Shown here one piece after another: positions 1-45,304 of a stretch of 45,304 nt of DNA (the first letter of the stretch is position 1; every line of letters starts with the position of its first letter). The notes beneath the pieces were generated by a model, which ran no database searches, was not told the DNA's origin, and saw nothing but the letters and a program-made list of their open reading frames with translations. The translations under genes were made by a program, and so were the position numbers. This DNA is from a virus (taxonomy: Duplodnaviria > Heunggongvirae > Uroviricota > Caudoviricetes), in the IMG/VR virus record IMGVR_UViG_3300044445_000054. The stretch is one strand, 5' to 3'.

Positions 1-795
1 CAGCTTGGCCACGCCCTTCTCGGGGTCCATGTCGTCGCCCGATGAGGTGGCGGTGAAGTTCTCGACCCAGTGGCGCATGTGGTTCATCGCCTCCACGAGC
101 GTGAACCGGACGGCCTTGTCGATGCCGCGCACCACGCGCGCCAGATACCCGGCGTGCCGAACCATCTGGATGTCGCGTTCGCCCTGTGGCACCACGTCCA
201 GCGGTGCGGAGCGGCCCGTCTGCGCGATGGTCAGGCCGGGCAGGTCGCCCAGCGCCTGACGCAGCACCCGCTCGATGTCCGTCGGCAGGACTTGGATTTT
301 GCCCAAGACCTCCCACAGGTTCGTGTCCGAGACATAGGGGCGCTCGGTCTTGGGGTGGATCGAGGGCGGCAGCACCATCTGGTTGCCCTTGCCCAGAAAC
401 TCGACGATCGACTGGTTGTCGCCGTCGCGCAGCTTGAAGTTGGGCTGACCCTGCCAGCGGTAGATCAGGCCCATGCCCTTCTGACCGACGCGCTTCCACG
501 GGGACGGCGGCAGGGCGGCGAGGATGGCGTCGATCTGCGCCTGATCCTCGGTGTCGATGTCGATCGCGCACAATCCCGAGGCCTCGCCGAACGGCAGGCC
601 GATGTTGGAGTCGGGATAGGTGTGCAGCCACGACCGCCGGATCGCCTCCGATGGCATGAACTCGCCGTACTGCGTCCACTCGTTCAGGATCGGGGCCTTA
701 CCCGCTCCCTTGCCGGGGCTGTTCCAGCGCTTCAAAGGCATGACGGGGATGCCCGCTGCCCAGTACAGCGGTGCGAAGTCCTTGAAAATGCTCAC
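1..795 (-). CDS. Bifunctional DNA primase/polymerase (Prim-Pol) N-terminal domain protein, 3'-truncated by the window edge
   Basis: Not in the ORF track because it runs off the edge. Hand translation from GTG at 795 gives MSIFKDFAPLYWAAGIPVMPLKRW...GKAP...NIGLPFGEASGLCAIDIDT...VEFLGKGNQMVLPPSIHPKTERPY. These are Prim-Pol-type motifs (NIGL, xDxD, VLPPSxH). Confidence 0.8.
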   Translation of the reverse strand, partial: MSIFKDFAPLYWAAGIPVMPLKRWNSPGKGAGKAPILNEWTQYGEFMPSEAIRRSWLHTYPDSNIGLPFGEASGLCAIDIDTEDQAQIDAILAALPPSPWKRVGQKGMGLIYRWQGQPNFKLRDGDNQSIVEFLGKGNQMVLPPSIHPKTERPYVSDTNLWEVLGKIQVLPTDIERVLRQALGDLPGLTIAQTGRSAPLDVVPQGERDIQMVRHAGYLARVVRGIDKAVRFTLVEAMNHMRHWVENFTATSSGDDMDPEKGVAKL

Positions 796-798
796 GAA

Positions 799-1005
799 TT
801 ATGCTCCGAGGAGAGGGTTCTGAGGCGGAAAGTCATCGTCATCGGCCGGACCGATGCCGGATTTCACGCAGACTGCCGCGCCGACGAGCCACAGGAAGCC
901 CAAGACGGGCTGGCCGTGGCGGGCCGCGGCGATGCCGAGGACCGCGAGGATCGCGGCGGCGATGATGTTCCCTATGCCGATCGCATAGGTGTTCGGGATT
1001 TTCAT
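799..1005 (-). CDS. Small two-TM membrane protein (68 aa)
   Basis: C-terminal part of track ORF 799..1533. ATG at 1005 overlaps the upstream stop (ATGA). Two hydrophobic segments (IGIGNIIAAAILAVLGIAA; VLGFLWLVGAAVCV) and an acidic tail. Confidence 0.7.
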   Translation of the reverse strand: MKIPNTYAIGIGNIIAAAILAVLGIAAARHGQPVLGFLWLVGAAVCVKSGIGPADDDDFPPQNPLLGA

Positions 1006-1499
1006 CGGTAAGGCTCCAGTCTTTTCATGAATTGTTCGCGGTCGGCCTCCGACACGAGGTCGTCCAAAATCTTGATGACCTGCTCCTGAAACTCGCCCAT
1101 CTTCTGCACCGTGGTGTGGCGCTCGGCGAGTTTCAGCATGCGCTCCAGCTGGTCGCCCTTGGTTTTCAGGAGGGCGAGCTTCTCGCGCACATCCATGCCA
1201 TCTGTGGCGTCCAGATCGTTGAGGCTCTTGATCGTGGCCCGGATTTCGTCCAGAACCAGCTGTTCGTCCTCCGCGGACAGGCGAATGTCCTTGGTCGGGC
1301 GGCCTCGTCCGTTCTTGGACTCGACCTGCACCTCCTTTTCGACGATCTTCTCGATCACCTTGGGCGCGAGCAGCTCGGCCAGCGCCAGCTTGGTCTCGTC
1401 GTCGTACGGACAATCGGGGTTTTCGAGGGTATCGAGCTGGCTTTTCAGCCCGATCAGGCCGGTCAGGACGGCCAAGCGGAGGGGAGGGAAGTTGCTCAT
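1002..1499 (-). CDS. Helical hypothetical protein with GRGRP motif; possible terminase small subunit
   Basis: 165 aa with phage-like codon bias, a KNGRGRPTK basic motif and predicted helical/coiled-coil C-half. The TerS role is inference only. Confidence 0.65.
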   Translation of the reverse strand: MSNFPPLRLAVLTGLIGLKSQLDTLENPDCPYDDETKLALAELLAPKVIEKIVEKEVQVESKNGRGRPTKDIRLSAEDEQLVLDEIRATIKSLNDLDATDGMDVREKLALLKTKGDQLERMLKLAERHTTVQKMGEFQEQVIKILDDLVSEADREQFMKRLEPYR

Positions 1500-1545
1500 G
1501 GGCCTGTCCTACCCGGATCGCCCGTACGCGCAACGCCTATTCCCG

Positions 1546-1563
1546 TTTCTACAGGGTAAGAAA
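1546..1563. promoter_or_regulatory. Imperfect palindrome TTTCTAC-AGG-GTAAGAAA (copy 1 of 3), putative operator
   Basis: Shares the TTTCTACnGnGTAA core with 9934 and 35993. Lies in a divergent intergenic gap. Confidence 0.45.
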
Positions 1564-1571
1564 CTCGGGCT

Positions 1572-1595
1572 GGTTGCCTCATAACCGCTTTATTT
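1572..1595 (+). promoter_or_regulatory. Putative late promoter box GGTTG-CCT-CA-T-AACC-GC-TTTATT
   Basis: Aligns base-for-base in spacing with 6580 and 9981. Followed by an AAGGAG SD and ATG at 1638. Confidence 0.55.
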
Positions 1596-1637
1596 TGGGC
1601 TGGGTCGGAGATACCCCGCCACTCTCAAGGAGCACCT

Positions 1638-4600
1638 ATGGCCGACGTGAAGACCTCTGCGTTCATGCTTTCGAGCGCGACGATCATGATCGGCCGCGCC
1701 TTCGTGGACGACGTGTTCGCCCTGACCCCCGACAAGCACTCCGTCGGCATGGTGTCCGAAGTCAACATCACGATGGACAGCTCGCTCACCGAGCTGACGA
1801 ACGGCGTTGCACAGGCGACGGTCGACTCCAAGCGCACCGGCCTGAGCACGGCAATCAGCGGCAACGTCTTCGAGATGACCGCCCAGAACTTCCTCCGCGC
1901 ACAGGGCATCACGACCGCCGCGACGCCCGTCAAGCGCGGCATCCTGATGGGGTCGGCCGCTGGTGGCTCGACCTCGCTCTCGGTCGCCTCCGACCCAATC
2001 CCCGGCGAAGCCACGTCGGCGCTCACGTCTGTCGGCGACATCCCGGCAGGATCGACCATCCTGATCCAGCGCGGCGACGGCGAGACCGATTACATCTTCC
2101 CGACCGTGTCGAGCGGCGCGGCGACGCTGAACGCCGGGCGCTACACGATCCCGATTGCGGGCGCGAGCGCGGTCCCCGCCGACATGTCGTTCCTGATCGG
2201 CGCACGGGTCTGGATCGTCCAGCCCGTCCCCGTTGGCGACATCGGCGATGACGAGTTCTTCTGCGTCAAGATCGTCGGCACCCTGTCCAACTTCGATCGG
2301 CCGGTGGTCTACATCGCGCCGAAGGTGAAGATGGTAAAGGGCTTCTCGGCCGCCTTCAACGAGACGCAGTACAGCTCGATGCAGTGGGAGCTGAAGCCCC
2401 ACATGATGAGCCGCGGCGAGATCGCCTCCGGTGGCCGCCTGTCCGAGATCGGCGCGCGTCGCACCGGCCGCCTGTTCGTGGGCGCGGGCAACGACAGCGC
2501 AACGCCGGGGGCCGTTGTCCCCGACGCCACGTTCTCGACCAACCCCAGCTTCACGCCGACCAGCGGCAACTCGGACACGGTCTTCACCGCCAACGACGGT
2601 GTCATCGTCAACGGCGCGTTCGCCGGACGCCGCTGGCTGCTCAGCGGCACGGCGATCGGCAGCGGAGCCACGATCAAGACGAACGCCGCGGGCCAGCTGG
2701 TGCTGGAAGTCTCGGCGCTCGGCACCAATGGTCGGGTCATCCAGTACACGACCGCGCCGCTCACGGTCGCCGCGGCTGCTGCCAAGACGCTGACGTTCCG
2801 CAACCCGCCGACGGTTCAGCTGAACGAGGGCGACTCGGGCACCAAGACCTTCACCTACTACATCGACGCGTCGGAGGCTCCGACCAGCAATCTTGTTGTT
2901 CCGCTTACGTTCCAAGCGGGCGGCACCGACGCCTCGGATTATCCGGGCGGCACGCTGCCGTCGGTGACGAGCGCCACGATCCTCGCCGGGCAGACGTCCG
3001 TGCGCGTCGACATCGTCACTTCGGGCGACACGACGGTCGAGGGCAACGAGACCTTCAACCTCCTGCTGTCGACGCCGACCGGCTGGACCGTCGGTGCCTT
3101 CACCAGCGCCAGCGGTGTCATCCTGAACGACGACGTCGCACCCAGCCCGACCGTCTCGCTCACCGCCGTGGATCCTCAGAACGAGGGCAACAGCGGCGTC
3201 ACCAACTACGTCTATACCGTGACCCGCTCGTCCACGAGCGGTGCGGTCAACGTGCCGTGGGCGTTCGCGGCAGGCACGACCAATGCGGCCGACTTCTTCG
3301 GCGGCCTGCCAACGGGCGGCACGGTGGCGCTCGCCAACGGCGTGGCATCCGGCACCTTCACCATCATGGTGCAGGGCGATGTCGACGTCGAGTCGAATGA
3401 GACCTTCACGGTCAGCCTGAACCCGCCGTCGGGGTACATCCTCGGCGCGACGAGCAGCGCGACGGGCACGATCCTCAACGACGACACGGTCTCGGCGATC
3501 GTGCCGTTCACGTCGGCGTTCATGACCGGCGATAGCCGCATGGACAACTCGGGCGGTCGAGGGGTAACCACAACCCTTTCGCTCACCTACGGGCAGACGG
3601 GTTACTCCAGCGCCGGGTTGATCCAGCCCATGCTTGGCAACAAGTGGCTTTGGCCGGAGGGGTTCCAGCGGTCGGTCGGTGCCAGCACCACGCTGCGCAT
3701 GGTCGAGGCAAATAAGACCGCCTCGTTTGCGCTGACGGGAAACACAGCGTTCGACAGCACCGCCAACGTTTACGACAAAATCTTCAACCGTGGCGCTGAC
3801 GGTCGCTACGCCCTGCGCGATCCGGGCACGGGCGCGCACGTCTTCGAGCTGAACAGCGTGAACGACGGCGGCGGCAACGGGTACTATAATCAGCCCTTTA
3901 CCGCTTCCAAGTCGATCATTCATACCGCCGCAGACATCGACGCCAATCTGGCGGCGGGCAAGGTGGTGTGGCTGTTCAACGGGTGCCCGTCGTACGCATC
4001 GGCGTACACGATGGAGCTTCGCACGATCACCGGGAATAGTTGGACTGCGACCCAGACGGCTGGCTTCATCGACGGCTTCGATTACGGCGCACCCGGCGTA
4101 GTCGGTGAGTTCGGTAGCACGCCCGCTGATTACCGAGTCATGACCCGCAAGGGCAGCAACCCCGGTCAGTACGAATACACGGTCGACGCCAACGGCAACT
4201 ACGTCGCGGGCGGCACGGCACCGACGCGAGTGTGGGTCACGCACACGGGCGGCGGCACCCTAAACGCGATCACGCCGACTTCCTCGCACATCAAGACCAT
4301 GTGGGCGTGGTACAACAGCAACGCCGCAAACTTCGTGTATAACGGCAATGACTACGGCATTCCGGGGTGTCGCTACAACCGCGATCCGAAGCGGCTCATC
4401 ATCGTCGATACGATGAAGTGGCTGCGCGCTGACCTAAATGACGGCGACGTCATGGCGGCCAAGCCCGGCACGATGGACATTCTGCGTTTGCACCACAACA
4501 TTCTCGGTGCATTCTGGATCAGTAAGGCCGTCGAAGAGGCGATGGCCACGGCGGGTTATGCCGCACAGCCGTCGCTCGACAAGCGCCCGATGCGCAACAA

Positions 4601-5591
4601 CTGGCCTGCGGCGATGGCAGCGGGAACTGCAAATCCGACGCTGACTTGCACTCTTCCTCCGTCCATGCGGATGGCCGTTCCGACTCAGCTGCGTCTCGGA
4701 ACCGTCGTTGTTGGTCTGGTGGACACGGCAACTGGCAATATCACAACGGCCCCTGGCGCGACTTATGCAATTACGGCGGGCAATATCAACTTCGCAACGG
4801 GTGCGCTTACCGTGACGTTTGCGGGAACGCCGCCTAACAGCACTCGACTGTATTGCGAGCAGGATTTCGGCGACGGCGCGGGCGTTGGGGGAAATCTGAT
4901 CCTTAACGGCATGCTTGACATGACGCCCTTGGACGGAAGCAACATCAACTTCGCTCGCACGGGCACCTCAACGATAACGGGCATCGCGAACTCGGAAGTC
5001 CCCGTGGGATACACGCTCCAGTCGTCGGGCAATGGTATGAACACGGCGATTGCAAACGGCACCGCATCGCTGACGGTGAGTTCCGACACCACAAACGGGT
5101 ATCCGATGTTCCGGCTGTCTGCGAAGGGTATCCACAGCTCAGCTATTGCCTTCACGCTGCAGCAGGCCAACGGGCCGTACGCGGCTCTGGTCCAACCCAC
5201 CGACAAGATTATGGCAGGGGCAACTCTGGTTCTTGAAGCTGGCTCGGACGGCTGGCTGTACGGCTTCGGTGGTTGCAATGTGTCGGGTACGCTGTCGATC
5301 CCCACGACCGATAAGACCGGCCCCAACGGTACGTTCGCGGTTACGCAGGTTTCCTCGAATGGATCGCGACTGGGTCAGAACGCGCAGAGCCTGTATGTGG
5401 ACAGCGCGCTGCTTGCCGCCAACGGGGGGCAGCCGTTCAAGAACCACTACCTCGGGCCTCAAGTCCAACCTGACGTGCAGCCGACTGGCACCGGAGGGTC
5501 GTTCTCCTTTTCGGTCGGAGCCAACGTCCCTTTCAGTTTCAAGATTGGCATTGGCCAGTATCACTCGCGCGTTCGCAACGACGTAACCTAA
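1638..5591 (+). CDS. Tail-tube (major tail protein) paralogue fused to an Ig-like domain, two Calx-beta domains, an SGNH-like hydrolase and a C-terminal beta-sandwich/lectin-like region (1317 aa)
   Basis: Residues 1-283 are about 75% identical (hand count 211/283) to the product of 16334..17182. Two Calx-beta repeats (NEGxSG...VExNETF...GxILNDD). GDS at 631-633, NSVND, and D947/H952 in DILRLHHNILG. Strong AAGGAG SD. Confidence 0.85.
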   Translation: MADVKTSAFMLSSATIMIGRAFVDDVFALTPDKHSVGMVSEVNITMDSSLTELTNGVAQATVDSKRTGLSTAISGNVFEMTAQNFLRAQGITTAATPVKRGILMGSAAGGSTSLSVASDPIPGEATSALTSVGDIPAGSTILIQRGDGETDYIFPTVSSGAATLNAGRYTIPIAGASAVPADMSFLIGARVWIVQPVPVGDIGDDEFFCVKIVGTLSNFDRPVVYIAPKVKMVKGFSAAFNETQYSSMQWELKPHMMSRGEIASGGRLSEIGARRTGRLFVGAGNDSATPGAVVPDATFSTNPSFTPTSGNSDTVFTANDGVIVNGAFAGRRWLLSGTAIGSGATIKTNAAGQLVLEVSALGTNGRVIQYTTAPLTVAAAAAKTLTFRNPPTVQLNEGDSGTKTFTYYIDASEAPTSNLVVPLTFQAGGTDASDYPGGTLPSVTSATILAGQTSVRVDIVTSGDTTVEGNETFNLLLSTPTGWTVGAFTSASGVILNDDVAPSPTVSLTAVDPQNEGNSGVTNYVYTVTRSSTSGAVNVPWAFAAGTTNAADFFGGLPTGGTVALANGVASGTFTIMVQGDVDVESNETFTVSLNPPSGYILGATSSATGTILNDDTVSAIVPFTSAFMTGDSRMDNSGGRGVTTTLSLTYGQTGYSSAGLIQPMLGNKWLWPEGFQRSVGASTTLRMVEANKTASFALTGNTAFDSTANVYDKIFNRGADGRYALRDPGTGAHVFELNSVNDGGGNGYYNQPFTASKSIIHTAADIDANLAAGKVVWLFNGCPSYASAYTMELRTITGNSWTATQTAGFIDGFDYGAPGVVGEFGSTPADYRVMTRKGSNPGQYEYTVDANGNYVAGGTAPTRVWVTHTGGGTLNAITPTSSHIKTMWAWYNSNAANFVYNGNDYGIPGCRYNRDPKRLIIVDTMKWLRADLNDGDVMAAKPGTMDILRLHHNILGAFWISKAVEEAMATAGYAAQPSLDKRPMRNNWPAAMAAGTANPTLTCTLPPSMRMAVPTQLRLGTVVVGLVDTATGNITTAPGATYAITAGNINFATGALTVTFAGTPPNSTRLYCEQDFGDGAGVGGNLILNGMLDMTPLDGSNINFARTGTSTITGIANSEVPVGYTLQSSGNGMNTAIANGTASLTVSSDTTNGYPMFRLSAKGIHSSAIAFTLQQANGPYAALVQPTDKIMAGATLVLEAGSDGWLYGFGGCNVSGTLSIPTTDKTGPNGTFAVTQVSSNGSRLGQNAQSLYVDSALLAANGGQPFKNHYLGPQVQPDVQPTGTGGSFSFSVGANVPFSFKIGIGQYHSRVRNDVT
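2790..3485 (+). repeat. Tandem pair of Calx-beta domain repeats (about 2790-3134 and 3153-3485)
   Basis: Both units read NEG(D/N)SG...T.A.D(Y/F)...GD..VE.NETF...L..P.G...GA..SA(S/T)G.ILNDD. Confidence 0.8.
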
Positions 5592-5603
5592 GAGGATAAA
5601 GAC

Positions 5604-6578
5604 ATGATGAAGTTTTTGATTGCTGCTGCAGCGATGCTTTGGGCGTCGCCCGTAGCCGCTGCTGATCTGACGGCGACCCCGTCGACCTACAAGACCGTCG
5701 CCGCCGCGGCCAAGTGCGGCGACACGGTGACGCTGGCGGCCGGTGACTACGGCGCGGTGCAGGTCACGCGCTACAACACGCCGGGTGCGATCGCGTGCCC
5801 CGCCGACAACCGCATCGAAATCCGCGCCGAGGATGCGCGAATGGACTCGCTGACCTTTCGCGCCGTGCAGGGCGTCAACTGGTTCGGCGGCTTCATCAGC
5901 GCACCGCTGGGCGTCGCCACCCCCGGCGTGACGATGGACAGCTCGCGCTTCGTCCGCTTCGCAGGCGGACTGGTCACCGGCCACAAGGTCGGCGTCACCG
6001 CGGTGCGCGGCTCCGACTATGAGATCGTCGGCAACCGCTTCCAGGGTCTGCGCAGCGACGGTATCAATGTAACCTCCTCGCAGCGCGTGCTGATCGAGAG
6101 CAATCAGGTCGTGATGACGGTGCCGATCAAGGCGACGTACACGCCCGAGGGCAAATTGCTGGTCGACGGCGACCATTCGGACGGTGTCCAAGCGTGGAAT
6201 ACGGCGGGCCTGCCGCGCGTGACCGATGTGACGATCCGCGGCAATTACTTCCGCGGCATGATGCAGGGTATCGCGGTGTTCGACGCGGGCAAGGGCGGCG
6301 TCGACCGCTTCATCGTCGAGAACAACACGATCGATGGCATCGACTTCTGGCACGGCATCACGCTGACCGAGGCGCGCGACAGCGTGATCCGCGATAACAT
6401 CGTGCTGACGCGCAAGGGTGCCAAGGCGTGGAACTTCCCGTTCCAGCCCATCAAGACGTGGGTGTCGATCCCCGGAGCGATCAACGTGGTCGCCTGCGGC
6501 AACACCGTCCCGGCGATGCCCGGCGGCGTGGGCACCAAGCCCTGTTCGGCGGCCACTGCCTTGCGGTCTGCCAAGTAA
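5604..6578 (+). CDS. Secreted right-handed parallel beta-helix (pectin-lyase-like) protein with Sec signal peptide
   Basis: N-terminus MMKFLIAAAAMLWASPVAAA|D is a classic signal peptide. Repeated beta-helix rungs (EIVGNRF, LIESNQV, TIRGNYF, IVENNTI, VIRDNIV) and GDHSDGVQ. Confidence 0.75.
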   Translation: MMKFLIAAAAMLWASPVAAADLTATPSTYKTVAAAAKCGDTVTLAAGDYGAVQVTRYNTPGAIACPADNRIEIRAEDARMDSLTFRAVQGVNWFGGFISAPLGVATPGVTMDSSRFVRFAGGLVTGHKVGVTAVRGSDYEIVGNRFQGLRSDGINVTSSQRVLIESNQVVMTVPIKATYTPEGKLLVDGDHSDGVQAWNTAGLPRVTDVTIRGNYFRGMMQGIAVFDAGKGGVDRFIVENNTIDGIDFWHGITLTEARDSVIRDNIVLTRKGAKAWNFPFQPIKTWVSIPGAINVVACGNTVPAMPGGVGTKPCSAATALRSAK

Positions 6579-6579
6579 C

Positions 6580-6603
6580 GGTTGCCCCACAACCATTTGA
6601 TCT
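6580..6603 (+). promoter_or_regulatory. Putative late promoter box GGTTG-CCC-CA-C-AACC-AT-TTGATCT
   Basis: Begins one base after the upstream stop. TTGATC starts 36 nt before the terminase ATG. Confidence 0.55.
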
Positions 6604-6633
6604 TGCCGTCGCCTTCAATCTAAGGCGACGGCA
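6604..6633 (+). promoter_or_regulatory. Perfect 12-bp hairpin ending on the A of the terminase start codon
   Basis: TGCCGTCGCCTT-CAATCT-AAGGCGACGGCA. No U-tract on either strand. Confidence 0.6.
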
Positions 6634-8390
6634 TGTTCGACGAACTATATCAAGCAGTGAAGATGCGCTTCGGCGACGTGAACGCGTCGCAGTCGATGGG
6701 CAACTGGATCACGTCGAACACCACCATCAAGAAGCGCCCTTTCTCGTACGAGGGCTACGGCTTCCAGAAAGCCATCGCCGACGACATGCACCGCAACGTG
6801 TCGGTGAAGAAGTGCTCGCAGATCGGCCTCACCGAGGTCCAAATCCGCAAGTTCTTGGCGATCCTCACCCGATCGACAGCGATCGCGGGCATCTTCTCGA
6901 TGCCCAACGAGAAGATGTTCACCAAGACCTATAACGGTCGCATCAAGCCGATCCTCGAAGCGGATGCCGTCTTCAACCCGCCGTCGGCCATGAAGCCGAC
7001 GCGGTCGAAGGATCAAATCCAAATCCGGGACAGCTTCGGCTATATCACCGCCTGTACCGAGGGCGACGCCACCTCGCTGTCCGCCGACTTCCTGTTCCAC
7101 GACGAGCTGGACCTCAGCCCGCAGGAGATCATCGCACTGTACCAGAGCCGCCTCCAAGGCTCGGACATGCAGATCACCCAGTCCTTCTCGACCCCGACCT
7201 TCTCCGGCTACGGCATCGACAAGAACTATCAGCTGACCGACCAGCGCGAGTACAAGGCGAAGTGCGGTGGCTGCGGCCGGTGGCACATCCCGCTGTTCAA
7301 GCCCGAGTTCATCTACCTCAAGAAGTTCCCGTTCGACGTCGAGCACTTCACGGAGCTGACGGCGCAGCAGATCGCGCTGCTCGATCTGGAGGACTGCCAC
7401 GTCAAGTGCCCCGACTGCTCGACGCGGTTCGATCTGGGCAACGACGACCTGCGCGAGTGGGTGGCGCTGCGCCCGTCGGTGCTCAACTTCCGCGGCTATC
7501 AGGTCCGCCCCTTCTCGACGCCGCGCATCAAGCCGTCCTACATCTTCGGGCAGCTGGCGCAGTATCAGGAGAAGTCGTTCACCCGAGGCTTCTACAACAC
7601 CGTGCTCGGCGAGGAATACACCGCCGCCGACGCGCGCCTGCAAGAGGCCGACATCAAGGCCTGCATGGCGAAGGGCACCGCCGCGGTGCCGGACATTTCG
7701 GCGGACACGCCGTGCTACATGGGCATCGACGTCGGCCTGACCTGCTACATCACCGTCAGCTATGACGATGACGACGGCAACCCGCACTTCGTCTATTGGG
7801 ACACGGTGCCCGCCTCGTCGCTCCAGCGCCGGGTCGAGGAGTTGTGCCGGGTCTACAACATCGTGCAGGGCGCGATCGACCGCTTCCCGTACACGACCGA
7901 GGCGGATGCGCTGCGCGACACGACGCAGGGCCTCATCATCCCGGTCCAGTACCGCGGTCTTCAGATGCTGTCGCCGGTGATGGAAGCCGACACCAAGGTC
8001 TTGAACCATTATTCCGCAAACAACACGCTGGCGCTCGATCGCGTGCAGGCGCTGGTCAGCCACCGGGTCATGACGATCTCCGGCTATCAGGGCCAGCGCG
8101 AGACGGTCATCAAGCACCTGATGGACATGGTCCGCGACGACAAGCCGTCGGACAGCGACAACGTGCTGGGCGAGTGGAAGAAGACCAGTGGCAACGACCA
8201 CTTCATGCACTCGGCCGCCTTCAACCTGCTCGCGCGCCGGATCGGCGACCACATGTTCGCGACCCAGATTTCAACGGTGGCCACTACTTCCTCTTTTCTC
8301 GGGGCGAGCTTTGCGAGTACGCAAGGAATGCTCAACTTCAACGGGACCGGCAAAATGACCGGCCTCAACCGCATTTCGAGGCTCGGATAA
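6633..8390 (+). CDS. terL: Terminase large subunit, lambda GpA family
   Basis: KKCSQIGLTE (GpA-type Walker A), FLFHDELD (Walker B), CxxC pairs (CGGC, CPDC) and nuclease YMGIDVG. Confidence 0.9.
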   Translation: MFDELYQAVKMRFGDVNASQSMGNWITSNTTIKKRPFSYEGYGFQKAIADDMHRNVSVKKCSQIGLTEVQIRKFLAILTRSTAIAGIFSMPNEKMFTKTYNGRIKPILEADAVFNPPSAMKPTRSKDQIQIRDSFGYITACTEGDATSLSADFLFHDELDLSPQEIIALYQSRLQGSDMQITQSFSTPTFSGYGIDKNYQLTDQREYKAKCGGCGRWHIPLFKPEFIYLKKFPFDVEHFTELTAQQIALLDLEDCHVKCPDCSTRFDLGNDDLREWVALRPSVLNFRGYQVRPFSTPRIKPSYIFGQLAQYQEKSFTRGFYNTVLGEEYTAADARLQEADIKACMAKGTAAVPDISADTPCYMGIDVGLTCYITVSYDDDDGNPHFVYWDTVPASSLQRRVEELCRVYNIVQGAIDRFPYTTEADALRDTTQGLIIPVQYRGLQMLSPVMEADTKVLNHYSANNTLALDRVQALVSHRVMTISGYQGQRETVIKHLMDMVRDDKPSDSDNVLGEWKKTSGNDHFMHSAAFNLLARRIGDHMFATQISTVATTSSFLGASFASTQGMLNFNGTGKMTGLNRISRLG

Positions 8391-9917
8391 ATGGCTGACA
8401 GCATTCTCAGCGGCCTCGGAGCCGTTCTCCTGCCCAAGGGCAAGGGCGTGAAGGGCGGCAAGGGCGCGCCACCGGGCTTTGTCCGGTCGCAGCCCACCAT
8501 GACCGCGCCGACGTACCGCGACCATCTGACGGACGTCTATACTACCCGCGTCGCCAACGACAGCCGCGAGCTGATCGCCACGCTGGCGAACATGGACCCC
8601 GACGTCTCGGCCGCGATCAACGCGTTCCTCGGCGTCGCCGGATCGGTGGACCCGGTCGTCACCGCCTATGACGAGAACGACGAGATCGACGCCGAAGGCA
8701 TCGCGATGGGGCAGCAGCTGCTCGCGCTCCTGACGACGACCAACGATTACACGCTGGGGTACAGCGACAAGCCGACGGTCGACGCCCTGTGCAGCGACCA
8801 TCGCTACATGATGCTGCTGCGCGGCGGCACCGCGTGCGAGCTGATCCTCGACAAGACCTACGTGCCCTATGAGCTGCGCACCGTCGATCCGGCGACGCTG
8901 ACGTGGAACCAGACCGCGCCCGGCGTCTACAAGCCGGTCCAGAAGCCTGCCGGGTCGAACGAGGAAATCGACCTCAACATCCCGACGTTCTTCACGTCCA
9001 ACTTCCATCAGTCGCCGCTCGGCAAATACACCTTCTCGCCGTTCGTCTCGGCGATCAACACGATCGCGTCGCGCACGCTCGTCATCAACGAGCTGTACCG
9101 GATCATGAAGATCGTCGGCTACCCGCGCGTGGACGTGGCCGTGCTCGAAGACGTGCTGATGAAGTCGGCTCCGCCCGCCTTCCGCAATCAGCCGGAGAAA
9201 ATCCGCGGCTACGTGCAGGCCGAGCTGGCCGCGATCCGCGGCGCGATCGCCAACCTCGGGTCGGGTGATGCCTTCGTCCACTCGAACGCGATCGACGCGA
9301 AGATCATCAACGACAAGAACCCGTCGGCGGGCATCCAAATCCAGGGTGTTATCGACGTGCTCAACGCCCAGAACCAAGCGGCGCTGAAGGTCATGCCCGC
9401 CGTGGTCGGCAAGGCCAACAACGGGCAGGTCGCATCGACCGAGGCGCGGCTGTTCGCGCTGTCGGCGGACGCCCTGAACCGCGCGGTCGCGGGCATCTTC
9501 ACCAAGGCGTTCACGCTCGCTGCCCGGCTGGCGGGTTACACCGGCCGGATCGAGGTGTTCTTCCCGCCGGTCGAGCTGCGCCCGACGATGGAGCTGGAGC
9601 CGCAGTGGACCATGAAGGCCAGCCGCCTTCGGCAGGACTTGAGCGACGGCGTCATCAGCGACATGGAATACACCATGCAGATGTATGGTCGCCCGCCGCT
9701 GAAGGGCGCGCCCGAGCTGTCCGGCACGAAGTTCGCCGATCCGGTCTCGCCGATCGACGCGGGCGCGGCGTCGCCGAACAGCGACTCGCTCGGCCGCTCG
9801 CTGTCGGGTGAGGGCGGCAACGGCGTCGGCCGGAACAATGCGGTCAAGAGCGGTGGTGCCAAGACCAAGCTGGTGTTCGAGACCGGCGACGGCGGCACGA
9901 TCGAACTCGCCCTTTAG
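8391..9917 (+). CDS. Portal protein
   Basis: 508 aa, abuts the terminase. Size, position and helical character fit a portal. No motif-level proof. Confidence 0.75.
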   Translation: MADSILSGLGAVLLPKGKGVKGGKGAPPGFVRSQPTMTAPTYRDHLTDVYTTRVANDSRELIATLANMDPDVSAAINAFLGVAGSVDPVVTAYDENDEIDAEGIAMGQQLLALLTTTNDYTLGYSDKPTVDALCSDHRYMMLLRGGTACELILDKTYVPYELRTVDPATLTWNQTAPGVYKPVQKPAGSNEEIDLNIPTFFTSNFHQSPLGKYTFSPFVSAINTIASRTLVINELYRIMKIVGYPRVDVAVLEDVLMKSAPPAFRNQPEKIRGYVQAELAAIRGAIANLGSGDAFVHSNAIDAKIINDKNPSAGIQIQGVIDVLNAQNQAALKVMPAVVGKANNGQVASTEARLFALSADALNRAVAGIFTKAFTLAARLAGYTGRIEVFFPPVELRPTMELEPQWTMKASRLRQDLSDGVISDMEYTMQMYGRPPLKGAPELSGTKFADPVSPIDAGAASPNSDSLGRSLSGEGGNGVGRNNAVKSGGAKTKLVFETGDGGTIELAL

Positions 9918-9926
9918 TATTCTATA

Positions 9927-9957
9927 ACTCTCATTTCTACAGAGTAAAAATGAGAGT
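9927..9957. promoter_or_regulatory. Long palindrome ACTCTCATTTCTAC-AGA-GTAAAAATGAGAGT (copy 2 of 3) in an AT-rich island
   Basis: 14-bp arms with one mismatch. 22/23 identical to 35988..36010. Confidence 0.6.
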
Positions 9958-9980
9958 CATAAAAATATATAAGAGGAAGT

Positions 9981-10004
9981 GGTTGAGCCAGAACCTGTTG
10001 ATCT
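9981..10004 (+). promoter_or_regulatory. Putative late promoter box GGTTG-AGC-CA-G-AACC-TG-TTGATCT
   Basis: TTGATC starts 36 nt before the protease ATG, the same offset as at the terminase. Confidence 0.55.
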
Positions 10005-10033
10005 GACCGACCGCAGCGGCATAGGGCGAGAAT

Positions 10034-11209
10034 ATGAAGCAGCTGGAAATGACCCCCGCCCTCGTGGCGATGATTAAGGCGGCTGTCGGCGAGGACGTCG
10101 ATCCGTCCGGCTTCGCCGTGTTCGAGACGATCATGCTCAACACCCGGCCGCTGCCGGGCAAGCGCGGCGCGCTGTTCGAGCAGGCGGTGGTCCAGCCGAT
10201 CACCCTCAAGGAAATGGTCGATAGCATCAACGGCGGCAATCACCTGCCGCTGGTCGCCGACCACGAAATGCTCGGTGCGCCCAAGGGCCGCCTGTTCCAC
10301 GCCGCGCTCGATTTCGAGGACGCCTCGCTGACCATGCGTGGCCTGTTCTACCTCGACGAGACCGAGACCACCCTCATTGCGAAGCTGAACTCCGGCACGC
10401 TGGACGAGGTGTCGGTCGCGTTCCTGTCGCGCGAGTTCAACTGCTCGGAGTGCGGTTGGGATTACTTCGCCCCCGGCATCGACCGCGACCACATCTATGC
10501 GCGCATGTGCGCGAACGGGCACCAGATCGGCGTCGGCGGCGTCCACGGCGAGATGGTCGGGCTGGCACAATTCGTAGAAACTTCACTGGTTGCGCGTGGT
10601 GCAGCTGACAAGCCCAAAATTGTTGGTAAGTCGCAATCGAAGTTAGCGCCCGAGGGACTCAAGCTCCTCGCCGCAAGTGGTTTTGAATTGGACGAGCTGG
10701 TGGTGCAAGCCTCCCTCGGAGCAAAGGACGAGACGAACATGAGCGATATTGCAGCCCTCACCGCCCAGCTGACGACCTTGTCCGTGGACAAGGGCGCGCT
10801 GACGGCGCAGCTGTCCACCGCCCAAGGCGAGCGCGACACCGCCCGCGGCGATGTGACGCGCCTGACCGGCGAGCTGACGACCGCGAACGCCGCCGTCGCC
10901 ACGCTGACCGCCGAGCGCGATGAGCTGGCCAAGCGCCCCGAGGCGGTCGTGGCCGACGAGCGCAATGCCGCCTTCGCCTATCTCGAAGCGCAGTTCGATC
11001 ATCTGACCGTCGCGTCCGGCAAGACCAAGGTCGAGGGCGACGCCCGCCCGAAGACGGTCGCCGCGCTGACGACCGCCATCGACGAGATGACGGGCAAGCT
11101 GACCTCGATCATCCCAATCGGCGGCAAGTCCGGCGGCGCGGGCGGCGAGGACCAGAAGAAGGTCGAACTTTCCTACAGCCCGAAGCTCGCCTTCGGCGTC
11201 CGCCGCTAA
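10034..11209 (+). CDS. Prohead maturation protease with C-terminal scaffold region
   Basis: ADH (His) and LDEVSVAF (Ser) resemble HK97-type proteases. Zn-finger-like CSEC...CANGH insert. C-terminal heptad-rich coiled coil. Located between portal and capsid genes. Confidence 0.75.
   Translation: MKQLEMTPALVAMIKAAVGEDVDPSGFAVFETIMLNTRPLPGKRGALFEQAVVQPITLKEMVDSINGGNHLPLVADHEMLGAPKGRLFHAALDFEDASLTMRGLFYLDETETTLIAKLNSGTLDEVSVAFLSREFNCSECGWDYFAPGIDRDHIYARMCANGHQIGVGGVHGEMVGLAQFVETSLVARGAADKPKIVGKSQSKLAPEGLKLLAASGFELDELVVQASLGAKDETNMSDIAALTAQLTTLSVDKGALTAQLSTAQGERDTARGDVTRLTGELTTANAAVATLTAERDELAKRPEAVVADERNAAFAYLEAQFDHLTVASGKTKVEGDARPKTVAALTTAIDEMTGKLTSIIPIGGKSGGAGGEDQKKVELSYSPKLAFGVRR
10739..11209 (+). 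CDS. Possible nested in-frame scaffolding protein (156 aa)
   Basis: In-frame ATG (MSDIAALTAQL...) at the start of the coiled coil, preceded by GGAG/AAAGGA. Analogous to lambda Nu3 inside C. Confidence 0.45.
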   Translation: MSDIAALTAQLTTLSVDKGALTAQLSTAQGERDTARGDVTRLTGELTTANAAVATLTAERDELAKRPEAVVADERNAAFAYLEAQFDHLTVASGKTKVEGDARPKTVAALTTAIDEMTGKLTSIIPIGGKSGGAGGEDQKKVELSYSPKLAFGVRR

Positions 11210-11221
11210 GGAGCGAATATC

Positions 11222-11644
11222 ATGGCATACAACATTCTCGGCGTCGTGAACGATGGCTTCCCGATGGGCCTGTTCACCTTCACGTACCACCTGACCGGCC
11301 TGTCGGCGACGATCAGCGATGTCGATCTGGCCGCCACGGCGGGCAAGGCCGTCGCGCTGGACAACACCGCGGCGGGCAGCGTCAAGATGGCCGGTGACGG
11401 CGATGTGATCTTCGGTCGCATCTACGTCGCCGAAAATCGCGCGCTGCTGAACGGCGGCAAGGTCGCCTCGGTGGCCCGCAAGTTCAAGGAGAAGCTGCCC
11501 GCCGCAACCGGTCACGGTATTGCGGTTGGCGACCGGATCGTCGGAGCCGGTAACGGCCTCGTCAAGAAGGACGCGGCAGCCGCAGCCTCCAATCCCATCG
11601 TCATCGAGTCCGGCACCGACTACGTCGTCGCCGAGAAGCTGTAA
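11222..11644 (+). CDS. Capsid decoration/cement protein
   Basis: 140 aa Gly/Ala-rich beta protein between scaffold and MCP. GxAV.L...GxVK...GD and AVGDxIVGxGxGxVK pattern. GGAG SD. Confidence 0.65.
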   Translation: MAYNILGVVNDGFPMGLFTFTYHLTGLSATISDVDLAATAGKAVALDNTAAGSVKMAGDGDVIFGRIYVAENRALLNGGKVASVARKFKEKLPAATGHGIAVGDRIVGAGNGLVKKDAAAAASNPIVIESGTDYVVAEKL

Positions 11645-11656
11645 GGAACCGCAGAC

Positions 11657-12883
11657 ATGCCCAACGCACCCGACCTTCTCGCCATCCGCGCTGGCCGTCA
11701 GCCTGCGGAAGTTCTTCTGGCTTCGATCAAGCCGGAGGATCGCAACGGCGCATCTTCGCTGCGGGCGGGTGAGAACCTGATCCGTCTGGCGAAGGAAGCG
11801 CACCTGTCGATCGACGACTATCTCCGCCTCGCGGTCGACCCCAACAAGGGTGCGTTCGCCGGGGAGAAGATGGACGGCTACGAGTGCGCGCTCGCCTTCC
11901 TCGACCTGCCGATCCGTGACGACTTCTCCTCGGGTGTCCTGTTGCAGGCCGCCGCCGAGACGTTCAACACGTTTCCCGGCTCGCGCGCCCTGTTCCCGCC
12001 GGTCATCGACAACATCCTGCAGTGGAAGTACCGCCAGGATCAGATCGAGAACGTCGGCGCGCTCGTGTCGCAGTCGCGGACGATCAACGGCAACGAAGTC
12101 ATCACGAACGTGATCGACGACAAGGCCAGCGACTATCAGCAGACGGGCGTCATCGCCGAAGGTGCCGAAATCCCGGTCCGCTCGCTCCGCGTCGGCGAGA
12201 AGAACGTCAAGTTCTACAAGTTCGGCGGCGGCATCGAGTTCACCTACGAGTTCGAGCGCCGGGTCAGTCTGGACCTCATCACGCCGTATGCCGCGCGCAT
12301 GCAGCGCGAGGTCGAGATCGGCCAGACCGCGATCGCCACGGCGCTGCTGCTGAACGGCGACGGCTCCCCGGCACACGGCGCGGCTCCGGTCATCAATGCG
12401 ACCGACCTCGCCGCGGGCTTCCCCGAGGACGGTCGTCCGGTCCCCAAGACCGGCCGCCTGAACTGGGAGGTCGTGCTGAAGTGGCTCGTGACGCAGGCCC
12501 AGAAGGGCGTGCCGATCGACACCGTGGTCGGCAACTGGGACATGTATCTGGAATGGATCCGGATGTTCTCCATCCCGACGGCCAACGCAGGCCCGACGCA
12601 GATGGAAATCCTGGCCCAAGCCGGTGTGCAGGTCGCTCGCGAGAACCCTCGCCTGCCCCTGAACATGAACTTCGCGCTCAGCTCGACGGCCCCTGCGGGC
12701 AAGCTCATCGGCTACATCAAGGCCGAGACGATCGAAGAGCTGATCGAGAACGGCTCGGACATCGAAGAGTCCACCCGCGCGATCACCAACCAGCGCGTGC
12801 GCTACGTCAAGACGACCAACCGCGGCTACCGCATGGTCTTCGGCGACACCCGCAGCGTGTTGAACCTCAATCAGGCCCCGTAA
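11657..12883 (+). CDS. Major capsid protein (HK97 fold)
   Basis: 408 aa. VIAEGAEIP...VKFYKFGGGIEFTYE resembles the HK97 E-loop region. Followed by a strong terminator. Confidence 0.85.
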   Translation: MPNAPDLLAIRAGRQPAEVLLASIKPEDRNGASSLRAGENLIRLAKEAHLSIDDYLRLAVDPNKGAFAGEKMDGYECALAFLDLPIRDDFSSGVLLQAAAETFNTFPGSRALFPPVIDNILQWKYRQDQIENVGALVSQSRTINGNEVITNVIDDKASDYQQTGVIAEGAEIPVRSLRVGEKNVKFYKFGGGIEFTYEFERRVSLDLITPYAARMQREVEIGQTAIATALLLNGDGSPAHGAAPVINATDLAAGFPEDGRPVPKTGRLNWEVVLKWLVTQAQKGVPIDTVVGNWDMYLEWIRMFSIPTANAGPTQMEILAQAGVQVARENPRLPLNMNFALSSTAPAGKLIGYIKAETIEELIENGSDIEESTRAITNQRVRYVKTTNRGYRMVFGDTRSVLNLNQAP

Positions 12884-12905
12884 GCCTGACGACAGGTTGA
12901 GATTG

Positions 12906-12936
12906 GGGCGGTCCTTCGGGGCCGCCCTTTTCTTTT
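12906..12936 (+). terminator. Rho-independent terminator after the capsid gene
   Basis: GGGCGGTCC-TTCG-GGGCCGCCC stem with a cUUCGg loop, then TTTTCTTTT. Confidence 0.9.
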
Positions 12937-13007
12937 GCACCGACGGGAACCGCGCTTCCATTACCGCCCACTAGCGGTTACTACCCTGCCACCTTTAGGA
13001 GGACATC

Positions 13008-13331
13008 ATGTCGAACAAGCCTACCTCTTCGCGCTCCGCCGCCCCCGGCGTCGACCCTGCCCCGCACGCCGCCGACACCGCGCAGCCTGATCCGTCGCCC
13101 GCGCTGGTGAACGACGCATCGCCGAACCTGACCAAGGCCGACGACCCGAAGGCGCTGCCGGGCAACGGCGCGACCGCCGAGGTCGAGATGGTCAAGGTCC
13201 GCACCAAGGAGGACTCGATCCTCATGGACCCGTACTCGGCGCGTCACATCGACCGCGAAGGCGGCGAGGTTCCGGTGACCACGTTCATTAACGACGAGCT
13301 GGCCGAAGGCGGCCGGTTGGAGAAGTTCTAA
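13008..13331 (+). CDS. Hypothetical virion/packaging accessory protein
   Basis: AGGAGG SD. Pro/Ala-rich N-half and small globular C-half. Occupies the slot after the MCP. Confidence 0.7.
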   Translation: MSNKPTSSRSAAPGVDPAPHAADTAQPDPSPALVNDASPNLTKADDPKALPGNGATAEVEMVKVRTKEDSILMDPYSARHIDREGGEVPVTTFINDELAEGGRLEKF

Positions 13332-14038
13332 TGATCGTCCGCAGCGGTCTCGCTTTCTCGATCCCGGTTTTCTTCACGTCGGGCCTGCCCGACGCGGGGA
13401 TCAACTGGCGGCTGCTTGGCACCGCCGGTGACGAGATCGCGAGCGGGACCGTTGCGGTGCCTGCGGACTCCGTCTCCATCGACCTGTCGATCGCTGCCGA
13501 GCACAACACGCTCGGCAGCGGTTCGCTGTTCGCCAGCCGCGACTTCGAGTGGAGCTACACCGTTGGCGGTGCCGTGGTGAACGGCGAGCAGCGGTACAGC
13601 GTCGAGGCGCGTGCGCCGTACGGCGCGTCGAACACGGGCGTGCGAGCCAAGCTCGGCGTCGAACCCAAGGATTTGCCGGACGGCGACATCTCGCTGATCC
13701 GTGCCTTCGTCTCCTTCCGTGACACCGTCACCGCCGATCGGCTGGTCGGGATCACGGACGAGGCCGTGCTGCTGTCGATCCGTGATGCGATCGAGGCGCG
13801 GGCGGGGCTGAGCCTGATCGCCACGATGGCCGTGCGCGTCGCCGTGTCCGAGGACAGCGGCACCAACGCGTTCAAGCGGCAGGCGGTGGACTGGGAAGCC
13901 GTCGCCGAGAACCTCGCGTCGATCGTCGATGCCGGGATCAGTGCGGTCGATCCGACCTACGACCAGACGCCCACGGGCGCGCTGTTCATTCTGGCGACGC
14001 CAGCGACCGATCCCTTCACCGGCGGCTCGTACTCCTAA
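13331..14038 (+). CDS. Probable head-tail adaptor protein
   Basis: TAATG coupling to the upstream gene. Helical C-half of adaptor type. Position in the neck module. Confidence 0.55.
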   Translation: MIVRSGLAFSIPVFFTSGLPDAGINWRLLGTAGDEIASGTVAVPADSVSIDLSIAAEHNTLGSGSLFASRDFEWSYTVGGAVVNGEQRYSVEARAPYGASNTGVRAKLGVEPKDLPDGDISLIRAFVSFRDTVTADRLVGITDEAVLLSIRDAIEARAGLSLIATMAVRVAVSEDSGTNAFKRQAVDWEAVAENLASIVDAGISAVDPTYDQTPTGALFILATPATDPFTGGSYS

Positions 14039-14475
14039 GTCCCGGTCCGCAGCAACTCGACCGCCAGCACGCGGTAGTTCCGCTGCTCGGACTGCGACAT
14101 CGGCATCATCTTGAACGCCGACACGACCAGCTCGCTGCCGACGCTGCCATCGGACAGCACGAGCAGATCGACCTTCTTCCCCTCGCCGAACCGATCGTGC
14201 ATCTGCGCGATCAGGTCGACCTCGGTCAGCAGGTTCACGTCGCGGAAGCTGGACACGGCCAGCGAGTACCGGATGACCCACCGCCCCTCATTCTCGTCGA
14301 ACGAGAAGCCATCCACGCCGATCAGCGTGGCCATCGGCAGCTCGGTCTCTGGGGTCCGCTCTTCCCAGTTGTGGTACTGGACCGGAGTGGGGTAGAGCGG
14401 GCTGGCGTTCACCGCTTCGATCAGCTCGGTCGTCGCCCGGACGATCGACTTATAGATTGCAGGAATTGGTGACAT
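14035..14475 (-). CDS. Probable tail terminator (gpU-like), encoded on the opposite strand (146 aa)
   Basis: Real part of track ORF 14035..14844, starting at MSPIPAIY with GGAG 8 nt upstream. Size and helix-strand pattern fit a tail terminator. Function is inferred. Confidence 0.55.
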   Translation of the reverse strand: MSPIPAIYKSIVRATTELIEAVNASPLYPTPVQYHNWEERTPETELPMATLIGVDGFSFDENEGRWVIRYSLAVSSFRDVNLLTEVDLIAQMHDRFGEGKKVDLLVLSDGSVGSELVVSAFKMMPMSQSEQRNYRVLAVELLRTGT

Positions 14476-15349
14476 GGCAAGAACTCCGCGGCCGATCCAG
14501 TATGTCTTCAAGATCGGCAAGGGCAAGGTCAAGGCGCGGCGCGAGTCGGAGAACCCAACTCGTACGGTCCTTGAACAGGTGACGCTCCAGTACCTCAACG
14601 ACAGCTGGGACGCCACCCGCAAACGCTTGGCCGAGACGATCGCCAGCGACGTGCGATCCGAGCTGGTGTTCGTCGCTGGGCAATTCCGGCGCAACGTCAT
14701 TGGCGCGCCGGGAAACCAGCGCGGCCTCGTCGGCACCCTGACGACCAAGGCGCGCGGCGGCACCGAGCCGAAGGAGAGCCTCGGCCGCCTGCCGCGGTGG
14801 GCACCACGCGGCGCGCGGTATCTGGAGGACAAGAAGTCCTTCACCGGTCACCAGAACTGGTTCGACAACACCGGCTGGGAGGGGCAGGGTGGCACGCTCG
14901 CGAACTTCTTCGCCAGCGACCGTGTCGCGACGGAGGGTGGTGCCGAGATCAACGTCGGCAGCGGCGGCATTCTCGAAGACATGTTCGGCGGGATCAACGT
15001 CCAGATCATCCGCAACAACCAGATGACCGGGCGCAACTCCGGCGCGATCAAGGTGGGACCGGACGGCAAGACCAATGACATTCAGGTTGCGACCATCCGC
15101 GTCCGCGCGCTCGGCGCGGTCACCGAGCGCATGATGCAGATTTCCGACCAGCCGAACACCGCGCTGCTCGACGTGATCGGTCGCGAGGACAAGGAAGTCG
15201 CGCTGCATCTGCGCGGCGGTCGCGGCCGGTATCGGCCGACGCTGGAGCCGTACTTGCGGTTCTTCCTCGAACGCTCGATCCCGCAGGCCGTGCAGCAGCG
15301 GCTGGCGAAGGGCGTCGCCAGCGGCCGACTGTTCAGGCGTGCATCATAG
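14474..15349 (+). CDS. Neck/tail-completion protein (hypothetical)
   Basis: 291 aa, basic. AGGA SD. C-terminal RYRPTLEPY...SIPQAV resembles neck-protein tails. Confidence 0.6.
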   Translation: MARTPRPIQYVFKIGKGKVKARRESENPTRTVLEQVTLQYLNDSWDATRKRLAETIASDVRSELVFVAGQFRRNVIGAPGNQRGLVGTLTTKARGGTEPKESLGRLPRWAPRGARYLEDKKSFTGHQNWFDNTGWEGQGGTLANFFASDRVATEGGAEINVGSGGILEDMFGGINVQIIRNNQMTGRNSGAIKVGPDGKTNDIQVATIRVRALGAVTERMMQISDQPNTALLDVIGREDKEVALHLRGGRGRYRPTLEPYLRFFLERSIPQAVQQRLAKGVASGRLFRRAS

Positions 15350-15737
15350 CCCGGTTGATCTGGGATACCGCGTCTTCGACGTTCTTGTGACCCGCCGCCA
15401 AGTCGCGCGCGGGGGCCTTGTGCCCGCCCGTCTCGCCGCCGCCGAGCGCCGCATTGACGATCATCACGAACGAGTTGTGGTGGGACATGAGGGTAGCGTT
15501 CTGCTCGCCGAGCCGCAGCTGTATCTTCTGGGAAATCTCACGCCGCGCGTAGGTCCAGTAGATGTCGTTGAGGTCTCCCTCAACGACACCGAAGGCCCAG
15601 CACACCGCGTCCTCGAAGCTCAGGCTTCGGAACCATCCTTGGTAGGCGTCGGCAGGGCCTGCTGATACCGGACCCCCAGATTTGCCATTCCCAGGGTCCG
15701 TTTCACGAAAAAATACAGGGCGTGTTCCGTCGCCCAC
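15333..15737 (-). CDS. Tail assembly chaperone extension (gpT-like), probably expressed by -1 frameshift from 15620..16030
   Basis: In the -1 frame relative to the upstream ORF and open across the T TTT TTC slippery site. No convincing independent start. Confidence 0.55.
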   Translation of the reverse strand: MGDGTRPVFFRETDPGNGKSGGPVSAGPADAYQGWFRSLSFEDAVCWAFGVVEGDLNDIYWTYARREISQKIQLRLGEQNATLMSHHNSFVMIVNAALGGGETGGHKAPARDLAAGHKNVEDAVSQINRAMMHA

Positions 15738-16030
15738 ATCAGGACCATCTCGGTTTCGTCCGAGTCGATCCCGACTTCTTCGATCGCGATCAGGTCAGCC
15801 GGATCGTTGATGATCTTGTTGCTCTCCGTCAGGACGCGGCGGACGATGTAGTCCTGCGTGTACGGATCGGTCTGGATCAGGGTGAGCGCGGTGGCCGGGT
15901 CCGGCAGTAGCCGACGGATGTCCATCTCAAGACCGTAGGTCATCTTGTAGGACTTGCCGCCGACCTCGATCGACAGCTCTGGACGCGTCGGCAGCGTCAT
16001 CGGTGCGGTGGGTGCGGGATCAGAGGACAT
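15620..16030 (-). CDS. Tail assembly chaperone (gpG-like)
   Basis: 136 aa. Short beta hairpin (LSIEVGGKSYKMTY) followed by helices. Carries an in-frame slippery heptamer at codons 106-108. Confidence 0.6.
   Translation of the reverse strand: MSSDPAPTAPMTLPTRPELSIEVGGKSYKMTYGLEMDIRRLLPDPATALTLIQTDPYTQDYIVRRVLTESNKIINDPADLIAIEEVGIDSDETEMVLMWATEHALYFFVKRTLGMANLGVRYQQALPTPTKDGSEA
15707..15713 (-). other. Candidate -1 programmed ribosomal frameshift site T TTT TTC
   Basis: X XXY YYZ heptamer in the correct phase (TAT TTT TTC, Y106-F107-F108). The -1 frame stays open to 15333. Confidence 0.6.
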
Positions 16031-16238
16031 CGGTCACTTCCCGCTTGATGAGCCGCGCGACCGCGGCGTCGAGACTAACATGCTCACCCATGCCAAGTCG
16101 AAGAAGTTGATTAACCTTGCCGTTGACGTGCATGCCGTCAGCGTGGGCCATATCTCCGAGCTTTGCATAGATGGACTCAGGAACGCGCACGGTAAAACTC
16201 CGGTGCGGTTCTTTGGGTGTGGAAGGCGCTTTCGACAT
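16020..16238 (-). CDS. Arc-like ribbon-helix-helix DNA-binding protein (72 aa)
   Basis: ATG at 16238 with GGAG SD. SFTVRVPESIYAKL...VNQLLRLGM is the RHH strand-helix-helix pattern. Confidence 0.7.
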   Translation of the reverse strand: MSKAPSTPKEPHRSFTVRVPESIYAKLGDMAHADGMHVNGKVNQLLRLGMGEHVSLDAAVARLIKREVTDVL

Positions 16239-16259
16239 AAATCTCCGGTGGTGACGGGC

Positions 16260-16281
16260 GGTTGGCATTTTCTCTATTGAG
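16260..16281 (+). promoter_or_regulatory. Putative late promoter variant GGTTG-N12-TTGAG
   Basis: Same 12-nt spacing as the three fuller copies. Upstream of the tail-tube gene. Confidence 0.4.
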
Positions 16282-16333
16282 CCAAAGCAGAAACAAGGCA
16301 AGAGGCAATCTGAGTTTGAAAAGGAGCGCCTCG

Positions 16334-17182
16334 ATGGCCGACGTTCAGAAGTCCGCATTTGCCCTGTCCTCGGCCACGATCATGATCGGTCGCGCCTTCG
16401 TGGACGATGTTTTTGGTCTTTCGCCCGACAAGCATTCGGTCGGCATGGTGTCGGAGGTGAACATCGCCCTCGACAGCTCGCTGACGGAATTGATGAACGG
16501 CGTCGCGCAGGCCACTGTCGACTCGAAGCGCAGCGGTATCTCCGCCAGCATCACCGGCAACGTCTACGAAATGACCGCGCAGAACTTCCTGCGAGCCAGC
16601 GCGCTGTCGACGACCGCCGTGCCGGTGAAGCGTGGCCGTCTGTCCACCGCCATTGCCAGCGGCGGTGTGTCGCTGTCGATCGTGTCCGACCCGATCCCCG
16701 GTGAGGCCACCTCGGCGATCACGGCGCTGACCGACATTCCGGCCGGGTCGACCATCCTGATCCAGCGCGGCGACGGCGAGACGGACTACGTCTTCCCGAC
16801 CGTCACGTCGGCAGCGGCGACGGGCACCGGCCCGTTCGTCGTGCCGATCGCGGGCACCTATGCCATCCCCGCCGACCTGTCGTTCCCGGTCGGCGCGCGT
16901 GTCTGGGTCGTGCACCCGGTTCCGGTCGGCGACATCGACGCGGACGAGCTGTTCTGCGTGAAGATCGCGGGCACGCTGTCCAACTTCGATCGCCCCGTCG
17001 TGTACGTCGCGCCGAAGGTGAAGATGGTGAAGGGCTTCGGCATCTCGTTCAACGAGACGCAGTACAGCTCGATGCCGTGGGAAATGAAGCCGCTGCTCAT
17101 GAGCCGCGGCGAGATCGCCTCGGCGGTCCGGCTGGCCGAAGTCGGCTCGCGGCGCTCCGGCCGACTGTACGTCGGCGGTTAA
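16334..17182 (+). CDS. Major tail (tube) protein, 282 aa
   Basis: ATG 16334 with AAGGAG SD (the track start 16262 is probably too early). Siphovirus tube-like beta protein with an internal insert. Followed by a terminator. Confidence 0.8.
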   Translation: MADVQKSAFALSSATIMIGRAFVDDVFGLSPDKHSVGMVSEVNIALDSSLTELMNGVAQATVDSKRSGISASITGNVYEMTAQNFLRASALSTTAVPVKRGRLSTAIASGGVSLSIVSDPIPGEATSAITALTDIPAGSTILIQRGDGETDYVFPTVTSAAATGTGPFVVPIAGTYAIPADLSFPVGARVWVVHPVPVGDIDADELFCVKIAGTLSNFDRPVVYVAPKVKMVKGFGISFNETQYSSMPWEMKPLLMSRGEIASAVRLAEVGSRRSGRLYVGG

Positions 17183-17199
17183 GGGGTTCTCCCTTGACG
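17177..17199 (+). promoter_or_regulatory. Putative late promoter variant GGTTA-N12-TTGACG
   Basis: Overlaps the tube stop codon. Would re-initiate transcription within or after the terminator for the tail-tip genes. Confidence 0.4.
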
Positions 17200-17207
17200 A
17201 ATGCACG

Positions 17208-17239
17208 AGAGGCGGTCCAATGGGCCGCCTCTTTTGTTT
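17208..17239 (+). terminator. Rho-independent terminator after the tail-tube gene
   Basis: AGAGGCGGTCC-AAT-GGGCCGCCTCT followed by TTTGTTT. Confidence 0.85.
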
Positions 17240-17248
17240 GGAGCCATC

Positions 17249-17740
17249 GTGGCTGAAATCCCCGTCGAACACGTCCGTGACTCGCACAAGCTCCTCGCCG
17301 ACGGGCGGGTCGATTTGTTCGAGCTGACGCCGTCGGGCGGCACGGGTGTTATCCGGTTCAAGAACGACAACAACGTCACATGGCGCGGCCAGCTCTACAC
17401 CGGCCTGCCGCTAACGCTCACCGGCGAGAAGCGCAGCGATAACGGCAACACCATGCCGCGGCTCCAGATCGGTCAGCCCAACATCGACATCTCGCAGTTC
17501 AAGGCGCTGGTCTACGACGGGTATCTGGACAACGCGATCGTCACCAAGATCACGGTGCTGCTCGACAACCTCATCAACAACCGCTTCATCCGCGAGACCA
17601 CGACCTACCGCGTCAAGCGCGTCGAGGGCTACTCGCGTTCGCAGATTAGCCTCCAGCTGGCGACCCTCTCCGACAGCCTCGGCTTCTCCATGCCCTACCG
17701 GACGTACACGCCGCCGGGTTTCCCCTCGGTGCAAATGTGA
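17249..17740 (+). CDS. Minor tail protein, lambda gpL-like N-terminal domain
   Basis: GTG 17249 with GGAG SD. LFEL...IRF.N...V.WRGQ.Y...P....G...S..G..PRL pattern. Confidence 0.7.
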   Translation: MAEIPVEHVRDSHKLLADGRVDLFELTPSGGTGVIRFKNDNNVTWRGQLYTGLPLTLTGEKRSDNGNTMPRLQIGQPNIDISQFKALVYDGYLDNAIVTKITVLLDNLINNRFIRETTTYRVKRVEGYSRSQISLQLATLSDSLGFSMPYRTYTPPGFPSVQM

Positions 17741-18204
17741 TGAAGTACGAGCACCTTGTCGGCCGACCCTTCACGGGCATCGGCCGCGACGATTGCCTCA
17801 AGCTGATGCGCGACGTCTACCGCGACAACTTCGGCATCGAGATTTCCGACTACGCGCGCCCGCACGACTGGTCCTCGGACACGCTCGATCTCATGCGCCT
17901 GTGCTACCGGCGCGAGCGGTTCGAGATGATTACGGACTGGCGTCCGACGGACTTGCGGCCGGGCGATCTGCTATGTATGGCGATCGGCAGCAGCAATGCG
18001 AACCACTTCGCCGTGTACCTCGGCGACGACCAGATCATCCACCACCTGTACGGACGCATGTCGTCGGTCGAGGTGTTCCGAGACTTCTACCGCAACTCGA
18101 TCTGCTACGTGCTGCGGCACCCCGACGTCCCCAACCTCACGCCGGTCTACCCCGACGTGGACATTGCGAGTTTGCTCCGTGCTCGAAACAATCCTCCAGC
18201 CTGA
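17737..18204 (+). CDS. NlpC/P60 peptidase-domain tail assembly protein (gpK C-terminal half)
   Basis: GRDDCLKLMRDVY (catalytic Cys), LRPGDLL, NHFAVYLGDDQIIHH (His). Confidence 0.85.
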   Translation: MMKYEHLVGRPFTGIGRDDCLKLMRDVYRDNFGIEISDYARPHDWSSDTLDLMRLCYRRERFEMITDWRPTDLRPGDLLCMAIGSSNANHFAVYLGDDQIIHHLYGRMSSVEVFRDFYRNSICYVLRHPDVPNLTPVYPDVDIASLLRARNNPPA

Positions 18205-18511
18205 CGACACCGAGGAGCGCTGCGGCCTCATCCTCAACGACGACTCGCTGGTCGAGATCGAGAACACCGCCGACGACAAGACGGGTAGCTACCACATGCG
18301 CGCCGAAGCGGTCCTGCCGTTCCTCGCCGCCGGGATGGTCAAGGGTACGTGGCACACGCACCCGAACAGCGACCCGACCTTGAGTGGTGAGGATTATTCC
18401 GGCTTCCTTGATTGGCCCGGTCTGGTGCATAGCATCGTCGGCCGCCGCGATGGCGCGGTAGTCGTGACGACCTACAAGGTCGAGGACGGGCTGGTGATCG
18501 CATGCGACTAA
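18179..18511 (+). CDS. JAB/MPN (JAMM) domain protein (gpK N-terminal half)
   Basis: EERCGLIL...WHTHPNSDPTLSGED is a complete JAMM motif. Start is uncertain (GTG 18179 or TTG 18164). Confidence 0.85.
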   Translation: MLETILQPDDTEERCGLILNDDSLVEIENTADDKTGSYHMRAEAVLPFLAAGMVKGTWHTHPNSDPTLSGEDYSGFLDWPGLVHSIVGRRDGAVVVTTYKVEDGLVIACD

Positions 18512-19032
18512 TCTTCCACGGCCAGCTCCGCACCCTCTTCGGCCCCGACGTGGTCATGGTCGCGCACCGCGTCGGCGATGCGATCGAGGGCTTCTCGCGT
18601 CAGGTCGCGTGGCCCAAGGACATGCTGATCGACGTGGTCGGTTTCAACACGCCCGAGAGCTTCCACGACTTCGCCGAGGAAGTTCACATCATGCCCGCGA
18701 TGCGCGGCGGCGGCGGCAAGTTCGGATCGATCATTCTCGGCGCGGCGGTGGTCGCGCTGGGTGTCGCCCTGATCGCCACGCCCTTCGGCATCCCGCTGAT
18801 CGTCAGCGGCGGCTTGATGATCGCGCAGGGCGTCATCGGCCTGTTCTTGAAATCCCCGACGATCAAGGGCGTCAATGACCCCGAGGCGTCGAAGTACCTG
18901 CCCATCAACCGCAACACCACCGCGGTCGGCACCGTCATCACGATGGCGTGGGGCACGATCGATCTGGCCGGACACTGGCTCAGCCTCCAGTCCGACAGCA
19001 ACAATATCTCCTACGGCGTCTTCCCAGCATAA
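18502..19032 (+). CDS. Tail assembly protein, lambda gpI-like
   Basis: MRLIFHGQLRTLFG ubiquitin-like N-terminus, IHIMPAMRGGGGK motif and a hydrophobic Gly-rich segment. Confidence 0.8.
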   Translation: MRLIFHGQLRTLFGPDVVMVAHRVGDAIEGFSRQVAWPKDMLIDVVGFNTPESFHDFAEEVHIMPAMRGGGGKFGSIILGAAVVALGVALIATPFGIPLIVSGGLMIAQGVIGLFLKSPTIKGVNDPEASKYLPINRNTTAVGTVITMAWGTIDLAGHWLSLQSDSNNISYGVFPA

Positions 19033-19041
19033 GGACTGAAC

Positions 19042-20289
19042 ATGGACACTGCCACCCTCGAAAAGCTCAAGCCTTGGGCCACACCAATCCAGAGCGGCTA
19101 CATCGACGCGATCATCGCCAGCGACGGCAACGTCAAGAAAGCCGCCGAGCTTCTCGACCGTCACCCCCGTAAGGTCCAAGAGGCGATCGCTCGCGTCCGC
19201 CTCGCCGCCGCCGGGCACGGATTTAGCCCGGAGCACGGCCTCAACTCACCAGTGCCCGCTCCGTTCATCGCCAAGGGCCACTCGACGCTCGAACGCGTGG
19301 AACTGGACGGCTCCCGCACCCCGGTCCTCCAATGGACCAAGACCCGCCTCGACGATCATGCGTGGGCCGACCAGATCAAGCTCGGCGTCGAAGCCATGCT
19401 GGCCGACATCGAGCCGCGCGAGCTGCCCGCCGCGCCGCTGATCGGCGATCGTGACCTGATCCCGTGGATCCAGATTGGCGACGCCCACCTCGGCATGCTG
19501 GCCCACGAGGCCGAGACCGGAGCCAACTTCGACCTCAAGATCGCCGAAGCCGAGCTGATGGGCGCGATCGACATTCTGATCGACGACCTGCCCGAGGTCG
19601 AGCGCCTTGTCATCAACGACCTCGGCGACTTCACCCACTACGAGAACATGGCAGGCGTCACCGAGCACAGCCGCAACGTGCTGGACTACGACGGCCGGTT
19701 CCCGAAGATGATCGAGGTCTATTCGCGCATGATGCGCGGGATCATCGAGAAGGCGCTGACCAAGGCCGCCGTCGTGGACGTGATCGTCAATCAGGGCAAT
19801 CACAGCCGCACGAACGACATCTGGATGGCGGTGCTGCTGCGGGCGCTGTACGAGGGCAGCGGGCGCGTCAACGTCCTGAACAACCGTTCGCCGTTCATCG
19901 GCTACCGGATGGGCAACACGTTCGTGATGACGCACCACTCCGACACCTGCAAGCCCGCCCGGCTGGCGTCGGTCATGGCGACCGACTTCGCCCGCGACTG
20001 GGGTGAGTGCGACTACCGCTACATCGACATCGGCCACATCCATCACGGCATGGTCCTGAAGGAGCATCCGGGCGTCGTGATCGAGAGCTTCAACCAGCTC
20101 GCGGCCAAGGACAAGTGGGCCACCGACGGCGGCTATCGCAGTCGCCAGTCGATCTCCATGATCTATCGCTCGCGCACGTACGGCGAGATCGGCCGCCGTC
20201 TCCTGCCGCTGCGGCAGGTGCAGGACCGCATCCGCATGACGGCCACGGACCACTACGTCGCACCGGAGCGGCGGGCCTTCACCGTCTAA
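19042..20289 (+). CDS. Calcineurin-like metallophosphoesterase with N-terminal helix-turn-helix-like region
   Basis: All five metal motifs are present: IGDAHLG, DLGDFTH, QGNHS, THHSD, IGHIHH. N-terminus GNVKKAAELLDRHPRKV is HTH-like. Confidence 0.8.
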   Translation: MDTATLEKLKPWATPIQSGYIDAIIASDGNVKKAAELLDRHPRKVQEAIARVRLAAAGHGFSPEHGLNSPVPAPFIAKGHSTLERVELDGSRTPVLQWTKTRLDDHAWADQIKLGVEAMLADIEPRELPAAPLIGDRDLIPWIQIGDAHLGMLAHEAETGANFDLKIAEAELMGAIDILIDDLPEVERLVINDLGDFTHYENMAGVTEHSRNVLDYDGRFPKMIEVYSRMMRGIIEKALTKAAVVDVIVNQGNHSRTNDIWMAVLLRALYEGSGRVNVLNNRSPFIGYRMGNTFVMTHHSDTCKPARLASVMATDFARDWGECDYRYIDIGHIHHGMVLKEHPGVVIESFNQLAAKDKWATDGGYRSRQSISMIYRSRTYGEIGRRLLPLRQVQDRIRMTATDHYVAPERRAFTV

Positions 20290-20292
20290 GGC

Positions 20293-20316
20293 GGTTGCCG
20301 GTCTTCTGTGTTGCAT
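20293..20316 (+). promoter_or_regulatory. Putative late promoter variant GGTTG-N13-TTGCAT
   Basis: Starts 4 nt after the upstream stop. TTGCAT begins 35 nt before the tape-measure ATG. Confidence 0.4.
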
Positions 20317-20319
20317 AAA

Positions 20320-20350
20320 GCCATCGCCCGCGGCACACGCGGGCGATGGC
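20320..20350 (+). promoter_or_regulatory. Perfect 13-bp hairpin burying the tape-measure start codon
   Basis: GCCATCGCCCGCG-GCACA-CGCGGGCGATGGC. ATG 20346-20348 lies inside the 3' arm. Confidence 0.65.
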
Positions 20351-23300
20351 CAATAACGTCTATACTCAAGAAGTTTTCTTCGATGCCGACGGCAGGCCAG
20401 TTCTTGACGCCCTCAAGAGCGTCGAGGGCTTCTTTCTTAACATCCAGAAAATCGTCTCTGGCATCGGCATTAAGTCGAAGGAAGACGCGCAGGCATGGGG
20501 CCTCCAGCTCTCCCAGAACCTCAGTGCGCTCAAGCAGGCACAGAGCGACATGCGTGCCATCCAGCAGAACCGCGAGTCCTATCAAAATAAGAAGGGCTTC
20601 GGTCAGCTGGAAGCGGCCGAGAAGGAGTCCAACCGCAAGCGGCTGATCGAGTACAAGGTGCTGACCGCCGACAAGGCGCGGGAGGCAAAGGAAGAGGCCA
20701 GCGTCGAGAAGGCCTTGGCTCGCGAGGTTGCAGGCTACGAGGCCGAGCTGCTGCGCGCACAGGTCGCCCAGCAGAAGGCCGCCGACCGCGCCGCCATCGC
20801 GTCGGCCAAGGAAGTCGCCGCCGCCCGCCGCGAGGCGGCGCAGGCCGCCGTCACCGCCAAGGCGCGCGGGATCACGAACCGTGACGACATCACCGCCGCC
20901 AAGGCTGCGAGCGACGCCCGGCTGGCGCAGCTGCGGCGCGAACGTGAGGCGATGGCCTCCAACGACGTGGCCGCCGCCCGTACCATCGCCGACCGGATCA
21001 ATCTGGAGAAGGTGCTGGGACGCGAGCTGGACGCCACGCTCGCCAAGCTGAACCGGCAGACGGTGGCCGAAGAGAAGGCGCGTGACGCCGCCAACCGGCG
21101 GCTGACGGGCGTCGCCTACAAGGATCAGGCGCTGCTCGCGCCGTCTGCCGTGCAGAAGACGGCGGCGAACCTCGGCGCGGTTGGGGCGCGCGACTTCTAT
21201 AAGAACGAGCAGGCGACGGCTCAGTCGATCCTGCGCGCCCGCATCGCCGACACTCGGTCGACGCTGGAGTCGCGCGTCGAGGCACAGCGCAATCTGGAGA
21301 TCGCCAACCGGCGTGTGATCGAGGCCCAGAAGCTGGTCAACGAGGAGAACAAGGTCGCCGCTGCGCAGGAGCGCCAGCTGCGCGCCGCCGAGCGCCTCAC
21401 CCTGCAGGAGCAGCGCACGACCGAGCAGGCGGCGCGTCGTGCATTGCAGGAGCAGCGCAACGCCGAGTTCGAAGCGCGTCGTTCGCCGATGGGCCGGATC
21501 AAGACGGCGGCCACCAACCTCGGGCTGTACGGCGGCGTCGCGGGCGTCGGGTATGCCGCCTTTGGCGCAATCCAAGGCGGGCTGAGCGAAGTCATCCAGA
21601 TGGAAGACGAGCTGGCCAAGCTGCAAGCGATCGCCAACGCCACGGAGCCGCAGCTTCAGAAGATGAAGTCGGCGATCTACAGCATCGGCGAGGCGTCGCG
21701 CTTCTCCAACGTCGATCTCGCCAAGGTGGCGCAGACGCTGGCACAGGCCGGTGTGACCGCGGGCGACATGCAGAAGGTGCTGTCCAGCGTCACCACGCTG
21801 GCGACCGCGTCCGGCTCCACGCCTGACGAGGCCGTGAACCTCGTCACGTCGGCGCTCGGCGCGTTCCAGCTCCAGTCGAGCGAGGCAGCGCGCATCGCCG
21901 ACCTGATGACGTCGGCCCTGAACCGCACCAAGCTCACCGTGCAGCAGACCGGCCAGGCGATCCAGTACGTCGGTGCCACCGCGTTCGAGCAGAACATCAG
22001 CCTCGAACAGCTGCTCGCCACCGTCGGTGCCATCGCGCAGGCAGGTGTTCGGTCCGGCTCGACGATCGGTACGGGCTTCCGCCAGTTCCTCGTCGATCTC
22101 CAGACGCCCTCAACCAAGTTGCAGGCTCAGCTCGACGCCGTCGGGCTGTCAGCGGCGCAGGTCAACGTCGCCGTCCGCGGCCTGCCCGCGGTCCTGAAGT
22201 CGCTGAACGAGGCGGGCTTCGGGGCGGCACAGGCGTATGGCGGGCTGGAGACGCGCGCGGCGGCCTTCTACCTTGTCGCCAAGAACAACACCGACATCAT
22301 GGATCAGCTCCAGATGTCGTTCGCCCAGCAGGGCGCGGCGGCGATCGCCAACGAGCGGGCGATGAACTCGCTCACGGCGCAGTGGCAGCGCTTCAAGAAC
22401 ATCCTGTCGAGCGGCTTTGCCGACAGCCTCGAAGTGCCGATGCGGTTCTTGCAGGACTTGCTCAAGCGCCTGTCGGATCGACAGCTGGAGCTGGACGCGG
22501 CGGCCGAGAAGCTGTCGCGCGCCGACAAGGGCGGGCTGGAGGGCTACCAGCAGGAGTACGGCACGGTCAGCGGCGCGGTCGGCTATTCGCTGAACACCGC
22601 CGGTCGCGATGCGATGCAGCAGGCGGCCGACGACATCAAGTTCATCCTGAACGGCTTCGGGCTGACCCAGCTTGCGGGCGTCGAAGGCATCGGCGACCAG
22701 TGGATCGCCTATACGCAGAAGATCGCGGGCGCGAAGGATGCGACGGACGACTTCGCTACGTCGGTGGCGATGAACAGCGAGAACGTCGAGGCGCAGTCCA
22801 ACAAGATCAGCGAGCTGGACAAGGAAATGGGTCGCCTGCTGACGCAGCAGGATAGCCTCAAGGATGGCAGCACGCAGGTCTCGGTCGAGACCGTGAACCT
22901 GACCTCGCGCTTCCAAGGGCTGGCCAAGTTCCTCACCAACGCCAAGGACAAGTACGGCGACCTGATGCAGGCGATGCAGCGGTATCGCCAAGAGGCATTG
23001 CAGACGCAGAACGCCTATCTCAACAGCCAGATTTCGACGTTCGGCGAGCAGGCCAGCATGGCGCAGGGCCGCGCCACGACGCTCGCCAATGAGGCGCTGA
23101 GCAGCGGACGCTACAACAACGACCCGCGCCTCATCCAGGCTCTCAAGCAGCCGCGACTTCTCGGCAACGCCAGCTACATCGCCGATGCGGGTGAGACGCG
23201 CAACGACCCGGTGCTGCGCGAGCTGAGCAAGAACGTCGGCACGCTCGCAATGGCGACGGCCGAGCAGAACATCGCGCGGCAGCAGCGGGACAGCGTTCGC

Positions 23301-25430
23301 ACGCAGGCGACCACCGGCGGCCAGTCGCTGGAGCAGCGCACGCTGGCGAGCGAGAGCGCGCTGACCAAGTTCACCAGCCTGTCGCAGGACGAGCAGAGGG
23401 CACAGGCTCCCGCGCTGCGGGCACAGGTTCAGGCGATCGCTTCCGAGACCGCAGCGCGGCTCGCCAACCCGAAGACCGCCGACGCCGCCCGTGCGACGCT
23501 CAGGACGTGGGAGGTGCGTGCCAACGCCGTGCTCAAGGGCGTGGACGCTGCGCTGGCCCCGACGAAGGGTGAGATCAAAGCCGCCGCGGCTGCAGAGCGG
23601 GAGCGCAAGGCGTCCGAGCGGACGGCCAGCCGTAACGAGACGCTGGTCACGCAGGCCGACATCGACAAGTTCGGGCAAGACCTCGGGCTGACGCTCGGCA
23701 GCGGCGTCCGCACCAAGGCGGAGCAGAACAGCCTGCACGCACGCGGTGTCACGCGCGCGACGGGTGATACCTCGTCGCACTCGAACGGCGGTGTTGCCCG
23801 CGACTTCGGCGTGCGTGGGCTAGACGACGGAGCGGCCGAGCGGATGGCCGCCACGCTCCGTGCCCAGTACCGCGCCGCGGGGATCGAGGCGCGGGTCAAG
23901 TATGAGCGCGGCGGGCCGAACGATGGCACCGGCCGCCACATCCACGTCGACGTTCGCAAGGGCGCGAAGCGTCGCAGCGATCGTAGCGAGGAGTTGCAGG
24001 ACAACAACGAGCTGGACATCGCTCGGTCGCAGTCGTCGCTCGACGAAGAAGACGTGAAGATCAAGCTCAAGGACGTTGCGCAGGCGAGCCAAGATACGTT
24101 CGACGCGGCGACCAAGGCGGCCCGCGCCGCGCTCGACAAGCTCAACGGCGGCCTCGAAAGCCTCGCGCTGCAAGAACTGGCGACCAGCGGTGTTGCGCCC
24201 GGCACGCCCGAGTTCTCGGCCAAGCTGTTGCAGGTCCGTCAGTCGATCGCCCAGAACAAGGCCGAGTTCGAGCAGAAGATTGCCGACGCGATCATCAAGA
24301 GCACCGAAGCGCAGATCGAGTCGGCGCAGACGGCGTTCGACCAGCAGACCTCCGGCGCGGCGGGCACGCTGGCATATTCGCAGGCGAGCGCGGGTGGGCT
24401 GGAAGCCTACTCGCTGCGCAACCGTGTGCCCGACTACGTCAAGCAGCTGGCGAACGACCGGATTGGTGCGGGTCAAGAGAACCTCGCGCGCGTTCAGTAC
24501 GCCGCCCTGCCTTCGCAGATTGCCGCGCAGCAGGCCGCCATCGCCGCGGCGATCGCTACCTCCGACAAGGAGGGCGTGACCGAGCAGACGCAGGCCAAGA
24601 TCGCGGGCATGAACGTCGAGCTGGAGAAGCTGATCGCGAACCGCGAGGCGCTGGCGGCGCAGCTCGGCGCGGGCGGACTGGTGCCGACCACCTTGGGTGC
24701 AGGACTTGAGCAGGCCATTCAGGCGTTCCGTCAGGCGAACGTGCTGGGCAACACCTTCAGCCAAGACCTCATCATGAACATGGGCGGGGCGCTGGAACAG
24801 GTCAACGGCGGTCTGACGAGCATGTTCACGTCGATCATCGAAGGCTCGTCGTCGGCGCTCGGTGCCTTCGCCAGCTTCTCGAAGGGCATCATGGCCTACA
24901 TGGTGCAGATCGCGGCGAAGGCCGTGGCGACCAAGCTGATCGGCCTGCTGCTCAACTTCGCGAGCATCGGCGTCGGCGGGACAGCGTCGGGCGGCGGCAA
25001 CGCCGCGGCCTCCGGCAGCGCAGGTAGTGTGTCGCTCGGCGGGCGCAGCGTGGTCCCATTCGTCAGCAACTTCAAGGGCGGCCCAATCACCGGCTACGAG
25101 CGCGGCGGCGAGGTCATGAATGGCTCGCGCAGCCGCGACAGCGTCAACTCCAAGCTGGCGCGCGGCGAGTTCGTCATGCAGAACTCGGCCGTCGACAGCG
25201 TTGGCACCGAGTTCATGGCACAGCTCAACCAGCACGGCGCGCGTGCGCTGGATGGATTGCAGGCGATGCCGAAGCTCGATATGCAGACGAAGACCGAGAC
25301 CAACGTCTGGGTGGTGCCGGGTGATCGGCCGCAGACGATGGGTCCGAACGACGTCAAGCTCGTCCTGACCGAAGAGTTGATGTACGGCGACACCAAGCGG
25401 CTGGTGCAGCACATCGTGAGGGAGGGGTAA
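20346..25430 (+). CDS. Tape measure protein with embedded peptidase M15-like domain
   Basis: 1694 aa, Ala/Gln-rich and helical, with a TP901-like core. SSH1145-x7-D1153...H1198-x-H1200. C-terminal GG...RDSV...L.RGEFVM...AV motif. Confidence 0.9.
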   Translation: MANNVYTQEVFFDADGRPVLDALKSVEGFFLNIQKIVSGIGIKSKEDAQAWGLQLSQNLSALKQAQSDMRAIQQNRESYQNKKGFGQLEAAEKESNRKRLIEYKVLTADKAREAKEEASVEKALAREVAGYEAELLRAQVAQQKAADRAAIASAKEVAAARREAAQAAVTAKARGITNRDDITAAKAASDARLAQLRREREAMASNDVAAARTIADRINLEKVLGRELDATLAKLNRQTVAEEKARDAANRRLTGVAYKDQALLAPSAVQKTAANLGAVGARDFYKNEQATAQSILRARIADTRSTLESRVEAQRNLEIANRRVIEAQKLVNEENKVAAAQERQLRAAERLTLQEQRTTEQAARRALQEQRNAEFEARRSPMGRIKTAATNLGLYGGVAGVGYAAFGAIQGGLSEVIQMEDELAKLQAIANATEPQLQKMKSAIYSIGEASRFSNVDLAKVAQTLAQAGVTAGDMQKVLSSVTTLATASGSTPDEAVNLVTSALGAFQLQSSEAARIADLMTSALNRTKLTVQQTGQAIQYVGATAFEQNISLEQLLATVGAIAQAGVRSGSTIGTGFRQFLVDLQTPSTKLQAQLDAVGLSAAQVNVAVRGLPAVLKSLNEAGFGAAQAYGGLETRAAAFYLVAKNNTDIMDQLQMSFAQQGAAAIANERAMNSLTAQWQRFKNILSSGFADSLEVPMRFLQDLLKRLSDRQLELDAAAEKLSRADKGGLEGYQQEYGTVSGAVGYSLNTAGRDAMQQAADDIKFILNGFGLTQLAGVEGIGDQWIAYTQKIAGAKDATDDFATSVAMNSENVEAQSNKISELDKEMGRLLTQQDSLKDGSTQVSVETVNLTSRFQGLAKFLTNAKDKYGDLMQAMQRYRQEALQTQNAYLNSQISTFGEQASMAQGRATTLANEALSSGRYNNDPRLIQALKQPRLLGNASYIADAGETRNDPVLRELSKNVGTLAMATAEQNIARQQRDSVRTQATTGGQSLEQRTLASESALTKFTSLSQDEQRAQAPALRAQVQAIASETAARLANPKTADAARATLRTWEVRANAVLKGVDAALAPTKGEIKAAAAAERERKASERTASRNETLVTQADIDKFGQDLGLTLGSGVRTKAEQNSLHARGVTRATGDTSSHSNGGVARDFGVRGLDDGAAERMAATLRAQYRAAGIEARVKYERGGPNDGTGRHIHVDVRKGAKRRSDRSEELQDNNELDIARSQSSLDEEDVKIKLKDVAQASQDTFDAATKAARAALDKLNGGLESLALQELATSGVAPGTPEFSAKLLQVRQSIAQNKAEFEQKIADAIIKSTEAQIESAQTAFDQQTSGAAGTLAYSQASAGGLEAYSLRNRVPDYVKQLANDRIGAGQENLARVQYAALPSQIAAQQAAIAAAIATSDKEGVTEQTQAKIAGMNVELEKLIANREALAAQLGAGGLVPTTLGAGLEQAIQAFRQANVLGNTFSQDLIMNMGGALEQVNGGLTSMFTSIIEGSSSALGAFASFSKGIMAYMVQIAAKAVATKLIGLLLNFASIGVGGTASGGGNAAASGSAGSVSLGGRSVVPFVSNFKGGPITGYERGGEVMNGSRSRDSVNSKLARGEFVMQNSAVDSVGTEFMAQLNQHGARALDGLQAMPKLDMQTKTETNVWVVPGDRPQTMGPNDVKLVLTEELMYGDTKRLVQHIVREG

Positions 25431-25831
25431 TGGCGATCTTCAACTTCTGCCCCACCGGGACGGTGCCAGAGACATTGCCGCGCGATGCGCCGCAGACTGC
25501 CATGACCATGAACGGCTGGCAGTTCGCGGCCCGTCCGACCACGCCGTACCAGCGCAAGTTCAAGCTGACGCTCTACGGCCTGCGGTGGTTTATTCGTGAG
25601 ACCGACGGTAGCTTCGACACGACGACGCAGACCAGCATCAACGCCCGTTTGCTTGAGCTATTCTATCAGGAGCACGAGACGTGGAAGCCGTTTACTTATC
25701 GACATCAGCACTTCGGTGACCTCGAATGTCGTTTTGCTACCCCGCTGATCGTGCCCGCTGGTATGCCCAACAGCAACGGCCTCATCAAGTCGGTCGAGGC
25801 GACCCTCATCGAACACAATCCGGGGTACTAA
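25430..25831 (+). CDS. Distal tail protein, lambda gpM-like
   Basis: 133 aa directly after the TMP (TAATG). RKFKLTL...FY.EH..WKPF.Y.H pattern. Confidence 0.7.
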   Translation: MAIFNFCPTGTVPETLPRDAPQTAMTMNGWQFAARPTTPYQRKFKLTLYGLRWFIRETDGSFDTTTQTSINARLLELFYQEHETWKPFTYRHQHFGDLECRFATPLIVPAGMPNSNGLIKSVEATLIEHNPGY

Positions 25832-25832
25832 G

Positions 25833-26384
25833 ATGGTCTCGCTCACCTCCGTCAGCCGCCGCTTCGAGCTGCCCTTCACGGTGATCGAGGGCGGGCGCGG
25901 GCGCGTCATGGCCATCCTGTCCGAGACGGACCAGAACTCGCAGCCCAGCTACGTGTTCGTCCAGCCCCGCCACGTTCTGCGCACCCCGGCCCAGACCGCG
26001 TTGCGCGCCGGGATGGTCCTGCGCTCGCCGGGCGGCGCGACGTTCATCGTCGGCGAGAACGGTCCGTCGGAGCAGGTCGAGGGCACGCTGTGGCAGAGCT
26101 TCCGGCTGTTCGAGCCGACCGGCCGCTACCGCTGGGAGCGTCGCAGCCGCATCATGGACCCGATCGCCAAGCAATATAAGGAAGGCCCGATCGAGCTGCT
26201 CGGCATGATTTGGGCCGCTGTCGAGCCGCTGGACCGCGAGCAGTCGGACCGCGAGATGCGGGTCAACTTCGAGCAGGCACGGTTCATCACCGGCTCGCCG
26301 GTTGCCAGTGGTGATCTGATTGGCAACCGCACCATCACCAAGCTGGACAAGCAGCTTGGTCTTCGGATAGGCGTCGTCACCTAA
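25833..26384 (+). CDS. Hypothetical virion protein; C-half resembles head-closure/stopper (gpFII/gp16-like) proteins
   Basis: YRWERRSRIMDPIAK...IWAAVEPL...ARFITGSPVASGDLIG...ITKL follows the stopper sequence pattern. Confidence 0.5.
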   Translation: MVSLTSVSRRFELPFTVIEGGRGRVMAILSETDQNSQPSYVFVQPRHVLRTPAQTALRAGMVLRSPGGATFIVGENGPSEQVEGTLWQSFRLFEPTGRYRWERRSRIMDPIAKQYKEGPIELLGMIWAAVEPLDREQSDREMRVNFEQARFITGSPVASGDLIGNRTITKLDKQLGLRIGVVT

Positions 26385-26387
26385 GAG

Positions 26388-29300
26388 GTGTCGATGTTCA
26401 TTGGTTCCAAGGGCGGCGGATCAGCCTCCTTCAAGCAGACCCCGGATAACCTGCGCTCGAACGACACGTTCGAGGGCGTCCTCGGCCTGTGCGTCGGCCC
26501 GATCAAGGGGCCGAAGCGCGGCCTCAAGTCGATCAAGATCAACGACACGGCGCTGGAGAATGCATCCGGCCAGCAGAACTTCGAGGACTTCGTCGCGACG
26601 TTCGGCGACGGCGACCCGCTCAAGTTCCCGCAGAAGGTCCAGCTCAAGCTCGGCGCGGGTGCCGCGCCCAGTCAGGTCGGCATCACGCTCGGCACGGGCG
26701 TCACCGTCACGCGCACTCTGGCGAACATCAACGCCGACTTCGTCGACATGCGCTTCATCGCGCAGCAGCTGTTCCGGCAGGACGCCAAGGGCCAGTACAA
26801 CGCCACCGCCACGCTCAAGATCGAGATGAAGCCGGTCGGCTCCTCGACATGGATCAACCCCACGATCGGGACGCCGACCTACACCTATCAGGAGCAGGGC
26901 GTCACGATCGCGGGCATGTTCGCGCGCATGCTCCTGCCGCGCGACTACTTCGACGGCGCGGGCAACTACCGCCCCGGCCCGACGAACTACGCCATCACCG
27001 GCAAGACCAGCAGCCCCGCCGTCTACGAGCTGCGCATCGGCCTGCCCAACGACGGCGCGTACGCGAACACGGCGTGGGACATCCGCGTCACCCTGATCGA
27101 GCGCGACAGCTACGTCGGCGGGAAAGACAACGCCGATCAGGAGAAGCGCACGATTACGTGGGAGTCGATGGCGGCGGTCTACGGCACTCAGATGGGCGAC
27201 CACGAGGACTGGCGTGGACTGGCGTGGCTCCAGCTGTACGGCAAGGCGTCCGACGCGCTGACGGGCGTGCCGGAAGTGACGGGCGAATACGACACCAAGA
27301 TCGTGTCGGTGCCGCCCTCGAATATCTTCAATCCCGCGACGCGCGCGTACACCGCGGGCGTCTGGGACGGCTCGTGGGTCAAGGCCTTCACGACCGATCC
27401 GGCGTGGGTCATCAATGATGCGATCTCGGACAGCCTGTCCGGTCTCTCGCTCGTCGCGCGCGGCTCCTACCTGAACAAGTGGGACGCGCTGGAGCTGTCG
27501 AAGTATTGCTCGGAGCTGGTGCCCAACGGCAACGGCGGCACGCACCCGCGCTACAACATGAACCTGACGGTGACCGAGCCGCAGAAGGCGGAGGAGTTCA
27601 TCCGCTATCTCGCGGGCGCGGTCGGCGCGCTGGCCTGGGATCAGGGCAACGGCGAGTGGCGCGTCAAGGTCGACAAGGCCGACAACCCGGTCGACCTGTT
27701 CACGCTCGACAATATCGAAGGCGAGTTCCTCTACTCGCACACCGACGTCGACACGCGGTTCAACGACATCACCGGCAAGTTCAAGAACGCTGCGATGGAT
27801 TACCGCGAGGACGCGGTCCAGCTGTTCGACAACACCTCGATCGCGCTGATCGGCCGCAAGCCGACGACGATCGCGCTGGTCGGCTGCACCGATCGGCAGG
27901 AGGCGATGCGCCGCGTCAAGCTGCGGCTGCGCTCGACGGTGAACGAGAACCGCAACGTCACCTTCACGCTGAACCGCCGCGGCCGGAACATCGAGCCGCT
28001 GTCCACCGTGCTGATCGCCGACGGCGACCTCGGCGATCTGGACAAGCAGACGACGGGCCGCATCGTCGCGCTCTCCGCTGATCGCAAGACGGTGACGCTG
28101 CGTGACCCGGTCTATCTGGCACCGGGCATCCCGTACAAGCTGTGGTTCGCGCAGATCAATCCGAGCTACTCGCCGGACCGCTCGACGCAGCCGACCGACC
28201 CGAACTGGAAGCTGCCGACCGTCGCGCTCTCGCGCACCGTCACGAACGCGGCAGGCGCGGGCATCAAGGTCATCACGCTCGACACCGCGCTGCCGACCGA
28301 CATCGACCTCAATGCCAACGTCGCGCTGGAAGCGCCGGGTCTGCCGACGATCCCCCGCCTGTTCCGCGTGATCTCGGTCATGCCGCAGGACGACGGCGAG
28401 CGCGTCTCGATCTCGGCCATCAACATCGACACCGGCAAGTGGTCGGCGTCGGACAACGTGTCGAAGCAGGACACGGTCTTCCAAGACCTGCGTGGCGCGG
28501 TGCCACCGCCCGAGACCGTCAACAGCGCGCCGCTGCTGTCGCTGGTTCGCATCCTCGGCGACCGCTCGATCCAGATCGGCTTGCAAGCCAGCTGGGTGCG
28601 CCCGGCGGGCGCGTTCATCAGCGGCTTCCGCGTGCGCTACAGCGTCAACGGCGGCGCGATGCAGACCGCAGTGGACCAGCAGCAGACGACGACGTGGGAG
28701 CTGCCGGACGCACCGATCGGTACCTACTACGTCGAGGTCACGACGATGGATCGCCGCGGCGGCTACAGCCTGCCGCTGACGGGCACGATCGACGTGACGC
28801 AGAGCGCGATCGACGAGCTGCGCAACCGCGTGGACGCGATCTACGCCGACAACCTCATCACGGCCGGTCGCGAGAAGGAGCGGCTGATCGCCGACTTCGC
28901 TGAGATCACGGCCCTCTTCAACGCGCTGTCGACGCAGTACAGCAACCTCGGCTCGCCGACGGATGTGACGCCCTCGCGCAACAACGCGGTGGCGGCGATG
29001 ACCGCGCTCGGCACCTACCTCAACACGCTGTCGCCTGCGTGGAATAACGCCGCCGTCGACACGCCGATCGTGCGCGACGAATACAAGAGCGTGTGGCAGA
29101 CCGCCCACGCCCGGCTCGCCACCTTCTCGGCGACCATCACCGGCCGCGCAGGCTCGGACGGCGCGAGCGTCTACAACCTTGTGGCCGACACCGCCGCCAC
29201 GTTGATCGAGGTGAACAAGGTCAGCGGTGTGGGCGGAGGCGGCTGGGGCCAAGCACATGCCCACACGATCGAGAAGTACAAGGACGGTGCGGTCGCCTCG

Positions 29301-31544
29301 TGGATCATTCCGCCGGACGGCAGCAACGCCGCTAACACGATGGCTGGTCTGACGACGCACCCGAACGACTATTTGTCGGGTGGTGCGTACAGCTACTTCG
29401 ACATCAGCTTCGCGATCCACCGCAACGACATCGGTCAAATCTACATCTACAGCGACGGTAACCAGCTGGGGCCGATCGTCAAAACTGTCGATCCCAAGAC
29501 CCAAGCCACTCGCTGTCAGGTGAAGTACGACGGGCTGAGCACGGTGTTCTTCTACGTCGATGACGTCGAGGTGCGTCAATTTACGTGGGCCTTTAACCAA
29601 CCTTTGGCCTTTTCGGTGGCGCTCGCCTCGAACCGGCCCAGCATCACCGACATCACCTTCGCTCCGATGGGCGCACGCGGCGCGAACGGGACCAGCGCCT
29701 ACTCGGCGATCCTGTCGAATGAGGCGCACCCGCTGCCCGCCGACAAGGACGGCAACGTCACGAGCTACGCAGGTGCGTCGACTTCGGTGAAGGTCTTCTA
29801 CGGCGCGCTCGACGTGACCTCGTACTTCAGCGCGTCGATCGTCGGCGGCGACAATCCCCAGAACCTGTCGCTGGGTGGTAGCTACCCGAACTACACGCTG
29901 ACGGGCGGCGTCGATGCGAACGAGGACAGCGCCTCGATCACCTTCACGCTGACGGGCACGGCGGCTTACAGCGGCGTCATCCTCAAGAAGACGTGGAGCT
30001 TCGCCAAGTCGCGGGCAGGCACCGACGGCAGTCCACCGCCGCTCATCACGCTCACGTCTGACAAGGACGTGGCCGCCTACGACACGAATGGCACCTATGT
30101 CGGCGGGCCGATCCGTTTCACTTCCGTCCGCCAGAACATTCCCGGCCCCAACACCTACTTCAAGATCGTTCGGGTGTCGGACGGAGCGGTGCTTGTCGCC
30201 AACACGCCGGAAGCGCTGGCATCCGGCGTGCCCAGCTACTTTGCGGGCAGCGGCGGCGACCTGTTCATCCTGTCGGCCACTGCCGTGCGCGATTACATCA
30301 ATGCCTACGGCACCATCCAGATCGTCGCGTATCGCGACGGCTATGCGGTCGTCGACACGGTCAGCATCGGCAAGGTGCAGGATGGCGCGCCCGGCGTCAA
30401 CGCACCGCTGATCGTCACGCAGTGGTCGGTCGACGGCCTGTCGAACTGGCACCCGAATTACGCGGCGGGCGACCTGTACCAGCGCCAGTCGAACAACGGC
30501 GGCACGACGTTCGGCGCGGTCTATCGCGTCATCGGCGAGGATGCGACCGGCAACGATGGTGTGACCCCCGTCATCGTATTCAGGCGGTCCGCTACCGCGC
30601 CTGCCTCGCCTGTCAACAACACCGGCTTGACGCCCTCCGGGTGGTCGGATGGCCCGCCGCCGGGCGGCGACATCCTGTGGCAGTCGAAGGCCAACTTCCT
30701 CAACAATGTGCAGCAGACCGTGTGGTCGACGCCTGTGCGGATCACCGGGCCTGACGGCCCTCCGGGCAACCCCGGCACGCCCGCGACGGTGGTGACGGCC
30801 AGCACCACGACACTGATCTATCTGCGTAACAGCGATGGTTCGATCAAGGTCGGCAGCGACTTCAAAGAAATCGTCATGACCATGAAGCGCGGCGACGTGG
30901 ACGTCAGCGGTTCCGCAACGTGGTCCGTGGCCGGTGTCGTCAACGGTGCCTCGGGGTTTGGTGTCGGCGGACGGCCCGTCAATATGGCGATCATCGATCA
31001 GGTCTCGGGCAACGGCTACGCGGATTTCACCGGCACCTATCTGGGTGTCAGCCAGACCGTGCGCGTGGTCTTTACCATTCAGCGTGACGCCGCACCGCCT
31101 GCGGGCAACACCTCGCTGTCGACCGCAATCGACGCTGGCTTGGGTTCCAGTCAGACCTCGTATCCGGCTGGTCAGCCGAACGGTAAGGTGCTGACGGTGG
31201 CCGCCAGTCCGAGCGGTCAGCTGCAAGTGTTGTATTACAACACCTACTATGCGGACTATAATTTTAGCGGAAACCGGCCGGTGCGCTTTGTCGTCGCGGG
31301 CATCCCCCGTTACCGCATCCCCGGTGGTACGTGGATCGATTTTCCTGGTGGTGAGAATGTCGGCAGTGACGCCCGCGGTACGGCGTTGGAGCCGATCGAG
31401 GGCACCCTTGGTATCACCAGAACAGTCACTGGACTGAGCGCCAACATTCAGTACGAGGTTGGCGTCGCCATTCGATGCGCCGCAGCGGCCAACACAGGTC
31501 AAGTTGGTATGTCCGGCGACCTTACTGTAAGGCAACCGCTATGA
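26388..31544 (+). CDS. Central tail fibre / host-specificity protein, lambda gpJ-like
   Basis: 1718 aa. TPDNLRS N-terminus, TTDPAWVI, VEPQ/RFN/GCT...A.R hub motifs, FN3 (ASWVRP...FRVRY...YYVEVTT), coiled coil, then modular receptor-binding repeats. Start may be ATG 26394. Confidence 0.9.
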   Translation: MSMFIGSKGGGSASFKQTPDNLRSNDTFEGVLGLCVGPIKGPKRGLKSIKINDTALENASGQQNFEDFVATFGDGDPLKFPQKVQLKLGAGAAPSQVGITLGTGVTVTRTLANINADFVDMRFIAQQLFRQDAKGQYNATATLKIEMKPVGSSTWINPTIGTPTYTYQEQGVTIAGMFARMLLPRDYFDGAGNYRPGPTNYAITGKTSSPAVYELRIGLPNDGAYANTAWDIRVTLIERDSYVGGKDNADQEKRTITWESMAAVYGTQMGDHEDWRGLAWLQLYGKASDALTGVPEVTGEYDTKIVSVPPSNIFNPATRAYTAGVWDGSWVKAFTTDPAWVINDAISDSLSGLSLVARGSYLNKWDALELSKYCSELVPNGNGGTHPRYNMNLTVTEPQKAEEFIRYLAGAVGALAWDQGNGEWRVKVDKADNPVDLFTLDNIEGEFLYSHTDVDTRFNDITGKFKNAAMDYREDAVQLFDNTSIALIGRKPTTIALVGCTDRQEAMRRVKLRLRSTVNENRNVTFTLNRRGRNIEPLSTVLIADGDLGDLDKQTTGRIVALSADRKTVTLRDPVYLAPGIPYKLWFAQINPSYSPDRSTQPTDPNWKLPTVALSRTVTNAAGAGIKVITLDTALPTDIDLNANVALEAPGLPTIPRLFRVISVMPQDDGERVSISAINIDTGKWSASDNVSKQDTVFQDLRGAVPPPETVNSAPLLSLVRILGDRSIQIGLQASWVRPAGAFISGFRVRYSVNGGAMQTAVDQQQTTTWELPDAPIGTYYVEVTTMDRRGGYSLPLTGTIDVTQSAIDELRNRVDAIYADNLITAGREKERLIADFAEITALFNALSTQYSNLGSPTDVTPSRNNAVAAMTALGTYLNTLSPAWNNAAVDTPIVRDEYKSVWQTAHARLATFSATITGRAGSDGASVYNLVADTAATLIEVNKVSGVGGGGWGQAHAHTIEKYKDGAVASWIIPPDGSNAANTMAGLTTHPNDYLSGGAYSYFDISFAIHRNDIGQIYIYSDGNQLGPIVKTVDPKTQATRCQVKYDGLSTVFFYVDDVEVRQFTWAFNQPLAFSVALASNRPSITDITFAPMGARGANGTSAYSAILSNEAHPLPADKDGNVTSYAGASTSVKVFYGALDVTSYFSASIVGGDNPQNLSLGGSYPNYTLTGGVDANEDSASITFTLTGTAAYSGVILKKTWSFAKSRAGTDGSPPPLITLTSDKDVAAYDTNGTYVGGPIRFTSVRQNIPGPNTYFKIVRVSDGAVLVANTPEALASGVPSYFAGSGGDLFILSATAVRDYINAYGTIQIVAYRDGYAVVDTVSIGKVQDGAPGVNAPLIVTQWSVDGLSNWHPNYAAGDLYQRQSNNGGTTFGAVYRVIGEDATGNDGVTPVIVFRRSATAPASPVNNTGLTPSGWSDGPPPGGDILWQSKANFLNNVQQTVWSTPVRITGPDGPPGNPGTPATVVTASTTTLIYLRNSDGSIKVGSDFKEIVMTMKRGDVDVSGSATWSVAGVVNGASGFGVGGRPVNMAIIDQVSGNGYADFTGTYLGVSQTVRVVFTIQRDAAPPAGNTSLSTAIDAGLGSSQTSYPAGQPNGKVLTVAASPSGQLQVLYYNTYYADYNFSGNRPVRFVVAGIPRYRIPGGTWIDFPGGENVGSDARGTALEPIEGTLGITRTVTGLSANIQYEVGVAIRCAAAANTGQVGMSGDLTVRQPL

Positions 31545-32140
31545 AGTATTGGGCCGTCTACCTGACCACGACGGGTGAGATTGTCTCCCAAGTCAACTGT
31601 CCCACACACCCCCGGTTCAACGGGTTTCCTTGGGATGGCACCATCCACACGGCTAAAGAACTGCCTGCTGGTGGTGACGAGGCGTACCAGACTTGGAACA
31701 AGACCACCAAGACTTGGGAGGAAGACCCGACCAAGGTCGAGACCATGCTGCTCGACGACATCAAGCGCAAGGCCGAGCAGCTGAAGATGGGGTCGCTGTC
31801 GCCGGGCGGTGCGAAGAAGACCGAGTACGCCGACAAGGCCCGCGAGATTGTGGCGTGGGACCAGCTCGGCGGCACGCTGGCGGCGATCCTCGCCGCGCTC
31901 GCGCTGCTGCCGCCCGACGTGCGCGCGGTGCGGTTCGCCTATGCCTATGCGGATGCGGCAGCGCACGGCGACACGCCGCAGGCGGCGATCGCGCGCTTCA
32001 AGGCAGGCATGACGAAGTCGAACCCGGTGCCGCGGCTGGCCGCCTTCGAGGCAAAGCTGTGTCTGGACATAAAAAATGCCGCGACCGCCGCGCAGAAGCG
32101 GGCGGTCGCGGCGGCAGCTGCCACGAAGTGGCCTAGCTGA
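31541..32140 (+). CDS. Tail fibre assembly/chaperone-like protein (199 aa)
   Basis: ATGA overlap with the J stop. W...TKTWEED motif followed by the helical ...EYADKAREI...FAYAYA.A pattern. Confidence 0.65.
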   Translation: MKYWAVYLTTTGEIVSQVNCPTHPRFNGFPWDGTIHTAKELPAGGDEAYQTWNKTTKTWEEDPTKVETMLLDDIKRKAEQLKMGSLSPGGAKKTEYADKAREIVAWDQLGGTLAAILAALALLPPDVRAVRFAYAYADAAAHGDTPQAAIARFKAGMTKSNPVPRLAAFEAKLCLDIKNAATAAQKRAVAAAAATKWPS

Positions 32141-32606
32141 GCTTCGTCTCGGGCGCGAACCGGCGGATCATGTCACCCGCCTTGCCCGGCAGCGGGCGGT
32201 CGTCGGACAGGTTGCCGGTCTCCATCGCGTCGAGCACGATCGCCGAGCAGGCCATCGCATGGCCAAGGTGGTGGACGTGGCTGATCGGATCGTAGTCCTC
32301 GCCGTCGAGGAACTGGAGCATGTGGCGCATCGCCGCGGCGACATACACGCGGGCCAGCACCGGGTTCTCGCGCCAGTTGAACGGCCCGTACTTCTTGGCA
32401 CCGTCCATCATGGCGGTCGCCAGATGCAGCGACGCCGACGGCGGCACGACCGACAGGTCGACCTTGGTCGCACCGATCAAGTCCTTGGGGTTGATCCCGG
32501 CCGGGGTCGGGGCAACGCGCTCCAGCACTTCCTCGGTAATGTCGATCGGGACGGGGATGCCCTCGGCGCGGAGCGCGGCGGCGGGGTCGAAGGGAGTGTC
32601 GGTCAT
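32133..32606 (-). CDS. dATP/dGTP diphosphohydrolase-domain protein (DUF5664-like)
   Basis: [17 protein letters not shown]...[11 protein letters not shown]...YVAAAMRH...HLGHAMAC..I is the family signature. Confidence 0.8.
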
Positions 32607-33559
32607 ACGGATACCTCTGCCTTGATGGTGGGGTGGGGGTTGTAGTCGGTGAGGATGATGTCCTCCGGCGTCAGCTCGAACAGCGTCTTGCCGTGGTTCA
32701 AGCGCCCAGCCTGCGGGAACGGACGCGGCGTACGCGACAGCTGCTCCTTCGCCTGCTCGACGTGGTTGGCGTATAGGTGCAGGTCGCCGAAGGTGTGGAT
32801 GAACTCACCCGGCTGGAGACCGACTTCCTGCGCGATCAGGCCCGTCAGCAGCGCGTAGCTCGCGATGTTGAACGGCACGCCGAGAAAGATGTCCGCGCTG
32901 CGCTGGTACAGCTGGCACGACAGCTTGCCGTCCTCGACATAGAACTGGAACAAGCAGTGGCAGGGGCGCAGCGCCATGTCGTCGAGGTCGGCCACGTTCC
33001 ACGCACTGACGACGTGACCGCGGTCGTTCGGCTTGGTGCGCAGGTTCTCGATCAGCTGACTGATTTGATCGATGGGCCTGCCGAGGCTATTCTCATATCC
33101 CCAAGCACGCCACTGGCCACCGTAGACCGGACCCAGCTCGCCGAGTTCGTTCGCCCACTCGTTCCAGATGTTGACCCCTTGTGACGCGAGGTCATTGGCA
33201 TTCGTCGAGCCGGACAGCATCCAGAGCAGCTCGGCGACGACGCCCTTCCACCACACGTTCTTGGTGGTCAGCAGCGGGAAGCCCTTGGTCAGGTCGAAGC
33301 GTATCTGGCGGCCGAACACGCTGAACGTGCCGGTGCCAGTGCGGTCCTCGCGCGGGGTCGGGTCGGCCTCGTGCTTGTCGACCAGTTCCTGCAACAGGGC
33401 GAGGTACTGGAGTTCTTCGTGGTACGCTTCGCCGCCGGGGCCGCGCAGCATGGAGGCGTCGACCGACAGCTCCGCGCTGTTGCCGCCGAACGGCGTGACC
33501 ATGCCGCCATTCGGATCGATCACGGTCACACCGTGGGTGATGATGAGGTCATGCTTCAT
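32603..33559 (-). CDS. thyA: Thymidylate synthase ThyA with about 45-aa N-terminal extension
   Basis: [24 protein letters not shown] (catalytic Cys), [21 protein letters not shown] 33559 is coupled to the upstream stop. Confidence 0.95.
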
Positions 33560-33957
33560 GCGAGTGGCCTTCCAGTGAAGTAGCCCGGCCGCGGCTTGCG
33601 GTGACGGGACAGGGGGATCGAGCACAGGTGCAGCCATGCGCCGTCGCGGTGCGTGGCCATGTCATGCGTACCTGCCTCGAACAGGATGCGGGCGCGGTGG
33701 ACGCCGGGGTCGGTGTTCTCCCAGCCGCGGTCGTTGATGCGACGGCTGGCGACGATGTACGGCTCCAGCTCCGCGCGCCCGACGCCGCCACTATGCTCGG
33801 ACGACTCGGTCGTGTTCAGGCTGTGACGACGAACAACGGCCATCACTTCCTCGACGGTGGCACCCACCGTCTTGGAGGCTCGGAACGGCGAGAACCGCTT
33901 GGGGTTCAGACCGTGGATGCGCAGGATGTCTGCCTCGATTTCGGGGGTAACGCTCAC
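33556..33957 (-). CDS. Hypothetical protein, possible N-terminal HTH
   Basis: GTG 33957 has GGAG 7 nt upstream (alternative ATG 33981). Stop overlaps the thyA start. Confidence 0.65.
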
Positions 33958-34025
33958 TGATATTCTCCGGTTGAATAACATGCCCTTAGTCGATCGACAG
34001 AGGGCATCAATATAGATCGACGAAA

Positions 34026-35945
34026 CTACCCTGTAACATCCCAGACATGATCCGCTACGCCCGCGCCCCGGTGCGTCACGAGGATAATCTGGGACAGGTG
34101 TTTCTTCAGTCCGACCAGTGCTTGCAGCGTCGCCTCGCGGCGGCCCGCGTCCATGTCGCCGTCGATCTCGTCGGCAAGGAACACCGGGAAGACGTGCCCG
34201 ACCAGCGCCATGCCCATCGCCACGCGCAGCGCGATGTTCGCGACCGTCACGCCCGCACCGGACAGCGTCTCGATGCGCTGGCCGCCGACCACGATCTCCA
34301 TGTCGTCGGTCAGGACCAAGTCCTTGAGCTTGCCCATCGTCATGTCGCGGATCAGGCTGGTGGCGATGTGGCTGATCTTGGGCGCGAGCATCGCCTTGAC
34401 CGTGGCACGGGCGGTCGCGATGTCCTTGGCACCAGCCGCGTACTCGTCGGCCAGATGCTGGGCGTCACGCACCTTGGCGCTCGTATCCTTGAACGTCTCG
34501 TTCGCCAGATCGTAGGCACGGCACTCGGCCTCGTACCGCTCCGCCTCGCTCAGCCGCTCGTACAGCGCCGTCAGCTCGTCAGGCGTCGGCACTACCCCCA
34601 ACGCGTCCAGCTGGCCCTGTAGCACGGCGTTGGCGGCCTGCGCCGTCTCGTACAGGTCCAGCTGTTCCTTGTACGCCTCGAAGCGGGCATGGTTGGTGCG
34701 CAGCGTAGCCAGCTCGGCGGACTTGTCCTCGGGTATGTCGAGGGCATCGAGCGCGGCACGGGCCGCCGCGTACCGGGCGTCGGCGGCGCGGGACTCGCGG
34801 TGTTGCGCGATCTCCCGGTCGGTCATGTCCGGCCCATCCGGCAGGATCAGGGCCGGGCCTTGGTGGCGCTGCCGCTGGCGGTCGTCATCACGCAGGGCCG
34901 TCTTCGTCCACGCAGGCACGGCGGGCGGCGGCCCGTCGACGTGGAAGACGTGGCGGCAGCTGGGGCAGGTGATCGCCTCGCTCGGCTTGTAGGCGTCGTA
35001 GATCGCCCACGCCGCCCAGTTAGCCTCCGACTGGGCGGCGGTGAGCTGCGGTGCCGGACCGCGCGCTTCGATCGCGGCGCGGATTACGTTGCGCTCGGCG
35101 GCGGCAATAAGCTCGCTCTCGGGCTTCGCATTGGCCACGAAGATGCGGCACTCCTGCAAGACGTGGTTGAGCCGCTGGCGCTCACCCTCCGCCGCAAGCC
35201 GCCGGGCCTCGCTTGCCGCTAGAGCTGCAATCGCCTCGACTCGGTAGACGGGGACGTTCGGATTGGTCGGCTCCACCCACGTCTTCATCCGCGAGCGGAT
35301 CGCGTCGGCCTTGGCGACGACGTCGCGCAGCTGCGCGAGGTCGGCGCGGGCCTGCGCGCTGGGGAAGTAGTTGGCGGGCGGCTGCGGCGCGTCGCCGGGG
35401 GCGCGCAGCGTCTTGGTCAGCGCCTCGACCTCGCGCTTGAACCCCTTGGCCTCGTCACGGCACGACTTCTCGGTGGCCTCGGCGGCGGTGAGCCGCGCCA
35501 CCTTGTCGATGATCGCCTTGCGCTCGGCGGGACGCAGCTTGCCCAGCCGCTGCACGTCGCCCTGCGTGGCGGCGTTGCACAGGTCGAACACGTCGAGGTC
35601 GTAGCCGAGCAGATCGACGGCCTTGGCCGTCGTCTCGGTCGCGCCCTTGGCGATCATCGACCCGCTCGCGTCCTTCACCCACTCATGGCGGCCACGGCTG
35701 AACGTGTACCGCGCACCGCGGATGGTGAACTCGCCGGTGGCGTTCGCTTCCTTGTAGTCGTCGGCGACGCCGCGCAGGGCCGCCTTGCCGAACAGGAGCC
35801 AACGCACCGTCTCGACGGACAGGTACGTCTTGCCGCTCCCGTTCTCGCCAACCACGGCGGTGATGCCGGATTGGGGTTGATAATCTGCGTTCAGGGTTGC
35901 ACCGCTAAGCGGGAAGAACGCGGCGGATGTGAGTCGGTTTATCAT
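34026..35945 (-). CDS. SbcC/Rad50-like (T4 gp46-like) SMC-family ATPase
   Basis: Walker A GENGSGKT, Q-loop ATQG, central CPSC hook, signature LSGAG, Walker B/D-loop FLADEIDGDMD, H-loop ILVTH. Confidence 0.9.
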   Translation of the reverse strand: MINRLTSAAFFPLSGATLNADYQPQSGITAVVGENGSGKTYLSVETVRWLLFGKAALRGVADDYKEANATGEFTIRGARYTFSRGRHEWVKDASGSMIAKGATETTAKAVDLLGYDLDVFDLCNAATQGDVQRLGKLRPAERKAIIDKVARLTAAEATEKSCRDEAKGFKREVEALTKTLRAPGDAPQPPANYFPSAQARADLAQLRDVVAKADAIRSRMKTWVEPTNPNVPVYRVEAIAALAASEARRLAAEGERQRLNHVLQECRIFVANAKPESELIAAAERNVIRAAIEARGPAPQLTAAQSEANWAAWAIYDAYKPSEAITCPSCRHVFHVDGPPPAVPAWTKTALRDDDRQRQRHQGPALILPDGPDMTDREIAQHRESRAADARYAAARAALDALDIPEDKSAELATLRTNHARFEAYKEQLDLYETAQAANAVLQGQLDALGVVPTPDELTALYERLSEAERYEAECRAYDLANETFKDTSAKVRDAQHLADEYAAGAKDIATARATVKAMLAPKISHIATSLIRDMTMGKLKDLVLTDDMEIVVGGQRIETLSGAGVTVANIALRVAMGMALVGHVFPVFLADEIDGDMDAGRREATLQALVGLKKHLSQIILVTHRGAGVADHVWDVTG

Positions 35946-35987
35946 GGTCTGCCTCTACTCCTATTCATTCTTTATTCCTTTCTCAAT

Positions 35988-36010
35988 TCTCATTTCTACC
36001 GAGTAAAAAT
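35988..36010. promoter_or_regulatory. Palindrome TCTCATTTCTAC-CGA-GTAAAAAT (copy 3 of 3), abutting the endolysin SD
   Basis: 22/23 identical to 9929..9951. Followed directly by AGGAG. Lies in a divergent AT-rich gap. Confidence 0.6.
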
Positions 36011-36027
36011 AGGAGTTACCCCTTACC

Positions 36028-36591
36028 ATGAAGACGAACCCCGCAGGCTTTTTCAAGAACACCATCCTCGTGCACGAGAGCGCGCGGCACTCGGTGGATC
36101 CAGACGATCGCGGCAACTGGCACGGCGGCCGGATGGTCGGCTCCAAGTACGGGGTGACCGGCGACGCACTGGCACGCCACCGCGGCGTGGCTCGCGTGAC
36201 ACGGCAGGACATGGCCGCGCTGGGTGAAGCGGAAGCGATCGCGCTCGGCCTCAAGGGCTACTACCACACCAACGGCATCGACAAGCTGCCGTGGGATGCG
36301 GTGATCGCGGGCGTCGTCGATCTCGGCTTCAACGCCGGACCGGGTGCCGCCGTCAAGGTGCTCCAGCGCCTGATCGGCACGGGCGCGGACGGGCAGGCAG
36401 GCGACGGCACGAAGCGGGCGTACGAGAAGTGGCGCGCCGCGCGCACCGAAGAGAAGGCGATGATCGACTGGACGTCGGCTCGGATCGCCTTCTACGTTGG
36501 CCTCAAGAACCCCAAGTATATCAACGGCTGGACCAACCGCGCACGCAGCTTCGTGCCGGGCGGGTCGTGGTGGAAGGCGAACGTCGGATGA
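36028..36591 (+). CDS. Endolysin, glycoside hydrolase family 108 with C-terminal peptidoglycan-binding domain
   Basis: HE...DPDDRGNW.GG...GSKYGVT, DLGFNAGPG.AVK.LQR, DG..G..T, YINGWTNR. Confidence 0.85.
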   Translation: MKTNPAGFFKNTILVHESARHSVDPDDRGNWHGGRMVGSKYGVTGDALARHRGVARVTRQDMAALGEAEAIALGLKGYYHTNGIDKLPWDAVIAGVVDLGFNAGPGAAVKVLQRLIGTGADGQAGDGTKRAYEKWRAARTEEKAMIDWTSARIAFYVGLKNPKYINGWTNRARSFVPGGSWWKANVG

Positions 36592-36977
36592 GTGCTGCAC
36601 CAATCGCAACCGGTCATCGTTTTCGCTGGACCGTGCTCGCCTTCGTCGCGGCCGGGATACTCGTCAGTGCTCTCGTCGTGTGGCAGCTGTACGAGACAAC
36701 CCCCGCGCGCTGGTGCGCAATCGCCCTGCAGGGTACGAACGAGGGCTGCTTCACGGTCCTGCTCAAGCTCTTGGAGATCAAGGACCACGCCGTCATTGGC
36801 CTGCTCGCGATCCTGGGGCTAACCGTGCTGTCGCTCGTTGCAGTGGCGTTGGGTGTGAACATCAAGGCGGCCGGACCCGGCGGCACCAGTGTGGACATTG
36901 GGGCCGACGATACGACGATCACCACACCTGACGCGTCAGTCACCCTCCCCACCCCTCCTTCCGAGGAAACCCGGTAA
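36588..36977 (+). CDS. Holin candidate (two TM, 129 aa)
   Basis: ATGA overlap with the endolysin. Two long hydrophobic segments. Position in the lysis cassette. Confidence 0.55.
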   Translation: MSAAPIATGHRFRWTVLAFVAAGILVSALVVWQLYETTPARWCAIALQGTNEGCFTVLLKLLEIKDHAVIGLLAILGLTVLSLVAVALGVNIKAAGPGGTSVDIGADDTTITTPDASVTLPTPPSEETR

Positions 36978-37408
36978 TGTTCGGCCTCGCCTTTCCCTCC
37001 CCTTGGAAGCTCGCCACCGGCGGCGCGGCCATCATTGCGCTGCTCCTCACGGTGTTGCTGTTCTCCAGCTACAAGGTCAACCAAGACCTGACGCAGCAGC
37101 GCGCGGTCCTCCAGAAGTCGATCAACGACCCTGAGACCGGCTTCATCGTCCAGCTGGCGCAGGCCCGCACCAACGTCGAGACCTTGAAGGTCGAGGTCGA
37201 GCGGCAGAGCCAAGCGTACGACAAGCTCTCCAAGGACAGCGAAATTGCGCTGGCCGCGGCTCGCGCGAAACTTGCGGTCGCGCAGCAGGAGACCAAGGCT
37301 ATCGAACGGAAAGTAGCCGGTTTTCTCGCAACCAAGCCACAAGGGGCTACCCTCGAAGATCGCATTCGCGATATTGACGACAGGGCCATGAAGGAGTTCC
37401 TGCCGTGA
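36977..37408 (+). CDS. i-spanin (Rz-like)
   Basis: N-terminal TM followed by a long coiled coil. Upstream of a lipoprotein gene. Confidence 0.75.
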   Translation: MFGLAFPSPWKLATGGAAIIALLLTVLLFSSYKVNQDLTQQRAVLQKSINDPETGFIVQLAQARTNVETLKVEVERQSQAYDKLSKDSEIALAAARAKLAVAQQETKAIERKVAGFLATKPQGATLEDRIRDIDDRAMKEFLP

Positions 37409-37704
37409 AGTTCATACTAGCCCTGATGCTCCTTCCTCTGGCCGCCTGTGCCACGAAGGAGCTGCCGCGGCCGGAGCCGATCGTCGTGGTCAAAGAGGTG
37501 AAGGTGCCCGTCGCAGTGTCCTGCATCCCCCAGACCTACAACGAGAAGCGTCCCGACTACGTGGACAGCAACGAGGCCCTGCGCGCTGCGCTGGACCCCG
37601 GTGACCGATACCAGCTCCTGTGGGCTGGGCGCGCACAGCGCATCGCCCGCGAGGGCGAGAACGAGGCGGTCATCTCTGGATGTCCGCGAGGGAGTTTGAA
37701 GTGA
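37405..37704 (+). CDS. o-spanin (Rz1-like lipoprotein), separated-type
   Basis: Signal peptide II with lipobox LAA-C, Pro-rich linker and terminal Cys. Confidence 0.8.
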   Translation: MKFILALMLLPLAACATKELPRPEPIVVVKEVKVPVAVSCIPQTYNEKRPDYVDSNEALRAALDPGDRYQLLWAGRAQRIAREGENEAVISGCPRGSLK

Positions 37705-37705
37705 G

Positions 37706-38098
37706 ATGCCCGATCAGTACGTCGATCAGGTCGCCCGCGATCGCGCGGGCGACGCGGTGCATGACATCAGGAACTTCCGCGCGGTAGCGGAGGTCCAGCT
37801 GCGCCAGCTGGACACGAAGATCGAGACCACTCACGCCGAGACCAACAGCAAGATCGACCGGATCGAGAGCGCGATCAAGTGGGCGGGCGGCCTGATCCTG
37901 TCGACCATCCTCGCCGTACTGGCGTGGGCGGTCAGCCAGCAGATCAATGCCAACGAGTCGCAGAAGCGCGAGATGGCCCAGCAGATCGAAATCTTGAAGA
38001 CTCAGGAGCGGGCGCGTGTGGACGCCCGCTCCGAAATCCTGTCGAGGCTACCGCCCCGTGCTACCGAAGCCCCCGCTCCCTCGGAGGGTGGCCGGTAG
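37706..38098 (+). CDS. Single-TM coiled-coil membrane protein (holin/antiholin-like hypothetical)
   Basis: Coiled coil, then WAGGLILSTILAVLAWAV, then coiled coil. Last gene of the lysis cassette. Confidence 0.6.
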   Translation: MPDQYVDQVARDRAGDAVHDIRNFRAVAEVQLRQLDTKIETTHAETNSKIDRIESAIKWAGGLILSTILAVLAWAVSQQINANESQKREMAQQIEILKTQERARVDARSEILSRLPPRATEAPAPSEGGR

Positions 38099-38500
38099 TT
38101 CTTCGACCGCCGTCACTGCTGGGCCGTAGACCTCGGAGAAGGCCAGCTGGGCGATGCGGTCGCCGACCTTGATGTGTAGGACTTCGCTGCCGAAGTTCGA
38201 TAGCACGACCATGACCTCGCCGCGGTAGTCGGAGTCAATCGTCCCGATCCCATTGGTCACGAACACGGCGTGCTTCGCCGCTAGTCCACTTCGGCTGCGC
38301 ACCTGCATCTCGTATCCCTCGGGCACGGCGAACGCGAGACCAGTGTGAATTGCGGCGGTCTTGCCGGGCGGTAGCGGAAAGTCCTCCGCCGACTGGAGGT
38401 CCATCGCCGCCGCACCCGCCGTGGCGAACCGGGGCAGATCGTTCGTCGTAGGAAAGGTCGACAGGCGCTGAACGAGCACCGGGGGCATTGTCTTTCGCAT
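38048..38500 (-). CDS. dut: Trimeric dUTPase
   Basis: All five motifs: AAAMDL, RSGLA, GTIDSDYRGE, GDRIAQL, RGSGGFGSTG. GGAG SD 7 nt before ATG 38500. Confidence 0.95.
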   Translation of the reverse strand: MRKTMPPVLVQRLSTFPTTNDLPRFATAGAAAMDLQSAEDFPLPPGKTAAIHTGLAFAVPEGYEMQVRSRSGLAAKHAVFVTNGIGTIDSDYRGEVMVVLSNFGSEVLHIKVGDRIAQLAFSEVYGPAVTAVEELPATLRGSGGFGSTGR

Positions 38501-38774
38501 AGGTCATCTCCAACCATGATATGCCAGTGGTAACGGCCGACCGGAGCAGGTCCGGCCGGTGTACGCCCAGGCACAGGGCGTAGCGATTTTCAAAGGGACG
38601 GTGACTGCTGATGCGGATCACCTTCCGATCTAGGCTGTCGGGGTGCAGAATGAGATACCGGCTATCCGAGTGCAAGACGTGGCTCGCCTGAATGGTGCAG
38701 GGCACCCCCAGCGCACGAGCCGCATCATAGAGCTTTACTGCAACCTCAGCGCTGTTCTTTGGCGGCTGAGACAC
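38235..38774 (-). CDS. Hypothetical protein; first about 90 codons fill the gap between nuclease and dut, remainder overlaps dut out of frame
   Basis: Only ORF covering 38501-38745 on the operon strand. S.Y...IRISSH motif. Atypical codon use. Confidence 0.4.
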   Translation of the reverse strand: MSQPPKNSAEVAVKLYDAARALGVPCTIQASHVLHSDSRYLILHPDSLDRKVIRISSHRPFENRYALCLGVHRPDLLRSAVTTGISWLEMTYAKDNAPGARSAPVDLSYDERSAPVRHGGCGGDGPPVGGGLSATARQDRRNSHWSRVRRARGIRDAGAQPKWTSGEARRVRDQWDRDD

Positions 38775-39717
38775 GGAGGGACATCCTTTCTTCGATGAAC
38801 CCCCGGACGCGGGGGTCGCGATCGGCGATGCGCTCTCTCACAATACGATGGAAGTCGTAATCGTCAACTGACACCGTAATATCATCATCTTCCTGCTCCG
38901 CCTGTAACCGCTTGTGGGTCAAAGCGAGGCAGTCAACCTCCGGCAGGTCAACGCCCTGCGGCAGGAGCACGCGGACGTGCTTGTCGTGGAGGTCGGTGCG
39001 GAACATCGCATCCTCCAGCGAGAGCGTGACATACATGTCGCCCTCGCCGTGCGCGTACGGCTCCATCGAGCCGGTGCAGTTCACTTCTCCGTATCGACCG
39101 GAGACATGGTAGTGCCCTGACCAAATCCCACCAAGATCGGGCCACGCAGCGCGCAGTGCGGCAACAGGAGCGAGGTGGTCGTCCTTGCCGTCGAAGACGG
39201 ACAAGTCCCAGTGCCCGACGGCGTGCTCGATGCCCACAGCATTCGCAACATCAGCGACTTGATCGTCAGCACGGCGGTCCCACTCCCACGGAAAAAAGGC
39301 GATGCGGCCGACCGCGGCGGGTCGGTCGAGGATAATCAGATTGGCGAAGCGCCCCTGCGTCATTTCGCGGAAGGCATGCCACGCGCCGACCAGCGCCAGA
39401 TTGCGCGGCTTGTCGTGGTTCCCGGCGATGAAGACGTAGACGGTGCCGCTGTTGCGCTCCGCGGCCGACAGCGTGGCGCGGGCGGCGGCGACGATCACGG
39501 CGTCGGGGACGTACGGGTTGTCGAACAGGTCGCCGATCATGACGACGAACTCGACGTCCGCTTCCAGCTCGTCGGCGAAGTGCGCGGCCTGTCGGCTCTC
39601 ACGCTCGCCCAGCCGGTGCTGGAGGATGCCCTGATCCTCGCCGAACTTTTTGCCGAGGTGCGGGTCACCGATCAGGTGAACCCGCTCGCCGGTCGATAGG
39701 GTGAAGTCGTTGTACAT
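38746..39717 (-). CDS. SbcD/Mre11-like (T4 gp47-like) metallophosphoesterase nuclease
   Basis: IGDPHLG, IGDLFD, AGNHD, VGHW, SGHYH, GS motifs. Partner ATPase at 34026..35945. Confidence 0.9.
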   Translation of the reverse strand: MYNDFTLSTGERVHLIGDPHLGKKFGEDQGILQHRLGERESRQAAHFADELEADVEFVVMIGDLFDNPYVPDAVIVAAARATLSAAERNSGTVYVFIAGNHDKPRNLALVGAWHAFREMTQGRFANLIILDRPAAVGRIAFFPWEWDRRADDQVADVANAVGIEHAVGHWDLSVFDGKDDHLAPVAALRAAWPDLGGIWSGHYHVSGRYGEVNCTGSMEPYAHGEGDMYVTLSLEDAMFRTDLHDKHVRVLLPQGVDLPEVDCLALTHKRLQAEQEDDDITVSVDDYDFHRIVRERIADRDPRVRGFIEERMSLRVSAAKEQR

Positions 39718-39726
39718 GTTGCCCCT

Positions 39727-39756
39727 AAAACGAAGAGGGGAGCCGAAGCTCCCCTC
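39727..39756 (-). terminator. Rho-independent terminator (minus strand)
   Basis: On the minus strand GAGGGGAGC-TTCG-GCTCCCCTC then TTCGTTTT. Confidence 0.85.
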
Positions 39757-39761
39757 AAAGG

Positions 39762-39935
39762 TCAGCCCGTGATCGCGCCGGGGCGGACCTTGCGGACCTT
39801 GCCGCCGCTGTCCTTGGTCACGACGAACTGGCCGTCGTGGCCGGTAACCTCGGCACCGCTGACGGCAACGCGCGTCGGACCGGCGAGGAAGGAAACGTTG
39901 CTGCCAATGGCGAACTCGGTGGGGGACTTGCTCAT
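39762..39935 (-). CDS. 57-aa small beta-barrel (SH3/Tudor/KOW-like) protein
   Basis: Below the ORF-track cutoff. MSKSPTEFAIGSNVSFLAGPTRVAVSGAEVTGHDGQFVVTKDSGGKVRKVRPGAITG. AGGAG SD, strong codon bias, own terminator. Confidence 0.75.
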   Translation of the reverse strand: MSKSPTEFAIGSNVSFLAGPTRVAVSGAEVTGHDGQFVVTKDSGGKVRKVRPGAITG

Positions 39936-39969
39936 GTTCAATCTCCTGCGCGGACGTGCGCTGTCAGGT

Positions 39970-39997
39970 TCAATAAGACCTAGAACATATAGGTCAA
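39970..39997 (-). promoter_or_regulatory. Sigma70-like promoter TTGACC-N16-TATTGA with overlapping inverted repeat GACCTA-N7-TAGGTC (39977-39995)
   Basis: AT-rich gap upstream of the 57-aa gene. Confidence 0.5.
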
Positions 39998-40000
39998 GGA

Positions 40001-40240
40001 CTAATCACGCGCAGTCCAGATCAGAAGAACCAAAAGTCCTGCGAGCGCGGAGGCGATGGCCCGCGCGCCGCCGATCGTCGGCGTCGACCAAGTCGAGAGC
40101 ATGCAGGCCGTGTCGCCGTCCTCCATCGTCGCGAGGCAGATCGTGGCCCCGTCGCTGGCGAACCAGTACCACAGGATGTATCCGAAGGCGGCGACAACGA
40201 TCGTCAGCAGCACACGGATGATGAGGTCGAGCGGGTTCAT
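40001..40240 (-). CDS. Small two-TM membrane protein (79 aa)
   Basis: ATG 40240 overlaps the upstream stop. Two TM segments flank a loop with two Cys. Confidence 0.7.
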   Translation of the reverse strand: MNPLDLIIRVLLTIVVAAFGYILWYWFASDGATICLATMEDGDTACMLSTWSTPTIGGARAIASALAGLLVLLIWTARD

Positions 40241-40800
40241 GCGATCGACGCCGTCACATGAGCGCGCTTGGCCTTGAACATGCAATCGATCTGCCACGCC
40301 ACGTCGTGCAGGGCGTTGTGCTTGGAGCCACCGGCGGGGAAGGGCACCTCGTCCTCGATCGTGGTCTTGGTCGCCTGCCCTCGCAGGCCGCTGATCCAGC
40401 TATGCATGTCGAGGTACTTGCCGTGGGCGAACGGGAAGACAATGTCGAGGTCGAGCATGTTGCTCTCGATCAGCGGCCAATCGAACTTCACCGGCTTGGC
40501 GACGAAGATGTAGCCACCGAACGGCGCGTCCTTCGAGCAGAAATCGGCGAAGGCTTGGAAGACCTCGCGCGCCGGGCGCTGCCGGGCGATGATTGAGGAC
40601 AGCACGTCGCGGTTGTCCTGCATCCAGAACTTGCGGGTGCTGTCGTCCCACCGGCGGCGCGGCAGGATCATCGGACACATGTCGAAGGCGGCCCCGACCT
40701 TCAAGGTCATGGGGTTGAACTTCATGGCGGCGATCTGAATGATGCCTGCGAGGTCGGGGGTCACGCCGGTTGTCTCGACGTCGACCATGATGTGTGTCAT
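40237..40800 (-). CDS. DEDDh 3'-5' exonuclease
   Basis: MVDVETTG (ExoI), FDWPLI (ExoII), HNALHDV (ExoIII). ATG 40800 is coupled to the upstream stop (track start 40809). Confidence 0.9.
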   Translation of the reverse strand: MTHIMVDVETTGVTPDLAGIIQIAAMKFNPMTLKVGAAFDMCPMILPRRRWDDSTRKFWMQDNRDVLSSIIARQRPAREVFQAFADFCSKDAPFGGYIFVAKPVKFDWPLIESNMLDLDIVFPFAHGKYLDMHSWISGLRGQATKTTIEDEVPFPAGGSKHNALHDVAWQIDCMFKAKRAHVTASIA

Positions 40801-41210
40801 TTCGTCCACGGGGTCATATCCTCAAACTTGATGGAGCGCTTGCCCGTCTTCAGGGCGTGCGCGTACTGGGCACACGTCATAGTGTACCAGCGGCCTAATG
40901 TATAACTAAATATGTAGAACGTGTACGCGCCGTGGCCCTTGAGATATTCCTGCTGGGCCGCTGCATCCTGTCCGCTCTCGATCTGCTTGAACGGGAAGGC
41001 GTCCTTGTGCCACGTCGACTTGACCTCGGCGTAGTGCAGGGGCACGTCGGGCGCGGACACGAGGAAGTCCGACGGTTTCTTGAAGTCGTTGATGCGGGCA
41101 CCCGCATTGATCGCCATCAAGTCCTTGCGGTCCCGCAGCCGCTGGATGTGGCCGCGTGTCGTCCAGTAGGCGACGAAGGACCGCTCGGCTTCCTTGCCAT
41201 CGTTCTTCAC
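40797..41210 (-). CDS. PD-(D/E)xK nuclease, RecU-like Holliday junction resolvase
   Basis: KPSDFLV...YAEVKS...FPFKQIESGQ. GTG 41210 overlaps the upstream stop. Confidence 0.7.
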   Translation of the reverse strand: MKNDGKEAERSFVAYWTTRGHIQRLRDRKDLMAINAGARINDFKKPSDFLVSAPDVPLHYAEVKSTWHKDAFPFKQIESGQDAAAQQEYLKGHGAYTFYIFSYTLGRWYTMTCAQYAHALKTGKRSIKFEDMTPWTK

Positions 41211-41428
41211 GCCTCCGGCTCCGCAAAGCGGATGCTGACGTTGCGCACGATCAGCGCGAAGGCGACGAAGCCCAGCGCCGTCCCCCGTGCACCCGCCGAC
41301 CATGCGCCGGGGTTCAGCTCCCACCACACCCACGCCGTGCACAGATACGAGGCTGCGACGATGAGGGTGGTCAGGATCAGCATACCCAGCAGGCGGCCGA
41401 CGACTTCACGAGGGACGGTGATCTTCAT
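41207..41428 (-). CDS. Small two-TM membrane protein (73 aa)
   Basis: ATG 41428 overlaps the polymerase stop. Two hydrophobic segments. Confidence 0.7.
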   Translation of the reverse strand: MKITVPREVVGRLLGMLILTTLIVAASYLCTAWVWWELNPGAWSAGARGTALGFVAFALIVRNVSIRFAEPEA

Positions 41429-44025
41429 GCGAACATCCAATCTAACAGTTCTTCGACCTTATGATCGTCGAGCTTCGTTCCTTCAAGCTCTTTATCGACC
41501 ACGCCGTCAATGAACTGAGCCTCGTCCAGCTCGACCTGACTGAACGCCGTGCCGTCGAAGGGGCGGAACGTGCGCCCGATCGCGACTGTGCAGTTGAGCG
41601 GGAAGTGCTTCACGATGTCGCCGTGCTCGCCCATCGCCTGCCGCAGCATGGGGATGAACGCCATGACGTCGTCCTTGTGGACCGAGAAGACCAGCTCGTC
41701 GTGGATCGGCATCATCAGACGGTAGCGCAGGTCAGCGGCGATCTTACGCAGGTTCAGGAGCGACCGCTTGGCGAGCGTCGCGCACGTCCCTTGGATCATC
41801 GCGTTGACGACCTGATTGCGACCGCGGGCCTGCACCCGCTTGACCGCCGTCTCGGCGTACTCGACGAGGCGCGGGCTGGCTGACAGCGCCATGAACTTGC
41901 CGATCATCGCCGACCGCCACGCCTGCGTGCACTCGAAGCGGTTGCGCTGGTGGCCGTCCGGCAGGGTGATGAAGCCGTTCATGCTGGCCTCGTTCTGCAG
42001 GGCGACACGCCACTGTTCCTCGTCGGGGAAGCGCTCGCGGTACTTGTCCACCAGCTCCCAATGCTCGTCGTCGGTCAGGCCCGCGTTGTTGGCGACCGTC
42101 GACATGGCACCGGAGTACCAGTAGCCGAAGTTCATGCCCTTCCCGATCGCGGTGCCGCGCGACCACTTGTGGAAGTCCTTGGGCGTCAGGTCGCGGCCAG
42201 AGAAGTCCTTCATCGGTCGGCCGTTGGGGTTGCGACCGAACTTGAACTCCTTGAACTCGGCCTCGGTCAGCCCCGGCATCGCCTTGATCGAAAGGCAGTC
42301 GACGGCGGCACCGGAGTGGGCGTCGCCGTACGGCAGCTGGCCGTAGATGGGCTTGAACCCACCCTGTCCGCCAGCGAAGTCGCCGATCAGGACTAGCTCG
42401 ATGGCGCTCCAGTCGGCAGAGACGACCACATGGTCGTCGGCATCGCCAAGATAGAATGACCGAATGTACGCGCTGTCACCCGATCGAGCCAGCTGCATCG
42501 GATTGGGGAAGGAGGTGGCGAGGCGACGCGTCGCCAGCTGGGAGGAGAGGCTGGGGTAAACACGGCTGGTCTCCGGGTCCATGAGCTGGGTGTAGGGGGT
42601 CAGGTACAGCTTCACGCGCTGCTCGATGTCGGCCATCGTCTGCAGGTCACGCATGATCTGCTTGGTGTTCTCCAGCATTTCCGCGTCGTGCGTGTTGCCG
42701 GGCACCTCCCCGTCCAGCTTCTCGCGGATGCGGCCACGCGCCTCCTTGTCGGACGCGACGCTGCCTTCGTCGTACTGCATCGGCACGCGCAGCAGATCGT
42801 ACATGATCGTCCGCATGGCGTGGTAATAGACGATGTTCAGCTTGCCGGACGCTGGCACCTTGCTGCCCTTCTCCGCCGCCCACGCATTGCCGATCGGGTT
42901 CGACACCTGAAAGACCTGTGTGAAGTCGTCGTCACTGTCCGGCGAGCGCGCCCAGTCCTCGATCTGCTTGCGCTTCTTCTCCCACCCCTTCGGATACCAT
43001 GACAGCTCCTTGCGCATCAGGTCGGGATGCGGCTCGGCGGGGAACGGCAGCGCGCAGCGCACGCGGTCTTTGAACTCGCGCAGCAGCGTGGCCATGTTCT
43101 CGCGCTCGACGTCGCGGCGCTTGAACACCTGCTCCAGATCAAGGCGGATGCCCTCACGCCACGAGTCGGCGTAGATGTAGACCATCGGGTTCTCTTGGAC
43201 GAAGAACGCCTTGAGAGCCTTGGGGTTGTTCTTAATCATGTCGTCGAACATGCGACGGTAGTGGCGCACGGCCCAGTACGCGTCGTCCGCACCGTAGGCG
43301 GCGACCTGCTCGCCGGTGAGCTGGCCCATGTGGGTCTTCTCGCCCAGCACTTCCTTGAAGGTCGTCTGCTCGACGCCGAAGGCCGATTTCGTCAGGGCCT
43401 TGAGCGAGTAGCCCATCGCGATCGACTTGACGAAGCCGTTGTACGAGTGCTCCGCCTTCGACTCCTTGGCGATGAACTTGCCCAGCAGCTCCTTGTCGAT
43501 GCCCTCTTCCTGCTGCTTGATGACCTCGGCGGCGATCTTGTGGAAGGCCTTGGGCAGCGGCGCGTCGTAGAAGGCACCGATGTCGTACTGGTCGGGGCCG
43601 TGATGCGACACCGCCATCTGCAAGGTGCAGACGAAATCCTGGAGGTCGATGTCGTGGCACTGCTTGAACATGACCAGCTCGAACGGCAGGTTGTGCGCGA
43701 CGCCGATCACGCCCTTGCCCGCCTCGACGATGAGCTTGACGATCGCCGGGTGCAGCCGGTTCTCCACGTCCGCGTGCGCGAGGTTGTAGTAGTAGGCGGT
43801 GTCGCTGCCCTCGACGTAGGTCGACATGCCCGTCATCGTCGTGCGGCGGTGGTCGAACACCAGCCGCATGGCGTTGCAGTAGGCGTTCAGCCCCTCGTGC
43901 CGCGTCTCCACGTCGGTCGTCTCGCAGTCGAGACCCCAGAGCTTGGCCTGCCGCAGCTCTTCGAGGATGCCCGGCAGCAGGTCACGGACGTTGCGGTTGT
44001 CGACGAGGACGGTCTTGATGGTCAT
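41425..44025 (-). CDS. polA: Family A DNA polymerase with 3'-5' exonuclease domain
   Basis: GLDCETT and AHN exonuclease motifs. T.RLA...PN.MQL, motif A SADWSAIE, motif B KGMNFGYWY, motif C PIHDELVF. Confidence 0.95.
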   Translation of the reverse strand: MTIKTVLVDNRNVRDLLPGILEELRQAKLWGLDCETTDVETRHEGLNAYCNAMRLVFDHRRTTMTGMSTYVEGSDTAYYYNLAHADVENRLHPAIVKLIVEAGKGVIGVAHNLPFELVMFKQCHDIDLQDFVCTLQMAVSHHGPDQYDIGAFYDAPLPKAFHKIAAEVIKQQEEGIDKELLGKFIAKESKAEHSYNGFVKSIAMGYSLKALTKSAFGVEQTTFKEVLGEKTHMGQLTGEQVAAYGADDAYWAVRHYRRMFDDMIKNNPKALKAFFVQENPMVYIYADSWREGIRLDLEQVFKRRDVERENMATLLREFKDRVRCALPFPAEPHPDLMRKELSWYPKGWEKKRKQIEDWARSPDSDDDFTQVFQVSNPIGNAWAAEKGSKVPASGKLNIVYYHAMRTIMYDLLRVPMQYDEGSVASDKEARGRIREKLDGEVPGNTHDAEMLENTKQIMRDLQTMADIEQRVKLYLTPYTQLMDPETSRVYPSLSSQLATRRLATSFPNPMQLARSGDSAYIRSFYLGDADDHVVVSADWSAIELVLIGDFAGGQGGFKPIYGQLPYGDAHSGAAVDCLSIKAMPGLTEAEFKEFKFGRNPNGRPMKDFSGRDLTPKDFHKWSRGTAIGKGMNFGYWYSGAMSTVANNAGLTDDEHWELVDKYRERFPDEEQWRVALQNEASMNGFITLPDGHQRNRFECTQAWRSAMIGKFMALSASPRLVEYAETAVKRVQARGRNQVVNAMIQGTCATLAKRSLLNLRKIAADLRYRLMMPIHDELVFSVHKDDVMAFIPMLRQAMGEHGDIVKHFPLNCTVAIGRTFRPFDGTAFSQVELDEAQFIDGVVDKELEGTKLDDHKVEELLDWMFA

Positions 44026-44195
44026 AGCGGGTCTTTCGAGAAAGGCTCATTGGCAGCGACCCACCGGACGAAGTGGCGGTTCGATGGCGTGTCGGCATAA
44101 TACATCGTCACGACGCTGCCGTCCTGCTGAATGATCGGGCAGGGCAGCAGGTGGCCGGAGAGCGATGGCACGACGGTGTCGTTGAGCAGGCTCAT
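44022..44195 (-). CDS. Hypothetical protein (57 aa)
   Basis: Below the track cutoff. MSLLNDTVVPSLSGHLLPCP...EPFSKDPL exactly fills the gap, and its stop overlaps the polymerase ATG. Confidence 0.6.
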   Translation of the reverse strand: MSLLNDTVVPSLSGHLLPCPIIQQDGSVVTMYYADTPSNRHFVRWVAANEPFSKDPL

Positions 44196-44197
44196 GG

Positions 44198-44383
44198 CTA
44201 TTCCATTTCATAATGGATGTCGAGGATCAGCTCGACCTGTGCGGTGCGGCTGCGCTTGCCCGCCTTGGCGTCCTTGTCCAGCTTCTTCACCAGCTTGCGC
44301 GGAACGCGAACGGTGAAGGCGATGAACTCGGCCGGAGCGGGCGGAGCGGTGAGCTTGTGCGCCGTCTGTGCGCGCTGGGTCAT
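44198..44383 (-). CDS. Second Arc-like ribbon-helix-helix protein (61 aa)
   Basis: AFTVRVPRKLVKKLDKDAKAGKRSRTAQVELIL. RS.N/T...I second-helix pattern. ATGA coupling. Confidence 0.75.
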   Translation of the reverse strand: MTQRAQTAHKLTAPPAPAEFIAFTVRVPRKLVKKLDKDAKAGKRSRTAQVELILDIHYEME

Positions 44384-44589
44384 GCCTCGTCCTTCTCCTT
44401 GGCCACGACCGCGGCGATCGCGGCGTCGCGCGCCTCGCGGTACGAGGACGGGTTGCGACGCAGGTCGCGGAAGGTGTCGAACACGGCGTGGTTCAGCGCA
44501 CGCGGCACGCGACGCCAGTGCGGCCAGCACATCAGCTGACCGTCCTTGGCGGGCTTGGGGCAGTTCGGGATGGCGCAATCATGCGGCAT
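44380..44589 (-). CDS. Small C-x4-C-x10-C-x2-H zinc-finger protein (69 aa)
   Basis: MPHDCAIPNCPKPAKDGQLMCWPHWRRVP. GGAGG SD. Confidence 0.7.
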   Translation of the reverse strand: MPHDCAIPNCPKPAKDGQLMCWPHWRRVPRALNHAVFDTFRDLRRNPSSYREARDAAIAAVVAKEKDEA

Positions 44590-44815
44590 GGTATTCCTCC
44601 CACTTCGAGGTGTCGTCGTTCCACTTCTCGACGAAGATGCAGCCACAGGTGTGTGGCTGGAGCATGCGGCGCAGCACCATAACCTCTTCGGCCTCGTGTG
44701 CGTAAAAGGTGGCATGCAGATCGTCGATGATGCACCGCACCGCGTAGCGCGGGTGACGGCGCAGGCCGAGCGGCAGGTCGTTGTGATCGGCGGGGCCGAA
44801 GGCTGTGTCGGTCAT
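44579..44815 (-). CDS. Hypothetical protein (78 aa)
   Basis: ATGA coupling with the exonuclease stop. Phage-like codon bias. Confidence 0.65.
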   Translation of the reverse strand: MTDTAFGPADHNDLPLGLRRHPRYAVRCIIDDLHATFYAHEAEEVMVLRRMLQPHTCGCIFVEKWNDDTSKWEEYHAA

Positions 44816-45304
44816 AGGAAAAACTCCGATAGACGCTCGTGAGCGGCCATGAGGTTGGGGGTGCCGCGGGTGATGCCACCCTCCAGCTCATCGTCGGGGA
44901 CGTTGCAGAAGTGGGTGACCGTCAGCATGGCACGCAGGGTGTCGATGTTCTCCTGCTCCAGCAGCCACGCCTTGACCTTGGGCTTGAAGGGCAGGTCGAC
45001 GAAGCCAGCGGGTGTGCCGTTGACGATCGCGCGCTCGATCTGTGCCCGGTGCGGTTGCATCGAGAGCCAGCGGCCGGGGCCGAAGCCGGGGATGCCTGCG
45101 ATGAAGTCGCTGCTGTCACCGCACATCGCCTTGTAGAGCGCGATCCACCGCGGCTCGACGCCCTTCATGTTCACGCCCTTGAGCGTGCATAGGTGCGCGA
45201 CCTGACCGTAGTCCATGTCGTTGGTGTGGACGGTGAACAGGCCGGGGCGCTTGCGCACCAGCGTGCCGATCACGTCGTCCGCCTCCCAGCCATGCACTTC
45301 GATC
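44812..45304 (-). CDS. 5'-3' exonuclease / flap endonuclease (RNase H, T5 D15-like), 5'-truncated by the window edge
   Basis: EADDVIGTL, TNDMDY, GDSSDFIAGIPGFGP (H3TH). True start lies beyond the window. Confidence 0.9.
   Translation of the reverse strand, partial: IEVHGWEADDVIGTLVRKRPGLFTVHTNDMDYGQVAHLCTLKGVNMKGVEPRWIALYKAMCGDSSDFIAGIPGFGPGRWLSMQPHRAQIERAIVNGTPAGFVDLPFKPKVKAWLLEQENIDTLRAMLTVTHFCNVPDDELEGGITRGTPNLMAAHERLSEFFL

Follow-up and report, generated by a model that had tools for sequence, protein, structure and literature searches.

The window analysed here is a stretch of 45,304 nucleotides from an uncultured, long-tailed phage of the Sphingomonas type. An open reading frame on the plus strand (1638-5591) encodes P0001, a protein of 1,317 amino acids in a single uninterrupted frame, flanked by a divergent 165-aa gene on one side and by the large terminase gene (TerL) on the other. 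Together with the gene of a secreted beta-helix protein, it forms a 5-kb cassette immediately upstream of TerL. The resident tail tube gene (P0002) sits in the tail module, upstream of the tape-measure gene (TMP). The features referred to below are:

1571..1592, plus strand: promoter-like box tGGTTG-N13-TTA upstream of P0001 (putative function, from sequence)
1627..1632, plus strand: Shine-Dalgarno sequence AAGGAG, 5 nt ahead of the P0001 ATG
1638..2486, plus strand: tail-tube domain of P0001 (aa 1-283), 75% identical to P0002, with a phrog_28493 match
2487..2531, plus strand: short linker (aa 284-298), aligned with the long (TP)n linker of the homologous fusion P0337
2532..2786, plus strand: Ig-like beta module (aa 299-383), by likeness to repeats in other phage proteins
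2787..3137, plus strand: Calx-beta-like domain 1 (aa 384-500), PF03160, homologous to the P0337 Calx-beta
3138..3488, plus strand: Calx-beta-like domain 2 (aa 501-617), PF03160, 49% identical to the P0337 Calx-beta
3489..4667, plus strand: orphan module A (aa 618-1010), SGNH-like by motif order only
4668..5591, plus strand: orphan module B (aa 1011-1317) and stop codon, Gly/Thr/Ala/Ser-rich, no family match
5604..6578, plus strand: 324-aa right-handed beta-helix protein with N-terminal Sec-type signal peptide (PF13229, NosD, phrog_2234)
16334..17182, plus strand: resident canonical tail tube gene (P0002), 282 aa, by 9n71_B profile match, AF2, Foldseek and tail-module position

BLASTP alignment of P0001 residues 1-282 with P0002 gives 211 of 282 identical positions (75%) with one gap (E 5e-149), and the nucleotide identity of the two tube-coding regions is 75.5%. 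This bears out a preliminary description of the locus, which had taken the N-terminus of P0001 for a full-length paralogue, about 75% identical, of the protein encoded at 16334. The second copy also lies outside the tail module at the distance of about 14.7 kb that had been given, with 14,696 bases between the two start codons.

Judging from sequence likeness and modelled fold, the shared domain is a genuine siphovirus tail tube protein of the Mystique/Seuss type, as had been assumed. Residues 3-258 of P0001 match phrog_28493 (E 2e-28), and the profile of the tube family matches PDB 9n71_B, the 'Tail tube' of Acinetobacter phage Mystique, with an E-value of 8.8e-67. The AF2 model of the resident tube has a pLDDT of 94; its top Foldseek match is 9n71 (E 3.7e-19, TM 0.77/0.81), followed by the JBD30, YSD1 and Chi tubes. 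A beta-sandwich core, long hairpin, peripheral helix and inserted outer domain, the elements of the tube fold, are all present in the model of the resident copy, on which the fold was tested, the paralogue domain (75% identical) being covered by sequence likeness. In phage Seuss the tube homologue is located directly 5' of the chaperone and tape-measure genes, a gene position that is shared by the resident copy and not by P0001.

The paralogue domain shows the constraint expected of a functional tube. Purifying selection acts on it (dN/dS 0.23), and compared with 119 canonical tubes it keeps 30 of 30 invariant positions and 60 of the 67 positions conserved at 90% or more. P0001 and the resident tube agree at 79% of core positions and at 68% of those in the outer domain. 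Compared with other canonical tubes, the P0001 domain averages 63% identity and the resident copy 69%; by this sequence measure, the paralogue is evolving faster.

After the tube domain comes the payload: the short linker, then the Ig-like module and the pair of Calx-beta-like domains, and finally some 700 orphan residues. The module described earlier as Ig-like stands as a recurring phage module, and a Pfam search with residues 299-383 assigned it to no family: two repeats in P0067 match it with 52% and 45% identity, and modules in ORFs of about 1000 aa from other IMG/VR phages with 45-66%. As for the two Calx-beta domains that had been proposed, the second is close to the PF03160 gathering score of 27 bits (residues 519-616, 26.8 bits, E 5.6e-6), whereas the first is well below it (residues 413-498, 15.6 bits, E 0.016). 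Na/Ca exchanger CBD chains of the PDB also match domain 2 weakly, both domains close with ILNDD, a precomputed annotation of P0001 gives PF03160, and more than 80 Calx-beta proteins match the Calx-beta stretch.

The SGNH-like domain of the preliminary description was not confirmed. Module A contains GDS at 631, GASTT at 681, SVND at 740 and LHHN at 951, in the right order for SGNH blocks I, II, III (GxND) and V (DxxH). The fit is imperfect: block III lacks its Gly, the Asp three residues ahead of the His is missing, and the gap of about 210 aa between blocks III and V is long. Residues 615-1010 matched no family in Pfam (E up to 1) or NCBIfam (E up to 5), no PDB sequence at E up to 10, and none of the profiles of the SGNH families PF13472, PF00657 and PF03629. 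Searches of phage records, the ESM Atlas, IMG/VR, metagenome contigs and 401 Sphingomonadales genomes also gave no match for module A, and an AF2 single-sequence model of residues 615-1317, a stretch for which the searches yielded no homologues to align, has a pLDDT of 32. The proposed hydrolytic function, a depolymerase displayed on the tail, likewise draws on the SGNH motifs and is not supported. Because family searches drew a blank on the end module and no confident fold was predicted for it, any glycan binding or esterase activity is conjectural. Module B gave no match in family and sequence searches including Pfam and NCBIfam; its GC3 of 0.63-0.75, compared with about 0.9 across the rest of the phage, suggests a foreign origin. 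The coding signal runs unbroken across the domain junctions of P0001, and G+C peaks at the third codon position in all 300-nt blocks of the ORF.

Upstream of P0001, the AAGGAG Shine-Dalgarno sequence at 1627-1632, which is common to P0001 and the resident tube gene, and the box tGGTTG-N13-TTA at 1571-1592 agree with the claim that the gene has a ribosome-binding site and promoter box of its own. A related box, CGGTTG-N12/13-TTG, precedes TerL (6579), the tube gene (16259) and TMP (20292); the strict box pattern has 6 matches versus 1.24 expected, and at least 6 were obtained in 2 of 100 shuffles. The Shine-Dalgarno sequence and similar upstream box, as in late structural genes, were counted in favour of a virion-structural role.

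The cassette is accessory and optional. It is not present in the two closest complete relative genomes, and is thus dispensable. Its second gene encodes a beta-helix protein matching PF13229 (E 2.7e-10), NosD (E 7e-9) and the phrog_2234 tail spike (E 6e-5). The N-terminus of this protein, MMKFLIAAAAMLWASPVAAADL, is a predicted Sec-type signal peptide, so that the protein is probably not part of the virion. P0001 has no signal peptide.

A survey of related phages for a duplicated tube with variable C-termini, as the preliminary description had proposed, found a tube paralogue at the same site in three others, one fused and two short, with differing cargo. The fused form, P0337 (933 aa), consists of the tube domain, a (TP)n linker, an Ig module, a Calx-beta domain and an end module unrelated to that of P0001. 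It comes from an independent contig of another sample, where tube, linker, Ig and Calx-beta are encoded in one frame at the same locus. The short forms, P0203 and P0166, have C-terminal tails that contain repeats; 3' of the short paralogues (L003, L053) are hydrolase/tail-fibre-like genes, with a SASA esterase gene in addition in L003, and the separate hydrolase/esterase genes share an N-terminal motif. Contigs L021 and L023 are indicated as one genome because their ends overlap by 25 nt and an ORF reads through the junction without a frame break. Paralogue and resident tube of the same phage group as sisters in three genomes (support 0.89-0.91, 0.96 and 0.99), with about 75-78% identity between the two. 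A paralogue that makes all its contacts with the resident subunit would be expected to track it in this way. Elsewhere, the Ig(-Calx) module occurs in ORFs of about 1000 aa beside tail or baseplate genes of other phages.

Modelling of a mixed ring, another of the checks suggested in advance, was consistent with co-assembly. In a complex model of two resident subunits and the paralogue domain, the latter is placed between the residents with both of its lateral faces in use, and it passes as a ring neighbour with a score of 0.67, compared with 0.00 for the best control; 58 of 80 solved complexes attain this mark, as do 2 of 110 mismatched pairs. Agreement in contacts between runs is 93% or more, with a partner pLDDT of 83 or higher. 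Since a like complex has already been solved (9n71), the predictor may be reproducing a memorised structure, and we read the pass as likeness to a tube ring, not as proof that the P0001 copy binds. At the modelled interface the P0001/resident pair is 77% identical, versus 73% elsewhere (Fisher p 0.49), and by these sequence and model data the interface shows no conservation beyond that of ordinary pairs of orthologous tubes.

The reading that we favour, with about even confidence, is that P0001 is a facultative structural tail protein that co-assembles into tube rings and displays arms binding the host surface. Its N-terminal 283 residues would be an assembly-competent copy of the phage's own tube subunit, filling a subunit position beside the resident one in hexameric rings, and such mixed rings may be scattered along the shaft. 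The tube domain is predicted to end in a C-terminal strand on the ring exterior, where the arm would start. Linker, Ig-like module and the two Calx-beta domains could then form a stalk of about 10 nm, holding the orphan end module of about 700 residues off the shaft. By analogy with Ig, FN3 and CBM decorations, the arm may bind, and possibly modify, host surface polysaccharide and aid adsorption. It would be supplied by a paralogous gene in a swappable cassette, and not by fusion to the major tube protein or by a frameshift.

Known tube decorations are carried by the major tube protein, as in lambda gpV (C-terminal Big_2 Ig), T5 pb6 and YSD1 (Big_1); SPP1 gp17.1* acquires an FN3 domain by frameshift at a 3:1 ratio, and lactococcal 936 phages have CBM-bearing extensions of the tube protein (PMC8718954, PMC6669499). 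P0001 resembles the gpV/gp17.1* type in having outward C-terminal domains on a tube subunit, which in that type are thought to bind cell-surface carbohydrate, and SPP1 rings incorporate the decorated subunit as a minority component, as is proposed here for P0001. Unlike these proteins, P0001 is encoded by a diverged gene copy of its own (75% identity), located 14.7 kb from the tube gene within an optional cassette. Its cargo of about 1030 residues comprises at least five modules, compared with one domain of about 90 residues, and its end module is swapped between relatives. P0001 was rejected as a decorated major tube of this type: no extension follows the end of the resident tube gene at 17182, and the decorated form is a separate gene at 1638. 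The Mystique tail tube (9n71) and phrog_28493 (Seuss, JWF, EAb13) share the tube fold and sequence family of the P0001 domain; in these phages tblastn gave one location in each record, with no extension. Another parallel is T5 p140, an extra tube-fold gene beside the major tube protein. This minor tube paralogue is undecorated, 9% identical to pb6 and encoded in the baseplate gene cluster, and makes exactly one ring, whose C-termini anchor lateral host-binding appendages, namely the p132 collar and the L-shaped pb1 fibres (PMC10038345). P0001 differs in its 75% identity to its own tube, its covalently fused cargo and its location upstream of the terminase. With fibre-anchoring rings of tube paralogues already published for T5, calling the locus an undescribed system was too strong.

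The arms could be scattered along the shaft or gathered in a single specialised ring, as for p140. In the latter case, which we consider possible if rather unlikely, the paralogue would form one hexameric ring at a fixed position, for example beneath the neck, or inserted where the distal tail protein adjoins the first tube ring. Six arms would radiate from it, a covalently fused counterpart of the T5 assembly of p140, p132 collar and pb1 fibres. T4 gp54 is another single tube-like ring (PMC10038345), and six arms of 1,000 residues fit one ring more easily than a shaft. The repeat tails of P0203 and P0166, with their separate enzyme genes, resemble the non-covalent docking at the p140 C-terminus. 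Rare substitutions in the N-terminal arm and interface are also common to the two fused paralogues: K6T, at a position that is Lys in 97% of canonical tubes, M10 (A/S10M), and S237. In T5 the N terminus mediates ring-to-ring contacts (PMC10038345), and such changes could point to a specialised position rather than free mixing. Against a dedicated ring, the high identity to the resident tube is far from the 9% of p140 and pb6, the gene is not among the baseplate genes, and the retention of all invariant residues leaves no obvious bar to stacking or to other positions. Tube-tracking in three lineages and raised core and interface identity favour heterotypic lateral contacts instead.

It is improbable that P0001 acts outside the virion, with a tube-like domain that binds or caps tube polymers, hinders the tail assembly of related rival phages or carries an enzyme to tails or debris in the lysate, the protein being free at lysis alongside the secreted beta-helix enzyme encoded downstream. 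The location of the gene in an optional cassette outside the tail module, the signal peptide of its neighbour and the faster evolution of the paralogue branch would fit such a role. However, the tube-forming core is fully retained under purifying selection, the paralogue follows the resident tube instead of diverging, P0001 has no export signal, and comparable Ig-Calx proteins of other phages are encoded near tail genes. That the gene is an artefact, either a chimeric assembly of a second strain's tube gene with an unrelated gene or a read-through caused by sequencing error, is barely credible. The window does come from a 131-kb metagenomic contig, whereas the relatives are about 83 kb. Yet the same one-frame architecture was assembled independently in P0337, two further contigs have the paralogue at this locus, the coding signal is unbroken over the junctions, and the tube domain stops exactly at the end of the resident protein, with an ordinary linker next.

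More tentatively, and beyond the favoured co-assembly of P0001 into the tail, the cassette may be a portable 'plug-in arm' system, in which an ancestral tube paralogue acts as the universal socket adaptor, with cargo freely exchanged. Cargo would be either covalent, as in the 1317-aa and 933-aa forms, or docked via a short repeat tail, as in the 311-aa and 324-aa forms. The adaptor would be repeatedly re-matched to the tube of the current phage via gene conversion or strong co-evolution. Such re-matching would explain that the paralogues are nearest to their own phage's tube, yet have rare signature residues in common.

A tail shaft is usually decorated by one small domain that the tube gene itself encodes. 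If the favoured reading is correct, this phage adds a very large, exchangeable and possibly enzymatic tail appendage via a duplicate tube subunit, leaving the essential tube gene untouched and keeping the arm gene in an optional cassette. For annotation pipelines, labels such as 'hypothetical' or second major tail protein would be best avoided for such genes, and the tube-domain anchor could serve for the display of large cargo on siphovirus tails. Paralogues that track their own phage's tube offer a natural experiment on the constraints that assembly compatibility places on duplicated structural genes. Should the plug-in reading also be true, it would represent a new evolvable route to host-range or depolymerase functions in which the essential tail module stays untouched.

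The open reading frame that carries the second tail-tube gene spans 1317 codons in a single frame. Because the third codon position has the highest G+C in every one of its 300-nt blocks (the window has 64.6% G+C), it is coding throughout. BLASTP aligns residues 1-282 of its product with the entire 282-aa resident tube protein with one gap, 211 of 282 positions (75%) being identical (E 5e-149), and at the DNA level the tube domain and the resident tube gene share 75.5% nucleotide identity. The hand-counted identity of about 75% in the preliminary description, its coordinates and its 14.7-kb distance between the two genes are thus all correct, and the observation of a second, fused tube gene is confirmed. 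That the long ORF is an artefact is extremely improbable, and an assembly chimera was rejected as its source, with next to no chance of being right. PHROG scans identify the window as a siphovirus late region, with the following features.

Main features of the window
1638-5591, + strand: fusion ORF, single frame, 1317 codons
5604-6578, + strand: 324-aa right-handed beta-helix protein (PF13229, E 2.7e-10, NosD-like) with a Sec-type signal peptide
6633: large terminase (PHROG scan)
8391: portal (PHROG scan)
11657: major head protein (PHROG scan)
16334-17182: resident 282-aa tube gene, followed by minor tail and assembly genes
within 17201-20289, + strand: minor tail protein, 179 aa (phrog_18)
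within 17201-20289, + strand: L-like protein, 155 aa (phrog_30/2552)
within 17201-20289, + strand: tail assembly protein, 176 aa (phrog_32)
within 17201-20289, + strand: exonuclease/metallophosphatase-type protein, 415 aa (phrog_704, E 3e-91)
20346: tape measure, 1694 aa (PHROG scan)
26388: J-like protein, 1718 aa (PHROG scan)
1571-1592, 6579-6599, 16259-16279 and 20292-20313, + strand: (C/T)GGTTG-N12/13-TT(G/A) box

Between the tube and tape-measure genes (17201-20289, + strand), the order of genes is unusual: the L/K-like genes of phages EAb13 and Seuss stand after the tape measure, unlike those of the window, and no G/GT-type chaperone pair was recognised in this interval. The listed boxes lie just 5' of the fusion, terminase, tube and tape-measure genes. 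The strict pattern has 6 matches against 1.24 expected, a count reached in 2 of 100 shuffles, and may represent a late promoter.

The shared domain is a tail tube, as the preliminary description had proposed. A 99-sequence profile of the family matches PDB 9n71_B, 'Tail tube', with an E-value of 8.8e-67, and the AF2 model of the resident protein (pLDDT 94) has the Mystique tail tube as its best Foldseek match (E 3.7e-19, TM 0.77/0.81), followed by the tube proteins of JBD30, YSD1 and Chi. By analogy with JBD30 (PMC11445458), residues 1-90 and 200-282 would form the core and hinge hairpin, and residues 91-199 an inserted outer domain. Distant relatives (24-29% identity), all annotated as hypothetical, occur in Caulobacter phage Seuss, Achromobacter JWF, Xylophilus Lumi, and Acinetobacter EAb13 and Mystique; in Seuss, the chaperone, which is frameshifted, and then the tape measure come directly after the homologue. 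Metagenomes contain many close relatives (57-78% identity), mostly on contigs of about 80-84 kb. Sphingopyxis indica and a Sphingomonas MAG each carry one, so the host is probably a sphingomonad.

No phage record near-identical to the window was found. Terminases 90-92% identical to that of the window are encoded by two relatives whose genomes are complete, have terminal repeats and measure 83 kb. The source contig, at 131,277 bp, is about 1.6 times their genome length and most likely represents a terminally redundant or circularly permuted genome assembled as a concatemer. In another contig (IMGVR_UViG_3300034069_001058, bases 1-9500), the terminase is 92% identical to that of the window, and genes for a dihydrolipoamide-dehydrogenase-like protein and the Mfd/TRCF transcription-repair factor lie about 4.3-9.4 kb upstream of it. 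As these are bacterial housekeeping genes, the contig either spans the junction of a prophage with its host or is a chimera, a hint that some members of the group integrate.

Upstream of the fusion gene, the minus strand carries a divergent 165-aa gene and a primase; downstream come the 324-aa gene and then the terminase. In both complete relatives, 115-123 bp devoid of genes separate the 165-aa gene from the terminase, so that 1638-6578 is an insertion of 5 kb that heads the late operon. The 324-aa protein starts with a clear, typical Sec-type signal peptide (MMKFLIAAAAMLWASPVAAADL) and is therefore probably secreted rather than part of the virion. It is predicted to be a phage-encoded, secreted polysaccharide-active enzyme, carried in the same optional cassette as the fusion.

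Beyond the tube domain, the payload begins as follows.

First elements of the payload
between the tube domain and residue 299: linker of 15 residues
aa 299-383: Ig-like module of about 85 residues, without Pfam family

The module recurs as repeats in other proteins and in ORFs of about 1000 aa of other IMG/VR phages. It is followed by two Calx-beta-like stretches, residues 413-498 (15.6 bits) and residues 519-616 (26.8 bits, with the cut-off at 27), and more than 80 Calx-beta proteins match the Calx-beta stretch of the fusion. The same Ig-Calx stalk is found in two other IMG/VR phages, L042 (7695-10793; about 63% G+C) and L043 (7680-10274), where an N-terminus of some 100 aa precedes it and the end module is of PF12831 (FAD_oxidored-like) type, a further case of varied cargo on this stalk.

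The rest of the fusion protein is an orphan. Residues 618-1317 have no match in Pfam, NCBIfam or PDB sequences, and residues 615-1317 no homologue by tblastn in 50,697 phage records, in the ESM Atlas (searched as two parts), in IMG/VR or JGI metagenome contigs, or in one Sphingomonas MAG; the sole match among 401 Sphingomonadales genomes is at chance level (E 8e-4), with stops inside. The protein-cluster search for the fusion protein used words from its first 500 residues. AF2 prediction of residues 615-1317 from the single sequence, without alignment, gave an unusable model (pLDDT 32). The SGNH-like domain proposed earlier has its basis in four motifs that occur in the correct order (GDS 631, GASTT 681, SVND 740, LHHN 951); an esterase is not confirmed. 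GC3 drops from about 0.9 over the initial 700 codons to 0.63-0.75 over the final 400, which suggests that the end module was acquired from elsewhere.

A survey of related phages for duplicated tubes with variable C-termini found a tube paralogue at exactly the same site in three other contigs. In L021, the tube of the 933-aa fusion P0337 continues through a (TP)n linker into the Ig-like module seen in the window fusion and a single Calx-beta domain, and its last ~410 residues are unrelated; over the first ~520 residues P0337 is 54% identical to the window fusion, and genes of 311 and 528 aa follow it. In L003, the paralogue has 311 aa and ends in a repeat tail of 28 residues; genes for a hydrolase/tail-fibre-like protein (476 aa) and a SASA esterase (587 aa) come next. 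L053 has a 324-aa paralogue with a 41-residue tail, then a homologue of the L003 476-aa gene. Fused and split forms thus both exist, with varying cargo. Both proteins after the L003 paralogue (10001-14148) start with a similar motif (…L-T-x-x-Q-x-A-L-L-x-A-L…), and the paralogue's tail contains two LSLDGT-x-AT repeats, which may be two docking sites for the two cargo proteins. A cluster-database search for tube fusions of 724-2305 aa returned the query itself only, and the longest of 131 representatives at 50% identity has 391 aa. As P0337 came from a DNA-level scan and was missed by the cluster-database searches, these negatives say little about how rare the long forms are.

In FastTree phylogenies, each paralogue is sister to the canonical tube of its own genome, with support of 0.89-0.91 for the window pair, 0.96 for L021 with L023/L008 and 0.99 for the L003 pair plus one relative; paralogue-cognate identity is about 75-78% per pair. 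The L021 and L023 contigs come from the same sample and represent one genome, since their ends overlap by 25 identical bases and an ORF continues in frame across the join. The two fusions nevertheless share the Ig-Calx architecture and rare residues: T6, where 97% of canonical tubes have Lys, and M10, rare in canonical tubes, are common to both fusions and the short paralogue P0166, and L129, S131 and S237 to the two fusions. Comparing the two fusions and their resident tubes, 25-26 sites group each paralogue with its own tube, 12 the two paralogues together, and 7-8 the two crosswise pairings. The simplest account of these sequences would be one old fusion gene whose tube domain was preserved, or remodelled, to fit the resident tube; alternatively, duplication may have happened independently more than once at this site, with the same stalk captured afterwards. 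Recent gene conversion was rejected: identity in 90-nt windows is 0.57-0.84, and the absence of long identical tracts together with a dS of 0.78 means that any homogenisation is old.

The two window copies differ with a dN/dS of 0.23, and the paralogue retains 30 of 30 invariant and 60 of 67 near-invariant positions of 119 canonical tubes, the changes being conservative. Paralogues evolve faster than their cognates. Paralogues and cognates share 79-88% of their core residues and 60-68% of those in the outer domain, compared with 77±3% and 70±4% for canonical pairs at equal overall divergence.

We modelled a complex of two resident subunits and the paralogue tube domain, with three controls. 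It scored 0.67 versus 0.00 for the best control, a mark that 58 of 80 solved complexes but just 2 of 110 mismatched pairs attain. Contacts agree between runs to at least 93%, and partner pLDDT is at least 83. In the model, the paralogue lies between the two resident subunits and its last strand (274-283) packs on the outer domain of the neighbor, so that the payload would leave on the outside. Since a homologous tube (9n71) is solved and the partner shares 75% identity with the resident subunit, the model may reproduce a known structure; it shows likeness rather than that this paralogue copy binds. The window pair is 77% identical at the modelled interface versus 73% elsewhere, a difference that is not significant and the same as for orthologous tubes, and the other two paralogue-cognate pairs are 84% identical there.

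Small Ig/FN3/CBM decorations on the tube protein itself are described for lambda gpV, T5 pb6, YSD1 and lactococcal extensions, and SPP1 gp17.1* decorates its tube by frameshift at 3:1 (PMC8718954, PMC6669499). A separate tube paralogue anchoring lateral fibres is already published: T5 p140, a duplicate of pb6, forms one ring and holds the p132 collar and pb1 fibres by its C-terminus, and T4 gp54 forms another single tube-like ring (PMC10038345). With these precedents, a single specialised ring formed by the paralogue is a serious but rather unlikely alternative, and a fusion protein that is no part of the virion, set beside the retained tube positions, is improbable. Mixed incorporation into the tail tube, the reading we prefer, has about an even chance of being right. 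The earlier interpretation stands in part, for tube identity, paralogy and likely co-assembly; the arm may or may not be enzymatic, and may or may not be displayed 'along the shaft'. In the literature, of which coverage was partial, no description of a fused tube paralogue was found. Particular to this case are how closely the paralogue matches the resident tube, the location of the cassette and its dispensability, the Ig-Calx stalk with interchangeable cargo in fused and split forms, and the tracking of the resident tube.
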